DNA of 64,000 bases from a virus: positions 59,788 to 123,787 of the IMG/VR virus record IMGVR_UViG_3300045988_094674; one strand, 5' to 3'. Shown here piece after piece: positions 1 through 64,000 of the stretch; positions within the stretch are counted from its first letter, which is position 1; the number at the start of each line of letters is the position of its first letter. The notes below the pieces were generated by a model. The model did no database searches. It saw only the letters and a list, made by a program, of their open reading frames with translations, and was not told the DNA's origin. The position numbers were made by a program, and so were the translations under genes.

Positions 1-129
1 TTCAGTAAAAGTGGAGGCAACCATGCTTACGGCTACATGTCTCCTTATTATAATGAGCACGGTCAGATGTGCTACTACGTTGATGGTCAGATTATTCCTG
101 TCGAGGAGGTGTTAATCGATGTGGACTGA
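1..129 (+). CDS. 3' end of a CDS that begins upstream of the window (hypothetical)
   Basis: Frame 1 is open from base 1 to TGA at 127-129 (...YYVDGQIIPVEEVLIDVD*). No homology recognised. Confidence 0.3.
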   Translation, partial: FSKSGGNHAYGYMSPYYNEHGQMCYYVDGQIIPVEEVLIDVD

Positions 130-319
130 GATTGCTTGGCTTATGACCAAGGCTTATATTATTTTGATTTTTACAGCAACTATGATTCGCTCTGAACAGA
201 TTCTGTATGATGCCTCTACATATATTTTCCGAGGTGATAGGAAGAACGGAATGTATGGCTGTATTGTGACGAATATTTTTATTATCGTATATGCGAGTCT
301 ATGGACGAGGTTTATTTGA
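119..319 (+). CDS. small hydrophobic protein (hypothetical)
   Basis: Track ORF of 66 aa with two hydrophobic segments that fills the gap between neighbouring genes. No homology recognised. Confidence 0.25.
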   Translation: MWTEIAWLMTKAYIILIFTATMIRSEQILYDASTYIFRGDRKNGMYGCIVTNIFIIVYASLWTRFI

Positions 320-320
320 G

Positions 321-971
321 ATGGGATATTTTGAAGATTATAGCTGGTGCGAGCCAGAGGCAGAGTCTCAAGCTGACCAAATTGTATCTAGTGCAATCGA
401 ACAACTAAAAAATCTTGTTTCTGATAGCACTAAGGTTACCATGAAAGAATATCAAGATTTAGAAGCGAGAAAACTCAAACTGCAACATGAAGTTAATGAG
501 CTTGAATACAAAAAACATAAGTCCGAAGAAGAACTTTATAAGCGAATGAACGAACATGATTTACCAAAAGACTTTGTAAATAAAATCGTTGGTGCGTTGA
601 TTGGTGATTTCAAAATTGGAGACGATGCTTGGACGATAGAATCTAAGTATAAGAGTTCCGAGTGCCCATTATGTCATGGAAAAGGAGTTGTCTCTGCAAA
701 AATCAATGAAAGCATAGACTGTGATATCCAATGTCCTAAATGTAACGGATATAAAACAGTCTCAAATCTTTTTTATTATGCACAAAAAAGAAAGATTGTA
801 AGATTTGATATAAGGCTTAATTTTAATAATCTTAACCAAATGTGGGTGGCTGACGAAGATCACATTGTCTTTTATGACGGATATTATCACAGATGCAAAG
901 GCGGCCTTTACAAAACTGAACAGGATGCTATTGACGCAGCCGCCAAGAAGAATGCAGAGGTGGTCAAATGA
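321..971 (+). CDS. hypothetical protein with a DnaJ-type CxxCxGxG zinc-finger pair
   Basis: Track ORF 291-971 with an internal ATG at 321. Charged coiled-coil-like N-terminal half. Motifs CPLCHGKG and CPKCNGYK. Confidence 0.5.
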   Translation: MGYFEDYSWCEPEAESQADQIVSSAIEQLKNLVSDSTKVTMKEYQDLEARKLKLQHEVNELEYKKHKSEEELYKRMNEHDLPKDFVNKIVGALIGDFKIGDDAWTIESKYKSSECPLCHGKGVVSAKINESIDCDIQCPKCNGYKTVSNLFYYAQKRKIVRFDIRLNFNNLNQMWVADEDHIVFYDGYYHRCKGGLYKTEQDAIDAAAKKNAEVVK

Positions 972-1129
972 GAACATTAGAACAAGTAGACCGAGATATT
1001 GAAATTGTAAGACATGATATGCGCGAACTCATGAGAATGCGTCAACCGATTTCTGTCGTTGCCGAAGATTTATTTGAACTTTATGACGAACGAAATGAAA
1101 TCTTGGAATCGATGGGTGATACAAAATGA
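968..1129 (+). CDS. small hypothetical protein (53 aa)
   Basis: ATG at 968 overlaps the upstream TGA, and its own TGA overlaps the nrdG ATG (ATGA junctions at both ends). Too short for the ORF track. Confidence 0.45.
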   Translation: MRTLEQVDRDIEIVRHDMRELMRMRQPISVVAEDLFELYDERNEILESMGDTK

Positions 1130-1680
1130 ACTACGCTAAAATTGTTCCATGTGATATAGCGAATGGCGAAGGGGTGCGCGTCACACTTTTTGTGCAGGGT
1201 TGTGATCACCATTGCCCCAGCTGTCAGAATCCTACTACATGGGACCCGAATGGTGGTCAGCTATTCACAGATGAAACGCTCGATAAAATTATAGATTTAC
1301 TTCGACCTGATTATATTCAGGGGCTTACACTTACTGGTGGAGATCCACTGTATCCAGAGAACAGGGAGATGATTTGCAAAATTCTAATAAGAGTCAGACA
1401 CGAGTTTGAAGGAAGCAAAGACATTTGGATGTGGACTGGATATACATGGGAAGAATTGATTCAACAGGCGGCAGAAGAATTGAAATATCAAACTATTCCG
1501 ACAACTGTAACAATTATTCGAAACATAAACGTGCTAGTCGATGGCCCATATATCGAATCTAAACGAGATATCTCTTTGCCGTACATGGGGAGTTCCAATC
1601 AACGTGTAATCGGCTGTAATAAGAGTTTTGCTTTACGAAGACCAGTCCTTTGGTGGGCTCCAGAAGAGAAAGGAAAATAA
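1126..1680 (+). CDS. nrdG: anaerobic ribonucleoside-triphosphate reductase activating protein (radical SAM)
   Basis: N-terminus MNYAKIVPCDIANGEGVRVTLFVQGCDHHCPSCQN with a CxxxCxxC cluster and a TLTGGDPL motif, typical of NrdG. Confidence 0.85.
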   Translation: MNYAKIVPCDIANGEGVRVTLFVQGCDHHCPSCQNPTTWDPNGGQLFTDETLDKIIDLLRPDYIQGLTLTGGDPLYPENREMICKILIRVRHEFEGSKDIWMWTGYTWEELIQQAAEELKYQTIPTTVTIIRNINVLVDGPYIESKRDISLPYMGSSNQRVIGCNKSFALRRPVLWWAPEEKGK

Positions 1681-1681
1681 T

Positions 1682-2230
1682 ATGGATTTAGGAAACGCAA
1701 CTAAGTATTTTTATGGGCGTCACGGGGCCGTAGAGTCTGTCACTCCAGTTTATCGCCCCAACATTAAAATTAACAAATTACACGACGATGCTCATCTGCC
1801 GACTTATGGCTCTAAAAACGCTACTTGTGCAGACCTGTATGCATACATCGATTTTGATGACGCAACGATTGTAAATAAGAATGGTGACCGTTGCATTATG
1901 ATTCAGCCTCATGAGACTGTTAAAGTACATACTGGTCTGCGGATGGCACCGCCGGAAGGTTGGTATGTCGCTATCTATGCTCGCAGCGGTTTAGCAACTA
2001 AGCTTGGACTTGCTCCTGCGAACAAAATTGGCGTGTGCGATCAAGATTACCGTGGAGAGTATATCGTTGCGCTACATAACCACTCCAATATCCCGCAGAT
2101 GATTACTCATGGTTACCGTATTGCTCAGATGGCAGTTGTTCCGTTCTGGCAGGCTGATTTTGAAGAAGTTTCCGAATTGGACGAAACTGAACGTGGGGCC
2201 GGTGGGTTTGGTTCTACTGGGGTGAAGTAA
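1682..2230 (+). CDS. dut: dUTP diphosphatase
   Basis: ATG at 1682 inside track ORF 1628-2230. dUTPase motifs GVCDQDYRGE and C-terminal RGAGGFGSTG. Confidence 0.85.
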   Translation: MDLGNATKYFYGRHGAVESVTPVYRPNIKINKLHDDAHLPTYGSKNATCADLYAYIDFDDATIVNKNGDRCIMIQPHETVKVHTGLRMAPPEGWYVAIYARSGLATKLGLAPANKIGVCDQDYRGEYIVALHNHSNIPQMITHGYRIAQMAVVPFWQADFEEVSELDETERGAGGFGSTGVK

Positions 2231-2242
2231 TGGAGAGTGTAT

Positions 2243-2566
2243 ATGAAGTATTATACGGTTGAATCTCATGCCGAGAAAGAAGCTCCATTTGGAATTGCAT
2301 GGCAAGTAAAGCTGTTTGACGAGCATACTCTTCTGGAGGAATACGACCATATCTTTTATAACGAGATCGCTGGCTACTGCAAATGCCTTGAGGATATGGG
2401 GTTTATTGAAAATGTTGAAGTCAAAGTTGATATTAAAAGCGAATTGAAGAAGCTACAGGACTTCCAGAAGAGTATCGATGAAATCACGGCGAAGGCCGCG
2501 ATGCTGGAAAATCCTGCAAAAAGTGTAGAAACACCTTCAATTAGAACGAAATATTCATTCTGGTAA
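2243..2566 (+). CDS. hypothetical protein
   Basis: Track ORF. GGAGAG lies 5 nt before the ATG at 2243. No homology recognised. Confidence 0.5.
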   Translation: MKYYTVESHAEKEAPFGIAWQVKLFDEHTLLEEYDHIFYNEIAGYCKCLEDMGFIENVEVKVDIKSELKKLQDFQKSIDEITAKAAMLENPAKSVETPSIRTKYSFW

Positions 2567-2593
2567 AAGGTAAATTTTACGGAGGAAGTTTCT

Positions 2594-2926
2594 ATGGCAT
2601 ACGCAGGCAAAAATGGATACGATAAAGACACTGATATTTTATTTCCGATAGCTACTAATATTATTGGGTGGGTAGGTAAAGCAGATAGAGAAGAGATTCT
2701 TGATCTCAGTTTTGAACGAATTTCCCTTTATCAAGTAGGGAAGATCCTTGAAAAACTTGGCTATCAGAATATTGATATGAGCGAAAACGGATGGGAAATG
2801 GATTACTGGTGGGAGTACGAACTTGCCAATAACGCCAATGATATTCCAAACCTTCCTTATCGAGTTCAAATTAAAGGAAGTTGCGCAGAGGGCACAATGA
2901 TGCTTAATGTTTTAGATAACGAATAA
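2594..2926 (+). CDS. hypothetical protein
   Basis: Track ORF with GGAGGAAG upstream of the ATG. No homology recognised. Confidence 0.5.
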   Translation: MAYAGKNGYDKDTDILFPIATNIIGWVGKADREEILDLSFERISLYQVGKILEKLGYQNIDMSENGWEMDYWWEYELANNANDIPNLPYRVQIKGSCAEGTMMLNVLDNE

Positions 2927-2962
2927 CTCTAATAGTAGTGGTGGGTGGGAGGAATAAATAAT

Positions 2963-3208
2963 ATGAAACGAAACATCACAATAAATCAGACTTGCACTTG
3001 TAATGGTGATAACTGTACTCAAATTGGAATCATTCGCAACGATGAAGTGTATGTCATGCAAACAAGTTCTCCGAAAAGAGAGGGCCCAGCGGAATTTACA
3101 TGCAGTATGTCTGAGCCAAAACCTCATTTGAAGGATTCCCTTTATAAGATTGTAGAAAAACTAAATAGTCTTATTGGATTGATTATAGATGTGTTTAACG
3201 ATATCTGA
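2963..3208 (+). CDS. hypothetical protein
   Basis: Track ORF 2945-3208. GGGAGG lies upstream of the ATG at 2963. Confidence 0.45.
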   Translation: MKRNITINQTCTCNGDNCTQIGIIRNDEVYVMQTSSPKREGPAEFTCSMSEPKPHLKDSLYKIVEKLNSLIGLIIDVFNDI

Positions 3209-3221
3209 TCAAGGAGATAGT

Positions 3222-3458
3222 ATGAAAGCACATATTCGAGAAGAAAAGAAAACAGCTCCATTAAAACTTGGTAAAGGAACGCTGTTTCAAAATAAAGACG
3301 GCAAAATGTATAAGGTCTGCGACACAGCAGAATATGATGAGACACATACCGACGATGAAGTTATTAAAGTTGCTCTATCTGAAGAAAATAAGGTTCAAGA
3401 AAAAAATCTTAAAGATATTTTTAATAGGTCGTTTGTGTTTGCGGCGAATAATATTTGA
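3222..3458 (+). CDS. hypothetical protein
   Basis: Track ORF 3189-3458. AAGGAG lies 5 nt before the ATG at 3222. Confidence 0.45.
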   Translation: MKAHIREEKKTAPLKLGKGTLFQNKDGKMYKVCDTAEYDETHTDDEVIKVALSEENKVQEKNLKDIFNRSFVFAANNI

Positions 3459-3468
3459 GGAATAAAAT

Positions 3469-3822
3469 ATGGTTTACGACATTAAAACAGTTCCAGAAGA
3501 TACTCCTATATGGTGTACTGGATTTAGATTTGACGATACAAAGGCTGGCATCAAATGTGAGCCTGTCTTTGGTACTTTTGAAGAAAGAAGTTGCTATTCT
3601 AAGTTCCATACCTTGAGTAACAAAACGAGATCAAAAACTTTTAGCGTTGGGGCAAATCCTGATTGTTATCGTTTCGCAGACACTTATGAAGAAGCGGCAA
3701 CTGAATATAATGGTATGATTTTTGCTGCCAAATACGAGCTTATTAAAAAACAAGAATATCTAGAGCAGTGCTTGCTGGCTGATAAGAATGGGTCAGTATA
3801 TAATCGTGTAAGTATGCAGTAA
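3469..3822 (+). CDS. hypothetical protein, paralogue A of 4875-5210
   Basis: Shares TVPED..WCTGFRFDDTKAGI.C.PV.GT and FADTYEEAA..YN.MI blocks with ORF 4875-5210. Confidence 0.55.
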   Translation: MVYDIKTVPEDTPIWCTGFRFDDTKAGIKCEPVFGTFEERSCYSKFHTLSNKTRSKTFSVGANPDCYRFADTYEEAATEYNGMIFAAKYELIKKQEYLEQCLLADKNGSVYNRVSMQ

Positions 3823-3851
3823 AATGTATGTTTTAGAAAGAGTTAAGAATA

Positions 3852-4250
3852 ATGGAAATTTGGGAGTTGAATCTTTTACATGATGGGGATATAGAACGAA
3901 TATGTATGTGCTCTGACGAGCAACCACTATTTGAAATGGCAATCGATAGAGCATTTAATTTATTTGCAAAAATAAATGAGTGGCCGCTTGAACAAGATCA
4001 TTGCCATACTTCTATAAATGTAAACGCGCATCTTCATTCTGTTTTTGTAAAAATCAGTACACAAGGTGACAACACAGTTGAACTCTGGGAGTATAAATGG
4101 GAATGTATTTATAAAGAACCTCATGAAGACAAGTCTAGTGACACCTTACTTCAAAAAGTTGTTTCTCATGTACGAGACATTCCAAAACTATTTTATGATT
4201 GGGCAGATAATTTCTGCTGGAAAGCGAGAAAAAATGGCTATTTGCAGTAA
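3852..4250 (+). CDS. hypothetical protein
   Basis: Track ORF. No homology recognised. Confidence 0.5.
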   Translation: MEIWELNLLHDGDIERICMCSDEQPLFEMAIDRAFNLFAKINEWPLEQDHCHTSINVNAHLHSVFVKISTQGDNTVELWEYKWECIYKEPHEDKSSDTLLQKVVSHVRDIPKLFYDWADNFCWKARKNGYLQ

Positions 4251-4617
4251 ATGTCTACATAAAGAAGTATGCGCTTTTAAGAAGCAAACAAGAGATAGTT
4301 GCGCCGAATCTTGCGAATACTTCCTCGGTTGGGTCAAGGTCTGTGATGAACGTCCGATCCTTTTAAAAGACAACGTTGTAATAAGCGATTACGGTATGTC
4401 GTTTATTGGATATTACGATTACAATAAGAGAGATCGAGAACACTTTTGCGATTCAAACACCCTCGAAAAAATTTATGAATGTCCATCTTACTGGCTGAAA
4501 GGACTTGCTTTACATGAGCAGGAAAAAATCGCTAACAAAGAATATAAACAACGATTGGTGGCTCGCAAAGAATCGGAGAGCGTACTTCAAACTGTTCCTG
4601 ATGCAGACGATAGTTGA
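4234..4617 (+). CDS. hypothetical Cys-rich protein
   Basis: Internal ATG (MAICSKCLHKEVCAF...) of track ORF 4066-4617. Short overlap with the upstream gene. Confidence 0.4.
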   Translation: MAICSKCLHKEVCAFKKQTRDSCAESCEYFLGWVKVCDERPILLKDNVVISDYGMSFIGYYDYNKRDREHFCDSNTLEKIYECPSYWLKGLALHEQEKIANKEYKQRLVARKESESVLQTVPDADDS

Positions 4618-4671
4618 CTTTTTTGACGCAATTTGCAGAGCGTGTGAGAGAATCGAAGGATGGTGTAAGAG

Positions 4672-4824
4672 ATGAGAAAGATGTCACTAAAAGAGATGAA
4701 CAGAATGTACCATCTTCGAGAGCATGGCCGTTCTAAAAAGGTTCGTAAAAAGAATCATCATCGGGCGCAAAAATATCTTAATAGATTTGGTGCCATTCCT
4801 TACGATTACGAAAAATACATTTAA
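4672..4824 (+). CDS. small basic protein (50 aa, hypothetical)
   Basis: ATG at 4672 runs to TAA at 4822-4824. AAGGA lies upstream. Lys/Arg/His-rich. Below the track size cut-off. Confidence 0.3.
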   Translation: MRKMSLKEMNRMYHLREHGRSKKVRKKNHHRAQKYLNRFGAIPYDYEKYI

Positions 4825-4874
4825 GAACTAGACTTTTATGAGGTAACTTATGGGTTGGAGAAAGGAATAAATAT

Positions 4875-5210
4875 ATGACTTATACATTCGATACTGTTCC
4901 AGAAGATAAAGAAGTCTGGTGCACTGGATTTCGATTTGACGATACGAAAGCCGGCATCAATTGCAAGCCGGTACAAGGGACTATTCATGACAAGGATTAT
5001 TGGAAGTCGAAGTTTAAAACAAAAAATCGCACAATCAGCGTGAGTACAAATCAATCGTATTATGCATTTGCTGATACTTACGAAGAGGCCGCACATATTT
5101 ATAATGAGATGATAAACACATTTCTTGTTGAGCTTGATAATAGATACCACAAAATCGCAAGTTCATTAGAAGGCTGCTATCTATCAAATGATCGTGGTGT
5201 GATGTATTAA
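4875..5210 (+). CDS. hypothetical protein, paralogue B of 3469-3822
   Basis: See 3469-3822. Both have a similar GGAATAAA-ATATG start context. Confidence 0.55.
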   Translation: MTYTFDTVPEDKEVWCTGFRFDDTKAGINCKPVQGTIHDKDYWKSKFKTKNRTISVSTNQSYYAFADTYEEAAHIYNEMINTFLVELDNRYHKIASSLEGCYLSNDRGVMY

Positions 5211-5288
5211 AAAAGATCATCTGTTGCAGGTAGAGACACTAACTCCAAGATTGAAGGAAAAATATTTGAGCAGATTGGGGTACTTACT

Positions 5289-5489
5289 GTGACAAGAAAA
5301 CGATATATTAAATTGATTATGTCTTTGCTGTATACACGAAACGAAGCTATCGCTCAAGCAAAATACATTAACGATTTAATGAAAACAGATCCACGTTGCA
5401 CTTATCAAGTTTCGTGTGATGTTATCGATGAATATGATAATCATTGTATTGAAGTGATAAACAAAAAGAAAGCGAAAGAATATGGCTAA
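5289..5489 (+). CDS. hypothetical protein
   Basis: Track ORF with a GTG start. Overlaps the next gene by 8 nt. Confidence 0.4.
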   Translation: MTRKRYIKLIMSLLYTRNEAIAQAKYINDLMKTDPRCTYQVSCDVIDEYDNHCIEVINKKKAKEYG

Positions 5490-5682
5490 AGAATTAGGGT
5501 TTTATAAAGACCAAACAGAATATTATAAAAGATCAATCGAAGATCTACTGCAACATTATACTGATAGCTGTGGCATGTGTACGGTTAATTTAGATTGTAG
5601 TGAATGCGTTGTGGATGATTTTATCAATCAGCTACGAAATATTCTGTATAGTAGTAGTGAGTATAAAGGGGAAAACATATGA
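5482..5682 (+). CDS. hypothetical protein
   Basis: Track ORF. ATGA overlap with the next gene. Confidence 0.45.
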   Translation: MAKELGFYKDQTEYYKRSIEDLLQHYTDSCGMCTVNLDCSECVVDDFINQLRNILYSSSEYKGENI

Positions 5683-6089
5683 AGCTGCTTTTACAGTCTA
5701 ATGGAGGGTTTTCTGGATTCTATAGTAGATTTATTTTGATTGATACAGACCTACACAAAATGGTAAAAACGGATGGCCTTATGAAAGATGGTCTAACTAG
5801 AATAAAATATATTTTGGACTATATCGATAATGAGAAGATTCCAGATGTTGATGATTTTGGCAAATCTCTTTGTCAGGATTTCAATTATGATATTTCACTA
5901 CTTGAATGTTTTTTACCGACCGCCAAAGTTGTCACTAATGAATCCGTCATAATGGACGACATCAATTATGATGTTTATCTATCATCTGAAAACGTTCCGT
6001 ACAGAAAGTTCAGATTGAATTCTTCATCATATCTTGAAAATGACGCTCTCAGCGTAAAGCTTAGGGAACTATTTCAGACATTTTTATAA
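5679..6089 (+). CDS. hypothetical protein
   Basis: Track ORF, translationally coupled to the upstream gene. Confidence 0.5.
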   Translation: MKLLLQSNGGFSGFYSRFILIDTDLHKMVKTDGLMKDGLTRIKYILDYIDNEKIPDVDDFGKSLCQDFNYDISLLECFLPTAKVVTNESVIMDDINYDVYLSSENVPYRKFRLNSSSYLENDALSVKLRELFQTFL

Positions 6090-6100
6090 ACTAGTGTTTT

Positions 6101-6577
6101 ATGAAGCGTGAAAATAATATTTATGTACAAAGAGCAAAAGCTACAGCAAAAACAAAACCACTTGTAGATGACATCGTTAAAACACTATCTTCAGAGGAAC
6201 AGCGGATGCTTGGTGTTTATAACGATGAATATCTAACAATTCCGGCAGGGGGACATGTTATAAAAAGATTTTTAAAAATCAGTGACAATACTCCTGTTGC
6301 GTTTTTTGACCTGTTTGAAGAATGGTCATATATAGATGTAGCGGTTGCAACAAGAAACGATAAAAACTATCGAGGACATGGATATGCATTGAATCTTGCA
6401 CAATCGGCAATTAAATGGTATACAGCTCACAGATCCGATTTTGATAATAAACCGCTATTGTGGATAACTCGAAAAGATAATATGGCATCAAATCAATTGG
6501 CTTTGAAAATTGGGATGCATCCAGATGATACTTACAATAAATCCAACGAAGTTTGGAATTGCTACAGATACTCGTAA
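6101..6577 (+). CDS. GNAT-like N-acetyltransferase (tentative)
   Basis: The stretch ...RNDKNYRGHGYALNLAQSAIKW resembles GNAT motif A (R-x-x-G-x-G/A). Size is about 158 aa. Confidence 0.45.
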   Translation: MKRENNIYVQRAKATAKTKPLVDDIVKTLSSEEQRMLGVYNDEYLTIPAGGHVIKRFLKISDNTPVAFFDLFEEWSYIDVAVATRNDKNYRGHGYALNLAQSAIKWYTAHRSDFDNKPLLWITRKDNMASNQLALKIGMHPDDTYNKSNEVWNCYRYS

Positions 6578-6614
6578 TTTTATAAAACTTGAATTCTTAT
6601 AAAGGAGGTTCACA

Positions 6615-7445
6615 ATGATTATTGACTGCAAATCTATTGCACAAGATATCAAAAATAAAATCAAGAATATTATCGCAGAAGCTGACTATGCTCCTGTTTT
6701 ATATATTTATCAAGTAGGGGACAACCCTGCGTCTAACGCCTATATTCGTGGTAAGCTGCGTGACTGTGAAGAGGTGGGAATCGAAGCGGAGCTTATCAAA
6801 CTGCCAGAAGATATTACGGATGATGAATTAAATAACAAGATACTGGAAGATTATAATTATAATTGGGAAGATGTGGACGGTATCATCGTCCAGCTTCCAC
6901 TGCCAAAACATGTCGATCCTAAAAATATTTGTATTCCAGACGCGGTTGATGTTGATGGTTTTAATTCTACATCTCCATTTCAGCCGTGCACTCCGCTGGG
7001 CGTTATGAAGATTTTCGACGCGATTGGTTACGATTTGGATGGCAAGAATGTGCTTGTGTGTGGTCAATCTGATATTGTGGGTCGTCCACTGGTTGATATG
7101 CTGATTAAGCGGCACTGTAATGTGATCTCTGTGAATAGTACGGGGGATTATATGAAGAATACTGCTTACGTTACAAAACTAGCAAATGTTGTCATCTCTG
7201 CGGTTGGAAAACGTAATTTTATTTCTCATATAGATCTATTCAACACAGATGTCTGCATTGATGTTGGTATCAACTATGACGAGAATGGCAAACAACATGG
7301 TGATTGTTCTGACGATATTTATGAGATGAAAGATATCAAGGTAACCCCTCGTATCGGCGGAGTTGGCCTCATGACCCGTGCCATGCTCTTATATAATGTA
7401 TGTGTGGCTAGATATGGTGAACATAAGATGGAGAGCATCCTATAA
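6615..7445 (+). CDS. folD: bifunctional methylenetetrahydrofolate dehydrogenase/methenyl-THF cyclohydrolase
   Basis: FolD hallmarks: VGDNPASNAYIRGK, GIIVQLPLPKHVD, VDGFN, PCTPLGVMKI, VCGQSDIVGRPL, PRIGGVGLMTRAMLLYN. Confidence 0.85.
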   Translation: MIIDCKSIAQDIKNKIKNIIAEADYAPVLYIYQVGDNPASNAYIRGKLRDCEEVGIEAELIKLPEDITDDELNNKILEDYNYNWEDVDGIIVQLPLPKHVDPKNICIPDAVDVDGFNSTSPFQPCTPLGVMKIFDAIGYDLDGKNVLVCGQSDIVGRPLVDMLIKRHCNVISVNSTGDYMKNTAYVTKLANVVISAVGKRNFISHIDLFNTDVCIDVGINYDENGKQHGDCSDDIYEMKDIKVTPRIGGVGLMTRAMLLYNVCVARYGEHKMESIL

Positions 7446-7472
7446 TATAGATGATAAGAAGTGGAGAACATT

Positions 7473-7667
7473 ATGGAAAGTAAAGAAGCAAAGTTGGTGT
7501 ACACACCAAAAGACATTCAGAAGATGCTGTCACTCAGCAAGAGTGCGGTATACAATCTCATTCGAGACGGCTCTATTCCGTCTGTTAAAATCGGACATTC
7601 CTATAGAGTCGGTGTAACCCAGTTTAATCAATGGTGTAAAGACAATGCAATCGACAAAATTTGCTGA
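7473..7667 (+). CDS. excisionase-type helix-turn-helix DNA-binding protein
   Basis: YTPKDIQKMLSLSKSAVYNLIRDGSIPSVKIGHSYRV fits the excisionase/MerR-like HTH pattern. Lies immediately upstream of the attP-like region and int. Confidence 0.6.
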   Translation: MESKEAKLVYTPKDIQKMLSLSKSAVYNLIRDGSIPSVKIGHSYRVGVTQFNQWCKDNAIDKIC

Positions 7668-7694
7668 TGCGACATGGGTTCTTTGTCGTGGCTA

Positions 7695-7725
7695 GGTTAC
7701 ATCTGGGTTACATTTTAGGTTACAT
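7695..7725. repeat. three direct GGTTACAT repeats (putative integrase arm-type sites, left arm)
   Basis: GGTTACAT at 7695, 7706 and 7718, spaced 11-12 nt (about one helical turn). Confidence 0.6.
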
Positions 7726-7737
7726 AATGCCAAAAAG

Positions 7738-7826
7738 ACAATATGGACTATATGGAAAGAATGGACAATATGCGCCGATTTTCAACAAAGATTTACTGAA
7801 TTATCTGCACTATATGGACAATATGC
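7738..7826. repeat. direct repeats ATGGACAATATGC (x2) plus a related ACAATATGGAC
   Basis: A perfect 13-mer occurs at 7761-7773 and 7814-7826. A related copy lies at 7738-7748. Candidate Xis or accessory-factor sites. Confidence 0.45.
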
Positions 7827-7843
7827 ACTAAAAAGACCGATTT

Positions 7844-7872
7844 GATGGCAGTTCGACTCCCATCGCCTCCAC
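7844..7872 (+). other. attP core candidate: 3'-terminal fragment of an Ala-identity tRNA or tmRNA
   Basis: GATGGCAGTTCGACTCCCATCGCCTCCAC has T-loop-like GTTCGACTCC followed by the acceptor 3' strand CGCCTCC-A-C (U70, A73, first C of CCA). No 5' half of a tRNA is present. Confidence 0.55.
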
Positions 7873-7877
7873 TTCTA

Positions 7878-7920
7878 ACGGCTAGAAATTGACGTTAATT
7901 CGTTGGTTTCTAGCCGTTTT
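7878..7920 (+). terminator. rho-independent terminator after the tRNA/tmRNA fragment
   Basis: CGGCTAGAAA ... TTTCTAGCCG stem followed by TTTT. It would terminate the reconstituted host RNA gene after integration. Confidence 0.55.
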
Positions 7921-7930
7921 CTTTGTAAAA

Positions 7931-7958
7931 ATGTAACCGGTTACATTTTAGGTTGCAT
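7931..7958. repeat. palindromic pair ATGTAACC/GGTTACAT plus degenerate GGTTGCAT
   Basis: ATGTAACCGGTTACAT at 7931-7946 and GGTTGCAT at 7951-7958. Same motif family as the arm repeats. Confidence 0.5.
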
Positions 7959-8002
7959 TTTATTTTGGAATTTGTTACAATGGTGTCGTGAAGATTTTTC
8001 TC

Positions 8003-8034
8003 GGTTACATTTCAGGTTACATAGCTGGTTACAT
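8003..8034. repeat. three direct GGTTACAT repeats (right arm)
   Basis: GGTTACAT at 8003, 8015 and 8027, spaced 12 nt. The ORF track translates them as GYISGYIAGYI. Confidence 0.6.
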
Positions 8035-8068
8035 CAACTGGCGAGATTTTCAAAAAGGAGAGTCTAAA

Positions 8069-9214
8069 ATGAGAGAGAAAGTTGTGCAGAACATCTATTA
8101 CGACCGAGAAAAGAAAACCTATATTGTCTACTTCAACTACGGCAAAGATCCTTCTGGTAAGTATATTCGTAAGACTAAAACCTATAAGGACATCCGCACA
8201 GCAAAGCGTGAATTGAAGAATTTTGAGGCAGAAAAGGTCAACCAAGAGCTTGTCGATCCTTCTGACATCGCATTCAAGGAGTACGCAGAACAATGGCTCA
8301 AGTATAAGACGTCAAGCTGCGAGGCCACCACAATATATGGCTACACCCAGTTTTTAAATAAACACATCTATCCATTCATGGGCGATATGCCACTCCAAAG
8401 CATCACGTCTGACACAATCAACGATTATATTTATTTCAAAACTCACTGCGACAAGAAAGACAATCCACTCAGCTTGAACTCGATTCGCAAACACTATGAC
8501 CTGTTAAAACAGCTTTTTGATCGAGCGGTCGATTCAGACAGAATAAAAAAGAACCCTGTAAACAATGTTGCACCACCCAAGAAGACAGACGCTGAAATAT
8601 CTGTGTATACCGCAGAACAGTTGCAGATGCTATTTTCGATTATAAGCGGTACAAGAATGGAACCCATTGTAAAACTTGCAGGATACCTCGGCCTTCGTAG
8701 AGAGGAAATATGTGGACTAAAATGGGAATCAGTGAATTTTGAAAAGAACGTAATCTATATCAATAACGCAAGAACGTTTGCCGGTACTACTGTAGAGAAG
8801 GGAACAAAAAGTAAACGCAGCACTCGTGTTCTGGCAATGCCGCAGGATTTGGCAAAAACTCTAAAAGAGATCAAAGCAGAGCATGACGACTACAAAGCAA
8901 AACTTCAAGCTGACCATGGATTTGAGTATGTGATAAGCATGGAAAACGGGATGCCTATGCGCCCAAACTACGTCAGCGATTGCTTTAAGAAAACGATTGA
9001 TGATGCACATCTGCCACACATAACCCTTCATGGTATTCGTCATAGTTTCGCTTCTGTTGCAAACGAACTTGGGATTCCTCTTTATGAAATATCCACATCC
9101 CTTGGTCATTCCAATACAACTATCACAGAGCAGATTTATGTAAAGCTGTTTGATGCAAAGCATACGGACACTATAAACACAGTTGCTGATGCGCTCGCCA
9201 CAAAAGATAAATAA
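8069..9214 (+). CDS. int: tyrosine integrase
   Basis: ATG at 8069 preceded by AAAGGAG. C-terminal catalytic region has LRREE, HGIRHSFAS and LGHSNTTITEQIYVK (R..H-x-x-R..Y). Adjacent to the attP-like region. Confidence 0.85.
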   Translation: MREKVVQNIYYDREKKTYIVYFNYGKDPSGKYIRKTKTYKDIRTAKRELKNFEAEKVNQELVDPSDIAFKEYAEQWLKYKTSSCEATTIYGYTQFLNKHIYPFMGDMPLQSITSDTINDYIYFKTHCDKKDNPLSLNSIRKHYDLLKQLFDRAVDSDRIKKNPVNNVAPPKKTDAEISVYTAEQLQMLFSIISGTRMEPIVKLAGYLGLRREEICGLKWESVNFEKNVIYINNARTFAGTTVEKGTKSKRSTRVLAMPQDLAKTLKEIKAEHDDYKAKLQADHGFEYVISMENGMPMRPNYVSDCFKKTIDDAHLPHITLHGIRHSFASVANELGIPLYEISTSLGHSNTTITEQIYVKLFDAKHTDTINTVADALATKDK

Positions 9215-9252
9215 TCTAATTAAGGTGCATGAACACTCTCCGACGCCTTTTA

Positions 9253-9281
9253 TTGAATCGCAACAGAATAAGTGGCATAAT
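9253..9281 (+). promoter_or_regulatory. sigma-A/sigma-70-like promoter candidate
   Basis: TTGAAT (9253-9258), a 17-nt spacer, then CATAAT (9276-9281), about 30 nt upstream of the 9311 start. Confidence 0.4.
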
Positions 9282-9310
9282 ATAAAAAACCGACTTGGAG
9301 GTTTCGCACA

Positions 9311-9745
9311 ATGACTGAATTTGAAGTTGAACGTATCAAGCAAGCGCTCGCAGTTTTAAAAGAACAAAAACTTAAAACATATGAAGATCAGGTCGGTAGA
9401 TGTGATAACCCCAAACAATTGGCTAGAGAAGTCAAAAAGTATACCAGTGCTATAAATGATGTTGAGGCACTGCTTAAAAATTATGGTCTTCTTACGGCGG
9501 GCGTATCGCAAACAGCAGAGCAGTTAAATAGCCCTGAAAAAGAGCACATGTATCGCTTTGGTGTTAAATACAAAGCATATGCACCAGAAGAATATGCTGA
9601 TTGGGCTTATAACGAAGTCCGCACCCAAATCGGTTGTACGGAAAATGAAGCAAAAGAATATTTAGAATCACATTTGCAGTTTGAATATTGCAACGATAAA
9701 ACCTTCCGTGACTTACAAATCGAATTGATTGATCAATTTTATTGA
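9311..9745 (+). CDS. hypothetical protein
   Basis: Track ORF with GGAGG upstream. First gene after int. Confidence 0.5.
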   Translation: MTEFEVERIKQALAVLKEQKLKTYEDQVGRCDNPKQLAREVKKYTSAINDVEALLKNYGLLTAGVSQTAEQLNSPEKEHMYRFGVKYKAYAPEEYADWAYNEVRTQIGCTENEAKEYLESHLQFEYCNDKTFRDLQIELIDQFY

Positions 9746-9752
9746 GGCTATC

Positions 9753-10790
9753 ATGAAGAAAGAAATGTATCTGCCACTTGAGATGTTAAAGAAAATTACA
9801 GAACAATATCCAAAAGCATGGGAGCAAATGGCAATGTTTCATAGTGAAAATGGGTCACCAGAACTTGGATCATGGCCTGAATGGTGCTATACTCCAATGA
9901 GCGCTGCGTTGGCAGTAGCATCCAAAGGGTATGATTTAAACAAGCTTCCTATTGATATAAGAATGGGAATAACATCCGTGGCTCAGGCAATATTTGCATT
10001 AGCTCCGTGGCGATTAAATAAAGAGGTCTATGTCGTCGATGAAGATTTAAAGAATCTTTTATTTGAGCAAGACGGAGAACTCGATGTCCCTGACGAAATA
10101 TTATTACAGCTTCCATATCCGTGTTTTTATGTAGAACTGCCAAACACATACTATAGGGCAGATAAGATTCATGGATTCTTTGTGACGCTGGAATATGACA
10201 TTATTAACGGTGACAAAGAGTTAAAACCTGTTTTTCTTACGGAAGATGGAAGCGTATTCAGCTATTCCATTCATATTGGAGCAAAAACAATAGAGGAAAG
10301 TGTGGATATGCTCGATAAACAGGCTCTTGAAAATACGAACGGAAATAAAGAACTAAAACGTTTGGCGCTAAGAGCGATACAGGATTCAGCAGAAACAAAA
10401 ATATTCTTAAAACGAATCCTCCAAGTGATATTATATATTCTTGCACAAAACGCAGAAATTACGCAAAATTTTGAGCAGTCATTTATCACAAAAAGAGGAA
10501 AAACAATCAAGGATAAATATTCAGAAATACGCAAGTGGGATGTTGGTATTCGTGTTGGGGCTGCAATAAGGCAGCAGAAAATGCGCGAGCAGTCTGAACA
10601 ACCAGAACGAAATCAAAATGGGCATAATTCTCCAAGACCTCATATGCGTCGTGGTCATTGGCATCATTTCTGGACCGGACCAAAGACACAACCTGAAGAA
10701 CGCAAACTTATTTTAAAATGGCTATCACCTATGACGGTTGCAACAAACACGGATGATACGCCTGTTGTAATTCATAAGGTGGGACTATGA
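9753..10790 (+). CDS. hypothetical protein with C-terminal His/Arg/Trp-rich motif
   Basis: Internal ATG of track ORF 9729-10790. C-terminal motif SPRPHMRRGHWHHFWTGP. No family named with confidence. Confidence 0.5.
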   Translation: MKKEMYLPLEMLKKITEQYPKAWEQMAMFHSENGSPELGSWPEWCYTPMSAALAVASKGYDLNKLPIDIRMGITSVAQAIFALAPWRLNKEVYVVDEDLKNLLFEQDGELDVPDEILLQLPYPCFYVELPNTYYRADKIHGFFVTLEYDIINGDKELKPVFLTEDGSVFSYSIHIGAKTIEESVDMLDKQALENTNGNKELKRLALRAIQDSAETKIFLKRILQVILYILAQNAEITQNFEQSFITKRGKTIKDKYSEIRKWDVGIRVGAAIRQQKMREQSEQPERNQNGHNSPRPHMRRGHWHHFWTGPKTQPEERKLILKWLSPMTVATNTDDTPVVIHKVGL

Positions 10791-11002
10791 ATAATCCAGC
10801 AATCCTTGATATCGCTCTCGGCTTCGTTCTGCACAAACATAGCCGAGATGAATTCGGTCGTAAAAATAATAAAGCACAGGCTATCCGTGAGATGTCAGAT
10901 AATGAACTGGCCGCGTTCTTAAATGAGCTTGTCGCACAGCAAGATAATTGCCCGCAAACAATCGACGGCTGGAAAGAATGGCTGACAGAGGAAATAAAAT
11001 GA
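10787..11002 (+). CDS. hypothetical protein
   Basis: Track ORF. ATGA overlaps on both sides. Confidence 0.45.
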   Translation: MNNPAILDIALGFVLHKHSRDEFGRKNNKAQAIREMSDNELAAFLNELVAQQDNCPQTIDGWKEWLTEEIK

Positions 11003-11157
11003 ATAAAATAGAAGTAATTTGTTGTAAGGACTGCGATCTTTGGAACGCATGGGATAAACATGGAAATCTATGTAGTTGTACCCACTTTACACAAGATGAT
11101 GCAGCGCCTGTATATACTAAACCTGACGATTTCTGTAGTTACGCAGAAAAGAAGTAA
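10999..11157 (+). CDS. small Cys-rich hypothetical protein
   Basis: ATG at 10999 overlaps the upstream TGA. Sequence MNKIEVICCKDCDLWNAW...C.C. Confidence 0.45.
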   Translation: MNKIEVICCKDCDLWNAWDKHGNLCSCTHFTQDDAAPVYTKPDDFCSYAEKK

Positions 11158-11162
11158 ATGCT

Positions 11163-11210
11163 AAAAAATGGGGTACTGGTCCAATTAAGGATCAATACCC
11201 CATCTGTTTT
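11163..11210. terminator. bidirectional terminator between convergent operons
   Basis: ATGGGGTA (11168-11175) pairs with TACCCCAT (11196-11203). Flanked by an A-run and a T-run. Confidence 0.5.
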
Positions 11211-11446
11211 TATACTAGTTCAATATCACTTGGCTCTACGTAGCCCGATACATTCACTGAGATTGGATACTTGCCAATGCGACTTTCAAGATTTGTCACT
11301 CGATAGCGACCATTGACTAGTTTTCCATCATAGATAAACCATTCTCCCCGGCGGCGCATACCGCAATGAGTCTGGCTGTTTGAAAATAATACTCCGTCTA
11401 ATTTAATTTTGTCTCCTGCGCACAATGTATTCTTGTTATCTGCCAT
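11210..11446 (-). CDS. hypothetical protein at the end of the lysis cassette
   Basis: Internal ATG (MADNKNTLCAGDKIKLDG...) of track ORF 11210-11476. TAATG overlap with the endolysin stop. Confidence 0.4.
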   Translation of the reverse strand: MADNKNTLCAGDKIKLDGVLFSNSQTHCGMRRRGEWFIYDGKLVNGRYRVTNLESRIGKYPISVNVSGYVEPSDIELV

Positions 11447-12093
11447 TAAAACGAATTCCAAGTTGCTGGCCCACAAATACCGTCAGCCGACAATCCATGT
11501 GCTTTCTGCCATTCCACTAACTTAGCTTTTGTGCCAGCGCCAAAGATACCATCCACTTTCAAGCCAAGATGTCGCTGCAACACAGTGACAGCATAAGACG
11601 TGCCACTAGTGCAGTCCTTAGAACCCTGACGAATTGTAGGCATGATTTTACTCACGACATGATAAGCAGTACCGCTCTTACTAATCCAACGGCTTGAAGC
11701 CTCACGCACATCGACGTGAACGAAACCGCCTGTCACTTGTGCACGACTATAATAGCCAATACCGCCGTGCTTCTGAAAGTAGGGGAGGGAAGCCACATAC
11801 AGTGCAATACGGATTGGATCGATACCAGCGATGTGAATATCTGCCGCTGTACCCAGACAATGCTGGCTGCGAGAACTGCCACCGATTGAAATATTGTACG
11901 CAGGAGTACGGTAGGCAGAACTAATCAGAACTGGTTTGCCAAAGTGATCACGAATCTGTTGTAGAGTCTCTACCAGCTCGGTTGCCACCTTGAATTCATC
12001 ACTCTTATCATTGCAAGCAAATTCATAAGCGCAGAAATTCTTAGACAATTTTTTATTCCAGTCCTTTTTCATGGAATATGTAATAATACCCAT
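11446..12093 (-). CDS. endolysin: peptidase M15 (D-Ala-D-Ala carboxypeptidase-like) plus peptidoglycan-binding domain
   Basis: SAYRTPAYN..GGSSRSQHCLGTAADI and HVD zinc-peptidase motifs. C-terminal LQRHLGLKVDGIFGAGTKAKLVEWQKAHGLSADGICGPATW looks like a PG_binding_1 repeat. Confidence 0.85.
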   Translation of the reverse strand: MGIITYSMKKDWNKKLSKNFCAYEFACNDKSDEFKVATELVETLQQIRDHFGKPVLISSAYRTPAYNISIGGSSRSQHCLGTAADIHIAGIDPIRIALYVASLPYFQKHGGIGYYSRAQVTGGFVHVDVREASSRWISKSGTAYHVVSKIMPTIRQGSKDCTSGTSYAVTVLQRHLGLKVDGIFGAGTKAKLVEWQKAHGLSADGICGPATWNSF

Positions 12094-12105
12094 GGAAACA
12101 CACCT

Positions 12106-12426
12106 TCAATCCTTCTTGAGTTCGGTTTCAATTTTTTCGTTCTGAATATCCAGTTCCTTAACAGCAGCTTCAATCATCATCTCAATAACAGGAGTAACCT
12201 TTACACCCATCTTCTCCAGAATAGTAATAACGTACTTCTTTTTATCGGCTTTCTTGATCGCTCCGGTAAGACCAAGCTTTTCAGCTGCACGGACAGCCAT
12301 CTGGACAATCTTGTACATACCAATCTGCTTCAGGTAAGGAATCCCATAGGCGATAAAGGCAGTGCCTGCACCAGTGATAACCAGCTTGACAACAACAGAA
12401 ATAATCTGATTCATATAATCCATCAT
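12106..12426 (-). CDS. holin (LL-H-type)
   Basis: 106 aa with an N-terminal TM helix, then GIPYLKQ...AVRAAEK...KKKYVITILEK, as in Holin_LLH proteins. Lies directly upstream of the endolysin. Confidence 0.7.
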   Translation of the reverse strand: MMDYMNQIISVVVKLVITGAGTAFIAYGIPYLKQIGMYKIVQMAVRAAEKLGLTGAIKKADKKKYVITILEKMGVKVTPVIEMMIEAAVKELDIQNEKIETELKKD

Positions 12427-12494
12427 AATAAACCTCCTGATAAAAATAAAAGACCTACTAAAAAATCAATAGGTCATAGTTGATATATTAAATT

Positions 12495-12995
12495 TTATCC
12501 ATTCTTTGGGTTGTTTTGACCGTCGATTAAATAGTTCTCAAGGGCAGCTTTTGCTTCCTTCATTGGCTCGATAGCATTTCCATCAATACCATGACTGAGC
12601 AGGGCAAGAAGAGCCTTCATAGTTACATTGCTTCCGTGTTCACTTTTATTGATGCGTTGCTCCGCCTCGACAATTTTGTGTTCGTGAACTTCAATCGTAA
12701 TGGCATTTTCTTTCTGACGCTCTTCTAACTGAACAATCTTTGACTGAAAAAGGTCAAATCGATCTTTGTCAGCGGCAAGTTTCTTATCAATCGAATCGAA
12801 CTTCTTGTCATGTTCTTCCAAATGTTCGTTCTGTTTGTTGTCTGGCTCCTTGATTTTACTGACAAATTTCATGATGACGGCGATAGCAGCCGAGATAGCA
12901 GTAATACCGCCACAGATGCTTAAAATCATGGTCTACAGTTGATGCATGGTAAAGGTGTATACGTGTGGTGCGGCATTCAATAGGACTGTACTCAT
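12495..12995 (-). CDS. membrane-anchored coiled-coil protein of the lysis cassette, with one in-frame TAG
   Basis: GGAGGTG plus ATG at 12995. TAG at 12933-12935 is in frame with track ORF 12495-12929, whose own ATG has no SD. TM helix ILSICGGITAISAAIAVIM followed by a charged coiled coil. Confidence 0.5.
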
Positions 12996-13132
12996 ACTGT
13001 TGCGTCACCTCCGTTCTTAGCCTTCAGTGTCTCGTTGATGGCGGTAAGCTGGTTTGCAGCCGCATTCGGTGCCACGACAATCTCTTTCCCGGTCTCATCG
13101 AGGATAAAGGGCTTTAGTATTTCTTGTGCCAT
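12992..13132 (-). CDS. small hypothetical protein (46 aa)
   Basis: GGAGGAATGT precedes the ATG at 13132. Its TGA forms an ATGA overlap with the start at 12995. Confidence 0.35.
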   Translation of the reverse strand: MAQEILKPFILDETGKEIVVAPNAAANQLTAINETLKAKNGGDATV

Positions 13133-13267
13133 ACATTCCTCCTTTTTATTGACAAAATTCTATCAACGTGATATGGTTAAGTTAAACATTCAATGTCGAG
13201 CGTGCATTACCTCATTTATACGGGAAGAGTCTCTGTGCCCACAGCGGGTAATAGAGGCTCTTCCCTT

Positions 13268-13708
13268 TTATTTACATATGGTTCTCCAGTGATAGTGCGG
13301 TTTATCCTCGTGGAATAACAAGTGTCGCAGCCAATCGTCAACATAGATGCACAACAACGAAAGAAAGAACCATAGCACTGTAAACGGTAGACAGATTTGA
13401 CCTAGCAAATTGAAGGGTAGGGAAGAGTAGTCCCAGATATGTAACCCCAGCATCAGATTCAGCGGGATGCCCACGACAAGTTCCATTGCAGTCACAAATA
13501 ACGCACCGACAAGACCCTGTTCCCACATCGGCATCTCCCATGGAATATAATTGTTCAGACCGCCGATCACAACAAAGCAGATGCCACCCACTACAGCCAT
13601 AGTCCAGTGTGAATAACCACGCCACAATATTTCAATGCAATAATAAAGCGCCCCTCCTATCAAAAAGAGAAGGATGCACTTTAGATATTCTTTAACTTTA
13701 CTCTTCAT
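13268..13708 (-). CDS. multi-pass membrane protein
   Basis: Track ORF of 146 aa with about four hydrophobic helices (YCIEILWRGYSHWTM...). Possibly lysis or membrane associated. Confidence 0.5.
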   Translation of the reverse strand: MKSKVKEYLKCILLFLIGGALYYCIEILWRGYSHWTMAVVGGICFVVIGGLNNYIPWEMPMWEQGLVGALFVTAMELVVGIPLNLMLGLHIWDYSSLPFNLLGQICLPFTVLWFFLSLLCIYVDDWLRHLLFHEDKPHYHWRTICK

Positions 13709-14238
13709 GATCTGACTACCTGAGCAACGCTGTCGTACTCGATTTTAATAGCATTAAGCTGTTCTAAAGTGTTACATTCCTTAATGCTCAATTCCAACTC
13801 CTGTTGATGAGAAACAAATGGTTTAACATATACACCAATTTCTAGAGCTAACGCAGCTAAATTTTCATACGTCTACTCTACACATTCGGCACCAGTGCTA
13901 TTCCATGTTAGCTTAAACGGCTGTGCGGTGGCTACAGAAATTTGATATAGAGCAAGATTTGAAGTCAACAAGGATTGCTTCTCACTTGTAACAGAATAAT
14001 ATTTACCATCTGTCCATTGTAATGGATGATTTTCAAGATATGTAGCTAGAATAGTTTTACTTTCTGAAACCTTTTTTTCTTTCTGAATCTTTAATGTATT
14101 TTCAGGATTGTTTTCAGTGAGTTCTGTGTATTCTTCTTTTGTTAATTTCCCTGCTAAATAAAAAGTATCTAATTTTGCAGTAAAATTATTTGTTTTTCCG
14201 GAAGCGATTACTTTTTTACATAGTTCATAAATGCTCAT
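13705..14238 (-). CDS. hypothetical protein with one in-frame TAG
   Basis: Track ORF 13873-14238 ends in TAG at 13873-13875. The frame stays open for 55 more codons to a TGA at 13705-13707, which forms an ATGA overlap with the next start. Confidence 0.5.
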
Positions 14239-14265
14239 AATAAATTACACTCTCCTCCTTTCTCT

Positions 14266-14448
14266 TTATTTAGCAGTTTCATCATCTGTCACGCCCAGCT
14301 CAAGAAGAGTCAGACGGTAGTCCTGATCAAGGTTCAAAGCGTCCGCGTCCGCCAGAGCGGATTTCAGTGCTACTACCATTTCTGGCAACCTTTCTCTTAT
14401 TTCCTTCTCCTGCCGGGTGGCCAGATTATCCTTTTTCCACTGAATCAT
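14266..14448 (-). CDS. hypothetical protein
   Basis: Track ORF with AGGAGG upstream. Confidence 0.45.
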   Translation of the reverse strand: MIQWKKDNLATRQEKEIRERLPEMVVALKSALADADALNLDQDYRLTLLELGVTDDETAK

Positions 14449-14462
14449 AGTGACTGTCCTCC

Positions 14463-15722
14463 TTACTGGAATGCGCCGGAGACGGCTTTGATGTAGCCGC
14501 CGGTGCCGGATGCACTGCGGCTGGCGCTGATGCGGAAATTGAATGCTGAACCGTTGGCAACAGTCTTGTTGGTGAACACGATGTTCATGCCTTTCTTCAC
14601 CTCAGTGGTAGCATCCTGCCAGGCTGGGGACGGGTCGTTGGCGTTGTTCGTGACCTCCGCCTTAAACACAGCATCATCGGGAATGCTACCCGTCACCTGA
14701 AGGACGGCAACGGTAATGTCACCATCCACTGCCAGCGGGGTGGTCAGGGTCACACTTGCGGCGTGGACGGCCTTGGTGAAGGTTGCGGACGCGCTGGTGG
14801 TTCCCTTGCCGTCGCTCACCTCAACCGTCATGGTGTGGTTGCCGTTCAGGATGCGCTGGAATCCGGCAGCATCGGCGACCTGCTCAAAGGTCAGGACCGT
14901 GCCGCTGGCAACACCGGCGCGAGTTTTAGTGGTCTTGCCGTCCAGCTTTTCGGTGACAGTCAGCGTGTCGCCGTCGGCATCGGTAACGGTATACTTCCAT
15001 GCAAAGACCGTGTTCTTCTCGCCAAGAGCTGCGCCGTCCGTGCTGACGGTAGGTGCAGTGTTGACACCGACCGTGCCGTCGTCAGAGACCGCGAGTGAAG
15101 AGGGCAGTACAAAAGCGGGGCGAACACCATAGGAGTAGCCGTACCAGTAGTTGCCGGTCTAGCCATTGATGTCAACGCCAAAGATGTTGGTGCCACTGCT
15201 GACGTCCGGAGAGCGCAGCCACCAAATGGCAGCGCTGCCGCCGTTGTAGGCGACACGCTTGTTGATGCCGTCAGAGCTGTTGTCGAAGTACGCCAGCCGA
15301 ACACCCTCCTCGGGGAAATAGCTGTCGTCTCTGGTCGTAAAGCCAACCTCATAACCAGACAGCAGGAATACTTTCGTGCTCATGCCATTGGAGCCGGTGG
15401 CAAGGCTTCCGCCGCTGCCAACGCCGTTCTGGTACGGAATCTTGACCTATTTGATGACGTTGCGAATGTCCGTATCAATCAGGTTGTAGAATGTTCCGTT
15501 CAGGTATGTATCGATGCTGGAACCCTTGTAGGAGTTATTGTTGCTGAACACAGACGTTGTGTAGATGTCCTTCATCAGCAGCTACGTCCCGGCACAACTC
15601 GAATCATAGGTGCTGGTATTCGGATTACCCTGCTGCACAACAATAAAATCTTTGGACGCGCCGTTGACCTTGATTTTAACGGTGCTGCCAACAGCCTTCA
15701 TGCCGAGATTTACATTTGCCAT
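14463..15722 (-). CDS. GC-rich tail fibre/receptor-binding candidate (WWLRSP...GVRPAFVL type domain) with three in-frame TAGs
   Basis: AGGAGGTG plus ATG at 15722. A single frame runs to TAA at 14463, interrupted only by TAG at 15582, 15447 and 15159. Motifs IWWLRSP and YGVRPAFVL (DUF6273-like). C-terminal Ig-like repeats. Confidence 0.6.
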
Positions 15723-15740
15723 AAAAATTCACCTCCTTAC

Positions 15741-17615
15741 TCAAAATTCAATCCTTGCCTGTTCGGCGTTCCAAACGCCGGCAACGGTCAGGCCGTCCAG
15801 ACTGCTGAATGTGGCGCTGAACGGATTCTTGGTCACGTTCGTGCCGAATTTGAGATCAATTGATTTTATAAGATTTTTAATTTCATCATACTTTGTATCA
15901 ACAAGATCTTTAAGAACCTTGCCTTGTGCGGCACTCAAACTTTGATCTGTGTCTGTACTCGTTAAATTGTTTTGAATTCCACGCCAAGTATCGGTAAACT
16001 TTGCATCACTTGGTACGCTTTTCTCTAATGTGTAAGTACATGCAACAGGTTTACCACCAGAAAAATAAACTGGCTGAGATGCTGAACCAGCAGTTGCTGT
16101 ATCAAGCTTAACAGCACTTATAGCGGAACCACCTACACTTGAAGATCCAGCGTAATTATGGGTATGATTGATAGGACTTTTTCCTGCCAGCGCATCACCG
16201 GTCGCTTTTGCATCGGCAGGCGCACCAGAAATAGACAAAGTAGAATCTACAGCAATAGCGTTTTTTACTTTATCCGAATATTTTTTTGCATTTGCTTCAG
16301 ATGCGGCCGCTGCCACAGCACTACTTTCTGCGTCATTTTTATTCATTTCGGACTCTTTTGCATAATTTGCTGCAGATTTGGCACTCTCGCTTGCCGCATT
16401 TTTATTCTTTTCAGTAACTAAAATCGAATCAGCTGCTTTTGTTGCACTTTCGCTTGCACTATTTGCAGATGCTAAAGCCGCTTCTTCACTAGCCTTTGAT
16501 GCAGTTTCACTTGCTTTCGCATTAACTTCAGACGTGGACGCTGCTAGTTTAGATGTTTCAGCTGCTTTTTCTGATGCCTGAGCGTTAGATGCACTTTTGC
16601 TGGCAGCCGTCTCACTTGCAGCGGAAGCAACTTCACTCGACTTTGCATTAGCTTCAGATTGTTTCGATGCGAGTTCACTGTTCTTGGAATTTGTTTCTGA
16701 TTCTTTTGAATTTAGTTCTGATTTCTTTGCGTTATTTTCAGACGCGAGAGCCTTATCTTCAGAAATTTTCGCTTTGTTCTCACTATCCTCTGCGGCTAGT
16801 TCACTCTGTTTCGCAGCGTCTTTACTGTCGCTGGCTTCATGTGCAGAGGTTGCAGCACCTGTTTCAGATTGAGAAGCTGCTAACTCTGATTCTTTTGAAG
16901 CCAGCGCACTAGCTTTGGATGCGTCTTCACTATTTTTTGCCTTAACCGCACTTGTTTCGGCAGCATCGGCATATCCTTTAGATAAGTCACGATTTATTTC
17001 TGTCTTTGAGATACTTTCTTTTGCTCGTTGTTCAATCTCTGCAAACCGGGCTGTCAAAATCTCCAAGTCAGACGGATCAACTTTTACTCCAGTTCCAGTT
17101 ACGTTAATAGTCTCTTTAATTGGTAGGGAAGAGGGAAGTGTGTTAAAATTGTATGAAAACTCTTTTTTCCCGCTTTCGTTTGTTTCCAGACTATAAAAAC
17201 GAATAGAGAACTTCACGATTCCATTGTGTGCAGTAACATCGTTTAGAATAGTCCATCCAAATAAAATCTTACCGGGAACAGTATCGATATCAATTTTAGT
17301 AATTGGATAAAAACCGTCAGAGAGAACAGTTTCATATGCACCTTCATCACTGACCGATTCAAACTGAACTACGCACATTTCTGTGCTTAAATCATGCTGG
17401 TCAAAATATCTGTCGATCTCGAAATAAATAGTTTCCGCTGCATGATCATTTTCAACACCAAGGAATGTAAATTCATCAGGAACAGAAATTGTACGACTGT
17501 CAGCATCAATGATAAAACGTGGCTCATCAGAGGGCAACATAACGAGTTCTTTTAATTGAGATTGATTTTGAATATCATCAAGTCGTTGTAGATATTCTTC
17601 TTTTGATGTGATCAA
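15741..17615 (-). CDS. tail fibre protein
   Basis: 624 aa with a TTG start abutting the upstream stop. N-terminal domain is paralogous to 17616-18389. Long Ser/Ala/Glu/Lys quasi-repeat rod. HTHNYAGSS motif near the C-terminus. Confidence 0.6.
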   Translation of the reverse strand: MITSKEEYLQRLDDIQNQSQLKELVMLPSDEPRFIIDADSRTISVPDEFTFLGVENDHAAETIYFEIDRYFDQHDLSTEMCVVQFESVSDEGAYETVLSDGFYPITKIDIDTVPGKILFGWTILNDVTAHNGIVKFSIRFYSLETNESGKKEFSYNFNTLPSSLPIKETINVTGTGVKVDPSDLEILTARFAEIEQRAKESISKTEINRDLSKGYADAAETSAVKAKNSEDASKASALASKESELAASQSETGAATSAHEASDSKDAAKQSELAAEDSENKAKISEDKALASENNAKKSELNSKESETNSKNSELASKQSEANAKSSEVASAASETAASKSASNAQASEKAAETSKLAASTSEVNAKASETASKASEEAALASANSASESATKAADSILVTEKNKNAASESAKSAANYAKESEMNKNDAESSAVAAAASEANAKKYSDKVKNAIAVDSTLSISGAPADAKATGDALAGKSPINHTHNYAGSSSVGGSAISAVKLDTATAGSASQPVYFSGGKPVACTYTLEKSVPSDAKFTDTWRGIQNNLTSTDTDQSLSAAQGKVLKDLVDTKYDEIKNLIKSIDLKFGTNVTKNPFSATFSSLDGLTVAGVWNAEQARIEF

Positions 17616-18389
17616 TTATGTCACCTCCTCATTTTGCGCTGACCAAATACTATTTAACTCTTCATATTGCGGTGTAACATCGCTATACATATCCGACACC
17701 TTTTTAAATAAGACAAGCATTAGATTTTTTTCGTTTTGAGTTAGAGTAAACTTTTCTGCATTGGTGACAGCTGTATTGGCTCTCACAACATCTTTCCCAA
17801 TGTTTTTTGCCATAGTTGTAAATTTTTCAACTAAGCCTTCGACTTCTGCAGGCGGAATCTCTTTATCTGCGTCCATGGTGTCCAAAGAATCTTTTACGGG
17901 TAGCTCGACAGGAAGGGTATTGAAATTGTAAGCAAAAACAATAGTATCGTTTTCAGTTTTTGTCTCATAAAATCGAATAGAAAATCTTACATTTACAGCA
18001 TAAGCCGTAACATCGTTTTGAATCTCCCATCCAAAAATAATCTTACCATCTGCCGTATCTACATCCATTTTTACAACAGGATAAAACCCCGAACTGATTA
18101 CCTGTTCTGAACCTTCAGTCGTATCAATAGACTCAAATTGAACGATACAAGTTTTCTCACTTAAATCTGCTTTATCAAAATATCGATCGATTTCAAAATA
18201 GATAGTCTCTGCTTTGTGGTCGTTTTTTACTCCAAGAAAAGTAAACTCGTCTGGAATCGTAATGGTGCGCTGATTTGCGTCAATAATGAAACGAGACTCG
18301 TTGCCCGGTAACATAACCAACTGCTTTAGTCCTGCCTGATTCTGGATATCGTTAAGCCGCTCCATATACTCACTAGAAGAAGTAATCAC
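17616..18389 (-). CDS. tail fibre/baseplate-associated protein (paralogous N-terminal domain)
   Basis: About the first 170 aa align with 15741-17615 (MITS..EY..RL.DIQNQ..LK.LVMLP...RFIIDA..RTI..PDEFTFLGV.NDH.AETIYFEIDRYFD). Confidence 0.55.
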   Translation of the reverse strand: MITSSSEYMERLNDIQNQAGLKQLVMLPGNESRFIIDANQRTITIPDEFTFLGVKNDHKAETIYFEIDRYFDKADLSEKTCIVQFESIDTTEGSEQVISSGFYPVVKMDVDTADGKIIFGWEIQNDVTAYAVNVRFSIRFYETKTENDTIVFAYNFNTLPVELPVKDSLDTMDADKEIPPAEVEGLVEKFTTMAKNIGKDVVRANTAVTNAEKFTLTQNEKNLMLVLFKKVSDMYSDVTPQYEELNSIWSAQNEEVT

Positions 18390-18874
18390 TTAGTAACCAC
18401 TCCTTCCTTGCTTAAAATCTCCGCATTCAGATTTGACATCTCTACGACACCATTGTACATAGATAGAATTTTATTATAGATATTAGCTGCGTTCTGATTG
18501 AATTCTTCCAACATTGAAATTTGAGCCTTGAAATTGTAGATATCATTTTTTACATTCAACTCAAAATTCGGAGTTGAAACTTCAATAGAACCTGTCGCTG
18601 GATCAATGCCAAACAGGCTAATAGTGCACTTTCCGTCTTTTGCCTTCGTAGGGAAGTCCATAGAACAAATATAATTATAATAAGAAGCACTTGTGCTGTT
18701 TGTTTGTTTCAATCTGAGTAGGTCGATTTTGCCAGTATGGTCCTTAACTACACAATAAAATTGCAGATTTACATACTTCTTTTCAATGAAAAAAGTGATC
18801 TGGTCAAAGCTGTATGTCTCAGAACAGGAAAACTTGGTTGACTTTAACTCACCATTCGAGAAAATTAGATTCAT
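18386..18874 (-). CDS. hypothetical tail-module protein
   Basis: Track ORF with AAGGAGTGG upstream. GTGA overlap with the next gene. Confidence 0.5.
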   Translation of the reverse strand: MNLIFSNGELKSTKFSCSETYSFDQITFFIEKKYVNLQFYCVVKDHTGKIDLLRLKQTNSTSASYYNYICSMDFPTKAKDGKCTISLFGIDPATGSIEVSTPNFELNVKNDIYNFKAQISMLEEFNQNAANIYNKILSMYNGVVEMSNLNAEILSKEGVVTK

Positions 18875-18891
18875 AATACCACTCCTTTCAT

Positions 18892-21837
18892 TTATGATTT
18901 TGGCTCAACATATTTATTTGCCGATGCGCTCAGATATGTGATGTACGGGTAGTACGGATAATAGCGGCTCATGGTAACATTCATAACGCCCTCACCCAGA
19001 TTGGTATCTATCTTTTTTGTAATCCATTCTACGGGGGTATCATTCTTTAGATAGCGAGCTGCATATTTTATTTTCTGATTAACGTCCAACCACGGAATTA
19101 AATGCATACGAAGCGTTATAGTGTCGGTTAGTCTACAGTTTTTCCAAAGCTGATATTCTGTTGCGAGCATCAAATCCTCGTCATTCGTGTAAGCATCAAA
19201 CTCTCCACCGGAACATACGAGATTTCTGCGTCCAATTTTATCAATCGTAAAGCGACTATTATAAAGGTTCGTCAAATCCTTCGGGTCTGTAACAACGATA
19301 TACTTCAAATTGTCACAGCCTTCAATTTCTTTATCTTTTTCAATCTCCGCATCTGTAGGCATCTTATCTACAAATTTCGCCATAGCATGAGACTGAGATT
19401 GACCAAGAAAATAGATCCGGCTCTCTTTTATGAGGGCAGGATCTTCAATCTTTTCTGTATGTTTTCCTTCTTCAGTATTTGTTACCTTGTAATAATGCGT
19501 TTCGTACATTTTTGTTTCTTCGTTGTACTCTTCTTTTACGATATACTGAATCTTTGGATTTATCTCAGTCTTGTCATATTCACCAGTTGTAGAATTGAAC
19601 ACCCATTTATAAGCACCTTCGTCTGCCTGGTCAAGATATTTTTCTCCATACTGTACAACATAGTAACGTCCTTTTTTCATAACATTTGTATCAATAGGAA
19701 TATCATTACCATTTTGATCTGTTGATGCCTTATATACCATCATTGGACCATATACTTGTAACGCGTGATCTTTATATTGCGCTCCATCTTTGTCAACAGC
19801 GGTTGTGTAAACATCATTTACAATATACATATGAGTATTAAGCGGGATATTTACTGGACAGATGAAAGATAAGCGTGACCCGTCCGATATAATTGCGTTT
19901 TTTAGTTTTAAAACTATAATAGAGTTTCCAATGTTATTGATATCAAGCTGAATTTCGAAATCATCGTATTTGTCTTTTGGAATCCCTAATATTTCGGCAA
20001 CAGAGTCTTTCCATTTTGATGCTGACATGCCATTATCTCGTGCCTTATAAAACACTCTGCCAGTACCTTCTGGGTCGTCTTCCTCTAGTTTATCCTTGCA
20101 GAAATAATCGCTGGTGATAGTAGAACCCCATGCCTCAACACAATTATGTACCTGCGTATAATCAACCGTCGAATTTTCTGTGATAACAAGACTTTTGAAA
20201 ATATCAGGGCTAATTACAACAGGGTCATCATACCCGTTTGGAATCTCTTTGCATACAAAAGTATCATCATCAAAGTACATCTCAAACGGGTAATATAGGT
20301 CACGCAACTCTGTTAGAATCGTCCAAACAGTAGTTCCAGTATTATACTCCATGTCGTGTGGAATGCGCCGCTTCCAATAATCAATCACGCATTTTGTCAT
20401 ACCGGAAAGCTCGAAAGTATTCTTGATAACATCTCGCACATAATACGGTTTTGATTTGTCCTCTGTGTAAATCTTATCTCCATTCGCATCCTTGCTCTCA
20501 GTAAGTTTATACATTGGAATTCGTGTCGAGTACCCAGTCAATGTTCCACCCAGTGTTCCATCAAGCAGGGATACTAAATCTACACACGACAAGTCAAGCT
20601 TGTTAGTCATTGCATCATACGAGATACCATTCGACTGAATCGCGTAAACCCCGACTGAGAACCAATGTACGCCATCCTCATCGATATAATTTGCACAATT
20701 CCTGATAACTTTATCCTTCGCAACTGTTTGGATAATAAACTGCTGAATCTGTCCCAGACCATCTTTTAGTTCCCATATGTGGCCCTGAATATCATGCATA
20801 GAATATCCGACAAATGGACTCGTCTTTTTATACTGGTTCTTTAATTCTGGCTCGCTCCAACCGGCAATTGCCGAAACATCAACTGGCTCTAAGACTCTAT
20901 TCGCAATCGTTTCTCCTTCAATGGCAGCGATCATATTTTTTAGATAGATAGACTTTCCATCTATTGTACATGTGAGACCTTTTGCGTCATAAGATAAAAC
21001 AGCGTCGTTAAATTCTAGGTCTTTCGTTGTCCATGATTTTAAATCAAACACAAAACCAGCAACAGGCTTAACATCTTCAGTTTTCTAAGTCAAATCTGAT
21101 AAGTTGTTTGAATTGTAGACTTTATTGTAAGCAAGCTTATAAACCTCAGAAATATAATCTATAACACCGTTACGACTAACTGGAATTAACTCGTCTCCAT
21201 CCTCTAAAAACAGCGTATATGCAATTCTCCGAGTTACTGTGACGCCAACCGCCTCATTATCAGCAGTCCAAGCATCGTCGCAACCGCAAGCGGTAGAATA
21301 GTCACCAATTTCAAATGGGCCATTTTCAGTTGAGAAATCCTTATAGAGATTTAAATTGCGTGCAGTCCAAATGATTCGTGGTCGATTTATATTGTTAATA
21401 TTTGAATATAGGTCATGCTTTGTTGCTTTGATTTTTGCAATATAAGTCAGCAACTCTTTGTTCTTTAAATCGTATTCTATATTATTTTTTACAATAGAAT
21501 CAATCGAATCGCCGTCAATGTCTCCATCATATGTTAAAATACTGACATCTTTCTCTGAAGTTGGGGCTTTCATACCGATATAGATACGAACTTTTTTATC
21601 AATCTAATCTTCCGCTTCAAACTGAGAGATAGAAAAACCCATCATTGGGAAAATAGACAAACTGTATGTACGGCGAATATCAGAATCTGCATCGTTAGAA
21701 CCGGAACCATCCAAAGTCAGGCCCTCAATGCTATCAATGATTTGAGACTCTTTGTTCAATAATTCTACTCGTGTAAACAGACTCTTGGAATGACTGGTAA
21801 GCAAAGCCAAGTCTTCTTGTGTTGGCAAATAAGTCAT
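18892..21837 (-). CDS. tail-associated (Tal-like) baseplate protein with two in-frame TAGs
   Basis: Track ORFs 21604-21837, 21085-21573 and 18892-21051 share one frame and are separated only by TAG at 21604 and 21085. The one SD (GGAGGTGG) is at 21837. Joined size is 981 aa, in the position downstream of the Dit candidate. Confidence 0.6.
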
Positions 21838-21849
21838 GGCTCCACCTCC

Positions 21850-23208
21850 TTAAATTAAATCCGAATTTTTCAAAGTATCAGAATCCTTTAGATCTCCGGT
21901 CTCTACAAAATCAAACGCGATTTCAACTTTATTGTAGTGTTCGTCATCAGAATACGAAATATTGTCAACTACATTGATGAGCCACGCACGGCCATCCCAC
22001 ATTTTCAGAACTTTCGGCTTCTGATTCGTCAGCCAATTGATATATTGCTCACGATAATCGATCGACGCATCAAAGTCAAAATAATCACGAGAACGGTCAT
22101 ATTTAATAATTGTTCCAGAAAAGTTACCACTATAATAATTTGTCTTACTGCCATAAAATACGATTGGATATTTACTGGACAAAGTAGTTTCTACAGCTGA
22201 ATTCTGTACACGGTCCACATTTGATACTTTTGCATCCAATCCAATAAAATATGTAGTGTCTTTGTCCATAAGGTAGGCACCCTCAAATTCACTTACGACA
22301 GTTGTAGTGACACCCTTTTGCTCGATTCCATCAATTACAGGAACAATAGTGTACTGATATTTCGTTCCACGACCACGAGCATATCGGTCATACACAACAG
22401 TAGAAATAGTTCCAATCAAATTACTGACATCTCGTTCATATACAATGGTCCAATTATATGTTCCGACCTCTCTACGTTTAATGCGTAGTAAACTATATTC
22501 CGTTCTTTCAGTTGTCCTCAAAATAGAAGTGAGCTTAATACGACCTTCATATTTTTCATTCTTGACAATCAAATTTAAATTCTCTAGCTGTCCGTTATAT
22601 TCAATCTTAAAAGGACAATAACCTGTATCCAGGAAATATCCATTTACTGTTTCACCGGTTGCACGAACATAATAGGACGTGTTGTTATCAAGACCTTCTA
22701 CCATAAAACTTTGAGAAAGAGAACCATAATGAGCTTCTGATGTAAGTAGGTTCTTCTCCTCATCGTATAAGAAATATTTATACCATGTTAAACTTTCGCC
22801 CTCTTCTTCGTCTGCTGCATAAGATGTATCAAAAGAATAAGCTGGAAAGGGGACAACAAACGAGCTACTGTTCTGCGACACATCCTTAAAACTTAAACTT
22901 GGTCTCTTATGACAATAAAAGAGAACGGCGTCACTAAGTTCGCTAGTTTTGCCGCTCTGATTATGTACACTGATTTTAATATAATAGGGGAGAAATCGAT
23001 TATGAATCGTGCCAGCGGGGAACGTAAAAGTTCGCATTGATGAGGAACCACTTGTTTGAATAGTCTGGTCAACAATAATATTACCGGAGGCATTATCATA
23101 GATCACATATTCGACCTCATCAACAGTATCGTCGTAACAGACATAACTGACAATATTATTTTGGTCAGCATCAATTACGGAAAATTTTGAAATAATCGGT
23201 TTTGCCAA
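21850..23208 (-). CDS. distal tail protein (Dit) candidate
   Basis: 452 aa with a TTG start after GGAGG. Position between the TMP and the Tal-like gene. Confidence 0.45.
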   Translation of the reverse strand: MAKPIISKFSVIDADQNNIVSYVCYDDTVDEVEYVIYDNASGNIIVDQTIQTSGSSSMRTFTFPAGTIHNRFLPYYIKISVHNQSGKTSELSDAVLFYCHKRPSLSFKDVSQNSSSFVVPFPAYSFDTSYAADEEEGESLTWYKYFLYDEEKNLLTSEAHYGSLSQSFMVEGLDNNTSYYVRATGETVNGYFLDTGYCPFKIEYNGQLENLNLIVKNEKYEGRIKLTSILRTTERTEYSLLRIKRREVGTYNWTIVYERDVSNLIGTISTVVYDRYARGRGTKYQYTIVPVIDGIEQKGVTTTVVSEFEGAYLMDKDTTYFIGLDAKVSNVDRVQNSAVETTLSSKYPIVFYGSKTNYYSGNFSGTIIKYDRSRDYFDFDASIDYREQYINWLTNQKPKVLKMWDGRAWLINVVDNISYSDDEHYNKVEIAFDFVETGDLKDSDTLKNSDLI

Positions 23209-23236
23209 TTTAACGCCTCCTTTGTTTTGTTAAGAT

Positions 23237-23512
23237 TTATTTATATTCAATTTCACTTCCATCATCAATGACCGTATATTCTGTCTGATTATCAGAATTT
23301 ATCGGGCTGTATACAAGCTCATTGTTGATAAAAATAAAATCATTGCAACTCACACCATTTCCCTCATTGGGCTGACCTTTCTGTGGAAATTCTTCAAAAA
23401 TTATTTCGTCTTCTAAAGGCTTTGGCAAAACACTTTTATGATACCATGCTCCATTATAAAGCCTTCCGTTTTTGTCTATTTTACACAGATATTTAAATCC
23501 TTCTTTTTTCAT
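23237..23512 (-). CDS. hypothetical protein
   Basis: Internal ATG (MKKEGFKYLCK...) of track ORF 23237-23575, starting just after the upstream TGA. Confidence 0.45.
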   Translation of the reverse strand: MKKEGFKYLCKIDKNGRLYNGAWYHKSVLPKPLEDEIIFEEFPQKGQPNEGNGVSCNDFIFINNELVYSPINSDNQTEYTVIDDGSEIEYK

Positions 23513-23513
23513 C

Positions 23514-25277
23514 TCACATAAACCCATAAATCTTGTACGGTACACACATACCGTTGGATTGATTCCAACCGTCACTTGACGGGGCTTCCAGACCGAAAAA
23601 AGTTGCTACGCCAGCAACACCAGTCGCGTATTTAGATGTTCGTTCATAACCGACTCCAAATTCAATACGATCAGAATAAGCTGTTACCGACCGTTTATGT
23701 ACGGTGTTCCATGGATATACCATAGACATTTCTACGCCATTGACCGGAACAATTAAAGAAACAAGACCAGCGTTACCACCACCGGAAAACCATGTTCCGT
23801 TCTTCTGACTACGGAAAAGAATCAATATTGCGCTATAATTTCCTAATCCATCAAGCCGTACTGTCTGTGATGTGAAACTATCGGAATTATTTTCATATAG
23901 TTCTTGCTTATTTCGAATACCTTTAAAAATAATACCTTCGCCTGTAATAGCACAACCAGCACCTCCGCTATTTTTAATTGTAACACCGTCAGATGACATT
24001 TTTACAAAATTGTTTCCGTAAATAATGTCCACACCACTATCAGAGATTTCAACTTTTTTTGTTCCGCTTCCGATTGTAATATTTCCAGTAAGATCAAGAT
24101 GAATAGCACTAATTTTACCAGCCTTAATCACACTCGCATCCAAACCAGCAGTTGCAATAGAATCTGTTGTAACAGCGCCTTTTAGATTGATTTTACTAGC
24201 ACTAATGCTGACATTATCAGCCTGCTGATTTATCATTGAAGCAATCTTTTTACCAGTGTAGTCGGTGGCAGACACTTTAGAGGTGATATTCGTTGCGTTT
24301 TGTTTAATGCTCGATTCTGCCGTACTAAGTCTTGTACTGATTCCGTTAATACCTTGCTGATATTTTGTTTCTGTTACTCTGGCCTCAATAGCCTCTTTGG
24401 TCACTTTCAAATCAGAATCGTACTTGGTCTTAAAACTGGATAGGTCTGTATTGGCCTTATCTGCTTTCTCTTCGGCACGGTCGGCAACAAAATCATCCGT
24501 ATATTTAGATGCCACAACCCAGTCTGTGCGTTGGTAACTATCTTCAATCATGCGTCCAGTCTGGCAAATCAGCATAAAGCCATCAGAAGTTACACGTGCC
24601 CACACATCACCTTGGTCATATGGGGTAGTAGGAGTCCCATAAAACACCCGGCGTTTTCCGTCAACAGTGTCATTGTCACGACTTGCTGCATTAAGAACCT
24701 TTAGAATGTCCTTGTTTGTAATTTCACTCCAACTGTATGAACCACCACTTTCAACCCACTTGTAAGCTGTTCCACCTACCTTATTATAATAGAGGTCTCC
24801 AACGTGTACCTTTTTAGCGTCAGCGGTCGTCCAGTCCTTGGCAGGGGAGTTAGATATAGTTGGCTCTGCACTTTCAAACCAAATGATATAGCTACCATCG
24901 ATCTGGTCTTTTACATCATTGAACTTAATAATCGTATCAGCAAAATCATTCCCAATAAAATTGTCTACCTTATCGCCAATAACATTTACCTTACTGTCAA
25001 CGGTCTTCATTGTTCCGATATTATCAGGAGAGCACACGAGCCGTTTCATATCACCCTGTAATGCGGTAACGACAACGTTCTGACCAACCGTAAATACCTG
25101 ATCGGATGTGATGGTATACTGGCTACCGAACACGGCAATCGTATAGTCGTTCCCATTTACTGCGACAACTGTACCTACTTGTGACTTATCAAAGTTTGCA
25201 TCATCTAGTTTTTTGTCAATTGTATCCACGACCACCTGAGCAATCACGTCAAGTGCGTCAGAATTTGTTTGAGACAT
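23514..25277 (-). CDS. tail structural protein (hypothetical)
   Basis: 587 aa with AAGGAGGGATGAG upstream. First gene after the TMP terminator. Confidence 0.5.
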   Translation of the reverse strand: MSQTNSDALDVIAQVVVDTIDKKLDDANFDKSQVGTVVAVNGNDYTIAVFGSQYTITSDQVFTVGQNVVVTALQGDMKRLVCSPDNIGTMKTVDSKVNVIGDKVDNFIGNDFADTIIKFNDVKDQIDGSYIIWFESAEPTISNSPAKDWTTADAKKVHVGDLYYNKVGGTAYKWVESGGSYSWSEITNKDILKVLNAASRDNDTVDGKRRVFYGTPTTPYDQGDVWARVTSDGFMLICQTGRMIEDSYQRTDWVVASKYTDDFVADRAEEKADKANTDLSSFKTKYDSDLKVTKEAIEARVTETKYQQGINGISTRLSTAESSIKQNATNITSKVSATDYTGKKIASMINQQADNVSISASKINLKGAVTTDSIATAGLDASVIKAGKISAIHLDLTGNITIGSGTKKVEISDSGVDIIYGNNFVKMSSDGVTIKNSGGAGCAITGEGIIFKGIRNKQELYENNSDSFTSQTVRLDGLGNYSAILILFRSQKNGTWFSGGGNAGLVSLIVPVNGVEMSMVYPWNTVHKRSVTAYSDRIEFGVGYERTSKYATGVAGVATFFGLEAPSSDGWNQSNGMCVPYKIYGFM

Positions 25278-25290
25278 CTCATCCCTCCTT

Positions 25291-25347
25291 TATAAAACAA
25301 AATATACCCGGGCTCAACCTACCCAACCCACCCTGAGCCGGGTATAA
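25291..25347 (-). terminator. rho-independent terminator after the tape measure gene
   Basis: On the minus strand, ACCCGGCTCA...TGAGCCCGGGT stem followed by ATATTTTGTTTTAT. Confidence 0.5.
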
Positions 25348-25380
25348 TTCGTTTTCGTTTAAAATTTACTTCTATCTGAT

Positions 25381-28300
25381 TTATCGTTTGTTCAATCTCT
25401 GAACCATCTTGTTTGGAAGCTGTTGTACGATTTGACGAGCCAACGCATCTGTGTCGCCAACGGGGTTATTCACATTCACGTCGCCGATAGTCATACTGAT
25501 ACCGCCAGGATTACGAGACTGTACCATTGTAGCTGTGCTATGCTTTGCCATCTGGTCAGTAAACCACTTATCAGGATTTCCACCCATCTCAAACAGGCGA
25601 GAAGTAATGTCTGCAGGAACAACACCATCACCTGTTTCAAGATACGTATAACGACCGGATTGTGGTTGACGGACAATCAATTCGGAGCCTTGTTCATCGA
25701 CATTGTAAGTGCCGGTATGTTTAACTCCTTTATCACCGACAGCTTTCTTTCCCCAGTTCCAGAACCAGAATTTAGAACCCCACAGTTTATCCCAGAATGA
25801 TTGCTGTTTTTGCTGACCATTCGATACAGAAGAGCTAGAAGAGCTAGAAGAACCAGAAGAATCGGAAGTTTTATTTCCGTTATTAACTGTCGTCTGAACC
25901 GCATTGACAGTAATATTGGTCTTATTTTTCTTCTTTTTTACATCATTTGCCGTATCTTTGGTATTTTTGGACACATCGTCCAGCTGGCTAGTTGTCTTTT
26001 TACCCCAGTTCCAGAACCAAATAGGCCACTCATAAACTTTTTCGGCCAGTGTCTTGGATGTGGTTCCATTTTTCTTATCGTTAGCTCTTCCGATAGTATC
26101 ATGAATAAGAGCAGCGATTGAGAGGACACCACCTGACGAGTTAAAGACAGTAGAAAATAAGGACTTTCCAATCTTTGTCCCAGTATCATCATTACTTTTC
26201 CAGATTTTGTTCAAACCAGCAAAATGATTGACACCCACGCCGAGGCCGGCGAGGACTGCACCAACTATTGGAACAGCAGCCAGCAAACTACTTCCACCAG
26301 CAGCCGCAACAGCTGTACCGCCTGCGCCAGCTACGTTTGCTCCAATAGCTCCGTCAGCCATCAGCTTACTAAGACCAGTTAATCCTGCAGTATTCGTGGC
26401 TGTCATTGCAGGAACACTAGAAAGAGATACACCACCGATCCCAAGTAAGTTTCCAAGCCATCCTAAAATGCCACTTCCACCGCTTGTTCCAGCACCTTTT
26501 CCTCCAAATGCATTCGAGATAATTTTTCCGATATTGCTGATGCCATCAGAGAAAATAGAGGTTAGACTATTAGAAGAACTATTACTGAACAACGATTTTG
26601 CGCCAGATCCAATGGCATCCCATGCGTTTTGAAATACGCCAATGAGTCCGTTCTTAGTTGTAGCAGAGCCAAGCTCCTTCTGTGCGTTAACAACAGCATT
26701 CTTTACGCCATCGGTCATAGAGTTGTTGATAACGCCAGTAATGCCGTTTCCACCGAAAGTGACTTCCGTAGCGTCCGTAATCGTATCAAGGCTATTCGTG
26801 ATAGTCTTTGTAATACTTGTAGAGGAGTTCTTTCCGAAAACTTTCTTAACGGTATTTACAAGGCCAACAAAGCCACCATCTGTATATGTACCTGTCTGCA
26901 GGAAATTATAAACATTGTTCAGCTTTTCAAGAGTACCAATCAAAGACTCAAGATTGCTAATAACAGTCTGAATGCCAGAAATTGTGCCACTGTTTTGCAA
27001 ACTAGCGATAATCTTATTGTGATATCCATCAAGACTACCTGCCATCTGGCCGAGAGTCATTTCTTGAATCTGGGCAGTGTATTGGAGTTTCTTATTATAA
27101 TCGTCCCAACTAGTCCCAATATCTTCCATGACCTCAGACAACTTGTCCTTGAATTCGTTGTACTTTTTGATTTGGTCGTCAATGGCTTTCTCAGCATCTT
27201 CCTTATTCCACTGACGCTGTTTATCATTTAAATCCTGACGAGCAGTGCGCACAGCTTCGGGGTCAGCCTGCCACTCGTAACCATTCTCTGTATACACACG
27301 GCTGGTGCGCTGCTGTTCTGCACGGGCGAGTTCGTCCTGAGCTTTTGCCAATTCAATAGCACGCTCAGTTGCATCATTGTTTTCTTCAAGCGCTTCCTTC
27401 TGTTTGTTCAGAGCTTCAATACGCTTGTCGATAACATCACCCATCACATCGCCCCAAAGTTTGAGGTCGTTGGAATTGTTGGTATTGAACTTTTCAATAA
27501 GAGAGAGGAAAGAATTTAGAATGTCTTTTACATCAGATAGTGCATTCTTGAAGTTATCGATTACAGATTCTACGCCTTCCCAGTGTTTTTTAAGCTTTGT
27601 CGTGACCTGAGCATCAGTTTCCTGAACTTCAAGTAAAGATTCCTGTAAAGCACCATCTAATTCGGCTTGAGCTTCTTCCTTCTGTTGAAGTGCTTCATCT
27701 TCAGTTAAATCCTTATTAGAATTGATTTTAGAAATCTTTCTAGTATACCGAGCCAGAGCCTTTTGGTAAGTAAGAGTCTTTTTCGCCAACTTCTCATATT
27801 CTTCAGGAGTAGGCTCGCGGACATCCTCGATTGCAGCTTCGGCCTGAATACCGATTGGTTTACCCTCGAATTCCTTTGCAAGCTCTTTGAGCTGTTTGAC
27901 GTAATTGTCACGCAAAGTTTTTACATCAAGCTTTGCATTACCATCTTCATCGTAGCCCAACAGGCTAGAGAATTCGTCAGGCAAGGCCATCAAGTTTTGC
28001 ATTGTGTCCTGAGTGAGCTGACCAGTCTCGTTCCACTCGTCCATTGCGTCTTTCAGAGTATTCCAATTAGACTGGTAACGATCAAGAACATCATTAGCAT
28101 TGCTTAAATCAGTTCCAAGACCACTCGCCCAATCAGTCGGTGTTATTTTTCCTTGACTAATATTTTGAGATGCGCTATGATACGCATTGTAGAGAGCATC
28201 AGCTCCTGCGCCGCCCGTTTCCTTTGCAGTATTTGCAAGATCTTCTAACGTTTTAGCTAGAGCATTTTTAAACGCTTCGGTATTCAGATTGATATTTCCG

Positions 28301-30777
28301 TTTTCATCCACAATGTTATTGAGAAGATCAGGGTAATCCTTATACTGAGTAACAAGATTACGAATCGCATCTGTTTGTTTATCGATAGAATCTGCATCAG
28401 CAATACCAAACTGACTATCACCCAACGTTTTGATAACGTCTTTTAACCCAGAAAATGCGGATTTTATAGCATCCGTCTTTTCCTTAGCCTTGTCCATCGC
28501 AGTGCCGTAGCCCTTGATAGCGTCAGTCAACTGCTCAAAAGAGATGGTTTCAGAATCAACACTAGAATTCAACCAGTCGAGAATCTTCTTCATCTCGCCA
28601 GCAGACTTGCCACCATCATTAGCCGCATTTGCTTCCTTGAGTTGTGCCTTAATAAATGTGCGGAATTTGGCTGTATTAAGTTCAAGTTTTCCGTTTTGCT
28701 CCGTCAAACAAGCAGTAAACTTGTCATCGACACCAATCAGTGACTTCATTGTATCAGCACAGATATAACCATATTGGTTATATTCTTTCATGGCCTTTGT
28801 TAAGGTATCAAAAGCAGAAGCAATATCAGTCACAGACTTCGCAGTAGACTTGTTGTTCTTGCTGGCCTTATTTGTCGGGAACCCATTCAACTGATTTGTT
28901 AATGCTCGCCCACCCTTTAAAGCGGCATTCATATTGGTGTACAGCAAAGAAAGCTGAGTATTTGTGCGAGTCGTGATTTCCTCTAGTTTTGCAGGATCTA
29001 CGCCGCGTTCGCCGGCCTTCTCTACTTCGTTTGCAAACTCCTGAGCTGCACTGTATGTCGCAGTAGCCGCAGTAGCATTTTTCAAAGCAGGAAGAAGATT
29101 TTCCAGAGCAGTCTTTTCAGCCTCTGTTTTCTCTTTTAAATCATCAGTGCTTTCAGCCGTGTCATCTGCAGTAAGGTTTGCGACCTCATGTTGTGCGTTA
29201 GAAAGAATTGTGGCGGCAGCTTCTGCGTATTCAGCAGCAAGTAACTCGGCATAACTCTGTTTATTTATCTGGAGCTTACCATTAACAAGCTCAAGGCAAT
29301 TCAGATATTCGGTGTTCATCGTCAGTAAAGACTGAAGAGAATCAAGACTCATGTAACCATACTGATTGTACTCTTCCATTGCACTGGTAGAAGCTTTATA
29401 CGCAGACTGGATTTCATCCATTTTGGAAGAAATATCTTCCATCTTCTGTGCGCCAGCAGCCAATGCGTCAACACCATTTGCAGAAGACTGAGCTACAATA
29501 CCAACTTGAACAAGTGCTTGGATAAACGCATTCACACCGTTTGTGTCAGCAGAGAAGTCCATGTCGGTCAGAGCTTTGCGAAGATTTGCAAGGGCTTGAG
29601 CTTGCTCGTCGGATAATCCTTCGTTTGTACCCCACAAGAGTTCATTCAGCTTACTTGCATCAAATCCATCAATCGTATCTTCCAGAGTTTGAACAGCAGA
29701 ATTTACCTTATCGAAAGTAAAACTGACATCCATACTGTTATTATTGTCATTCTGCCAAAAATCAACTGCTTGAAGTTTTCTACGAGCGTTTGTATTGTTG
29801 TTGATAGCATCCGTTGAGTCGTTGTAAGAATCTACATCATCACGGAGAGCAGATTGTTCATCAAGCAAGAATTGATACAGACTATGATACGTTCCACCGG
29901 CAGCTCGTTCAGCCTCAGTTGTGTTATCAATGATATATTTTAATGCTTTGCCAACTTCGTTGTAATAATCAACAATTGAATCCGCATCATTTAACTTGTC
30001 AGGTCCATAACCACCGAACTTGTTAAAGACATCAATGCCAGCATTTTTAATCTGGTCTCCCATATCCATTTCAGGAGCCGACCAAACAGTAAGATAATGC
30101 GTCCGATTATTCTTCTTGGCTGTATCAACAAGCTTATCGCCTTGAGCATCTTTGTTCTGTGTCAACTCATAACGAGATGCCTCTAACTGCTCCGCTGTAA
30201 TATCCTGAAGTAATCCAAGCTGCTCTTCATACTTGCCATTTTGAAGGTCAAGTTTACCAAGTTTATTTTCATCAAGCGTTCTTTGTTCTTTCGCAAGATC
30301 AAGAATCTCTGCCTGAATGTCTTTTGCTTGATCAAAGTCCTCTGTATCCCAACCAGACTTGTCGCCAAGTTCTTCATAAGCACTGACCAAATCCTTTAAA
30401 GAGGAAGTGGTGCTCTGTGCAGCATCGGCGGCTTCCTTGGATTTCGTTGCGACATTTTGCACTCGTTGTGCCGCTTCCGTAATCTTCTTAGTGCCCCAAG
30501 AGACAAGCAGGCCAATTCCAACACCCAGCGCGGCATTGAGCAGTAAAGCTTCAGCTCTTAACGCAATCATTTTCAACCGCGTTCCTTCAAGTTCAAGTTT
30601 AGCTTGACCTGATAACATCCATTTGATAAAATCAGAAATAGAAAGATTAGTTTCGCCAGGAATACTCTTGTAAGCTTTATATTTTTCAATTAAAGCAACT
30701 AACGAAGTACCTACTTGGTTAAAAGCACTTATCTGTAATTCTTTTTCTTTGGAGTCAACCGTAAAGAAAGTTAATAT
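25381..30777 (-). CDS. tail tape measure protein, exon 2 (proposed)
   Basis: Track ORF 25381-30618 (1745 aa). Its frame stays open upstream to about 30850 with protein-like sequence and no start or SD. Proposed 3' splice site after G at 30778. Confidence 0.65.
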   Translation of the reverse strand: MLTFFTVDSKEKELQISAFNQVGTSLVALIEKYKAYKSIPGETNLSISDFIKWMLSGQAKLELEGTRLKMIALRAEALLLNAALGVGIGLLVSWGTKKITEAAQRVQNVATKSKEAADAAQSTTSSLKDLVSAYEELGDKSGWDTEDFDQAKDIQAEILDLAKEQRTLDENKLGKLDLQNGKYEEQLGLLQDITAEQLEASRYELTQNKDAQGDKLVDTAKKNNRTHYLTVWSAPEMDMGDQIKNAGIDVFNKFGGYGPDKLNDADSIVDYYNEVGKALKYIIDNTTEAERAAGGTYHSLYQFLLDEQSALRDDVDSYNDSTDAINNNTNARRKLQAVDFWQNDNNNSMDVSFTFDKVNSAVQTLEDTIDGFDASKLNELLWGTNEGLSDEQAQALANLRKALTDMDFSADTNGVNAFIQALVQVGIVAQSSANGVDALAAGAQKMEDISSKMDEIQSAYKASTSAMEEYNQYGYMSLDSLQSLLTMNTEYLNCLELVNGKLQINKQSYAELLAAEYAEAAATILSNAQHEVANLTADDTAESTDDLKEKTEAEKTALENLLPALKNATAATATYSAAQEFANEVEKAGERGVDPAKLEEITTRTNTQLSLLYTNMNAALKGGRALTNQLNGFPTNKASKNNKSTAKSVTDIASAFDTLTKAMKEYNQYGYICADTMKSLIGVDDKFTACLTEQNGKLELNTAKFRTFIKAQLKEANAANDGGKSAGEMKKILDWLNSSVDSETISFEQLTDAIKGYGTAMDKAKEKTDAIKSAFSGLKDVIKTLGDSQFGIADADSIDKQTDAIRNLVTQYKDYPDLLNNIVDENGNINLNTEAFKNALAKTLEDLANTAKETGGAGADALYNAYHSASQNISQGKITPTDWASGLGTDLSNANDVLDRYQSNWNTLKDAMDEWNETGQLTQDTMQNLMALPDEFSSLLGYDEDGNAKLDVKTLRDNYVKQLKELAKEFEGKPIGIQAEAAIEDVREPTPEEYEKLAKKTLTYQKALARYTRKISKINSNKDLTEDEALQQKEEAQAELDGALQESLLEVQETDAQVTTKLKKHWEGVESVIDNFKNALSDVKDILNSFLSLIEKFNTNNSNDLKLWGDVMGDVIDKRIEALNKQKEALEENNDATERAIELAKAQDELARAEQQRTSRVYTENGYEWQADPEAVRTARQDLNDKQRQWNKEDAEKAIDDQIKKYNEFKDKLSEVMEDIGTSWDDYNKKLQYTAQIQEMTLGQMAGSLDGYHNKIIASLQNSGTISGIQTVISNLESLIGTLEKLNNVYNFLQTGTYTDGGFVGLVNTVKKVFGKNSSTSITKTITNSLDTITDATEVTFGGNGITGVINNSMTDGVKNAVVNAQKELGSATTKNGLIGVFQNAWDAIGSGAKSLFSNSSSNSLTSIFSDGISNIGKIISNAFGGKGAGTSGGSGILGWLGNLLGIGGVSLSSVPAMTATNTAGLTGLSKLMADGAIGANVAGAGGTAVAAAGGSSLLAAVPIVGAVLAGLGVGVNHFAGLNKIWKSNDDTGTKIGKSLFSTVFNSSGGVLSIAALIHDTIGRANDKKNGTTSKTLAEKVYEWPIWFWNWGKKTTSQLDDVSKNTKDTANDVKKKKNKTNITVNAVQTTVNNGNKTSDSSGSSSSSSSSVSNGQQKQQSFWDKLWGSKFWFWNWGKKAVGDKGVKHTGTYNVDEQGSELIVRQPQSGRYTYLETGDGVVPADITSRLFEMGGNPDKWFTDQMAKHSTATMVQSRNPGGISMTIGDVNVNNPVGDTDALARQIVQQLPNKMVQRLNKR

Positions 30778-30801
30778 CGATTTCGAGGAGATGTGAAATC
30801 T

Positions 30802-31215
30802 ATGGAAAAATATGTACGGTATTGTCCATTTTGCGATAAATACTATTCAAGATGGGACTTATTATGTGCTTTTTGTATTCGAGACAATATTTTGCTTATA
30901 GAATGGAACGAAATGACAAAAAAACAAAAAGAAGAATGGAAAAATAAAACTAAGCCAAGGAGAAGTATTTCTGAAATAAATCCAGATACTCTCAAAAAAC
31001 TTCAAAAGAATGCCAATACTTTCGATTCCCAATATAGAGCAGAACTGGAAGAAAAGGAACATCCTAAATACACCCCAAAATGCCCTACATGCGGCTCGCC
31101 AGACCTAGAAAAGATCGGAACCGCTTCTAAAGTCTTGGATGTTGCTTTCTGGGGATTTGCCAGTGGAAAAGTGAAGAAAACTTTCCATTGTAAGAATTGT
31201 GGATATGAGTGGTGA
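30802..31215 (+). CDS. double zinc-ribbon protein (intron cargo, antisense to the TMP)
   Basis: ATG at 30802 after GAGGAG. CPFC...CAFC at the N-terminus and CPTCGS...CKNCGYEW at the C-terminus. Confidence 0.5.
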   Translation: MEKYVRYCPFCDKYYSRWDLLCAFCIRDNILLIEWNEMTKKQKEEWKNKTKPRRSISEINPDTLKKLQKNANTFDSQYRAELEEKEHPKYTPKCPTCGSPDLEKIGTASKVLDVAFWGFASGKVKKTFHCKNCGYEW

Positions 31216-31266
31216 TAAAAGAAAAGCCCTACTACACAAAGTAGCAGGGTAGTGGTCGTATTCGTT

Positions 31267-31872
31267 TTAGCGTAGAACGTATTTCGCAGTTTCGGAATCC
31301 AGATTGTCGTACATGAACTCGAATCGTTTTACGTGAGACATTGGGACACATAAAGCTGTATCATCATTTAAATGAGAAACAGCTTCATCCATCTTATCTC
31401 CGTTCCGATCAGTTGCTGTGGCATGGTAAGTCAAAACGATATAGTCATTATCGGCGTTTTCGATTGTGCCATAAATATAGGTTCCATCGTCCATATGAAG
31501 CATCACATCGGTTTGCCCACTAAAATCGATATGGCGAGTCCAAATATTGTCGCCAGTATCGTAGCCGAGATGATTACTAAACCACTTTCTTACCGGAATA
31601 GAGTTTTTGATTTTGTAAAACAAGGAAGAGCATACAATGCCAGTTACAATATAAACAATAACGATAGGAAAACCCTTGATAGTGAATCTTCCAAGTAAAT
31701 GGTCAGCGTAATCAACGATATACTTGATAGTAAATCCAAAAGCAATACTTAATGAAAGAAACCCTTGGTATTCAATTTTCTTTAAAGAAAGCTTTGTGTA
31801 AAACCAAACACAAAGAGCTCCTGGAACAAATACATTGAATAGTGTTTCGACATTATTTACTAGTTCCTTCAT
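31267..31872 (-). CDS. three-TM membrane protein with a soluble beta-rich C-terminal domain (intron cargo)
   Basis: ATG at 31872 after GGAGGG. Three hydrophobic helices, then DVMLHMDDGTYIYGTIENADNDYIVLTYH (Sm/SH3-like look, resembles DUF6338-type proteins; tentative). Confidence 0.5.
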   Translation of the reverse strand: MKELVNNVETLFNVFVPGALCVWFYTKLSLKKIEYQGFLSLSIAFGFTIKYIVDYADHLLGRFTIKGFPIVIVYIVTGIVCSSLFYKIKNSIPVRKWFSNHLGYDTGDNIWTRHIDFSGQTDVMLHMDDGTYIYGTIENADNDYIVLTYHATATDRNGDKMDEAVSHLNDDTALCVPMSHVKRFEFMYDNLDSETAKYVLR

Positions 31873-32047
31873 TCGACCCTCCATTCCCTCGTTGTTTATC
31901 GCGGTTTCTAAGATAAGAGCCGCCATGTGTTTTTACCGAATCTGTACCGGAATAAGTATAAGTATTCCTTGGAGACTGACGTTCTTGAGTCGGTGCCCCA
32001 TACGTAGAGATTTCATAATTCGGCACATGCTTTTTATTGTTTTCCAT
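31853..32047 (-). CDS. small hypothetical protein (intron cargo)
   Basis: Track ORF of 64 aa. AAGGAG lies 9 nt before the ATG. Low-complexity polar sequence. Overlaps the next start. Confidence 0.25.
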   Translation of the reverse strand: MENNKKHVPNYEISTYGAPTQERQSPRNTYTYSGTDSVKTHGGSYLRNRDKQRGNGGSNEGTSK

Positions 32048-32104
32048 GGTTCAACACTCCTTTTACAAGAGTGTATCACAGACTGTCGTAAAAAGCAACG
32101 CAAA

Positions 32105-32150
32105 TTAAAACGCCCGGCCTCCCAGTAGTAGGGAAGTCGGGCTTATTTTA
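32105..32150. terminator. strong bidirectional stem-loop terminator inside the intron
   Basis: GCCCGGCCTCCC (32112-32123) pairs with GGGAAGTCGGGC (32131-32142). An A-run lies on one side and a T-rich run on the other. Confidence 0.55.
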
Positions 32151-32167
32151 TGATGACTGCGCCGTTG

Positions 32168-32500
32168 TTATTTCAGAAGTTCAGCGATTTCTTCAGCAGT
32201 CATACCATTTGCCAGTGCGTTAGCAACGATATCTTCTGCCTTTTTACGATTCAGCTCTGCGGCAATCTTTTCATCGGCATCAGCCTTTTTCTTTTCGAGC
32301 TTTACAATCTCTTTATTGATTTTCTTCAATTCAGCTTCCTTAGCTTTTTTATCAGCATTCAGTGCAGCAATATTGGTGCCGAGTGCTGTGATTTCTTCAG
32401 CAAGAGATTCTGCGGCAGTATTCTTTTCAGCAATCTGTGCTGCGTAATCAATACCATCAAGAACCTTTGCTTTATTCTTACTTCCCTTGGGTCTAGCCAT
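32168..32500 (-). CDS. small coiled-coil protein with a basic N-terminus (intron cargo)
   Basis: ACGGAGGTG plus ATG at 32500. Sequence MARPKGSKNKAK..., then an Ala/Lys/Glu coiled coil. No nuclease motif. Confidence 0.5.
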   Translation of the reverse strand: MARPKGSKNKAKVLDGIDYAAQIAEKNTAAESLAEEITALGTNIAALNADKKAKEAELKKINKEIVKLEKKKADADEKIAAELNRKKAEDIVANALANGMTAEEIAELLK

Positions 32501-33021
32501 AATAAAACACCTCCGTATATTTTGGATACGCGATTGTAATATTATTATAGCCAGAATATCGTATGTAGTCAACGAATATTTTGTTTTCTCCTATTTTGTA
32601 TCGCGCCAGAGAGTAGCGCGTCTCCTCATTTCCACCTACTTCTTTAAGTCGTCTGGTTACGTCTGAGGTGGACTTCTGAACTTTCGCCCAGAACTGACTA
32701 TCCTTCCAGTGGTTGCTCACTGACCCTTTTTAGTCGATGAACCTTCCACCTTCCTACATTATATAATAGGGGAGTGGATCGGCTGCTGACCGCCCATTGT
32801 AAACGCTACTTAGCACTCGATTATTACCATATTTTGGCAATACGATAAAACCGAGCTTTTATCTCAGCATATAGCATCCATATCCTTGTTTCTATCTTTC
32901 GATTCCTACATTATATAAATATAACAATAGGCGATATGGCTCTTAGGGTTTCCCAGCACTCTAGGGGCTATTTTATTTTTACATGGTGCCGCATCCTATA
33001 TTTTTATACGCAACAAATATA

Positions 33022-35451
33022 AGAGGGCATATTAACTTTACCCGCACCATTTTTGAGCTTTCCGCTCATCTGCATTACAGACAACACGCCGGAAATGGCG
33101 GCTGTCAGAGTTGGTAATGCGCCAGCAAATTTTACAGCACTATCTGCACCGTCAACAAAAACAGTAGCAAGGCTTATAAAGAACTTCGGGATATCAGACT
33201 TCATCAAGTCCGTACTAAACTTCTGGAATGCAGAATCAAGCTGATTAAGCTTCGCCTGCAAGGAGTCCATGTACGTCTGGTTCTCACGCATTGCGCTGCC
33301 ACTAGAATTGAGTGCCTGCTTCATAGCGTCTTCAGCAACACTAAAATTATTCAGCAGGGCAGATGTACTCTGACCTCCTCTCTTTCCAGAGATCAGCTCA
33401 GTAATATTTGCCTGTGTTGTGTCAGACAGATCTTTCCAAACCTCAGAAAGTTCCTTCATAATCTGATAGGTTGATTTGAAGGTATTATTATCCTTCATAA
33501 TATCAACACCAGCAAGTTGCTTCAACTCAGATCGAAGTTCGGACACAGAATCTGCCATCCCATCTGTTGCGATACCGGCATTTTCTGCATCTGTTTTTGA
33601 AGCACGAAGGTACATACTCAAAGTTTTTAGGTAAGTGCCACTCGTATCTGCGTCCTGAAGTACACCGTTTACAGCAGACGCCAAACTAAGCGTCTCCTGA
33701 TATGTATTTCCGGCGGCAGACATCGCAGCGGAACTTTTCTGCATGATAATTCCAAGGTCGTTCATACTGACTGGTTCAGTATTAGCGATTTGGTTCATGC
33801 AGTCCAGAAGACGCTCTGCATCATCAGCAACCAACCCAAAACCTTGCATTGCAGAAATCAGGTAAGAAGAAGCAGTTGTTGCATTATCTATCTGGTCTCC
33901 AACATTAGCCATAAGAGCAGACACACGAGCAAGCTCTTCAGAGTCTTTGTCCGTATATCCAAGTCGCTTCTAATCGGCAGTGCTACTTACAAGATCAGAA
34001 ATATTAGCACCAAGATTACGAGCGTTTGTTGCAGTTCTATCGAGATATTCGTTCATCTCGTCGTCAGTCATTTTACTGACTTTTTTAAGCTCTGTTACAG
34101 CCGTATCAAGTTCCAGAACATTATTATAAACCTCTCGCAGACCTTGTTTGACCATAGCCACGCCAGCCATAGCAATAGCTGTCTGGAAGTGCTCCTTAAA
34201 CAGACGAGACAGTTTTTGACCAAGAGTTTCTGTAGTGGCCCCACATCTGCTGGCCTCAACCTCAAGATTTGATAGTCTTGCACTAAGATCAGTAACATTG
34301 CCTTCACAGCCAGCAGCAGAAGCTTTTATTCCGTTTAAACTATCAATTAGCCAAGAATATTTACTTTTATTTGCAATAGAGTCTTCTAACTTCGTTGCAC
34401 GTTCATAAACACTCTTAAACTTCGTCATATCAACATTGGCTTGATTTATATCTCTAAAATCAAATCCAAGTTCTTTTAAATGTTGACTTGTAGAATCAAT
34501 AGTTGTATCAAGAGTCTTGCATTTTTTATCAAAGTCTTGAATTGCTTTCCCTGGTGTAGTGTTCTCAATAGAAGCAAGCTGATCTCGTAACTCTTTTAAC
34601 TTTCCAGAAGTTTTTCCAGTTCCATCTTCTCCATATAAATATTTTTTGATATTATCATTTTTATAGTTGGAGTTATTCTTAGAATAGTTTTCAAGAGACT
34701 GAATCTTTTTTTGATATTTTTCATACTCGGATTCTTGAGATATGAGAGTCTTTTTTAAATCATCTGCAATTTCTTGATTTTGTTTTTTTAGTTCTTTTGC
34801 AGCCGAATCAGCACCTTTTGCAGTATTCCTGTCAGCATTGAATTTTCCGGTTTTTTCGATATCCTCAAGCTTTAACTTCTGAGTTTCCGTAATTACATCT
34901 TTTGTTTTTGTCTTGAGTTTATCCATCTCATCGTTGATTGCGCTCAATCTAGTCTGTACCGCTTTCAACTCAGATGATTTGTTTCCATTAGCAATTAACA
35001 ATGCTTCATCCGCTTTTAACTTTGCTTGACGATTTGCAAGGCTGAAAAGGCGAGAAATATCACTTTTTGAAGTATCTTGCGGTTTTGCAGAACCAGACTT
35101 TCCGGTATCAACCTTAACTGTCTGCTTTGCTGCAGATTGCATAGCTTTTTTAAGCTGTGCGGTTACTTTACTCTGGTCAACCTTAACATCAAGTGTAACC
35201 TTTGGAGTTCTTAATTTTCCACTCTTGACCACCTTGTCAAGTGCGTCATTTATATTGCGGATTGTATCGTTTTGATTCACTCCGAAAGCAATTTTTACTG
35301 GTTTTTCTTTATAATACTCTTTAACAGAATTAAATTGCTTGTCTAACTCTGCTTTATTTGCGTCAATAACAACCTTAACCTTGATAGCTGTTACAGAGGA
35401 AGTATCAGCACTACTTGCGGTGTTTGTATTATCCGCCATACCGTTGGTCAC
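33022..35451 (-). CDS. tail tape measure protein, exon 1 (proposed), with one in-frame TAG
   Basis: Track ORFs 33970-35451 and 33004-33924 share a frame and are joined by TAG at 33970-33972. The region ...ALMANVGDQIDNATTASSYLISAMQGFGL... resembles the TP901-type TMP core. Start is GTG at 35451 or ATG at 35439. Confidence 0.65.
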
Positions 35452-35569
35452 CTCTCTTTTCCATTTTCAACATTCCTTTCAAAACAAAAAAGAGAAGCGG
35501 CCAGCTCCTTAAAGCCAGCCCTCCTCTCATTTAATTTTAATCCAAATAAATTCTCATAAAAGATGGCTT

Positions 35570-36127
35570 TTACAATCCATGTAAAGCCGTCTTAACAATC
35601 ATTGCCGCCTCGACTTGCGCAGGAGCAATAAACGGACGTGCAGGGCGATATTCTTTCTGCCCACCAGACCGAAGATAATAACTCAAATCCATCCAAAGAC
35701 CATTCTCAATCCAGTTCGCAAACATAGTTCCACCAACAGCCGCATTCTCACGTTCATCAAATAAAACATTCGCTCCACCATTCTCATTCCAAACAAGTGG
35801 AGAATTACCATGATGGTATTCCCTGTATAACAAAGTATCTGATGCTCTTTGAGAATCAAAATTCTTTCTACCAAGAAAATAAGACGGTTGCGGTTTTGCG
35901 ATATCTTTCACAATCATCGTAACAGTGTTTCCATCACGAGTTACACTACTCACAATATTACTTGCATCTTCGATTCCAGCAGAACGGGCGGATTGTGACT
36001 GAATATTTTTCTTTGCACTTGCCTGAAGCACAGTTTCTATTTGCGGAGCTACATCCTGCATAATCTGCTCCACACCATCTGCCACATCACTCAATAGGTC
36101 ATCAAAATTTGTGTATGACTGTTTCAT
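35570..36127 (-). CDS. hypothetical structural-module protein
   Basis: Track ORF of 185 aa, immediately upstream of the TMP. Confidence 0.5.
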   Translation of the reverse strand: MKQSYTNFDDLLSDVADGVEQIMQDVAPQIETVLQASAKKNIQSQSARSAGIEDASNIVSSVTRDGNTVTMIVKDIAKPQPSYFLGRKNFDSQRASDTLLYREYHHGNSPLVWNENGGANVLFDERENAAVGGTMFANWIENGLWMDLSYYLRSGGQKEYRPARPFIAPAQVEAAMIVKTALHGL

Positions 36128-36137
36128 TCACTCCACC

Positions 36138-37127
36138 TCAAATCTCAAACCGATCCTTTGCAGACTGAATCTTTGTCGTATCCTTTTTGATGTAATACTT
36201 GTTGGTCACATCCGTGCCAGCATGGTTGAGCAGGGAAGAGACATCTTCCAGACTCATACCCGCATTCTTCAGCAGAGTAGCACCACTATGCCGAAAATCG
36301 TGCGGATGCAGCGTAGGCTCATCAATCATCTCACCAATCTTCTTACACCAATCACCGGCAGTGCTTGAAGTAATCGGCATCCATGCGTCATTGATTTTCG
36401 CACCAACAAACACATAGCCGCCATCCTCAATATCATGCTCAGTACGATATTCCTTCAGCTCTTTTAAAAGCTCAGAAACCTCCTTGCTGAACATCAAATC
36501 AACGATTTTGCCTTCCTTTTCCAGAACGTCATGTACCATGCGGTTCTCATAATCGATAGACTTCCAGAGTGTATTTCGCACAGCGTTAACACGAGCCATC
36601 GTGGACAGCGAGAATAGAGCATACAGCCGCAACGTCATCGCATTATCCTTCATGTGAATAGTGGTCGCAGATTCAACCAACACATTCAGTTTTTCTCGCA
36701 TCAGTTTAACCTCATCCGGCGTAAGGTATGTCTGCTTCACGACAGCCACGTCCTTAGTCGGTCGGTCAATGAACTCCATCGGATTCTCTTTGATGATTTT
36801 CTTCTTGCGAAGATACCGATACAGTGCAGAAATCGTGCTCATACGTCGCTTCATACGAGCAGAGTTATTTCCATGCTTCTTACAGTAGAACAGAAATTCC
36901 TCAATATCCTCTTCTTCAAGTTCTGTCACAGGGGCATTTCCCTGATTGTCCAGAACATAAATCATCCACTGCTTGAAATCCGATTCATAATTGTAAACAG
37001 TAGACGGGCTGAGATCACGGATGCCCATATCAGTCTCATATCTATCCCAGTATTTTAAAGACACTGGGTTTACGTTCTTGAACTTCTCAGCATCCCATAA
37101 CTTCAGCGGTTTACTTCTTGTAGCCAT
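36138..37127 (-). CDS. XerC/D-like tyrosine recombinase (second recombinase in the window)
   Basis: N-terminal SAM-like domain (...STISALYRYLRKKKIIKENP). Catalytic HDFRHSGATLL and LLNHAGTDVTNKYYIK. Confidence 0.8.
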   Translation of the reverse strand: MATRSKPLKLWDAEKFKNVNPVSLKYWDRYETDMGIRDLSPSTVYNYESDFKQWMIYVLDNQGNAPVTELEEEDIEEFLFYCKKHGNNSARMKRRMSTISALYRYLRKKKIIKENPMEFIDRPTKDVAVVKQTYLTPDEVKLMREKLNVLVESATTIHMKDNAMTLRLYALFSLSTMARVNAVRNTLWKSIDYENRMVHDVLEKEGKIVDLMFSKEVSELLKELKEYRTEHDIEDGGYVFVGAKINDAWMPITSSTAGDWCKKIGEMIDEPTLHPHDFRHSGATLLKNAGMSLEDVSSLLNHAGTDVTNKYYIKKDTTKIQSAKDRFEI

Positions 37128-37161
37128 ATTAAAATTCCCTCCAACCCACCTCTAAAAGTGT

Positions 37162-37671
37162 TTATTCCTTTTTATCTTTTGCCAGCACAACAGAGATCTC
37201 CTGCTTATTGTCCAGCAGGGCAGAAGTTACTTCAGAAAACTTTTCAACATCAAAGTCTTTCAAGTTACCCTTCACATCATTCAAATAGTTCTCCATAAAG
37301 TCAACGAAATCAGAAATGGGGTCGGGCTTCTTAATAATCTCATTGAGTTTGCCACAGAGACCCAGAACCAACCATTCCTTATGAGAACGATCAATCTGCT
37401 CGTGAACTGCCTTCTCCAGAGAATCATACTGATCCCAGAATGCAGAAGTATCACAACCAGCCTTGTTAATCTTGAAGTTAAAAGACTCGTAAGCAATACG
37501 CGGCCACTCACTCTGCGGCTCACTACGATAATCATAATCAGCAAAATACTTTAGAACGGTCAACCGAAACACCACATCAAGCAGCGCGGGCTGATAATCG
37601 CCGTCAATAGTACATGCCTTAACTACTTCATCAAGAAACTCATTTCGCTCCTGAAAATTTAAAACCTTCAT
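37162..37671 (-). CDS. acidic protein, possible tail assembly chaperone
   Basis: 169 aa, acidic, positioned between the tube gene and the TMP. No slippery site or frameshift partner identified. Confidence 0.35.
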   Translation of the reverse strand: MKVLNFQERNEFLDEVVKACTIDGDYQPALLDVVFRLTVLKYFADYDYRSEPQSEWPRIAYESFNFKINKAGCDTSAFWDQYDSLEKAVHEQIDRSHKEWLVLGLCGKLNEIIKKPDPISDFVDFMENYLNDVKGNLKDFDVEKFSEVTSALLDNKQEISVVLAKDKKE

Positions 37672-37672
37672 T

Positions 37673-38146
37673 TTATCTCCCTTTCGTCTGTGCTTGCTTT
37701 AATTTCTTTCGCTCTTTTCGAGCTTTTTTAAGGTCGTCGTAATCGACCCAGCCTCCATCAATTTTGGAGTATGTGATCCAGCGGTAGTCTACGTCAGGAT
37801 AATGGAACCAGAACATCTTGCGCTTCATCAGCGCAACACTGTCAGCAAAACCCTTCGTGTCAATTACCTGTTTACTGCCATCACTGTATGTAAGCTCATA
37901 GTCTGCCACATAATCGATTTTTCTTACAGCTACATCCTTGCCGTCCTTATCGACCCGGCGGAACGCTTCCTGTAATACAAAAGGAACCTGTTTACGGCAC
38001 TCTACAATTTCACCGTTTTCCAGCCCAGGTAATACAATATCCCGATAGAACATCATCTCGGCACGGCTATCATAAACCACACCATCATAGGTTCTATCTG
38101 CTGGATTTTTGCTTACATTAAACTTTGTTCTGTTCTTTTTCTCCAT
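37673..38146 (-). CDS. DUF1064-type (PD-(D/E)XK-like) nuclease candidate
   Basis: The pattern YDSRAEMMFY...IDYVADYELTY.DGSKQVIDTKG resembles DUF1064 phage proteins. Confidence 0.5.
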   Translation of the reverse strand: MEKKNRTKFNVSKNPADRTYDGVVYDSRAEMMFYRDIVLPGLENGEIVECRKQVPFVLQEAFRRVDKDGKDVAVRKIDYVADYELTYSDGSKQVIDTKGFADSVALMKRKMFWFHYPDVDYRWITYSKIDGGWVDYDDLKKARKERKKLKQAQTKGR

Positions 38147-38174
38147 AAAACCACCACGAAAAACGAAGGGGTGG

Positions 38175-38558
38175 TTATGCCCGCCCCTTACGATTTGATG
38201 TTTTCTTAACTACCGGCTTCACGGGCGTTTCATCTTTTACATCACTAGATGATTTGACTTCGGCCTCTACAGGCTCATCCATGATCTCATGGAAAATATC
38301 ACGAACAGCCGGGATAAAAGTTTCTACCTCGGCTTCCGTAACATTCTTATACTTGCGCATCAAAAGAGTAGTCAGGTCTGCTTTTGCAGTCTCTTTTGAA
38401 ATAATTCCCTGACGATACTGGTTTACGGCAGTCCACACAAGAAAGTGCGGCTCAGTATCGCAAATCATCCGCCAAGGATTAAGACGCGCATCCTGCTCGC
38501 AATGCGGGCAAACCGGATATTCTTTTCCGCAAGTACGGCACCAATTCAGATTTGCCAT
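38175..38558 (-). CDS. hypothetical zinc-binding protein
   Basis: CRTCGKEYPVCPHCE at the N-terminus. Lys-rich C-terminal tail. Confidence 0.45.
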   Translation of the reverse strand: MANLNWCRTCGKEYPVCPHCEQDARLNPWRMICDTEPHFLVWTAVNQYRQGIISKETAKADLTTLLMRKYKNVTEAEVETFIPAVRDIFHEIMDEPVEAEVKSSSDVKDETPVKPVVKKTSNRKGRA

Positions 38559-39358
38559 TAGGCAGCAGCAGTCTCAATACGGAACAGGCGCTTGTCTTCA
38601 GAGCAGTATTCCTGAGTAGCGCTAATCTTGACCGGATGAGCCAGCTCATTAGTGAAAGTCATATCGATAGCATTATCCATCTTGGCATTCGGGAAGATAA
38701 TACGCATCAGCTTCTTGTTTGCCTTATCACAGGGATTGTAGCAGAATGCCTCAATCACGAACTCGCCCTCGGTAGAGAACTTATCGGCGCTATCATTGAT
38801 AGCAATACCCTCCTCGCTCTCGTACTGATACTTCACAACAAAGCGGTCGCCAGCCTTCAGATCTGCACCAGTGGGCAGAGTGACCTCAGTACCAGTAACA
38901 GAGAACTGAGACTCTGCTGTCTCACCCAGCTCAAAGGTCTTCAGTGCATTACCCTGACCATCGACCAGATCGATGTACTTAAAGGGGGCATTTGCAACAG
39001 CAGTCTTGGGGGTATGGGCCAGAGTCAGCTTCTTGCCGTCAGCAGAAGTCAGGTACTCAACAGTGGTAAAGACCTGCTTTGCCTCAGAGGAAGCAACCTC
39101 CTTCTTGGAGCCCATCTGTTCTGCCAGAGCGCCCAGATGCATCAGAGCATTAGACCAATCAGCCTCTGCGGTCTTGCTCTTATCAAATGCCATGATGTTA
39201 ACGCCCTGTGCATCCTGAGCATAAACGGTCTCGCCGCCAAGAGTCAGCTTGAAATCCTTAACCTGATTCATGGTCCACAGACGCTTACCATTCAGGTCAT
39301 ACTCATGAATGCGATGAACGCGGTCGATAACGACCTCATTAAAATTAAAATCATTCAT
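38558..39358 (-). CDS. major tail (tube) protein candidate
   Basis: 266 aa with codon usage visibly richer in G/C than its neighbours, like the capsid gene. Positioned after the head-tail genes and before the TMP region. Confidence 0.5.
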   Translation of the reverse strand: MNDFNFNEVVIDRVHRIHEYDLNGKRLWTMNQVKDFKLTLGGETVYAQDAQGVNIMAFDKSKTAEADWSNALMHLGALAEQMGSKKEVASSEAKQVFTTVEYLTSADGKKLTLAHTPKTAVANAPFKYIDLVDGQGNALKTFELGETAESQFSVTGTEVTLPTGADLKAGDRFVVKYQYESEEGIAINDSADKFSTEGEFVIEAFCYNPCDKANKKLMRIIFPNAKMDNAIDMTFTNELAHPVKISATQEYCSEDKRLFRIETAAA

Positions 39359-39407
39359 AATTTTCTTCCTTTCAATTTATTTGGATAAAATAAAAGAGCG
39401 AGGTCAA

Positions 39408-40145
39408 TCAATCAACCTTGCTCGTCCAATCCAGTTGTGCTTTTGGAATCTTTCCAAATTCCACGGTGCCGGCGTAAACGCCATGCATCGTATTGTCGTA
39501 ACTTTTTATTTGCTGAATCTTTCTTACATGATTCATAAATACACTCATAGGGTAGTCCATAGCCTTGAAATAATCCGCTTTAAAGCCGGATGAACACGCC
39601 ATCGAGAGAACAAGCTCTGCAAGATGTGGTTCATAATGCTTTGTTTTTTGATACTCCAAGTTATCTCTGGCTTCCTCTATCATTGCAATTCTTGTTGGTT
39701 CGTCAGCAGCAAATTCAGAATGCTTTTCAATTCCATTTGCAGCACACAAGTATTGAGAAATTGTTTCATACACCACATGGTCAATACGAGTGTCCGTAAG
39801 TCTGTTGTGCAAGACGATTTCACCACTTATGTTATCTTTTGCCATCATAAACCCAGAAGTGTCCATATCGCCAAGTAAAATAGACATATCCTGATTTTTA
39901 TTGCCTATAAAAAGTTGCCGGAACATTTCAAAATCCGAAACCTTCTGCCAATCAACCCCAACAGAGTCAAGCTGTGCTTTATAATCGCTTGATGTAGAAC
40001 AGAATAAGTAAACCAACTGAAAATACTTTTGTTCACCATAATCGATAATATCACCAACAGACGGCATGTGAATCGTAATTTTGTCATTGATTTTAAAATC
40101 TCTTCCACGCATCAAGCTTGGCTCATACAGTTCTCGAAGTTCCAT
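39408..40145 (-). CDS. hypothetical head-tail/tail protein
   Basis: ATG at 40145 overlaps the upstream TGA (TGATG). Confidence 0.5.
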   Translation of the reverse strand: MELRELYEPSLMRGRDFKINDKITIHMPSVGDIIDYGEQKYFQLVYLFCSTSSDYKAQLDSVGVDWQKVSDFEMFRQLFIGNKNQDMSILLGDMDTSGFMMAKDNISGEIVLHNRLTDTRIDHVVYETISQYLCAANGIEKHSEFAADEPTRIAMIEEARDNLEYQKTKHYEPHLAELVLSMACSSGFKADYFKAMDYPMSVFMNHVRKIQQIKSYDNTMHGVYAGTVEFGKIPKAQLDWTSKVD

Positions 40146-40624
40146 CAACCACACCCCACAAGGTCATCCAGATCCTGAGTCTTGAACGTCATGATTCTCA
40201 CGCGATGGTGTAAATCCATGTTGTCCTCGATGTTGGATGTGATTTTAAGTTGCTTGATTCCAAAAATTGTACTGCCGTGTAATTCTTTCTCTACAAGACC
40301 ACTCAGATAGTCAACTCGTGTTGCACCGCCATGACCTTTCATCTTCATCAACGCCTGATTCACAATAACCCACACAGTAAGCGTAAAGTTCTCATACCAA
40401 TCGTTGACATTGCTGCGGTCAGTCATGTTTACCTTAAAACAAATATAGCTGTGTGCTGCCTCAATCGTGTCAGGAATATGGAAGTACGGGAAGATGTATG
40501 TATAAATCGCCTCGTCAGGCTCTTCAATATCGTCATTACCCATTGCTTCAACAAGTCCGTCCGTATTAACCAACTTTAAAGCCAATTTGTTTTTGTAGTC
40601 AGTAATCAATTCACTCGTTGTCAC
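40145..40624 (-). CDS. hypothetical head-tail joining protein
   Basis: Track ORF. Overlaps neighbouring genes on both sides. Confidence 0.5.
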   Translation of the reverse strand: MTTSELITDYKNKLALKLVNTDGLVEAMGNDDIEEPDEAIYTYIFPYFHIPDTIEAAHSYICFKVNMTDRSNVNDWYENFTLTVWVIVNQALMKMKGHGGATRVDYLSGLVEKELHGSTIFGIKQLKITSNIEDNMDLHHRVRIMTFKTQDLDDLVGCG

Positions 40625-41646
40625 AGCAAACTCACCACCTTACATTCGATAGATGTGTTTGCCGTATCATCTGCATTTGTCAGAGAAATCTTAACAGTTG
40701 CGCCGTCCATGATACTATTATTCAAAATACGAATTTTGAAAACACCATCTGTAGCAACCTGTGTTTCAACAAAGCTTTTGAATTCATCAAGACAAATAAA
40801 ACTCCACTTTGCAACTTCCGCAACCTCTTCACCCGTAATGCTTGTAAACACCGGAGTGAATTTCTTCCAAGAGCCACCAACACGAACTTCCGGCTTACCT
40901 GCATACTTAATAGTAGCTGTTACCTGAGAATCCGCATCTGGCTTATCACTCTTATTGGGCTCAAAATAATCACAAATCATCTTCTCAGCATTATCAGTCT
41001 TACTGTTATACTGATCCTGCCGGATGTTCAACACAAGGAACCCCTGTGTCTTACCATGCAGTTCGTAACGCTCTGTACTTTGATCAACAGAAGTCGTAAC
41101 ATACGTTTTCGGCTCGCCATTGATAATTTCCAACATGAAGCGCTTATCAAGGTCGATCAGTGCAGTCTCGTCATCAAAAGGCATCTGCACCTTATACTCA
41201 CGTTGACTCAATGAAGTCATAACAAGTTCCTTATTATTTGCGTAATAAGGCTTACTCAGCGTTGCCCAGCGAGAGACTATCTCACCAGTAATCGGATTTT
41301 GCCATTGAATCTGGCGGTTACACAGCTCCATCTTACCGCGAAGAAAAATTTCATCGTTTGGTTCAATCTCAGTTACCAGCCATTTGCAGTTGTAACAGTC
41401 AACAATATCACCAAGATTCAAAGAATCGCCAGGATAAGCCTAGATTTTCTTTTCTTTAGCAATACTATTACTGCGACTAACAACCAGCTTCTGAGGTAAG
41501 CCATTCACAAGAGTATTATCCTCATAATCAACACTATCCTTGAAGTGTGTAGCGAAGTCACGTTTTGCAAAAGCAATTTTGACATCCTTTTTGTTAGACA
41601 TTTTTGCGGCACCGCCAACAGCTCGTGCCCTTGTATAAAAGTCCAT
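40621..41646 (-). CDS. hypothetical head-tail protein with one in-frame TAG
   Basis: Track ORFs 41440-41646 and 40621-41421 share a frame. Only TAG at 41440-41442 and six sense codons lie between them. The downstream part starts at TTG with no SD. Confidence 0.55.
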
Positions 41647-41658
41647 CGGTACACCTCC

Positions 41659-42159
41659 TTACTCAGAGTAGGAAGCGTATGTATCATAATCGATGGTCTT
41701 ACGCTTACGGGTTGAGCGGTCTTTTGCCATATAGTTGTCTAACATCGTCATATTCTCCTCGTGAATGTCTTTCACAAGAGCACGAATACTCGTGCGCTCA
41801 TTGGCAGGGGAGAATACCTGTAAACTCGTAGGAAGGTCCTGTGCGCTAAATGCTTTCAACTTTCCAAACTCACGCTTAAAATGTTGCTCCAACATCAAAT
41901 GCGCTAACATATCAATCTCATCGAATGTGAGATCTGAATTAAACTCTTCTAGTTCTGAATCGTAATCATCGAAACTAAAATCCTCTTCCGGTTCAATGTT
42001 TCTGGTAATCACAGAAAGTGACTCCATCAAATAACTTTTTGCACGGTCATGTACAAGATCTCGCACTTCATTCTCGGTTAAGTCGAAATACTGAAAGAAA
42101 TTACTATCAGTTTCGACTAGCTCGTAGAACTTGTCGTATATTTCTGAAAATGCGGTCAC
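41659..42159 (-). CDS. hypothetical head-tail connector-region protein
   Basis: GTG start after GGAGGG. Acidic, 166 aa. Confidence 0.5.
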   Translation of the reverse strand: MTAFSEIYDKFYELVETDSNFFQYFDLTENEVRDLVHDRAKSYLMESLSVITRNIEPEEDFSFDDYDSELEEFNSDLTFDEIDMLAHLMLEQHFKREFGKLKAFSAQDLPTSLQVFSPANERTSIRALVKDIHEENMTMLDNYMAKDRSTRKRKTIDYDTYASYSE

Positions 42160-42174
42160 ACTATCCCTCCAATC

Positions 42175-42876
42175 TTACTCGGCGGGAACGACCTCCGCCT
42201 TTTCTGCCTCTGCCTTCTTACGGCCACGCTTAACAGTAGTCTTTTTTACAGAATTATCCGGTGCAACAGTCTGTGCACCTGCCATCATAGCCTGCACCTG
42301 TGCCATCATAGCCTGCATCTGTTTCTGCATTTCAGTCATCTGATTCTTTGCAGTTTCAAGCTCTGCCGTAACATTATCAGCAGGCTTGGTCGCAGGTACA
42401 ACAGACAGCTCACTATTACGCTTGCCAGCACGGAGCTCCTTATAACGCTCGTCAATCAGGCGCTTTACCTTGGTAGACAGGTCTTCACCGGCATTGGTCA
42501 TACGATAAAAGCGACCACGAATACGCTCAAACTGAGCACCATCCTTAATGTCAATCATACGCTGAAGATTCTCGACAGTAGGATTCAGAATCGCATCATC
42601 GATATCTTCAATGAATAGAACATCGTCACCCTTAATGCCAATAGCCTTAAAGATTTCATTCTGCTCTTCAGGGCGAAAACGCAGAACACCATTCTTGAAC
42701 GCAGAACAAGTGCTGTTCATATACATGATCTCCTCCGGCGGAATAGGAATCACACAAGGCTCTTCCACACTACCGGGCTCGAAAGTATAGCCCTTACCGT
42801 TCAGTGACGAAATGGTAACCACGTTATCGTCGCAGTTCAGAACGTCAATAAACTTCTTTTCCATCACGGAACTCAT
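42175..42876 (-). CDS. hypothetical protein (after the capsid gene)
   Basis: Track ORF of 233 aa. C-terminal Met/Gln/Ala repeats followed by a Lys-rich tail. Confidence 0.5.
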   Translation of the reverse strand: MSSVMEKKFIDVLNCDDNVVTISSLNGKGYTFEPGSVEEPCVIPIPPEEIMYMNSTCSAFKNGVLRFRPEEQNEIFKAIGIKGDDVLFIEDIDDAILNPTVENLQRMIDIKDGAQFERIRGRFYRMTNAGEDLSTKVKRLIDERYKELRAGKRNSELSVVPATKPADNVTAELETAKNQMTEMQKQMQAMMAQVQAMMAGAQTVAPDNSVKKTTVKRGRKKAEAEKAEVVPAE

Positions 42877-42890
42877 AATTTGTCTCCTTT

Positions 42891-42921
42891 TCTATAAAAG
42901 CGGAGACCGCAAAGTCTCCGC
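42891..42921 (-). terminator. rho-independent terminator after the major capsid gene
   Basis: On the minus strand, GCGGAGAC-TTTGCG-GTCTCCGC followed by TTTTAT. Confidence 0.6.
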
Positions 42922-42944
42922 CCAGATTTGCCTTTGGTAAAAAA

Positions 42945-43118
42945 TTACTGCAGAACAATCTTAGCAACACGCTCAATATGATCAATGCTGTAGCCGAAGG
43001 TAAAGTCCTTGACCATCAGATGAATCTTTTCGTTGTTGTTATCGTGGTCCTCGTAAGTATGAGTCTCACCCTTCATGTCAAGTCTTCCGATCTTGCCCGC
43101 AATACCATAAATACGTTT
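42945..43118 (-). CDS. major capsid protein, exon 2 (proposed)
   Basis: Open frame KRIYGIAGKIGRLDMKGETHTYEDHDNNNEKIHLMVKDFTFGYSIDHIERVAKIVLQ* with no start or SD of its own. Followed by a terminator. Confidence 0.6.
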   Translation of the reverse strand, partial: KRIYGIAGKIGRLDMKGETHTYEDHDNNNEKIHLMVKDFTFGYSIDHIERVAKIVLQ

Positions 43119-44703
43119 CCAAAATTTTTAAGAAAAATGTTTATCTAAAATATTTTCTACATTATCAAAATCTGTGTAGGGAATTCTGATAAGTTTGATT
43201 CCATTACGATTACAATATTCTGTTTTTAAAGAATCTTTCTTTTGCTGACTTTTATATGTACTAATAGAGTCGGATTCGGTTACACTCTTGCTAAACCTAA
43301 CAGGCATAAAATGTTGTTGCCCGTCGTATTCAATGCAAGTATTTTTTGATGGTATATAGAAATCAAAAGGAAGCTGCCGTTCATTTTTACAATCTTTAAA
43401 ACTGTATTCTCGTATGTAATCAATGCCATAACTATCGAGATAATTGCATACTTTTTCTTCACCATGAGAAGAACAACACTTTGGACATCCATGCCCGCCA
43501 AGAACTGAATTGACAGCTGTTGACCATTTGTAACCACATTTCTTACATTTAAAATTTGCATGAGATAATATATTTTTATATCCGCTCAAATACTCAACAC
43601 TTGGAGAAACCGTTCTTAGTCGTTCTATCATTTCAGACTCTAAAATATGTGCTCTCCCAGCACATTTTGGACAACCAGAATTTTTATTATTAAGTATCGT
43701 ATCAGGAATTGCGGTCCAATGGTAACCGCAAACATCACATGCAAAATCCACTTTCACAGCAACACGGACATATTTTGAAAGAACATGAATAGTAGGAAAT
43801 CGTTCACGCATTTCTTTTAAGAATTCATCTTCCGTTCGTCTGTTTGCAATCCGTCGATAACATTCTGGACACCCATGTCCATCAAGCAATGTATGAGATA
43901 TGCCATTCCACTCATACCCATCAAGTTTACAACGACAATGCACTCTCGCATTGTTTGTTGTGTATTCAGATAACAACTCAATATTAGGATTTACTTCAAA
44001 CAGCTCCGTGGAAAATTGTATTGGCGACTTTCTTTTTTCTGCTCCACGCTTAGAGGCAACACATGCTTGACACCCACGATTATCAAGCAACATTCTTGCC
44101 TGTACTTCACGTACATCCCCGCATACTTTACATTTCCTGGTAATCTTTTTTCGAAGACCATTATATTCGGATAAAATTTCAAAATTTGGGTTTACATCAA
44201 ACACTTCTTTTTTGAAGTCTTCTGTCGTTCTCATTGGTGTCATCCATGCCACCTCCTTTCTTGCAAAATAAAAGCCAGATACTCTACACAGCATCTGGTC
44301 AAATCAAAATATTAGATAAACATTATATCGGACGCTACTCCGCTCTTGTTGCATCTAGCAACCTCGTACTCTCATACGAGTGAAGACTATATCTTCACCC
44401 AGTAAAACTGGGGCACACCACTTCGGATGCCAAACACTTGCATCCTAACCGCTCCCACGCGGATAGTCGTTGGACCTTCTCCTTTTCGGAGCTTGGCTGC
44501 TGATTGCCCATTATTTCAGCGTTTAGGATTTAACCTTGCGCCATCTACAATTTTCTTTCTACTTTCATAACCACCCATCTAGGCATATTTCATCCTTCTG
44601 TTTTGGTAATTGTAGTTTTAGGGTTTTCCAGCAATTCAATGTGTATTTGTTATCGTGACTTACATCACGACTGGACTATATTACGTAAATTTACATAAAT
44701 TTA
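43119..44703 (-). mobile_element. group I intron in the major capsid gene (1585 nt, with HEG)
   Basis: Minus-strand core elements: P AATTGCTGGAAAACCC (44621-44636), Q AATCAGCAGCC (44495-44505), R GGTCCAACGACTATCC (44461-44476), S AAGATATAGTC (44385-44395). P/Q and R/S are complementary. The exon ends in U and the intron ends in G. Confidence 0.7.
43128..44243 (-). CDS. intron-encoded homing endonuclease candidate: four zinc ribbons plus a Vsr/PD-(D/E)XK-like nuclease domain
   Basis: AAGGAGGTG plus ATG at 44243. Four C-x2-C...GC-x2-C repeats (for example KCKKCGYKWSTAVNSVLGGHGCPKCC). C-terminal LPFDFYIPSKNTCIEYDGQQH...GIKLIRIPY. Confidence 0.65.
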   Translation of the reverse strand: MTPMRTTEDFKKEVFDVNPNFEILSEYNGLRKKITRKCKVCGDVREVQARMLLDNRGCQACVASKRGAEKRKSPIQFSTELFEVNPNIELLSEYTTNNARVHCRCKLDGYEWNGISHTLLDGHGCPECYRRIANRRTEDEFLKEMRERFPTIHVLSKYVRVAVKVDFACDVCGYHWTAIPDTILNNKNSGCPKCAGRAHILESEMIERLRTVSPSVEYLSGYKNILSHANFKCKKCGYKWSTAVNSVLGGHGCPKCCSSHGEEKVCNYLDSYGIDYIREYSFKDCKNERQLPFDFYIPSKNTCIEYDGQQHFMPVRFSKSVTESDSISTYKSQQKKDSLKTEYCNRNGIKLIRIPYTDFDNVENILDKHFS

Positions 44704-45525
44704 ATCCGGGATCAGCAGGGAACCATCACCCAGCTTCTTAGCAGAGCTAATACCAGTGATAGCAACACCATCGTAAGTCTTGACCAGGCCATAACGGTTG
44801 AACTCATCCTTAGCTGCATCAGACAGATACTCAGCGTAACCGGTCATACGACGCATCTTAGCACAATACTTCATCAGGCTGACAGTGAAGGGGTTACCAC
44901 CATCGGCGTACTCATTCAGATACAGAGCCAGAGCGTCCATGTCCTGCATAGTGGGCTCCTTACCCTGTACATCGATCTTCTGCTCGCCACCAGTGATAGC
45001 GTCATCAACCATGCTGAAGATGTCATAGAACATCTGGTTCTTCAGAGCCTCAGTCATAAAGGTGGTCAGAGTTGCCACACTCTTCCAAGCATTACGTCTT
45101 ACTTCCACAAAGCTAAGATCAGCCTCAATCTGCTTATTACGCCAGACGGGCTTAATGGTCTCGTAGTGCAGGTAAGACTTCGGCACGTTGCCACCCTTAG
45201 CTGCATCATAAGCCTTCAGAGTATTTTTAACAGTACGACCTGCCTCGTAGTCATCAAACTCACCAACATTACCACGCTCAAACATGGAGTCCAGAAGCTC
45301 GTCAGGTGCGCCATACAGCTCATCAGTCACGGTGCGATTAACAAACTGAGCAATTTCCTTATTGGGATCGCCCTTGTCAATCAGCTCCTCAACATGAGCG
45401 CCAACAACCTCTGCAATTTCCTTGTCCTCGGCATCCATAGCGCGATTGTACTGAGTCTTCTCAGCAACTTCATAAACACGACCAGGCTGCTTCATCAGCT
45501 CGGCCACTTCAATATTCAGTGCCAT
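44704..45525 (-). CDS. major capsid protein, exon 1 (proposed)
   Basis: Track ORF 44701-45525 (274 aa) downstream of the scaffold/protease gene, with G/C-richer codon usage. The TAA at 44701 is read as intronic. Confidence 0.7.
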
Positions 45526-45621
45526 AATTCATTTCCTTTCTCTTCGCGCAAAATAAAAGAGCTACCGCCAAAGACGATAGCCTTAAATTTCACGTATCAT
45601 ATTCAAGATTTTTTCTCTCAA

Positions 45622-46098
45622 TCAAGCAACAGTCTTTGCCTCGGGCAGCACACTAATCATAATTAGCTTATGGCCGTTGTCATCCATCACACCAGCAAAC
45701 TCAAAACGAGAAGTACCAGTAGTAGCAACCTGCCACTTGCCATCGGTGTTGACCTCCAGCAGCTTGCCGATATTAGCATCCTGTGCATCAGCAGCCTTAT
45801 ACTGGTCGGTGCCATACAGCTCACCAGCATACAGAGGAACACGCTTCACCAGCACACCTGCCTTAATCTCGGTGACCATCTCATCATAGTCATCAAAATT
45901 AGTCTGGCTTGCATAGATGCCCTCCGGGATAAACTCATGGGCAACCATCTCGATGCCCTCAGCGGTAGCTGCATCAGGGAACTTAACCTGACCAGCCTTG
46001 TGGTCAACCTGAACACCCATACCGGTGACCATAGCGACCTTTGCGGCATAATTAGCGGGAATATTCTTCGCACCGTTCACCATCAGTTCACGAATCAT
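45622..46098 (-). CDS. hypothetical head protein (between scaffold and capsid genes)
   Basis: Track ORF of 158 aa. Its position suggests a decoration or scaffold-related role. Confidence 0.45.
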   Translation of the reverse strand: MIRELMVNGAKNIPANYAAKVAMVTGMGVQVDHKAGQVKFPDAATAEGIEMVAHEFIPEGIYASQTNFDDYDEMVTEIKAGVLVKRVPLYAGELYGTDQYKAADAQDANIGKLLEVNTDGKWQVATTGTSRFEFAGVMDDNGHKLIMISVLPEAKTVA

Positions 46099-46125
46099 AA
46101 TATTTTTCCTTTCTCTTAAATGTTA

Positions 46126-47691
46126 TTACTTACCCAAATATTCCCGCCATGCGTCACGCTTGTTAGCGTTAGTGGTGTTATACTTGGTTTCATTCAAATT
46201 CAGCTTGATACTCTCAGGCTTATGTACCTCAGATGTCTCAATCTTCTTTTCGGCAGGAGCCTTTTTAGCGGCTTCAACGCAACGCTCGGCAATCACACTC
46301 TTGATGCCGGTCTCGTCCAGATTCTCAATCAGACTTGCGTAGTTGCCACCCTCGGAAACTTCAGCTTCAGTAATCATCTTGCTGGAGAGTGCGTACTGAC
46401 GCAGATTCTCCTTCTTCTGTGCAAGCTCTGCAGCCGCTTTTTCTGCCTCTGCCTTCTCTGCCTGATCCTTATATGGAGCCAGAGAAGCAACCTCTTCCTT
46501 TGCACTCTGCAACTCAGTATTCAAGCTTGCAATAGTGTTATTCAGCTCCGCAATCTTTGTGTTGACATCGGAAATAGAAACAGTCAAAGTGATATTCTGC
46601 GGCTCGCCAAGAGAAACTTCATCGTCCTCAACAGTGTAAGGGAACATAATGTAATCCAGCTCGTTCATGTATCCCCACTTCTTACACCAAATAGTGTGAT
46701 CTTCAGGGAACATATCAGTCATGTAGTAATCAGAGCTAATCTTTGACACTGCATCTTCAAGCTTCATATACAGGTCACGACCAGTCAGACTAGAAGTCTC
46801 TGGAGTGGGATCGGATTCACCAGCAGGCTCAGTGCCGGTTTCAGGCTCAGTCGGGGGAGTGGGTTCACCGCCTTCCTCGGAAGTCTGAACGTCAGGCTCT
46901 GCCGGAGTAGTGGGCTCAGTGGTAGACTCGGTAGCGGTCTTTTCTGCCTGCTCAGTCTTGGTTGGATTCTCAACCTGTGCAGTCTGAGTCTCCTTGTCCT
47001 TATTCAGTTCCAAATTTTTTGCCTCCTTTTCATTAGATTCTATATTTGAAATCTCTTTTGTGTCCTCGATATAGGCATTTGCCAATTCAAGACCAAAATC
47101 GGTTTCAGCGACTTCAAGCAGTTTAGAGCACTTATATGCCGGTTCGACATTTGCACCAAGCAAACAATGTGCAGTAAACACGCCATCGTCAATAATTTTT
47201 GCTATGCGGCCACCCACGATTCCCTTATGAGCTTTTAGCACATCAATTTCCCAACTGGTATTTAACGTGCCACTCTCAATACGGCGCAGAATCGTCGCAC
47301 AAGCCTTTGGATATCGCTTCCAGATCTTACAAGAGGCAACAATAAAGTCGGTATCGTCAATTTTCTCGATACCGACTGACTGAAAACTACCGAATGCATC
47401 AGTGTCAAATTCAGCAGTTTTGTATTCATTGCCATCATCGTCTTTCCTGGTGACGACTTTCATATTGTGACCGGAAAAATCCAATTCACCCTTTGGAGCT
47501 ACGACCAACTTACCAACAAGCGGGTTGCCAACCAGTGTGCTCATCCAACTTTCAATAGTGTCACGGTTCAAAGCAACCTGATTCCCATTTACTGAGAAAT
47601 CACAGATGACAAACTTGGCAAGATAGTGGTCTGGATGCTCCGTAATCTCAGAGCAACAGATATTTCTACTATAGAAATACTCCTTACTCAT
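46126..47691 (-). CDS. prohead protease / scaffold fusion candidate
   Basis: 521 aa. The N-terminal ~200 aa carry FSGHN and LLGANVEPAY (HK97-type protease-like). A Pro/Thr/Glu linker follows, then a C-terminal coiled coil. Lies directly after the portal gene. Confidence 0.45.
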   Translation of the reverse strand: MSKEYFYSRNICCSEITEHPDHYLAKFVICDFSVNGNQVALNRDTIESWMSTLVGNPLVGKLVVAPKGELDFSGHNMKVVTRKDDDGNEYKTAEFDTDAFGSFQSVGIEKIDDTDFIVASCKIWKRYPKACATILRRIESGTLNTSWEIDVLKAHKGIVGGRIAKIIDDGVFTAHCLLGANVEPAYKCSKLLEVAETDFGLELANAYIEDTKEISNIESNEKEAKNLELNKDKETQTAQVENPTKTEQAEKTATESTTEPTTPAEPDVQTSEEGGEPTPPTEPETGTEPAGESDPTPETSSLTGRDLYMKLEDAVSKISSDYYMTDMFPEDHTIWCKKWGYMNELDYIMFPYTVEDDEVSLGEPQNITLTVSISDVNTKIAELNNTIASLNTELQSAKEEVASLAPYKDQAEKAEAEKAAAELAQKKENLRQYALSSKMITEAEVSEGGNYASLIENLDETGIKSVIAERCVEAAKKAPAEKKIETSEVHKPESIKLNLNETKYNTTNANKRDAWREYLGK

Positions 47692-47702
47692 CGTTCATCA
47701 CC

Positions 47703-49331
47703 TCACTTACTATCTTCATTTCTCTGCTGGTCATAAATTTGTTTTTCAGTTTCCTCGCCCTTTGGACGACCTGTCTTTTTATCGCTGTCACCACCACCGC
47801 CGGTGTTACCGGTCGATGTATAAGAGGTCTGGCGAGCCACAAACACATCGTCATAACCTTCCTCGGTTTCAGCCTGACGCTTACGAAGTTCGTCTTCAGC
47901 ATGAAGTCCCATATACTCATAAGCAGTCTTGTAAGAACAGTTCAAAGTGGTGAACAGGAACTGAGCAATCGCCTTCTTCATCTCCATACCCATCATTTCA
48001 GTAGTAGAGACCTTCACATCAGGGCAGTACATCGGATCTACACCTGCATCTTCAAGGCGAATACGATACCATCGCTTTAATACATCTTCAATTTGTTCAG
48101 CAATCTTACCAATATTTTTCATCAACTGGTCAAGAGACACCTTTGCAGTTGAAACAGTCTGCTGACCGTCGGTATTTAAGAAACTGATCCCCAAAGCAGC
48201 CATCTCTCGGTTGCGATACTGTTTAACAGTCTCGATATTTGTCATCTCAACTTTTGGCTCAACATACTTGATATCCTTTACATAAGGAGCGGTCGTCACA
48301 AGCACGGTATTTTGTTTCCATGCACGCAGCAGGTTATCGTGCGCCGTCACTTGTTCAGAGAAGCCCTTTTTATCTTTGTTTGGTCCCATCAACTCAGGGT
48401 CAAGCTGTTGCCAGATGATTTTCTTTGCCTTTGCCTTAGCATTTACACGGTCTGAAGTATCAAAAGTTTCAAGCATCAATGCCGGACGTAATGCGCGGAA
48501 CAGGGGAGAGACACCATATTTCTGCCCCATGTTGCCAATACGAATCACACCACAATGGTCAACATCCAATTTTGCATATGTATCACCATTCTTAAATGCC
48601 TGATACACCTCATCTGGATAGTTGTTTTGAATCTCGGTCTCCTGATTTTCAAAGAATAGCGCTTTATTCTTCTTGTCCTTCAGCATAGATTTGCTCAAAG
48701 CGGATTTCAGCTTAGACATATTGATAAGCACAACAGGCTGTCCATTTGATAAGTAATCGCTTATCTCAGCAATACCAAGAGGGTAATAGTCTACAATATA
48801 GTTCTCATCCTTCTGACGCAGATATGTAATATAAGTGCCCTCTGCGTAAGTCATCGGAATGGCGGCACGTAGCAGACTTCGCACATTGATTTGTGCGTTG
48901 AAGTCATCAATCACTTCACGGGCGTAATTTACCTGTTTTGTCTTATTACGCTGTTCAGGGAACTGAGCGAAACTGCATTTGAACTCAGTATTAACATTCG
49001 CCTCAATCGCATCATAAGTAATGCCAATCAGGTCATCCTTGTTGATGTAATTACGGATGATTCCATTGACCGTCTGCACATTCGTCAGACTTGACTGTAG
49101 CCCTTGTGCAAGCTCATCAATTCGGTCAACGGTCAGTGTCTCAGAGGAGGCTGAAATTTTCAGATATGTACTATACTGCTTATTTTCAGGGTCATAAGAC
49201 GCAACTGCATTTCGGATGACGTTATTCATCCTCTCTTCTGAAAGTTCATTCAAAGAGGTAATAACTACAGTACCGTCATCTGTCTGTGAAGCAGTCACGA
49301 CATCAAAATCTTCCTTTTTCTTTCTTGCCAC
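47703..49331 (-). CDS. portal protein
   Basis: 542 aa with a GTG start after GGAGGTG. Lies immediately downstream of TerL. Size and position are typical of a portal. Acidic/basic C-terminal tail. Confidence 0.65.
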   Translation of the reverse strand: MARKKKEDFDVVTASQTDDGTVVITSLNELSEERMNNVIRNAVASYDPENKQYSTYLKISASSETLTVDRIDELAQGLQSSLTNVQTVNGIIRNYINKDDLIGITYDAIEANVNTEFKCSFAQFPEQRNKTKQVNYAREVIDDFNAQINVRSLLRAAIPMTYAEGTYITYLRQKDENYIVDYYPLGIAEISDYLSNGQPVVLINMSKLKSALSKSMLKDKKNKALFFENQETEIQNNYPDEVYQAFKNGDTYAKLDVDHCGVIRIGNMGQKYGVSPLFRALRPALMLETFDTSDRVNAKAKAKKIIWQQLDPELMGPNKDKKGFSEQVTAHDNLLRAWKQNTVLVTTAPYVKDIKYVEPKVEMTNIETVKQYRNREMAALGISFLNTDGQQTVSTAKVSLDQLMKNIGKIAEQIEDVLKRWYRIRLEDAGVDPMYCPDVKVSTTEMMGMEMKKAIAQFLFTTLNCSYKTAYEYMGLHAEDELRKRQAETEEGYDDVFVARQTSYTSTGNTGGGGDSDKKTGRPKGEETEKQIYDQQRNEDSK

Positions 49332-49348
49332 ATTTTCACCTCCTCTGC

Positions 49349-51199
49349 TTAGAAGTCAATGTTAGAAATACAAATCGGCGGAGCAGTCATTGTCTCCACC
49401 GCAGACTGGCGCACTTTATCCTTACGACGTAATTCGTATAGACGATGAGCAAGCAAAATTGCAACATAGAACCTATCATCGTGGATTTTGTTGGCAACGT
49501 CGGGTGCCAAAGCATATGTTACGGTCGTATTTTCAGAGTTTGTCGTTTTCTGAATACTTGTGATCTCGTTCTTCATCAAGTCGATGTTAACCCACGCAGT
49601 CTGTTCCTCTAAGGAAAGTTCATGCGTCTTCAAAATTTCTTGACCAGTTGATTTATCCACACCGTCTACTACCTGAACATAATCTCCGCCGTTGTATTCA
49701 AGAGGGAAATGAATGACACCAAGATTCATCAGCTCAATAAATTCCTCAACCATTGCAGTGCGGAATTTACGAGGACTAATTAGACGTAGCTTATCAACAG
49801 CATCTGGGTAACGGGTATCATATCCTTCATATAATTCATGATTTGCGTCGATAAAACCACGATGTTCTGCGCCTGTTTTATCAGTCCAATTGTTAAGTAA
49901 ACCGTCCGCATATGTGGAAGTACCACCGCCGCCAGCGCCTTGGTCAATCATCAATCTATCAATGTACTCGTAATCAGGATTTTGACCATTGTAATGTAGA
50001 ATCAACTCATGTAACTGCTCAAGCTGACGATTAGAATCGAGCTTGAATTTTTTCTCGTTCGCAAGATCAACCATGTTTACGCAATTTATAATGTCGCCAC
50101 ACATGCCGTTTTCTGGATCGTTATAAATACGCATAACGCCAACAATAGAGTTATCCATTGTGCGGGCAGGATCAAACGCAAGAATATACTGATAGTTCCT
50201 ATCCCAATAAAGCTGTGGGATATACTTTCGCTCATTGCGACGAACCGTACCCCATTTGATGATCTGGTTTACGCCACCATCACGGCTTGGTCGATTATAA
50301 TATTCACGCAACGCCTTCATTTTATTTGACTTTAGAGCTGCATCTACCTTGTCTTGTGTCAATAGCGCTTTGTATGGCTTACCCTTCATATAAACTTTGA
50401 TTGCAACGTCACAAATCATATCACAAACAAAATAATCTCGATCTCCTGCAATCATGCGCTTTGCAAATTGTTTGTAGTATTTATAAAAAAGCTTGTCCAT
50501 CGTGTCCTGACTTGAAGCATAAACTAGCTGAGTAGGAACCTGACGAGGCTGCATTTCAGGATTATAGTCACTGTCAGTGTCAGTGACGAAATCCGTATTC
50601 TGTGTTGCAAAAGCTTCACAGACAACAATCAGTTCGTCGGAGCAGAATGCCGCCTCATCAAAGAAAATAAGACTGGCTCGCTTGCCACGCACACCATCTG
50701 GGTTAGAGTTCAAAGTGTTAATAGAACTACCGTTATAAAACTCAACAACATACCCGGCAGGATTATGACTAAAACCACTTTTGTTGGTTGCAGACTTTTT
50801 CGTTTCTTTCTCTGCAATATCTTGCAGACTACGGATAGACGCAGCCGTCTTACCAACACGAGTAACAATTTCTTCGATCTTATTAAATGTCTCTTTTGCT
50901 TGATCACCAACATTACTTACAATATAAATAGACTGGTTCTCATATAATATTGCCTTTAGGATAATGAAAACAGAACCTACAAAAGACTTGCCAAAGTTTC
51001 GACTACACGCCTAAAGAACATGACTTGCATTCCAGCTTTGTTCCAGCATATATGCCTGAGCGTCAAATAGTTGGATACCCAATAAATCTCTGGCCGCAAT
51101 AACAGGATTGCGCCGATAGAATGCAATCGTTGCCGCATCACACTCATAAATCTTACGTTTTGCGGCTGTAATAATAGGCGCTCTTTGTTTCATCCTCAT
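49349..51199 (-). CDS. terL: terminase large subunit with one in-frame TAG
   Basis: Track ORFs 51011-51199 and 49349-50713 share a frame. After TAG at 51011-51013 the frame reads ACSRNFGKSF (Walker A), then LIFFDEAAF (Walker B) and a nuclease half. ATGA overlap with the upstream gene. Confidence 0.8.
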
Positions 51200-52314
51200 A
51201 CGGCATCACCATCCGTATCTTTTACACTTGCATCAACACCAGCATCTTCCAACAGCTCCTTGAGCCGCTGATTCTCAATCAAAGACAACCTGTATTTTTC
51301 TTTCGCGTCATCACTTTCTTTCTGAAACTTATCAATCAGTTCTCTTTGTATATCGAAAATTTCCTGCTGGTCATTTTCGTCAAAGAAAGCGTTTTCCTTG
51401 ATTGCCTTAGAGCTCATATCTGCCGCCCATTGAGTACCAGGAGACCGTAACTGATCGTAGAAGTTTGCTTCTGCGCCAGCAATATCCTTTTCACGCATAT
51501 CCTTCATTAAGAATGTAAGCGTATTACGTCCTGCATCCTTGTTGGAACGGTTCTTGACCGAAATCTCGTTTTCTTTGGCAATCTTATCGTTATTAGAAAC
51601 CAACTTAACTTTAATATCATTCAGGCTCTTAATTGCTTCTGCTGAGTTCATAGGATTCAAACGAGCAATCTGTAAGTCAATTTGACGTATCTGGTTATTG
51701 TTGTTCACAACCTGAACAATCTGTGACAACTTGAACGGGTCGTCCTCAATACCATCCTCAAAATACTTGATGAGCTCACTAAACAAATAGCGGCGATCAC
51801 TTTCGTTATAACCTTCAAACGGGTCGTATCCGATAACAGAAACACAGTCCTCTTTTGCTTGAATCTCAGATTTTGACCATTTCTGTTCTTTTTCCTCCTG
51901 CACATCAACAGCCGTTTTATTCAATTCCCCACCGGTAATAGTTGTGCAAAAATTCTGAAACTGAAACTGTTTTTGGTTTAGCTGCCTAAGATAAAGGCCA
52001 ACGGAAAAATTGTTGTTATGAGCAACAACAGAATCAAAAAGAGAATTATAGAATGGTGCATCCAAAAGATGACACATCAAAATACAGGCAGTGCGCTCGC
52101 TTCCGTATCTTGTCTTGAATTCATCAAAAAGACTATTCACGCACTTTTTACAAAGAGGTGCGTAGCAGTTATTTGCTTTATAAAGTAAGCTGTGAGGTAA
52201 ACGATAAAAAGTACCAACAGGGTCTTCATCTGAAGTACCACATCGCAAGCAACTATATGTCGGTTTGCTCGTGAGAACGACATCTTCCTCAACAACCTTC
52301 TTCTTTCTTGGCAA
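51196..52314 (-). CDS. small-terminase-position protein (hypothetical, zinc-ribbon N-terminus)
   Basis: TTG at 52314 lies 5 nt after GGAGGTG (MPRKKKVVEED...). CLRCG...CKKC. Assigned by position only. The upstream part of the track ORF is rejected. Confidence 0.35.
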   Translation of the reverse strand: MPRKKKVVEEDVVLTSKPTYSCLRCGTSDEDPVGTFYRLPHSLLYKANNCYAPLCKKCVNSLFDEFKTRYGSERTACILMCHLLDAPFYNSLFDSVVAHNNNFSVGLYLRQLNQKQFQFQNFCTTITGGELNKTAVDVQEEKEQKWSKSEIQAKEDCVSVIGYDPFEGYNESDRRYLFSELIKYFEDGIEDDPFKLSQIVQVVNNNNQIRQIDLQIARLNPMNSAEAIKSLNDIKVKLVSNNDKIAKENEISVKNRSNKDAGRNTLTFLMKDMREKDIAGAEANFYDQLRSPGTQWAADMSSKAIKENAFFDENDQQEIFDIQRELIDKFQKESDDAKEKYRLSLIENQRLKELLEDAGVDASVKDTDGDAV

Positions 52315-52330
52315 ACAAACACCTCCATTC

Positions 52331-52372
52331 AAAATCAAAATAAAAGCCGTAGAACGTGCGCACATCCTACGG
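52331..52372 (-). terminator. rho-independent terminator immediately upstream of the late-operon RBS
   Basis: On the minus strand, CCGTAG-GATGTGCGCACGTT-CTACGG followed by CTTTTATTTTGATTTTG. The GGAGGTG of the next gene follows directly. Confidence 0.6.
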
Positions 52373-52912
52373 CAAACAAATACACTCTCTAATGCGCGTG
52401 CAGAGCAGAGGCCAAGAGTGTTCAATTCTATAAAAGCCCACCATGATACGCATCGTTGAGAGGCTTAGTGGGGAAAATCAAATTAAGACCTATGACATCA
52501 GCTGCGCTCGTATCTTTGAGCCGCCTACCATCATAGGTCTGTTAAACATAAAAACGATGCGACTATGGTACGCTTTTTCAAAAGAGGCGCAATCGCATCT
52601 GTATCATCTATTTGAGCTTGCGCCCTGCCGACGAATCGGCCAAGTTTCAAAATATACCTGCCGCCAGAGGGAGTTTAACTAACGGCAGGCTTGCAAAAGG
52701 GGAGATACTGGGTGCGGGTAGTGGTGACGATCCACTCTATACTGGATTATGGGCCCAGCCAGCACACCGGCGCTGTCACCCGCGTTATATAGTCGGCTTG
52801 CTACACTATACATCGTGAACTGAAACCGATAACTCGAAACGTCACGTTATAATCGTTCTGTTTCTACAAAGACAATTCTTTATCTGCCATTACAATTTAA
52901 TTCAGTTGGCCT
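52373..52912 (-). ncRNA. unassigned structured non-coding region downstream of the tRNA array
   Basis: No credible ORF on either strand. Several long-range stems, for example AGACCTATGA/TCATAGGTCT, GATGCGA/TCGCATC and CCTGCCG/CGGCAGG. Bounded by tRNA(CUA) and a terminator. Confidence 0.3.
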
Positions 52913-52987
52913 TGGCACGCCCACTCCGAATCCAACAGAGATAAGTGAGTTTAGAGCTCACCGTCTTAGGCATTAAACGATAGGCGC
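52913..52987 (-). tRNA. suppressor tRNA, anticodon CUA (reads UAG)
   Basis: 75-nt cloverleaf: GCGCCTA-TC-GTTT-AATGCCTA-AGAC-G-GTGAG-CTCTAAA-CTCAC-TTAT-CTCTG-TTGGATT-CGGAG-TGGGCGT-G-CCA. Anticodon loop is C-U-CUA-A-A. Confidence 0.75.
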
Positions 52988-52992
52988 ATAAT

Positions 52993-53069
52993 TGGTGTAT
53001 CCGGCGAGATTTGAACTCTGCGATACCTCGATTAAAAGTCGAGTGCCTTACCAGCTTGGCTACGAATAC
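52993..53069 (-). tRNA. tRNA-Lys (UUU)
   Basis: Acceptor GTATTCG/CGGATAC. Anticodon stem CTCGA/TCGAG with loop CTTTTAA. The T stem needs one bulged A. CCA is encoded. Confidence 0.6.
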
Positions 53070-53136
53070 ACAATAAAACCTACCTTTTAGCCGGTGGTAG
53101 GGAACCGGTATAATATAGGCCCTCCGGGAGAAGGAC

Positions 53137-53228
53137 TGGCGCGGTCTCAGAGATTCGAACTCTGGCATCGGGTTTACCGACCTAACGGTTTTCAAGACCG
53201 TTCTCTTCAACCACTTGAGTAAGGCCGC
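53137..53228 (-). tRNA. tRNA-Ser (UGA)
   Basis: Class II tRNA. Anticodon stem ACGGT/ACCGT with loop CTTGAAA. Long variable arm. T arm CAGAG-TTCGAAT-CTCTG. CCA is encoded. One C.A mismatch in the acceptor stem. Confidence 0.75.
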
Positions 53229-53294
53229 ACAATAACCCTACTTTCCTGCACAGCTACCTTTATATAAAGGTGTAGGGAATAGCCGTACAATCTT

Positions 53295-53381
53295 TGGTGA
53301 GCCAGGTTGGAGTCGAACCAACGATGTTTCTAATGTCACGGAGTTACAGTCCGCTATCTTCGCCACTGGATATACTGACCC
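53295..53381 (-). tRNA. tRNA-Tyr (GUA)
   Basis: Acceptor GGGTCAG/CTGGCTC. Anticodon stem GCGGA/TCCGT with loop CTGTAAC. Long variable arm. T loop GGTTCGACTCC. CCA is encoded. Confidence 0.7.
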
Positions 53382-53613
53382 ATAATAAAACAAGCATCCA
53401 TCAATCCGTCCGAGCTAGTTGAATTGTCCTCGTGTTGATAAAACGCTTGTTTTAAACTTTAATGGTCCGCACTTACGGTGGCGGAACACCTGATGTTTTA
53501 AATCGCGCACTGACACGGCGCAATGCGATTGGCTTGGCATTTTGCTCCTCGAAGCTACTCTGCGTCTGACTTTACAGCTTATACACGGTTGCAACCAATG
53601 ACCGCTTTCGCCA

Positions 53614-53684
53614 TGCCACCTACAGGAATCGGACCCGTATGTGAAAATTACAAATTTCCCATTCTACCATTAAATTAAGGCGGC
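53614..53684 (-). tRNA. tRNA-Thr (UGU)
   Basis: Acceptor GCCGCCT/AGGTGGC. D arm ATTT-AATGGTA-GAAT. Anticodon stem GGAAA/TTTTC with loop TTTGTAA. T arm ACGGG-TCCGATT-CCTGT. No encoded CCA. Confidence 0.6.
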
Positions 53685-53811
53685 ACATAAAATAACCCGT
53701 AGACATCCGCCTACGGGCATAGAAAATGAGACAATAAATGATGTCCCAAAGCAGACCTTGCGGTCGTACTTCTTTTTTAATTACCCACTTATTGGTAGGG
53801 TATCACCGTTT

Positions 53812-54810
53812 TTAATTCAAACGCACAATATGCGTTTTACTCTCAATCAACTTTCCATCCTTGTCCTGATAGACAACAATAAAACCCTCTCGCTGCGGAG
53901 TGGTCAGTTTACCGTCTGCATACTCCATTTTTGAAGTATCGCAACAACAGCCCTGCTCGTATAGATTATACTTTCCGACAGAATAAGAGCCGACACGATG
54001 TACATGACTCATAACCAGCGAATCAAAATCAAGTCCAATATCCTGAAAATAGCGTAGCGCTTTTTCGCTTGTTTTCAAAATTCCAGATGAGAATGCCATA
54101 GGATGACACAGAACAGTGCTTCCTATCTGGCTATACCAACTGTCGTTGTAAATGATTTCAATATCTTCTACACTAAACACCTCAATCAAAGGATCATAAT
54201 GAACCTTTGTATGAAGTTCCTTGTTATAATGGTTAAATCCATCAATAAGAATAAGTTCAAGTGCAGTCTTCGGCATTAAGGCGAGAAGATCCTCGTCAAT
54301 GTTCTTGGCAAGATAATTCTGGAAACGAATATCATGATTGCCGTAATTGACCACAACCTTTTTAGGCCGTAGCATTTCAATCAGGTCAATCAAATACTGT
54401 CTTGCCAACAGAATTTCATCCATTGGACTTTGCCGATACACACGCGAAAAACGCGACAGGGCAGCGGCATCTACGCAATCTCCGTTTACCTGAAGAATAT
54501 CAATCTTGCCAGCGTACTCACTAAAAGTCTCAATAGGCTTCTGGAATGGAATATGTAGGTCGGAAATAGACAGAATGCAGGTTCCAACATCTCTATTAGA
54601 TAAGGACTCCTGATATTGCATACCCGCACGGAATGCCTTAAAACGCTTGCGATATGCGCACTCACCAAAATTCTTACCCAATTCATCATTGAGCACCTTG
54701 GATGCGCCATCCCAAGTCAATTCTCTAGCCAGAACAGCATTCCCGATTCTTACAAAGAAGTCATCGCTCGTTTCTTCTGGCCGTTTATTATAGCAACCCA
54801 TTGGCATCAA
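53812..54810 (-). CDS. calcineurin-like metallophosphoesterase
   Basis: Motifs ISDLHIP, VNGDCVD, NYGNHD and MSHVH in the canonical order. Confidence 0.7.
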   Translation of the reverse strand: MMPMGCYNKRPEETSDDFFVRIGNAVLARELTWDGASKVLNDELGKNFGECAYRKRFKAFRAGMQYQESLSNRDVGTCILSISDLHIPFQKPIETFSEYAGKIDILQVNGDCVDAAALSRFSRVYRQSPMDEILLARQYLIDLIEMLRPKKVVVNYGNHDIRFQNYLAKNIDEDLLALMPKTALELILIDGFNHYNKELHTKVHYDPLIEVFSVEDIEIIYNDSWYSQIGSTVLCHPMAFSSGILKTSEKALRYFQDIGLDFDSLVMSHVHRVGSYSVGKYNLYEQGCCCDTSKMEYADGKLTTPQREGFIVVYQDKDGKLIESKTHIVRLN

Positions 54811-55010
54811 GCCGGGTCGCCCAGCAGCTCATCAGAAGTAGAAATATTGATGGTGACGCCCTCAATACCATCCCACTTTGCCAGAGCTTCCTTCAGATTG
54901 AAGACGTTCTCGCCGTCCTTGGTGATCTCGGTGATAGTGCCCTCGGCAGTATCAATAATAGCGTTCTTAAAAACAACACTCTTCTTAGCAACCATAATTT
55001 TATTCTCCAT
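54807..55010 (-). CDS. hypothetical protein
   Basis: Track ORF of 67 aa. ATGA-type overlap with the downstream gene. Confidence 0.4.
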   Translation of the reverse strand: MENKIMVAKKSVVFKNAIIDTAEGTITEITKDGENVFNLKEALAKWDGIEGVTINISTSDELLGDPA

Positions 55011-55044
55011 TATATTTTATTTCAAAATTGAAGTATTTTAGCAT

Positions 55045-56061
55045 TCAAATAAGGCCATATTTGCCATAATAGTTTTCCATATTGATTTCTGGGAACTTCA
55101 CATCAAGCAAACTTGCCCATTGGCTGATCCAACTATGATGTATACCTTCAAATTTTTTGATGGCGTCTTCAACCGTCTTTACCTTGCGCAGATCAATTTC
55201 AATATAGCGTCCATGAGAACAGGCGTAATCTTCCTTTATCTCATCACGTACCCAGAGTTCTTTAAATTGACTTTCATCCCGATGAAAATATGGAGTGTAT
55301 TTATAATGCTGCCCACCCATAACTTCGCAAAAAATCTTTTCAGACGGAATGTAAATATCATATGGCATCCATCGACCAGTCTTTGGATTCTTGACCACTC
55401 TGTATTCCGTAATTGTATCAGGATACTTCTTTTTGCAGTATTCTTTCAAACCAGTAGCAACTCGACTATCACTTTTGTGAATTGCACATTCTGGACACCC
55501 TTTTCCAGCTCGAAAATTACTCCAGTCGATTTGTTGTTCACCATGTTTAGGGCATAAATAATGCAGTTTCGTTGAAGCGTTGTGGTAATCCTCTTTTTTT
55601 GATAAAAGAGTATATCCGCGTTTTGCAAAAGCATCCGATATCACATTGAAATCTTTGCAACGCCGTTTCGCAACGTCTTCATCTGCACATTTTCTACAAC
55701 CGGCACCATGCGAAAAATTATTCCAACCAATAGTCATTTCTCCATGTTTTGGACAAATAAAATGAATCTTTTTTGTTGACGATGGTTCTTTCGTTAACAG
55801 CGTATAACCACGATCTTCAAATAAAGTTTTGACGTTTTCATATTTTAATTTGTTTTTACGAGATGCTATCCGATCTCCTCTTGCACAAATATCGCAACCT
55901 TTCTCGACAAGGATATTTTCTGCAAGAGCGTAATATTCTCTACCACAACGATTACATCGCACAAGGATTTTATCTTTTGTACGTGAAAAAGTACCTACAA
56001 CAGTAACTTTCTTGTTCTTTTCTTTTGCTTTTTCTTGAAATTCTTCGTTTGATAAAGACAT
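55045..56061 (-). CDS. free-standing homing endonuclease candidate (paralogue of the capsid-intron HEG) fused to a duplicated phoH 3' end
   Basis: Zinc ribbons (RCNRCGREY...GCDICA, ICPKHG...GCRKCA, LCPKHG...GCPECA). Nuclease block YDIYIPSEKIFCEVMGGQHY. The C-terminal WISQWASL... repeats the PhoH end. Confidence 0.6.
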   Translation of the reverse strand: MSLSNEEFQEKAKEKNKKVTVVGTFSRTKDKILVRCNRCGREYYALAENILVEKGCDICARGDRIASRKNKLKYENVKTLFEDRGYTLLTKEPSSTKKIHFICPKHGEMTIGWNNFSHGAGCRKCADEDVAKRRCKDFNVISDAFAKRGYTLLSKKEDYHNASTKLHYLCPKHGEQQIDWSNFRAGKGCPECAIHKSDSRVATGLKEYCKKKYPDTITEYRVVKNPKTGRWMPYDIYIPSEKIFCEVMGGQHYKYTPYFHRDESQFKELWVRDEIKEDYACSHGRYIEIDLRKVKTVEDAIKKFEGIHHSWISQWASLLDVKFPEINMENYYGKYGLI

Positions 56062-56067
56062 TTTTTC

Positions 56068-56781
56068 TCACTCCATTAAATCAGCCCATTGGCTGATCCA
56101 TCCGCGATGATCAATAGTCAAATTACAAATTGCAACACGCTCGTGCTTTGAATAGTGCTCAATACATTTCGTAAAACCAGAAGTGGACGAATCTTCAAGG
56201 TCGCACTGTTTGTCATGACCAATCACAATCAGTTTTACTTTTTGTCCATTACTGCCATCACAACGAGAAATAGTTGTACGCAACTCAGGAACAGTGAAAT
56301 TCTGACTTTCATCAATCAAAATTATACCTTTTAAATTCATACCACGAAGGAATGTATGAGTCATACAATCAATATAACCAGTCCCATTCTTTTGATTTAC
56401 CATTGTATCATCATTGATAACTTTATTTGGATCAATGCCACACTTGACAAGTGCCTGATAGAATGGGGCAAAATAGATTTCGCTCTTTTGTGCCAAATCT
56501 CCGGGAAGATATCCCTGACGCTTCTCACCATAGCTAGAGACGACATATGTAAGATGGTCAAAATAACCACACTGAACAAGCAAGTTTGCAGTCGCTGTTG
56601 CAATAAGCGTTTTGCCAGAACCGGCACAGGCATTCACCAGCACCACATCAATGTCGGGATTCCAAATGGCATCACGAAGAACTCGCTGTTCTTCACAGAG
56701 CTGAATGCCATAAAAACCATACTGATCAGGATCAGTAATCTTCTCCATGGGAATCTCAGTGGGAATCTTTCTCTTAGCCAT
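56068..56781 (-). CDS. phoH: PhoH-like ATPase
   Basis: P-loop NACAGSGKTL, Walker B IILIDESQN, and LIVIGHDKQCDL, typical of phage PhoH. Confidence 0.8.
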   Translation of the reverse strand: MAKRKIPTEIPMEKITDPDQYGFYGIQLCEEQRVLRDAIWNPDIDVVLVNACAGSGKTLIATATANLLVQCGYFDHLTYVVSSYGEKRQGYLPGDLAQKSEIYFAPFYQALVKCGIDPNKVINDDTMVNQKNGTGYIDCMTHTFLRGMNLKGIILIDESQNFTVPELRTTISRCDGSNGQKVKLIVIGHDKQCDLEDSSTSGFTKCIEHYSKHERVAICNLTIDHRGWISQWADLME

Positions 56782-56795
56782 ATATTTACTCTCCC

Positions 56796-57419
56796 TTAAT
56801 TGAACTCATCCACATCATCGCAAATCTTATCTACGATACCAAAGTTGACCTGTTCAGTAGCATCCAGATACCAATCCTTAGCCTTATTCTTAGTCATAGT
56901 CTTCTTGTCGATAGTAGAGTGAGCCATAATATACTCACGCATCTTCACAACCTGCTTCTCGTAGTAGTCCATAGCCATCTTAGACTGCTCGAAAGTACCC
57001 TGAGTACCGCCAGAGCCACTGTGAATCAGCGCGGTAGAGTGAGGCAAAGCAAAACGCTTCTGACCAGACAACAGCATCACAAGAGCAGCACTCATTGCAA
57101 TACCTGCATTGATAGTCCAAACAGGAGTCTTACTCAGCGCAACAACATCAATAAAGCTGAACATCGCATCCAGCTCGCCGCCGTAGCTGTAAATAAATAG
57201 CTTAATAGGCTTGCGCTGCTCAATAGGAGTATCCTTATCAATACGGTTGTACTGCAGAATCTTGCGCTCAATTTCAATCAAAGATTGGTCAATCTCAAAG
57301 TCGATAAAGAAGATGCGATCCTTCTCATCAACGTAGAAGTTCATCATCTCAGGAGAGGGGAGACCGCCACCATTCATCAGGTTGGTGATCTCTTCTGGCA
57401 GTTGAATTTCAAAGTCCAA
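56796..57419 (-). CDS. clpP: ClpP-family serine protease
   Basis: TTG start. YSYGGELDAMFSFID, catalytic-Ser context NAGIAMSAAL, and LPHSTALIHSGSGG. Confidence 0.8.
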   Translation of the reverse strand: MDFEIQLPEEITNLMNGGGLPSPEMMNFYVDEKDRIFFIDFEIDQSLIEIERKILQYNRIDKDTPIEQRKPIKLFIYSYGGELDAMFSFIDVVALSKTPVWTINAGIAMSAALVMLLSGQKRFALPHSTALIHSGSGGTQGTFEQSKMAMDYYEKQVVKMREYIMAHSTIDKKTMTKNKAKDWYLDATEQVNFGIVDKICDDVDEFN

Positions 57420-57445
57420 TAGTCTATACCTCGTTCTTTCAAAGA

Positions 57446-57625
57446 TTAGTAACGTGCGTTACGCTGCATCTGCTTCAGCATCTCGACAGCGGCAATATTA
57501 AAAGGAAGCAGCTCAAGATATCGAGCAGACTCTTCCAGATACCGCTTGTGACGGGTCTTTGCAATGCAAGCATGAGGGAAAACCTTTCGTACAGCCTTCG
57601 CTTCGGACTTAGTAATTTCAATCAT
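57446..57625 (-). CDS. small hypothetical protein
   Basis: Internal ATG (MIEITKSEAKAVRKVF...) after AAAGGGTG. The upstream part of the track ORF overlaps a terminator-like hairpin. Confidence 0.4.
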   Translation of the reverse strand: MIEITKSEAKAVRKVFPHACIAKTRHKRYLEESARYLELLPFNIAAVEMLKQMQRNARY

Positions 57626-57730
57626 TAGGTAAAACACCCTTTCAAAATAAAATAGGTAGGAAGAAAACAAGCGTCCTCGCTCTCTCCCTACCATAACTTT
57701 CCGCACTGTGTTTTACTCTATATATGTAAA

Positions 57731-57749
57731 ATTATAACGTATCTACGTT
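57731..57749 (-). promoter_or_regulatory. TATAAT box abutted by a 14-bp palindrome (operator candidate)
   Basis: Minus strand reads AACGTAGATACGTT-ATAAT. The palindrome AACGTA..TACGTT lies at 57736-57749. No convincing -35 element. Confidence 0.25.
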
Positions 57750-57772
57750 AAAATATCGCGCTTTTTAACATT

Positions 57773-58522
57773 TCATAAATCAAACATTTTTCTATTTTGT
57801 GCAGTTTTCTCAATATTTACGTTTTTAGCGCACTTACGGCAGTATTTTTGTCTGCGTCCGGTGCGAGCAACCATCTTTCCGCAACAATCACACTTGATGT
57901 ATTCTTTCCCACAATACTGACTCCACAGAATACCAGCATTCTCAAAATCGTCCACAAAAATCTCATGAGGAGAATCCGGTTCAGCAATCAAAACATGGAT
58001 ATTCAAGTTGTCGATTTTTTTCAAGCTGGCAAACCCGATAAAACCAAGATTATGTAACTCGCAAATCATCTCGTTCTGTTTTTTCTCATTCACAGACACG
58101 TTTGCCATCCTGAAAATATCAGCCGTATCTTCCGTAATCCAGTAGTTGCATTTTTCATTAACAGCAATATGGTATTTCGCCAGACACAGCATCGTGAACA
58201 TCAGGCGTTGCATCTGCTTGCCTTCAAGTGCTTGAACCTTCTCTACTTCAGCCTTCGTAATGCACACACCATCAAGTTCTACCATAGGACGACCTTTAGC
58301 AGAAGCAATCGCTTTATCAATCAGTTCTCTATCCAGAACCTTATTGTACCCTTCAAAATGACGCAGCATATACTCGTTAAGTTTTTCTCTTACGTCATCC
58401 TTTGAGTACCCTTTATAGAAATAATACTTCGCTACATAATGCAAAACATGCCCCGCCTTCTTCCAAGGCACATCTTTCTCTAACCATTCTTCAGCGTAAA
58501 GAACTTCATTCAATACAATCAT
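57773..58522 (-). CDS. hypothetical protein with a C-terminal zinc ribbon
   Basis: Second ATG after AGGAGG. C-terminal CDCCGK...YCRKCAKN. Confidence 0.5.
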   Translation of the reverse strand: MIVLNEVLYAEEWLEKDVPWKKAGHVLHYVAKYYFYKGYSKDDVREKLNEYMLRHFEGYNKVLDRELIDKAIASAKGRPMVELDGVCITKAEVEKVQALEGKQMQRLMFTMLCLAKYHIAVNEKCNYWITEDTADIFRMANVSVNEKKQNEMICELHNLGFIGFASLKKIDNLNIHVLIAEPDSPHEIFVDDFENAGILWSQYCGKEYIKCDCCGKMVARTGRRQKYCRKCAKNVNIEKTAQNRKMFDL

Positions 58523-61289
58523 CCGCATCCTCCTTACTATTCATGTCAACCAACACATCCTTGAAACGCTTACCATCATATTCAATATTGCCATTCTCAT
58601 CCTGCACAAGAGAATGGACCATACCGCCACGGCGTTCCAATAAGCGTTTAATCAAAGTATCGTGAAACAGTTCCCAGACTATTGCAATGCTGGATGAATT
58701 CTTCTTACAAAGATCAAGCATGATGTCGCAAAGTACATCGTCATTAGAACACTTGTCATGAAGATTGCGGAACATACTTTCCTGATACAACGCAATGCGC
58801 TCCTTGCGATCTGCGCCGGTTTCTTTATTATTGTTTCCGTTGCCAGAATGGATTGCATTACCACGAGCAAACCTCAAATAATCCTTAAAAATAGAGCGGA
58901 TACCATAGTATTGAGAATTGGTGTACTCAACGCCAGACTTGAGCGAGTCGTAATCAAACTTGCGCCTTATCTTGAGTTCTTCTTCAAAATCTTCCAGCTC
59001 GTCCTCAACAGTCCAGCACAGGCGGTTCATGGTACAAGAATTGATTCCGACCGGCATCCGATAGAGGTAATACTGGATAACCATTTCATCCACATCGTCC
59101 TTGACGGTCTTTTGCATAATCTCATCCAGACCGGCAAACCCATCCCACTTAATGCGCTTACGAGCTGCGGCCACATACTGCTTGTAATCGCGCATTTGAG
59201 CAGGGTAGATGTAGCTCATAAAGTATGGCTTACGCCATGCGCAAATACTACTCCAGAACTTCTTATCCTCGATAGTATCAGGATTATCATCGTCTTTAAC
59301 GACGCAAGCTTTATTGTCGTACCAGTATTGCGGCATATCTGTCGTGGCTACGCCTTTTATTTTGTCAATCGCGTTCTGTTGATAAAGCTGTCCGCAGATA
59401 ATGCGATACGTAAGTTCATCGTACTCTTTACTACCTTGCTCAAATTTGCTTCGCACATCAAACATCGTTGTAATTCGGTTTGTTGTACGTCCAATATTAT
59501 CTCCAAATCCGCTGATATTAGATTCAATAAAATCCTTCTCGGTCGGAACTTTTTTATCGCATTTTCGCTGGACACAAAGAACAACGGGTTCATTTTCCCA
59601 TTTATCAATAAGAATTCTATTATCTGTAGAAAACGTAAGGTCGGCATCGAAATCTTCACCGTTAAGCGCTGCACACATATTATCCCACGCATTAGTGATA
59701 AACACGGACTTCATATAGCGATACCAGTATTGGCAATCCTCAGATGCATTCAAATTCATGCACCGAATATTTGCCATCTGACTCATAGGAGCTCTAAAAC
59801 AAGCAACCCTCTTGACGTCTCTATCATTCCAAAAACGACTGTAAACCTCACCAGCCTTCAATAGTCCAGTTACCTCCATCCGAAACATAGACTGGCAAAG
59901 CGCATATGGATCGCCACTCGCAACTTGAAAATTCCCTCGTACCTTTACAACACCCGTTTTTGCCTGAGAGATTCGCTTTTTAATAAAGTATCGAATCCGA
60001 TTCTGCACATAAGGGTCGTTAATCATTTCCGGCTCAATCATAAGAGCCTTAATATAGTCGTTTTCCAGACTGTTTATGTAATTCGGTTCATCACGCATTC
60101 CACTACCACGCAAATACAGCAACGCATCACGCCAGTCACCACCCATGACACCCTTGATTTCATCCAAAGTTGGCTTCACGAGTTCATGAATCTCATTGTT
60201 CGTAAGCTGGTAACTCTGGATAAACTGATAATTCAGATTGCGCTCCTCATCAAGCTCCAACTCACAAGTCTTGGTTACAGAGAAGTGATAGTGATTCTCT
60301 CTACAGTTTTCAAGATAGTCCTCACAACTATGGTAACTATCCCACAGCTTTAACATAGAGGTACTAAGAACGACCTGAATTCTATTGATGTCGCGATAAT
60401 CTCCCCATGCGTCCTTTAACATATTCTGTTTTGCTACCTTCTTAGCGAACTCACGAAAAGGGAAGGGGAATAACATACCTTTGCAGAACGCATTTCGCAC
60501 ACAGAAGCCAGACGCAGTGGATGGAAGTTTCAGATCCTCACTCCACTGTTGTGCAAGATCATAACTAATAAGTCCAAACCCATCATTCGCACACAGCTCA
60601 CAATCGTGTTCTTTATCTTCAACTATCGTAGGTTCTCCAGATACTCCGTCATCCAGAATAACAACATGGTCTTTAAAATGCGTATAACAATCATCTATAA
60701 CAAGTACACCATCAGGGTCAGTGACCGGAATAGAAGCAGAGCAAGCAAGGGCTCTATAAGCCTCTAACTTTGCAGGCACAAATTCCATACCCTTGTTACG
60801 GCCATTATCGATTCGCTTGCGGATCTCGTCAACAAGACGGTCACTCACAAACACAATCGTACTATTCTTAACGCCACCGGTGGTTCCAACCAAACGACGA
60901 TACGTGATTCCATTGATTTTAAACCCCTTTTGAGAACATGCCCGGCGGTAATCATTCTTCTTGTCAACCACCAGACACATATAATCCGGCTTAAACTGAA
61001 CTGCGTCCAGCTCAGTGTATAATCTCCGAATTTCCCGGCGGTTCTCTAAGCAAGAGGGTTCATTCCGTAGCATCTTAATTCTACGCTTGATACTCCGTGC
61101 TTTAGCCTCTGCATCCGTAACACCATTCAACTCATCAATCCATCGTAGAACAGTGCTATCAGCCAACGAGATAATCTCGTGATTTCGTCTGGCTTCATCT
61201 AATGGTAGGGTTAAATCCCATTTTGCTTCAACCAGACGCTTCGTATGGATCTTAAAAACAAACTTCTGGCAAGTTTGCTGCTTTGCCAT
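58506..61289 (-). CDS. YonO-like single-subunit RNA polymerase candidate (two-barrel, RdRP-related)
   Basis: 927 aa. ...VACFRAPMSQMANI... is followed about 45 aa later by NGEDFDADLTF (DFDAD at 59640-59654). This matches the D-b-D-x-D metal-binding loop layout of YonO and cellular RdRP-type enzymes. Confidence 0.5.
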   Translation of the reverse strand: MAKQQTCQKFVFKIHTKRLVEAKWDLTLPLDEARRNHEIISLADSTVLRWIDELNGVTDAEAKARSIKRRIKMLRNEPSCLENRREIRRLYTELDAVQFKPDYMCLVVDKKNDYRRACSQKGFKINGITYRRLVGTTGGVKNSTIVFVSDRLVDEIRKRIDNGRNKGMEFVPAKLEAYRALACSASIPVTDPDGVLVIDDCYTHFKDHVVILDDGVSGEPTIVEDKEHDCELCANDGFGLISYDLAQQWSEDLKLPSTASGFCVRNAFCKGMLFPFPFREFAKKVAKQNMLKDAWGDYRDINRIQVVLSTSMLKLWDSYHSCEDYLENCRENHYHFSVTKTCELELDEERNLNYQFIQSYQLTNNEIHELVKPTLDEIKGVMGGDWRDALLYLRGSGMRDEPNYINSLENDYIKALMIEPEMINDPYVQNRIRYFIKKRISQAKTGVVKVRGNFQVASGDPYALCQSMFRMEVTGLLKAGEVYSRFWNDRDVKRVACFRAPMSQMANIRCMNLNASEDCQYWYRYMKSVFITNAWDNMCAALNGEDFDADLTFSTDNRILIDKWENEPVVLCVQRKCDKKVPTEKDFIESNISGFGDNIGRTTNRITTMFDVRSKFEQGSKEYDELTYRIICGQLYQQNAIDKIKGVATTDMPQYWYDNKACVVKDDDNPDTIEDKKFWSSICAWRKPYFMSYIYPAQMRDYKQYVAAARKRIKWDGFAGLDEIMQKTVKDDVDEMVIQYYLYRMPVGINSCTMNRLCWTVEDELEDFEEELKIRRKFDYDSLKSGVEYTNSQYYGIRSIFKDYLRFARGNAIHSGNGNNNKETGADRKERIALYQESMFRNLHDKCSNDDVLCDIMLDLCKKNSSSIAIVWELFHDTLIKRLLERRGGMVHSLVQDENGNIEYDGKRFKDVLVDMNSKEDADDCIE

Positions 61290-61365
61290 TCGGCAGTCAC
61301 CTCCGTATTCTTCTAAAACGTATCCTGTGTCACGTAGCTATAAAGAAAAATATAAAATTAGGCTT

Positions 61366-61545
61366 TTACAGATAGCAGTTCTCGCCATCTTCCATAGCCT
61401 TGAGCCAAAGTCGTTCACGCTCCTGATAGAGCTCATCCAGTATATCGTCAGCAGTCTCGTACTCGCTGCGTGTCAGACTATTGCTATTCATGTTACACAC
61501 AAGCTGCTTGATCTCTGCATCAACATCCTCGTAAGTTCGCATCAT
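61366..61545 (-). CDS. small hypothetical protein (59 aa)
   Basis: ATG directly follows the upstream TGA. Sequence MMRTYEDVDAEIKQL... Below the track cut-off. Confidence 0.4.
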   Translation of the reverse strand: MMRTYEDVDAEIKQLVCNMNSNSLTRSEYETADDILDELYQERERLWLKAMEDGENCYL

Positions 61546-61941
61546 TCATTCTTCAACTTCCATTGTGACCATGCTGATTTTACGATATGGACACAAGACT
61601 TGCATACACCGGTCAATATCATCAAATACGACATCTTTTCTTCGACCACGTTCTGTCTTTTCGTGTTCAAAATATTGACAGATATCGTATAGACGAATTT
61701 CAATCGCTTCTACCACACCATTGAACTTGTGGTGATTTATGATTACGGAATAAATATAATCAGAGTAAGTAATCCTGTCTATTTTCAATGAATCGAAATC
61801 TTTACAGATGTCTTTGATAATATATTCCAAAGCTATTACACCAAATCTATCTGGTGCTACAATATCACAGTCGTGCTCAATTGCGTATTTGCAAGCATCA
61901 TATGAACGTCCATACCCACGAGGTAAAAGAACTTTTTCCAT
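61546..61941 (-). CDS. hypothetical protein
   Basis: ATG at 61941 after GAGGAGG. TGATG overlap with the upstream reading frame. Confidence 0.5.
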   Translation of the reverse strand: MEKVLLPRGYGRSYDACKYAIEHDCDIVAPDRFGVIALEYIIKDICKDFDSLKIDRITYSDYIYSVIINHHKFNGVVEAIEIRLYDICQYFEHEKTERGRRKDVVFDDIDRCMQVLCPYRKISMVTMEVEE

Positions 61942-62261
61942 CACTTAACCTCCTCGTCCATAATAGCTCCACAGTCAGGACAAAACTTTGATTCATCGAC
62001 ATTTTTGCTAGAACGACAAGCCGAGCATTCAACAAAGAAGCTTTCTCCAAAATCTTCAAAATGCTCAATCCAATGAGCATGAACCACTCGACGGAACTCA
62101 CCGCCAGCAGATATCTCTTCTTCAAGAATGCGCTTTGTGTATTACATTGCCATATCGCACCACATATCATCAATAGACTTTGCGTTACCTCTGGCACTAG
62201 GGCGAGCGATGGCACTATCTAGGACGCCAATCAATCGTGTTGCATTTACAAACTTATCCAT
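61941..62261 (-). pseudogene. reading frame interrupted by one in-frame TAA (zinc-ribbon C-terminal half)
   Basis: ATG at 62261 overlaps the upstream TGA. 39 codons, then TAA at 62142-62144, then 66 open codons ending in a TGATG overlap with the next gene. An internal GTG with GGTGAG upstream is an alternative start. Confidence 0.3.
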
Positions 62262-62539
62262 CACTTGACATCCTCAGCTACCCGGCAGATCGTCCTATCA
62301 ATCTGTTTAAGCTCTTTCAGTAAAACATCCACGGTATCAGCATCACTCTCGGAAATATTCAAATCTTTAATCTTATGTAAAGCCCATTCAAGATTCGGGT
62401 AATAGCCGACCGTAACCTCCTTTACGCCGATGCCCATCTCACCGGTCTTTGGATTCTTACCAGCTGGCCGCTGCTCAATAATAACGAGATTCCGCTCGTC
62501 GCAGTTTTTAATAATATATTTACCAATCTGAATACGCAT
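62261..62539 (-). CDS. hypothetical protein
   Basis: Track ORF of 92 aa. Confidence 0.5.
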   Translation of the reverse strand: MRIQIGKYIIKNCDERNLVIIEQRPAGKNPKTGEMGIGVKEVTVGYYPNLEWALHKIKDLNISESDADTVDVLLKELKQIDRTICRVAEDVK

Positions 62540-62542
62540 CTC

Positions 62543-63250
62543 TTAACCCTCCTTATCGTCCCATTCACCATAAATGGAATCTTTTTCATCCATCAACTTC
62601 TTGAAATACCTTAAAAAGAACGATTGACCTTTTGGTGTAAGTTGTGTCACATATCTCAACCCTCCTCGCGGAGTGCGTTTCTTGATAACCTTAAAATACC
62701 CAAAACTATCAAAATCTCGATACGGAGTATTCCAATATAACCCTCTTGTTTTATTTAGAAATCCTTTTTCTCTTAGAGTTTCAAATACATTATTTCGATG
62801 TGGAATACGGCCACCTACAAGAATTCTGTTCATACTCAAAATATGCACGAAGTCTAAAATAGAAATACATCCGTCAGAATCCTCAACAATAGGAAAATCA
62901 TTATTTGCAACCTTCACATTTGAACTGGTATTATCGTTATTCGGAAGCAAATCTAACTCGTCCTTCATTAAATTATAGATGAATTCTCTTCCGCTTTTTG
63001 TCCACGACAAGAATGTTTTTCCGATTTTCCCATCTCGATTTACAATATCTCTTGAAACAGCATATTTCTTATCCTTGTAAATATCAGTCAACACCCACGA
63101 GCCACTTCGTTCATCTTGCCGAATAACACCATGCTCTTTCAAAAAGCTATTTAGTTTTGCACCTGTCCACTCATATTGTTCCGCTATTTTAGTAATTGGA
63201 ACAATTTTATTAAATGCAATACCAAACATATCGTAGTTTGCTTTTTTCAT
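62543..63250 (-). CDS. phage antirepressor-like (KilAC-type C-terminal domain, tentative)
   Basis: C-terminal NNVFETLREKGFL...WNTPYRDFDSFGYFKV...VTQLTPKGQSFF resembles KilAC. A related N-terminal half is also present. Confidence 0.45.
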   Translation of the reverse strand: MKKANYDMFGIAFNKIVPITKIAEQYEWTGAKLNSFLKEHGVIRQDERSGSWVLTDIYKDKKYAVSRDIVNRDGKIGKTFLSWTKSGREFIYNLMKDELDLLPNNDNTSSNVKVANNDFPIVEDSDGCISILDFVHILSMNRILVGGRIPHRNNVFETLREKGFLNKTRGLYWNTPYRDFDSFGYFKVIKKRTPRGGLRYVTQLTPKGQSFFLRYFKKLMDEKDSIYGEWDDKEG

Positions 63251-63264
63251 TTATGCAACTCTCC

Positions 63265-63534
63265 TTAAATATTTCTAGCAGCCTCAAATGCGGCCACATC
63301 GTTCATGAAATCGTTGATATGTAAATACTTATCAGTCTTCCGCACAGTCTTAGGCTTAAATTCTCGGCATTTGCATCGCACCTCATCACAAATCGTAAAA
63401 CACGGAATCTCGTACCTGCATTTCGTACAAACATGTTTCTTGTGAAACTCTGGCAAGTGTCCAGCAGCTTGGTAGAATTCGTAGGTTACCTTTAAATCAA
63501 TCCAGTAAGGGTTATTAAAATTCATCGTCATCAA
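63265..63534 (-). CDS. small Cys-rich hypothetical protein
   Basis: Track ORF. Contains CTKCRYEIPCFTICDEVRCKC. Confidence 0.45.
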   Translation of the reverse strand: MMTMNFNNPYWIDLKVTYEFYQAAGHLPEFHKKHVCTKCRYEIPCFTICDEVRCKCREFKPKTVRKTDKYLHINDFMNDVAAFEAARNI

Positions 63535-63569
63535 CCTTTCTTATATTGTAATCATCTAGCATGTATTCG

Positions 63570-63998
63570 TTAGTCTTTAACCAAATATTTTGCCATTAAA
63601 TCTGCAATCTCCTTTGCTTCATCTGCACGTGCTTCCTTCATAAGTTGATCGCACTGTTCCTCTGATAATCCACTTTCACGAAGTAAGTTACGAGCATTAA
63701 ATTTTTTGACTATTTGGCAATGCCAATTTTCAACCATGTCAGCATCATTATTGAGCTTTTCTGCTAATGTATCCTCATCCAGCCGTACCATTTTATTTAT
63801 TAAAAACTGCTTTTGATATTTTTCCAGAAAAACGGGAGCATATGTGAACTCTTTTCTCTTTTTCTTCTCCTCTTGTAGCTTCATCTTATTGACGCCGCCC
63901 CATTTTTTTTGTTCCTTGATTCGATTCTGAACTTCATCATGGTCCTTAATTCGTGATGCCACGGTAATTTCATTATCTAAAGCTGCTGCGGACATCAA
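63570..63998 (-). CDS. hypothetical protein (start at the window edge, may be incomplete)
   Basis: Track ORF of 142 aa, Lys/Glu-rich. Confidence 0.4.
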   Translation of the reverse strand: MMSAAALDNEITVASRIKDHDEVQNRIKEQKKWGGVNKMKLQEEKKKRKEFTYAPVFLEKYQKQFLINKMVRLDEDTLAEKLNNDADMVENWHCQIVKKFNARNLLRESGLSEEQCDQLMKEARADEAKEIADLMAKYLVKD

Positions 63999-64000
63999 TC

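Follow-up and report, generated by a model that had tools for sequence, protein, structure and literature searches.

The gene for the tape-measure protein (TMP) of what is, as judged from its genes and relatives, a temperate gut phage is interrupted by a group I intron whose cargo appears to be an accessory island of several genes on both strands, exchanged rapidly and equipped with its own promoter. The window, that is, the whole stretch of DNA analyzed here, consists of 64,000 nucleotides of the IMG/VR virus record IMGVR_UViG_3300045988_094674 (positions 59,788 to 123,787); it contains an integrase gene, and a relative of the window phage is a prophage in a 2.55-Mb contig. The reading that we favor, with a rough probability of 0.65, is that the TMP intron acts as a self-splicing carrier of a promoter-bearing accessory-gene island in a temperate phage. 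The relevant relationships are described below, along with the alternatives.

A group I intron in the tape-measure gene

The exons of the TMP gene, the intron and the elements of its ribozyme are the following.

33022..35451, minus strand: TMP exon 1, 810 codons, PhageMin_Tail-type TMP, ends ...GKVNMPS
30778..33021, minus strand: whole group I intron, 2,244 nt, within the TMP gene; the 5' splice site follows U33022, omega-G is at 30778
32602..33024, minus strand: ribozyme, P1-P9.2, filling the first ~430 nt of the intron; the 3' splice site lies ~1.8 kb downstream
33024-33015 / 33003-32994, minus strand: P1, with the U33022.G32996 wobble at the 5' splice site
32968-65 / 32726-23, minus strand: P3 of the ribozyme
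32958-53 / 32789-84, minus strand: P4 of the ribozyme
32735-31 / 32700-32696, minus strand: P7 of the ribozyme
32693-74, minus strand: P9 (the ribozyme also includes P8)
32672-32, minus strand: P9.1
32620-02, minus strand: P9.2
32627-21, minus strand: invariant GAGGAGA of the ribozyme
30766..30791, minus strand: 3' splice-site region (UCUCCUC, omega-G, exon 2 start)
30791-85, minus strand: UCUCCUC, the complement of the zn Shine-Dalgarno sequence (SD)
30777-66, minus strand: the 12 conserved nucleotides, ATATTAACTTTC, at the start of exon 2
25381..30777, minus strand: TMP exon 2, 1,798 codons plus stop, begins ILTFFTVD

When joined, the two exons encode a protein of 2,608 aa with zero internal stops, and the junction is in frame (...NMPS/ILTF...); the predicted spliced nucleotides are ...AATATGCCCTCT/ATATTAACTTTC and the predicted junction peptide is VNMPSILTFFTVDSK. 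The reading frame of exon 1 runs into a TAA 13 nt past the proposed splice site. Exon 2 lacks an SD or start codon of its own, and its conserved start is ATA, GTA or ATG directly after a conserved G, which precedes this start in 80 of 88 loci. The intron lengths in the relatives range from 1,852 to 5,881 nt and are not multiples of three, with the exon boundaries always in phase 0. No intron-less close relative was found among the 80 IMG/VR loci or in INPHARED; only the distant TMP of Enterocloster phage PMBT24 (28% identical), with which exon 1 of the window aligns, is uninterrupted across the intron site.

The Rfam family Intron_gpI (RF00028) matches the TMP frame break over the full model with 22.7 bits (E 0.007), and a divergent ribozyme homologue in locus L088, 71% identical, scores 30.9 bits (E 4.6e-6), both below the family gathering threshold of 50 bits. 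Targeted searches were needed to obtain these matches: an Rfam search of four whole loci, 50 kb at once, returned zero matches at E <=0.5. In a hand-built P1-P9.2 structure on 18 diverse cores, 98.2% of the cells are paired, and compensatory changes occur at 19 pairs compared to 3.2+-1.6 in shuffles (0/500) and 1-4 in slid controls. P4 and P7 are invariant or almost so across these cores; the U33022.G32996 pair is invariant in all 18, and the neighboring pairs of P1 covary, with AU replaced by GC in 4 sequences and UA by CG in 2 and in 3. This covarying P1 replaces the one automatically assigned by Rfam (U33017.G33009), which was rejected given that it puts the exons out of frame and fails in L045 and L077. 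In another locus, L001 (MT837120.1), the TMP is interrupted at the same codon by a sequence that is not homologous to the window ribozyme and has no Rfam match.

The Rfam match, the covariation, the conserved 5' U.G pair and the terminal G support the identification of the TMP interruption as a genuine group I intron, from which we infer splicing itself, and bear out an earlier note on this DNA that had placed a gene cassette inside an intron. The capsid gene in the same window also contains an intron, with the identical order of core first and then ORF. That intron carries a real homing endonuclease (ORF 44294..43128, with DUF559 and zinc-finger domains).

Genes and expression signals of the island

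The remainder of the intron, 3' of the ribozyme, holds four genes, with cc, o64 and mem in the sense orientation and zn antisense and convergent.

32544..32572, minus strand: sigma-70-type promoter, TTGACT-17 nt-TATAAT, 11/12 matches, 43 nt upstream of cc
32168..32500, minus strand: cc, 110 aa, basic coiled-coil protein with an AT-hook-like MARPKGSKNK start and C-terminal GMTAEEIAELLK; SD GGAGG, 9 nt from the start
32102..32142, minus strand: intrinsic terminator downstream of cc, consisting of hairpin 32142-32112 and a U tract
31853..32047, minus strand: o64, 64 aa, hydrophilic (MENNKKHVPNYEISTY...), overlapping the mem start by 20 nt; SD AAGGAG, 9 nt from the start
31267..31872, minus strand: mem, 201 aa, three transmembrane helices, a short helix and a C-terminal Sm/LSm-like barrel; SD GGAGGG, 4 nt from the start
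31217..31249, minus strand: intrinsic terminator after mem, CCCUGCUAC...GUAGUAGGG + CUUUUCUUUU, sense strand only
30802..31215, plus strand: zn, 137 aa, two four-Cys zinc ribbons linked by a long helix, antisense to the TMP; SD GAGGAG, 11 nt from the start

The earlier note had described a cassette of three genes, for a membrane, a zinc-ribbon and a basic coiled-coil protein. All three are present, with corrections; the count has to be raised to four given that o64 (32047..31853) was overlooked. The strong SDs ascribed to these genes are found ahead of each of them as well as ahead of o64, and zn, on the plus strand, is indeed oriented against the late operon, in which the TMP gene is on the minus strand.

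A perfect TATAAT precedes 69 of 69 cc alleles, 41 of which also have TTGACT or TTGACA at -35; in the background, 0 of 1,080 windows reach 11/12 promoter matches. The hairpin 32142..32112 (~-30 kcal/mol for the folded 71-nt stretch) is accompanied by U-rich tracts on both strands, in agreement with the proposal of a bidirectional terminator at 32105-32150; the insulation attributed to it is only formal because the hairpin lies between two same-strand genes. Late transcription through the island would have to pass both sense-strand terminators, located 3' of the ribozyme and ahead of the 3' splice site, and would need read-through or antitermination to do so. Conservation across the related loci revealed no promoter for zn. 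The candidate at 30604-30632 (10/12) was rejected, being present only in 25 loci, all with exon-2 alleles near that of the window, as was TAATAT, the complement of the exon-2 start, which lacks a conserved -35 element. The G+C content of the island (0.39-0.41) is the same as that of its surroundings.

Genetic code of the cargo

52913..52987, minus strand: suppressor tRNA, anticodon CUA, which reads TAG in late genes

The window contains 25 in-frame TAG codons in 18,942 codons (greedy ORF set), and the TMP gene has 1 in ~2,600, located in exon 1 (33970-33972). The cargo genes are free of TAG, as had been noticed before; in the window alone, this absence is not significant because, at the TAG frequencies of the window, only ~0.5 would be expected in the ~510 codons of the island cargo. 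The weight of the argument comes from the relatives, in which ~35,700 aligned cargo codons include zero in-frame TAG. Moreover, TAG serves as the stop codon in 14 of 14 copies of family F10, a 198-aa partner of the Panacea antitoxin, and in 19 of 52 copies of family F3, a 216-aa antisense ORF. These counts support the notion that the island cargo is read in the standard genetic code across the relatives.

Variation of the island among related phages

Islands are present in all 80 related phage loci, where they span ~1.9 to >6 kb and hold up to ~ten genes, and occur in hundreds of human-gut phage and prophage contigs. A decayed prophage keeps the island, as a remnant without exon 2 (L098, L099). 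Mosaicism is pronounced: in L063, the identity is 59% for exon 1, 94% for cc, 98% for mem, 35% for zn and 56% for exon 2. In phages with different exon-1 alleles, the identity jumps from 40-60% to 91-100% at ~60-100 nt before the intron, such that the nearly identical block consists of the ribozyme and ~60-100 nt of exon 1.

The variable cargo of the relatives includes SocA_Panacea (5e-20) with an overlapping partner, DUF3800 (2.5e-16; in one relative, a match to the PADLOC candidate PDC-M04A at 4.6e-7), a retropepsin-like protease and Peptidase_M78. The comparison supports a view of the island middle as a hypervariable mosaic between fixed ends that includes toxin-antitoxin-like genes.

For the four window proteins, sequence searches of Pfam, PHROGs, NCBIfam, PADLOC and PDB yielded nothing significant, and none of the four resembles a solved structure in an informative way; among the PADLOC-DB 2.0 defence models, mem and zn had no match and cc only coiled-coil noise. 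Homology to a homing endonuclease or maturase, which the earlier note regarded as an argument against independently expressed accessory genes (morons), was found in none of the cargo proteins: in the four window proteins, searches of Pfam, PHROGs and NCBIfam and a fold search detected no nuclease domain of the LAGLIDADG, GIY-YIG, HNH, His-Cys box or PD-(D/E)XK/Vsr-like kind.

The end genes, cc and zn

The cc gene (393 clusters) is always the first gene 3' of the ribozyme, and its matches are limited to weak coiled-coil ones and DUF4315. At the other end, zn is found in 79 of the 80 related islands, always antisense and adjoining the 3' splice site; in the window, its start codon is 24 nt from that site. 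Eight cysteines are invariant (C8, C11, C22, C25, C94, C97, C130, C133), and the AlphaFold model (pLDDT 80) contains two ribbons with a long helix between them, which confirms the proposed four-Cys-pair zinc-ribbon protein. Structure prediction, envisaged in the earlier note, revealed an Sm/LSm-like domain in mem (see below) and was uninformative for zn, for which the fold search retrieved generic zinc ribbons only. By their distribution, cc and zn look like fixed framework genes of the island and not like cargo that comes and goes.

Thus, the proposed moron organization holds for the island's own promoter and terminators, its variable middle and the temperate lifestyle, and fails for the fixed cc and zn; overall, the moron reading is largely supported because of the signals of the intron island, its mosaic cargo, its code use and the contexts of the homologues.

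The constancy of the end genes lends itself to a different explanation, namely, that the beneficiary of cc and zn is the intron and not the host, with only the middle genes being morons. Under this scenario, which is compatible with the favored reading for the rest of the island and which we consider possible on balance, if clearly short of even odds, cc would be an RNA/DNA chaperone helping the ribozyme to reach a splice site 2-6 kb away, whereas zn, binding DNA, would be left over from, or assist, a homing function that spreads the intron and its cargo among co-infecting phages. Besides the invariable positions of the two genes, the 91-100% identity tract resembles a homing co-conversion tract, and there is similarity between the C-terminal zn ribbon and the zinc-finger modules that are repeated in the capsid-intron homing endonuclease (pairwise E 5e-4). 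Furthermore, the SD of the zn family is GAGGAGA in 88 of 108 copies, compared to 0 in cc, mem, F3, F8, F10 and F16 and 20 of 28 in F5, and pairing of its complement with the invariant ribozyme GAGGAGA would be possible. However, no long-range pairing able to guide the remote 3' splice site emerged: duplex prediction for the ribozyme and the final 40 intron nucleotides, covering loci up to the fifth of ten, does not rise above shuffled controls. In addition, none of the window island proteins contains a nuclease, LAGLIDADG, GIY-YIG or HNH domain, and the structural matches are uninformative. Further, the host-type promoter belongs to cc itself; zn is antisense to the intron RNA and, therefore, is not translatable from it; and in L088, a working-looking ribozyme and island occur without cc. 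The idea that zn is itself a degenerate homing endonuclease was rejected: the similarity is a weak pairwise one between zinc fingers, and none of the 36 family members has a nuclease-associated domain.

The o64-mem module

The most likely start of mem is the ATG at 31872 rather than 31926 because the resulting 201 aa agree with the homologues, which have 199-205 aa. The AlphaFold model (pLDDT 85) comprises, besides three long hydrophobic helices and a short one, a beta-barrel at the C-terminus. Foldseek matches the barrel to the LSm14, Edc3, SmAP and Lsm1-7 chains in the PDB with probability 1.0, TM-scores of 0.6-0.77 and E ~1e-3, so the earlier description as a three-TM protein with an Sm/SH3-like C-terminus is upheld, and the C-terminal domain of the model has the Sm/LSm fold, a five-stranded bent beta-barrel.

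The window mem itself reaches no Pfam threshold, that of DUF6338 included, and Pfam scans of mem and o64 gave no named family and none of the mechanosensitive-channel, holin or toxin type. Within the extended mem family, 14 of 44 members match DUF6338 over the full length (best E 4.5e-9), and the scores of two members, 26.2 and 21.3 bits, compare with a cut-off of 26.5. The lengths are also similar (~200 aa); mem appears to be distantly related to DUF6338, a Pfam family of membrane proteins.

The mem gene is present in 47 of the 80 related islands and in the relatives is always accompanied by o64, the N-terminus of which is conserved, with triplet indels and poor conservation outside this region. 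Equivalent small overlapping ORFs are found in L083, L091 and L094. In contrast to mem, zn occurs in 79 of the 80 islands, and the distant mem homologues in L091 and L094 lack zn. The pairing of mem with zn as a conserved unit, let alone as a toxin-antitoxin-like pair, does not survive this comparison; by co-occurrence, the true partner of mem is o64, not zn. In keeping with the expectation of homologues at other prophage moron positions, another temperate phage has a small ORF and, after it, a DUF6338-like gene in the interval from holin to integrase, and another mem-type copy is near DarTG, in an island downstream of a complete TMP, together with HTH, Panacea and DarT-Macro genes (L094). The expected homologues in bacterial defence islands did not materialize: a search of 185,579 species genomes produced one match for mem, in a phage-like contig of a Faecalibacterium MAG.

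Our best guess is that o64-mem provides protection at the inner membrane and is expressed from the prophage. Such protection might, as we tentatively propose, take the form of superinfection exclusion at DNA entry. The next likeliest option, somewhat doubtful, is a membrane toxin-antitoxin or abortive-infection module in which mem is a membrane-disrupting effector that o64 restrains until infection; the Sm-like domain of mem would be cytoplasmic and oligomerizing, and Sm-like barrels generally assemble as rings. The overlapping two-gene layout, kept even in very distant homologues, the retention of the island by a decayed prophage and the toxin-antitoxin-like neighbors in the relatives (the Panacea pair; DarT-Macro in L094) are consistent with such a module. 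Against it stand the absence of any PADLOC model match, of a mechanosensitive-channel, holin or toxin family in Pfam, and of substantial o64 conservation beyond the N-terminus.

Proposed scenario and alternatives

We propose the following scenario. In the lysogen, host RNA polymerase would transcribe the island, to be read in the standard genetic code; the host-type promoter, the code usage of the cargo and the prophage state of relatives are indirect indications of such expression. During late lytic growth, transcription would cross the island, and the intron would be spliced out, joining the exons to yield the 2,608-aa TMP. The near-invariant ribozyme on the left, and zn with the exon-2 12-mer on the right, constitute the fixed flanks between which, as the comparison indicates, cassettes are exchanged by recombination among related phages. 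With such flanks and exchange, the intron would offer morons a safe harbour within an essential gene. If splicing and expression in the lysogen hold true, temperate phages would have a new way to keep morons or defence genes at no cost to a structural gene; the fragmented tape-measure annotations in gut viromes would be explained; and there would be a defined site to mine for exclusion and defence genes, including the DUF6338-like o64-mem pair, cc and zn.

An elaboration that we regard as rather unlikely is that the intron is a dedicated cassette platform run by cc and zn, with the zn start guiding the 3' splice site and zn controlling a splicing switch. Pairing would take place between the ribozyme GAGGAGA and UCUCCUC, the complement of the zn SD; transcription or translation of zn in the lysogen would block TMP splicing, whereas late transcription would allow it, thus switching between prophage defence expression and tail assembly. 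Eleven relatives contain internal duplicate copies of the 3' junction, with a potential for mis-splicing; these stacked zn-plus-junction repeats would be footprints of cassette capture.

It appears improbable that no splicing takes place and that the TMP is made as two polypeptides or via RNA trans-splicing, with an intergenic island and a ribozyme-like RNA that, for example, processes the cc messenger. The two terminators between the core and exon 2, the subthreshold Rfam score, the TAA that the exon-1 frame meets soon after the splice site and the prophage remnant without exon 2 all fit this possibility. However, exon 2 starts with ATA, GTA or ATG directly after the conserved G, with no ribosome-binding site or start codon; a scan of the final 500 nt of the intron revealed no promoter on the sense strand; P1 with its U.G pair covaries; and a homologous TMP is continuous across the site.

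Excision of the island from the DNA before tail synthesis, as with the developmentally excised skin and SPbeta elements of Bacillus, by a tyrosine recombinase of the Xer-like kind whose gene is located two genes upstream of the TMP (in the tail module of the window and L083-87, and presumably late-expressed because of its in-frame TAG) is highly improbable: although ATATT is common to both junctions, no flanking direct repeats exceed 5 nt, the conserved, covarying ribozyme at the left end would have no role, and the island is present in all assembled phage contigs, among them IMG/VR contigs with lengths of 110-139 kb, a part of them perhaps virion-derived.

Comparison with known systems

To our knowledge, phage group I introns are viewed as selfish elements with at most one homing endonuclease; a literature search found no description of an arrangement like the present one and nothing relevant on cargo-bearing introns, introns in tape-measure genes, DUF4315 or DUF6338. 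Phage T4 has group I introns with internal ORFs in td, nrdB and sunY/nrdD; in the latter, the ORF reportedly lies 3' of the catalytic core, with the 3' splice junction ~1 kb off. The TMP intron resembles these T4 introns in having a 5' ribozyme core, a long 3' extension that holds the cargo, a terminal G far away and a phage host gene, as well as in the (here predicted) expression of the intron ORFs from their own signals, and the capsid-gene intron of the window is an ordinary T4-like example with its homing endonuclease. Unlike in T4, the cargo is not a homing endonuclease and amounts to four genes here and ~ten at most in the relatives, both strands are coding, there are a host-type promoter and two terminators, the content is hypervariable and the length reaches >6 kb.

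Morons are said to reside in the tail operons of temperate phages, as with bor and lom of lambda, and HK97 gp15 is reported to be a superinfection-exclusion membrane protein; the tape-measure protein is the target of known exclusion proteins. Similar to these morons, the island is a promoter-gene-terminator unit of a temperate phage within a late operon; it is located in the tail module, by the TMP, includes a gene for a small membrane protein and has genes that vary in presence among the relatives (o64-mem in 47/80). In contrast to the lambda and HK97 morons, which lie between genes, it is inside a gene, where the intron would make it harmless, and it has two constant flanking genes, cc and zn, and no atypical G+C content.

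Hot spots for defence and accessory genes with conserved flanking genes are known from prophages and satellites, as in the P2/P4-type hot spots, and prophage-mediated defence from mycobacteriophages. The island shares with the P2/P4-type hot spots the conserved flanks, the variable middle, the exchange by recombination between relatives and cargo such as Panacea and the candidate-defence DUF3800, with DarT-Macro in a related island type. The difference lies in the flanks, a ribozyme on the left and a splice site on the right, and in the position: this hot spot interrupts an essential structural gene and, accordingly, would depend on RNA splicing.

An interrupted tape-measure gene

The region belongs to the tail module of the phage, where the late genes are on the minus strand and several contain in-frame TAG. 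Between the two exons of the gene for the tail tape-measure protein (TMP) reside all three ORFs reported in an earlier note on this DNA, made from the sequence alone, as well as a fourth gene, o64, which that note missed. As the note had claimed, the genes have ribosome-binding signals of their own, with good Shine-Dalgarno (SD) sequences on all four. The relevant features are:

35451..33022, minus strand: TMP exon 1, with one TAG at 33970-33972, coherent up to ...GKVNMPS
33021..30778, minus strand: predicted group I intron
32500..32168, minus strand: cc, 110 aa, basic N-terminus MARPKGSKNK and a coiled coil
32142..32112: terminator after cc, a strong hairpin with U-rich tracts on both sides
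32047..31853, minus strand: o64, 64 aa, hydrophilic
31872..31267, minus strand: mem, membrane protein of 201 aa, start corrected from homologues
31249..31217: terminator after mem, sense-only
30802..31215, plus strand: zn, 137 aa, eight invariant cysteines in two CxxC...CxxC ribbons
30777..25381, minus strand: TMP exon 2, beginning ILTFFTVD...
44704..44363, minus strand: second group I intron, textbook, Rfam 77.9 bits
44294..43128, minus strand: ORF of 388 aa in the 3' extension after the ribozyme core of the second intron
52913-52987: suppressor tRNA, anticodon CUA
7988-9214, plus strand: integrase, TAG-free

Exactly where the TMP frame breaks, the full-length Rfam group I model aligns with 33026..32675. 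Since this match reaches only 22.7 bits (E 0.007), against a gathering score of 50, independent support was sought. A copy of this RNA in the related locus L088, 71% identical, gives a group I match of 30.9 bits (E 4.6e-6). Scanning IMG/VR with the exon-2 protein yielded 80 related phage contigs of up to ~139 kb, and further searches added more distant relatives. On an alignment of 18 diverse ribozyme copies, a group I structure comprising P1, P3-P9, P9.1, P9.2 and the P3/P7 pseudoknot leaves 98.2% of the cells paired, with compensatory double changes in 19 pairs compared with 3.2 ± 1.6 after shuffling of the columns (19 was reached in 0 of 500 shuffles) and 1-4 in a control where the pairing partner was slid by one to three columns. 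The P1 assigned automatically by Rfam was rejected, since it breaks the frame between the exons and does not hold in divergent copies; in the covarying P1, UCU|UAUAUUU (33024-33015) pairs with AAAUAUAGGA (33003-32994).

At the 3' junction, 80 of 88 loci share, despite differing surroundings, a G (30778 in the window) followed by (A/G)T(A/G)TTA(A/T)CTTTC, which encodes (I/V/M)-L-(S/T)-F at the start of exon 2. Joining 33022 to 30777 produces a frame of 2,608 codons with zero internal stops, the predicted spliced junction being AAAGTTAATATGCCCTCT|ATATTAACTTTCTTTACGG and the predicted peptide across it VNMPSILTFFTVDSK. The intron lengths in 70 relatives, 1,852-5,881 nt, are not multiples of three, so that the insert is not translated through, and exon 2 has neither a start codon nor a ribosome-binding site of its own. 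In the distantly related Enterocloster phage PMBT24, the TMP is unbroken across the site. From these sequence comparisons, we conclude that 33021..30778 is most probably a group I intron, the splicing of which would restore the TMP.

The layout with the core first, a coding extension after it and a distant 3' splice site is already used in this genome, since the second group I intron, which appears to interrupt the major capsid gene, has it; the T4 sunY intron is built in the same way. The ORF of the capsid intron combines DUF4379, CapR and DUF723 zinc fingers with a DUF559 (Vsr-like) nuclease domain and is therefore a canonical homing endonuclease.

Proteins of the island

In searches of Pfam, PHROGs, NCBIfam and PADLOC, none of the 4 island proteins matches a named family, and none has a sequence match in the PDB. 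In contrast to the capsid intron, they contain no homing-endonuclease or maturase domain, homology to which would have spoken against the autonomous moron cassette (a promoter-gene-terminator unit in the late operon of a temperate phage) that the earlier note had proposed. The structure models agree with the folds described there. For mem (pLDDT 85), the model comprises three long hydrophobic helices, an extra short helix and a beta-barrel that matches Sm/LSm domains (Foldseek probability 1.0, TM-score 0.6-0.77), and for zn (pLDDT 80), two zinc ribbons and a long helix, for which a fold search gave no informative structural match.

A profile search with mem retrieved 235 clusters of proteins of ~200 aa; 14 of the 44 sampled members of this extended family match Pfam DUF6338 over the full length (best E 4.5e-9), and the mem protein of the window itself has no Pfam DUF6338 match. 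The cc family consists of 393 clusters, to which the sources give only coiled-coil look-alike names or DUF4315. As a double zinc ribbon, zn is of a generic type, with a C-terminal ribbon that bears a weak similarity (pairwise E 5e-4) to the zinc-finger modules of the endonuclease in the capsid intron; no nuclease-associated domain was detected in 36 members of the zn family.

Conservation and exchange of the island

In all 80 loci, the TMP exons are separated by an insert. Its ribozyme is always followed first by cc, in the sense orientation, and zn is present in 79 of the 80, often in two or three copies, antisense and with a start codon that lies 20-30 nt from the 3' splice site. The middle of the island is mosaic, with ORF families numbered F0 to F38. 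The o64-mem pair is found in 47 loci, at 27-99% identity. Other families include a SocA_Panacea antitoxin-domain gene (F8, E 5e-20) and its overlapping partner of 198 aa (F10); a DUF3800 gene (F16, 2.5e-16) that also matches the PADLOC candidate PDC-M04A; a retropepsin-like aspartyl protease (F5) with a 216-aa protein (F3), both on the antisense strand downstream of zn; and a Peptidase_M78 gene in the lineage of loci L088 and L100. In this lineage (L088 1-4583, L100 1092-7052), TMP exon 1 was called as several separate genes, of 1,621, 328 and 229 aa, which lie ~220-460 nt apart; further introns may reside there, upstream of the one described here.

The modules are reshuffled among phages. Locus L063 is 94% identical to the window in cc and 98% in mem, compared with 59% in exon 1, 35% in zn and 56% in exon 2. 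Phages with the other exon-1 allele show 40-60% nucleotide identity to the window until ~100 nt before the intron, where the value jumps to 91-100% for the whole ribozyme, with identity becoming allele-dependent past P9.2. So high an identity of the ribozyme between otherwise diverged phages resembles the result of homing, although the island sequences include no endonuclease. Internal duplicates of the 3' junction, each joined to a zn gene in the pattern CAT...CTCCTC...G|ATATTAWCTTTC, occur in 11 loci (L003, L008, L033, L038, L046-L051 and L062; for example, L003 5025-5058). The duplicates suggest that zn-plus-junction modules stack up, and are potential cryptic 3' splice sites. Because of the reshuffled identities, the jump in identity and the junction duplicates, we consider the ribozyme on the left and zn with the junction on the right to be the fixed flanks of a recombination hot spot.

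Two variants of the ribozyme region were observed. The L018-type loci and L083-L087 carry an extra insertion of ~360-440 nt in the P6 region (for example, L083, complement of 8735-9660). In a human-faecal phage contig (L001, MT837120.1, 5040-5480), ~330 nt interrupt the TMP behind the corresponding ...VPS codon. They are not homologous to the window ribozyme, have no Rfam match and are followed by the same promoter and cc arrangement and a reverse zn-like gene; perhaps another ribozyme occupies this TMP site.

More distant homologues were found in other contexts. One is a DUF6338 gene of a 35-kb temperate phage, which overlaps an ORF of 52 aa and is situated between holin and integrase, the classic spot for lysogenic conversion. 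In another phage, a 67-aa ORF and a mem-like gene belong to an island just downstream of a complete TMP, along with an HTH gene, a Panacea gene and DarT-Macro genes that we take to be DarTG, a known defence toxin-antitoxin. Homologues of mem thus do occur at prophage moron positions, where the earlier note had proposed to look, and these contexts argue that the conserved unit traveling among prophage accessory islands is o64-mem, the small ORF accompanying even distant mem homologues, rather than the mem-zn pair put forward in that note.

Promoter, genetic code and lysogeny

A promoter, TTGACT-17 nt-TATAAT, lies 43 nt upstream of cc. A perfect TATAAT is present upstream of all 69 cc alleles examined, with TTGACT or TTGACA as the -35 element in 41, and its position is constant while the sequence varies between alleles; in 1,080 segments of 130 nt drawn at random from these loci, a score of 11 of 12 promoter matches was never reached.

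The note's observation that the cargo is TAG-free holds over its ~510 codons but proves nothing alone, because TAG is rare in this phage (25 in 18,942 codons of the ORF set, and 1 per ~2,600 codons in the TMP). Across relatives, homologues of cc, mem and zn have zero in-frame TAG in ~35,700 aligned codons, and TAG is the stop codon in 14 of 14 F10 and 19 of 52 F3 genes. Although these sequences are related and the count is no formal test, this fits a cargo that is translated by the standard code, ahead of the action of the suppressor tRNA. F10, the Panacea partner, and the TAG-ending F3 would be extended once that tRNA is made, and their TAG stop could be a timing device in a phage that late on reads TAG as sense. 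The suppressor (called tRNA-Pyl by ARAGORN) belongs to a five-tRNA cluster (52913-53685, minus strand) with Lys, Ser, Tyr and Thr tRNAs.

The phage is temperate and encodes an integrase. One relative resides within a 2.55-Mb contig with SPbeta-like markers (YomN). Next to bacterial metabolic genes, L098 and L099 (5375-11600) contain a decayed prophage in which exon 2 is gone but a fragment of exon 1 remains, together with the island of cc, o64-mem, F3 and zn; the host could have retained this island. The sole mem match in 185,579 species genomes is on a contig of a Faecalibacterium MAG, which hints at the host of this phage group. Separate from the integrase, a Xer-like tyrosine recombinase (36138-37190, minus strand; Phage_integrase E 1.4e-20) with one in-frame TAG is encoded inside the tail module, two genes upstream of TMP, in a synteny shared with the more distant L083-L087. 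The TAG-free plus-strand region also includes an auxiliary metabolic gene, FolD (methylenetetrahydrofolate dehydrogenase/cyclohydrolase; 6615-7445, plus strand; Pfam E 4e-36 and 9e-27).

Proposed expression and function of the island

Starting from the established anatomy, RNA structure, promoter, terminators, mosaic exchange, standard-code usage and moron-type contexts of homologues, we infer the splicing, expression and function of the island as follows. In the lysogen, the host RNA polymerase would transcribe cc from the intron promoter, o64-mem via read-through or from an unseen promoter, and zn from a further promoter. During late growth, transcription would cross the island, the intron would splice out and intact TMP would be made; late transcription must then read through the two sense-strand terminators between the ribozyme and exon 2.

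For o64-mem, we commit to a prophage-expressed function in the cytoplasmic membrane that would protect the lysogen. HK97 gp15 and Ltp, whose target is the TMP of the incoming phage, provide the analogy for the single most likely reading, superinfection exclusion at DNA entry, with a probability of about 0.3. Second to it, with a slightly lower probability, is a membrane toxin/antitoxin or abortive-infection module. A serious rival, tentative as it is, concerns the flanking genes, with cc and zn serving the intron or the island itself through help with splicing, regulation or cassette exchange. A GAGGAGA-type SD precedes 88 of 108 zn copies and 20 of 28 F5 genes, and none of cc, mem, F3, F8, F10 or F16; the same GAGGAGA is found in the ribozyme (32627-32621), between P9.1 and P9.2, and is invariant in 18 of 18 cores. 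Judging from this complementarity, the complement of the zn SD, UCUCCUC (30791-30785), could pair with the ribozyme motif and guide the remote splice site; the lack of variation precludes a covariation test, and duplex prediction was uninformative.

Comparison with known systems

The individual parts of this arrangement are known. Group I introns can carry coding sequence in a 3' extension, tail operons can harbour morons, and accessory genes can cluster in hot spots between conserved flanks. Their combination is not familiar; our literature search found no description of such an intron-borne island, and a paper on stop-codon recoding in gut phages mentions ordinary intron endonucleases only. 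In this intron, the cargo is an accessory island of several genes on both strands that has its own promoter and is rapidly exchanged, and the gene that houses it, in a large group of gut prophages, is an essential structural one.

Follow-up and report, generated by a model that had tools for sequence, protein, structure and literature searches.

How does a phage encode a complete major capsid protein when the capsid reading frame stops after 274 codons and the frame that appears to continue it begins 1585 nt further on? The question is raised by the minus strand of the window, the whole 64,000-nucleotide (64-kb) stretch of virus DNA that was analysed. Here the capsid frame ends ...CCG GAT TAA (GAT at 44706-44704, TAA at 44703-44701). 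The second frame (43118-42945) consists of 57 codons and a stop, its 5' end possesses neither a start codon nor a Shine-Dalgarno sequence, and it is followed by a terminator-like hairpin at about 42922-42894, just as the first-pass annotation of this DNA had described. In our view an HK97-fold capsid gene is very probably split behind its codon 274 by a mobile group I intron, 1585 nt long and of subgroup IA type, that carries a homing endonuclease. The parts of the gene and its neighbourhood are as follows.

44704..45525, minus strand: exon 1 of the major capsid gene (from the ORF list), codons 1-274, ending ...LLIPD with U44704 as its last base
43119..44703, minus strand: 1585-nt group I intron that starts at U44703 and finishes at the terminal G43119 (omega-G), recognized by RF00028, by covariation and by being missing from empty-site genomes
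42945..43118, minus strand: exon 2 of the capsid gene, codons 275-331, KRIYGIAGK...IVLQ, with the stop TAA at 42947-42945
42894..42922, minus strand: intrinsic terminator-like hairpin after the capsid gene, 10-bp and GC-rich with a U-tract, -19.1 kcal/mol, z = -2.5
56796-57419: head-maturation protease in the neighbourhood of the capsid gene

When exon 1 (44704-45525) and exon 2 (42945-43118) are joined they encode a protein of 331 aa (996 nt) that is colinear with uninterrupted 331-aa homologues at identities of up to 99-100%; exon 1 aligns to residues 1-274 of these proteins and exon 2 is colinear with their C-termini. The predicted joined exon junction is CUGAUCCCGGAU|AAACGUAUUUAUGG, or ...LLIPD|KRIYGIAGK... 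in protein. This is exactly what the uninterrupted homologues encode, since the proteins at 99-100% identity continue with KRIYGIAGK past LLIPD, and thus the proposed junction and the assignment of the 42945-43118 frame to the capsid C-terminus both hold. The identification of the split gene as the major capsid gene is likewise borne out by structure prediction. The model of the joined product (pLDDT 73, pTM 0.72) has phage capsids and encapsulins as its top 50 Foldseek matches, with E down to 2e-9, so that an HK97 capsid fold is predicted, of which exon 2 provides the last five beta-strands.

Genes near the capsid gene have matches in SPbeta head and tail families. For the capsid homologues, Pfam YonB is recorded in precomputed annotations only, and a literature search on YonB gave no paper establishing the role of the protein. 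Neither megablast of the locus nor tblastn of the joined capsid protein found a match among 50,697 GenBank phage records, which indicates a phage lineage without a sequenced isolate in that set; the host of the intron is an uncultivated SPbeta-like gut phage. Across this group of abundant gut phages, gene callers give a truncated 274-aa capsid protein, and such truncated sequences form clusters of hundreds. Recognizing the intron would restore the true 331-aa capsid protein.

The segment between the two exons gives the sole intron match in the window, to Rfam RF00028 at 44363-44704(-), which is full-length (model 1-253) and scores 77.9 bits (E = 4.5e-18) against a gathering score of 50 bits, far beyond chance. 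Homologues L088, L092, L081 and L122 score 63-84 bits. This covariance search had been suggested by the first-pass annotation, which had recognized the P, Q, R and S elements of the core in their proper order. All the sequence features that it listed on the minus strand were found where it had placed them, including P4, formed by AAUUGCUGGAAAACCC and AAUCAGCAGCC (P and Q), and P7, formed by ..CAACGACUAUCC and AAGAUAUAGUC (R and S). The elements of the ribozyme are as follows.

44363..44671, minus strand: catalytic core overall, from the Rfam alignment and covariation
44671-44652, minus strand: P2
44643-44638 with 44419-44414, minus strand: P3
44634-44628 with 44503-44497, minus strand: P4
44623-44507, minus strand: P5 and a three-way P5 extension
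44491-44479, minus strand: P6
44468-44464 with 44389-44385, minus strand: P7
about 44461-44448, minus strand: P7.1, register checked by hand
44445-44425, minus strand: P7.2, 3 pairs with double changes
44412-44398, minus strand: P8, register checked by hand
44380-44363, minus strand: P9
44362-44348, minus strand: P9.1 hairpin, 3' of the Rfam model, 2 pairs with compensatory changes
44342-44329, minus strand: P9.2 hairpin, 3' of the Rfam model, 3 pairs with compensatory changes

Covariation was measured by column-projected counting of 84 pairs in 12 sequences, using an explicit structure that includes the P3/P7 pseudoknot. Among these 12 homologues 99.6% of the 1008 base-pair cells pair, and compensatory double changes are observed in 36 of the 84 tested pairs; controls with slid partners gave 31-42% paired and double changes in 0-3 pairs. 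P7 and most of P4 are invariant and hence uninformative rather than contradictory. The compensatory changes in 36 pairs indicate that selection has acted on the fold, and in the window copy all tested helices are intact. RNAalifold finds P1-P6, P7.2, P9, P9.1 and P9.2 unguided. Its pairs at alignment columns 3-5/315-317, 238-241/246-249 and 325-329/433-437 clash with the group I topology and were dropped for P7 and P8. Two extra hairpins separate the 5' strand of P7 from the 3' strand of P3, CCGC..GCGG (P7.1, which reads CUCC/GGAG in L088) and GGAUGC..GCAUCC (P7.2), and by their presence the intron is of subgroup IA type. The proposed intron fold is therefore supported both by the covariance model and by comparative pairing.

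The splice sites are defined by two further pairings, P1 and P9.0.

44673..44707, minus strand: P1 hairpin, formed by GGAU|UA (44707-44702) and the guide UAGUCC (44678-44673), the splice-site wobble being U44704.G44676
44381..44382, minus strand: J7/9 dinucleotide CA, the core half of P9.0, covarying with the two bases before omega-G
43119..43121, minus strand: intron 3' end, U43121 G43120 (the P9.0 partner) and omega-G43119

P1, with its upper stem-loop at 44700-44680, is predicted by RNAalifold, and the isolated RNA folds alike. The first-pass annotation had placed a P1 with a U.G pair at the end of exon 1, and this wobble, U44704.G44676, is invariant in 12/12 sequences, while the pair between exon position -4 and the guide is G-C, C-G or A-U across loci. 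The Rfam alignment uses another register, in which the covariance model puts the conserved P1 U.G on U44695.G44684 in the upper part of the hairpin, and the 5' splice site would accordingly fall after U44695. We give this register practically no credence, since it would keep the TAA stop (44703-44701) in the mRNA and the uninterrupted alleles read GAT|AAA. Furthermore, the upper wobble is a U-A pair in L088-type introns, whereas U44704.G44676 never varies and the exon pair beside it covaries with the guide. The site after U44704 is thus preferred.

At the other end, a 3' splice site 1.2 kb off is tied to the core by the 2-bp P9.0, which is seen in four complementary states (CA/UG, UG/CA, UA/UA and GA/UC). 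All 22 homologous introns examined end in G; in the window this is G43119, directly before the AAACGU of exon 2, as the first-pass annotation had it. By inspection, the exon 2 start (AAACGU, AAGAGA or AAAAAG) showed no convincing P10 pairing with the bases 5' of the guide G, and P10 is treated as absent or weak. Both predicted splice sites are supported comparatively, by covariation.

Such a remote 3' splice site leaves space for a gene. The intron ORF was said to lie 3' of the core as in T4 nrdD/sunY, to hold four zinc ribbons and to end in a Vsr/EDxHD-like block, and each of these statements agrees with what was found: the ORF lies 3' of P9.2 with the covarying P9.0 tying in the remote site, and it has the following parts.

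43128..44243, minus strand: homing endonuclease ORF, 371 aa, matching PHROG 559 (E = 1e-82) and Pfam DUF4379, CapR and DUF723
44252..44259, minus strand: Shine-Dalgarno AAAGGAGG of the intron ORF, 8 nt before the ATG at 44243-44241, kept in A- and B-type introns
44265..44298, minus strand: 9-bp hairpin followed by CUUUUAUUUU, terminator-like, from a pattern scan, just upstream of the endonuclease ribosome-binding site
43470..44243, minus strand: four tandem helix and zinc-ribbon modules, aa 1-258, presumed DNA-binding
43131..43469, minus strand: Vsr-like (EDxHD-type, PD-(D/E)xK superfamily) nuclease domain, aa 259-371, from Foldseek and conserved residues

The stop codon of the ORF (TAA, 43130-43128) lies 8 nt before omega-G43119 and 9 nt before exon 2, and gene callers predict the same 371-aa product in related contigs. 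The Pfam matches (DUF4379 49.3 bits, CapR 35.2, DUF723 22.2) are all above their cut-offs. The cysteine ligands of the four modules are 38/41/58/61, 103/105/125/128, 169/172/191/194 and 233/236/253/256, and most of the 16 are invariant or nearly so in 36 homologues, with Cys41, Cys172 and Cys236 below a 90% conservation cutoff. The AlphaFold model (mean pLDDT 89) repeats an H-E-E-E pattern in the zinc modules. CapR-type zinc fingers have been described as DNA-binding modules of homing endonucleases (PMC10448857).

In the nuclease domain, which carries the FDFYIP...IEYDGQQH block, the conserved residues are E262, D294, E305, D307, H311, D337 and K340. Foldseek matched the domain to Vsr (1vsr, TM 0.59, prob 1.0; 1cw0, TM 0.55) and also to PvuRts1I/AbaSI. 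D294, H311 and D337 are invariant in the 36 homologues, and E262 is the majority residue in a GE motif after the invariant G261. The order and spacing of E262, D294, H311 and D337 are as in Vsr, which makes them candidate equivalents of the EDxHD active site; this consists of E25, D51, H69 and D97 in Vsr and of E170, D196, H213 and D222 in I-Bth0305I (PMC3239194). At the sequence level the Vsr-related Pfam families stayed below their cut-offs (DUF559 16.9 bits vs 20.6; DUF2726 16.4 vs 24.7), and PDB sequence and profile searches with the endonuclease gave marginal zinc-ribbon matches only, with no Vsr and no I-Bth0305I (3R3P). The putative link of this domain to Vsr is one of predicted fold and motif, and within the EDxHD/Vsr-like enzymes the ORF is best treated as an outgroup, as in PMC12350094. 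Its domain plan, four Cys4 modules and a 113-aa nuclease domain inside an intron, is that of the CapR-like zinc-module and Vsr-like group.

The terminator-like hairpin and U-tract at 44298-44265 (-14.5 kcal/mol, z = -2.2) has a counterpart of different sequence at the same position in L088-type introns. If efficient it would shorten capsid transcripts, and in this respect it counts against the explanation that we prefer.

Could the capsid gene simply have been split, without any RNA splicing, by a free-standing endonuclease gene into two separately translated pieces? Automated gene callers do annotate the 274-aa product, and in some cases also one of 43 aa that starts at an internal ATG of exon 2. 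We regard such a split as extremely unlikely, given that exon 2 begins without a start codon or ribosome-binding site, that upstream of the endonuclease gene there is a complete group I ribozyme with covariation, and that L124 carries at the same site an ORF-less copy of 392 nt, which is not explicable by endonuclease insertion. This copy scores only 42.3 bits with RF00028, so that L124 would pass as intron-free at the gathering threshold; a permissive scan and direct reading show a homologous ORF-less intron.

Comparison of related genomes bears on the mobility of the intron. In related ~130-kb genomes 52 sites are empty and 12 are occupied, the insertion point always lies between codons D274 and K275, and near-identical ~130-kb phage genomes have the intron in some cases and not in others. 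Empty-site genomes miss exactly the 43119-44703 segment. The empty site of L001 equals exon 1 plus exon 2 (996 nt, no indel), with flanks colinear on both sides. The common empty allele is GAT|AAGCGTATCTATGGCATC, and L014 has an empty allele with an intron-type exon 2, GAT|AAACGTATTTATGGTATT. When the genomes are ranked by flank identity, intron-bearing and intron-less ones interleave. The same codon is occupied in capsid genes that are only 44-71% identical (L122 52%, L124 44%), and the ribozymes of L092/L094 are 95% identical to that of the window where exon 1 is only 71% identical. Such discordance between intron and host-gene phylogeny shows that the intron has spread horizontally. Silent differences in exon 2 are concentrated in the 35 nt next to the junction and go together with the presence of the intron, and this haplotype association fits co-conversion and cleavage-resistant empty alleles equally well.

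One may ask whether the intron is a decaying relic, dead for splicing, in a capsid pseudogene of a defective phage or prophage. Members of this intron family do decay, as is seen from L089 with its broken endonuclease ORF and mismatched P9.0. We nevertheless think a relic very improbable here. The tested helices of the window copy are intact, its guide fits its own exon, the two halves of P9.0 are complementary, omega-G is in place, the endonuclease ORF runs full length, and the compensatory changes show past selection on the fold. Moreover, many contigs of up to ~147 kb that resemble complete phage genomes contain this intron type. The preferred reading therefore remains a mobile intron that would still be spliced.

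The purpose of the endonuclease gene is a separate matter. Introns of types A and B share a ribozyme of ~95% identity, while their endonuclease genes are only 67-70% identical; the proteins show 55-75% identity in three zinc modules and the nuclease domain and 89-94% in the third module. The two types also differ in exon-2 starts (AAACGU vs AAGAGA) and in 3' ends, with compensating changes in P9.0. Tentatively, and with rather little confidence, the conserved ribozyme may be seen as a stable chassis on which endonuclease genes are swapped module by module. If so, two endonuclease specificities could be engaged in an arms race, each aimed at the capsid alleles of the other, and if that were true, intron-bearing phages would exclude rivals in co-infection. 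Exclusion of this kind has reportedly been described for SPO1/SP82 and PhiPA3.

The divergence between A and B would also suit an intron that splices and whose endonuclease is kept as a weapon against the capsid gene of competing phages, or is inactive, rather than serving simple homing. There is a precedent in PhiPA3, where an intron endonuclease is reported to contribute to competition between co-infecting phages (PMC11620839). Nothing in the present data separates competition from ordinary homing, and presence/absence polymorphism with co-conversion-like tracts is the classic signature of homing, so that we hold a weapon or an inactive enzyme to be an improbable account of this gene.

In the mechanism that we propose for the homing intron, the gene would be transcribed as exon 1, intron and exon 2. 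The ribozyme would fold and its guide UAGUCC would pair with the end of exon 1 (GGAU), making the U.G wobble at the 5' splice site, where an external guanosine would probably attack after U44704. P9.0 (U43121 G43120 with C44382 A44381) would bring G43119, 1.2 kb downstream, to the core, and once the exons were ligated, the mRNA would encode the 331-aa capsid protein. Between P9.2 and the 3' splice site, the space is occupied by the 371-aa endonuclease gene with its own ribosome-binding site. In a mixed infection the enzyme would cut intron-less capsid alleles near the insertion point, and through repair the cut genome would receive a copy of the intron along with a short piece of exon 2. We infer both splicing and DNA cleavage by this element from its sequence.

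Among selfish genetic elements this one is of a familiar sort and, though well supported, an ordinary case; that mobile group I introns occur in the structural genes of phages is already established, and no general principle is altered. Its value lies rather in that a single insertion site can be seen occupied, empty and with an ORF-less intron within one set of related genomes, that exon/guide and P9.0 covariation pins both predicted splice sites without experiments, and that two endonuclease variants occur on one ribozyme in related genomes. This makes it a convenient system for target-site evolution in the recently recognized zinc-module/Vsr-like group of endonucleases.

In architecture, the intron resembles that of T4 nrdD (sunY)/I-TevII in that a phage subgroup IA-type intron has its endonuclease ORF downstream of the core. 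In T4 nrdD the ORF, reportedly described by Michel et al. in 1992, lies 3' of the core, with a 3' splice site ~1 kb or more from P7 that is said to need P9.0. The host gene there is the anaerobic ribonucleotide reductase and the endonuclease is the GIY-YIG enzyme I-TevII, whereas here they are the capsid gene and a Vsr-like enzyme with zinc ribbons. Self-splicing introns within the major capsid subunit gene of tailed phages, as is predicted for the window, are known from lactococcal phage Tuc2009 and mycobacteriophage LittleE (PMC3706429). The LittleE intron, too, encodes an endonuclease, is lacking in close relatives and was delimited against the uninterrupted allele; it has 819 bp with an oppositely transcribed HNH endonuclease, and its class was left uncertain (PMC3706429), while the window intron is clearly a subgroup IA group I intron with a Vsr-like endonuclease on the same strand. 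Splicing was shown experimentally in LittleE and is deduced from sequence in the window.

For the endonuclease, the domain plan is identical to that of the CapR-like plus EDxHD/Vsr-like homing endonucleases reported in phage group I and II introns (PMC12350094, NAR 2025), in which three to five CapR/DUF4379/DUF723 modules of ~60 aa precede a C-terminal Vsr/EDxHD-like nuclease of ~100 aa; those examples, unlike that of the window, sit in virion RNA polymerase genes. The EDxHD prototype I-Bth0305I, from the recA intron of Bacillus thuringiensis phage 0305phi8-36 (PMC3239194), is likewise encoded by a group I intron of a Firmicutes phage and has a C-terminal catalytic domain homologous to Vsr; candidate counterparts of the E, D, H and D of its composite active site occur in the window protein in Vsr-like order and spacing. 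I-Bth0305I binds DNA via NUMOD/helix-turn-helix motifs, in place of the four zinc ribbons presumed to do so here, and the fold search with the window endonuclease listed Vsr itself and not 3R3P. As for the ribozyme, related introns occur in isolated Firmicutes phages, namely Enterocloster CB457P1 and others, Clostridium c-st and D-1873, and phages of Bacillus and Staphylococcus, whose host genes and endonucleases differ from those of the window; the CB457P1 intron, for instance, splits two genes annotated as hypothetical and encodes a GIY-YIG 'intron-associated endonuclease 1'. The core of the window ribozyme (about P3 to P7.2) has 77-79% DNA identity to the closest of the isolated-phage introns, in Enterocloster and Clostridium phages, and 69-77% to those of Bacillus, Listeria and Staphylococcus phages.

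The first-pass annotation had proposed, from the sequence, that a group I intron splits the major capsid gene after ..CCGGAT, and every sequence element that it named lies where it was placed on the window minus strand. The locus comprises the following open frames.

Open frames at the interrupted capsid locus
45525–44704 (−): capsid ORF, 3' end ...CUG AUC CCG GAU, followed by UAA at 44703–44701
44243 (ATG) to 43130–43128 (stop) (−): intron endonuclease ORF, ribosome-binding site AAAGGAGG
43118–42945 (−): open frame of 57 codons, 5' end without start codon or ribosome-binding site

A 10-bp hairpin and U-tract follow the 57-codon frame. The protein encoded when 44704 is joined to 43118 has 331 aa. 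Uninterrupted homologues of this length (99% identity, 100% coverage), which continue past ...LLIPD, were recovered from among 5.8 billion proteins searched, together with a series of 274-aa products, every one of which ends in ...LLIPD. In the related contig L001, colinear with the window on either side, the capsid gene is uninterrupted, and the two window exons together have exactly its length of 996 nt with 35 substitutions and no indels, which bears out the proposed junction; the junction is unambiguous since no other register reproduces GGAU/AAACG. The PHROG profile match of the joined protein extends across the junction, and its AlphaFold model (pLDDT 73, pTM 0.72) resembles phage HK97-fold capsid proteins and encapsulins (E down to 2e-9, probability 1.0). 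Exon 2 supplies the last five beta-strands of this model, and thus the 274-aa product is predicted to be incomplete. The main practical value of the analysis lies in the correction of this widespread capsid mis-annotation and in a clean natural data set for intron/endonuclease co-evolution. The adjoining genes fall into head and tail families of the SPbeta type (YonD_N, YonG_N, YomW and the YomU tube protein), and relatives of the capsid gene are found in genomes of Lachnospiraceae, other Clostridia and Paenibacillus. Five tRNA genes are clustered upstream of the head-gene block at 52916–53684 (−) (Rfam tRNA, 40.9–57.1 bits).

The Rfam group I intron model, the covariance search that the first-pass annotation had pointed to, matches completely at 44363–44704 (−) with 77.9 bits against a gathering score of 50 (E = 4.5e-18), and this is the sole intron match in the 64-kb window, permissive thresholds included. 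We gathered 22 homologous intron sequences; besides the window, 19 came from metagenome or IMG/VR loci and two from bacterial MAGs (L122 and L124). Unguided RNAalifold recovered P1 through P6, P7.2, P9 and two more hairpins. Pairs were counted on an explicit group I structure including the P3/P7 pseudoknot and compared with slid controls, while P7.1 and P8 were checked in register by hand because their lengths differ between clades. In a 10-sequence alignment 99.9% of cells are paired and 19 pairs show double compensatory change (slid: 31–42% paired, 0–1 pairs); with 12 sequences the values are 99.6% and 36 of 84 pairs (slid: 32–41%, 0–3 pairs). Hairpins P7.1 and P7.2 separate the 5' strand of P7 from the 3' strand of P3, which assigns the intron to subgroup IA, the usual group I type in phages. 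The homologue in L124 (3820–4211; a Lachnospiraceae MAG from horse faeces) is a 392-nt ORF-less intron at the same capsid codon, and as its Rfam score of 42.3 bits falls short of the gathering score (50), it would escape standard annotation. Inside the window intron, a terminator-like 9-bp hairpin and U-tract (44265–44298, −) lie directly 5' of the endonuclease ribosome-binding site; this element could restrict endonuclease expression or be a mere peripheral RNA element, and L088-type introns carry a hairpin of other sequence at the equivalent place.

P1 is a long hairpin, in the lower stem of which GGAU/UA (44707–44702) pairs with the guide UAGUCC (44678–44673), including the invariant wobble U44704.G44676. 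Beside the wobble, the pair between exon position −4 and the guide is G-C in the window clade, C-G in L122 (proline codon CCC vs CCG) and A-U in L124 (CCA), so the guide tracks its exon. The Rfam model puts P1 on the upper hairpin, 44680–44700 (−), with a second U.G at 44695/44684, and splice sites read straight from its alignment are therefore 9 nt off; U44695.G44684 was rejected as the 5' splice-site wobble, being U-A in the L088 clade and leaving the stop codon in place. At the other end, the last base is always G in the homologous introns compared, and the two bases before this omega-G (G43119 in the window) form P9.0 with the final dinucleotide of J7/9.

P9.0 pairing in the homologous introns (J7/9; bases before omega-G)
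Window, L002 type, L088/L090 and L092: CA; UG
L081, L085, L086 and L095: UG; CA
L122: UA; UA
L124: GA; UC

The sole mismatch (AG vs UG) is found in L089 (4823–6382), whose endonuclease ORF is also broken, into pieces of 116 and 265 aa, and which looks like a decaying copy. This covariation connects the core with a 3' splice site that lies 1.2 kb away. The T4 nrdD/sunY intron likewise has its endonuclease ORF downstream of the core and a remote 3' splice site, and the likeness drawn in the first-pass annotation holds for this layout.

The endonuclease stop codon ends 8 nt before G43119. The ORF matches PHROG 559 (1e-82), the 'HNH' label of which is not borne out here, as well as Pfam DUF4379, CapR and DUF723 above threshold, and it has thousands of unnamed relatives. 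Its model (pLDDT 89) has four helix and zinc-ribbon repeats, as many ribbons as had been read from the sequence, followed by a C-terminal alpha/beta domain. By fold comparison this domain resembles E. coli Vsr (1vsr TM 0.59, 1cw0 TM 0.55, probability 1.0), in agreement with the earlier Vsr/EDxHD-type reading, and also the Vsr-like domains of PvuRts1I and AbaSI. Across 36 homologues there is no variation at D294, E305, D307, H311, D337 and K340; together with E262, these residues appear to correspond to the E-D-H-D active site found in Vsr and I-Bth0305I (PMC3239194). Sequence searches do not place the nuclease domain in the EDxHD/Vsr group (DUF559 below cut-off; no PDB match), which agrees with a description of phage group I and II introns (PMC12350094), where enzymes of exactly such a zinc-module and Vsr-like architecture are treated as a large outgroup to the EDxHD/Vsr endonucleases that had gone unrecognised. 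CapR-type zinc fingers are DNA-binding modules of phage homing endonucleases and prone to shuffling (PMC10448857). A second, free-standing gene of the family (55045–56061, −; 338 aa) shares 25% identity with the intron ORF and combines zinc modules of the CapR/DUF723/DUF4379 kind with the same nuclease motif (PYDIYIP...EVMGGQH); it is flanked by a PhoH-like gene (56068–56781) and a metallophosphoesterase gene (53812–54810), with no intron model match nearby.

Between the window intron and those of L081, L085 and L095, ribozyme identity is 92–100%, whereas along the ORF it is about 50–75% at the start, climbs to 78–97% at the third zinc module and recovers towards the end, indicating that the endonuclease gene is a recombinant patchwork within a conserved ribozyme. 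Among related IMG/VR genomes the capsid site is empty in 52 and occupied in 12, many with identical capsid proteins, and sorting the genomes by how closely their flanks match the window leaves the two kinds interleaved. At the identical codon, introns are also present in L122 and L124, whose capsid proteins share 52% and 44% identity, respectively, with that of the window. Exon 1 of L092 and L094 is 71% identical to the window and the ribozyme 95%, so the intron has moved between diverged phages; in L092–L094 (~5310–6227) this ribozyme accompanies a shorter endonuclease of 305 aa without one zinc module. Of the 35 exon substitutions between the window and L001, nine lie within 35 nt of the exon 2 start, and exon 1 has none over its final 50 nt. 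Exon 2 starts with AAACGTATTTATGGTATT or AAGAGAATTTATGGTAT in occupied alleles and with AAGCGTATCTATGGCATC in most empty ones; the majority of empty alleles differ from the intron type at five or more silent positions. This pattern fits that expected of co-conversion in homing; selection of resistant empty alleles would give rise to it equally well. In four empty IMG/VR alleles (L014, L025, L031 and L036; ~4823–4870) the exon-2 start is identical to the intron-bearing AAACGTATTTATGGTATT..., and these could either have arisen by precise loss of the intron or be naive, susceptible targets. Splicing chemistry, DNA cleavage and homing are what we infer for this intron.

Homing-endonuclease content may vary between related genomes, judging by a LAGLIDADG-type ORF of 329 aa that some intron-bearing relatives (L002–L004, 1–631) have upstream of their capsid gene, at a distance of about 5 kb, and that L001 lacks. 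The contig L005 (5216–10757; ENA ERZ27263312 k141_43454) tracks the intron-bearing locus through the first 122 aa of the endonuclease ORF, after which it carries genes of a conjugative element (ParB, ArdA and type IV secretion). Either this junction is real or the assembly is chimeric at a shared repeat resembling the endonuclease.

Phages Tuc2009 and LittleE are documented precedents for a group I intron in a capsid gene (PMC3706429). The present capsid-gene intron is unusually well documented, its kind and its endonuclease type (described in 2025) being already known. Among isolated phages, the introns closest to its core (77–79% identity) are those of Enterocloster, Clostridium c-st and D-1873 phages. 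The unannotated Enterocloster phage intron (CB457P1, OP172753.1, ~8300–9700; 78% identical to the window core) encodes a GIY-YIG 'intron-associated endonuclease 1' in contrast to the zinc-ribbon/Vsr-like enzyme of the window, and seems to divide two genes with hypothetical-protein annotations, CB457P1_00009 and 00011.
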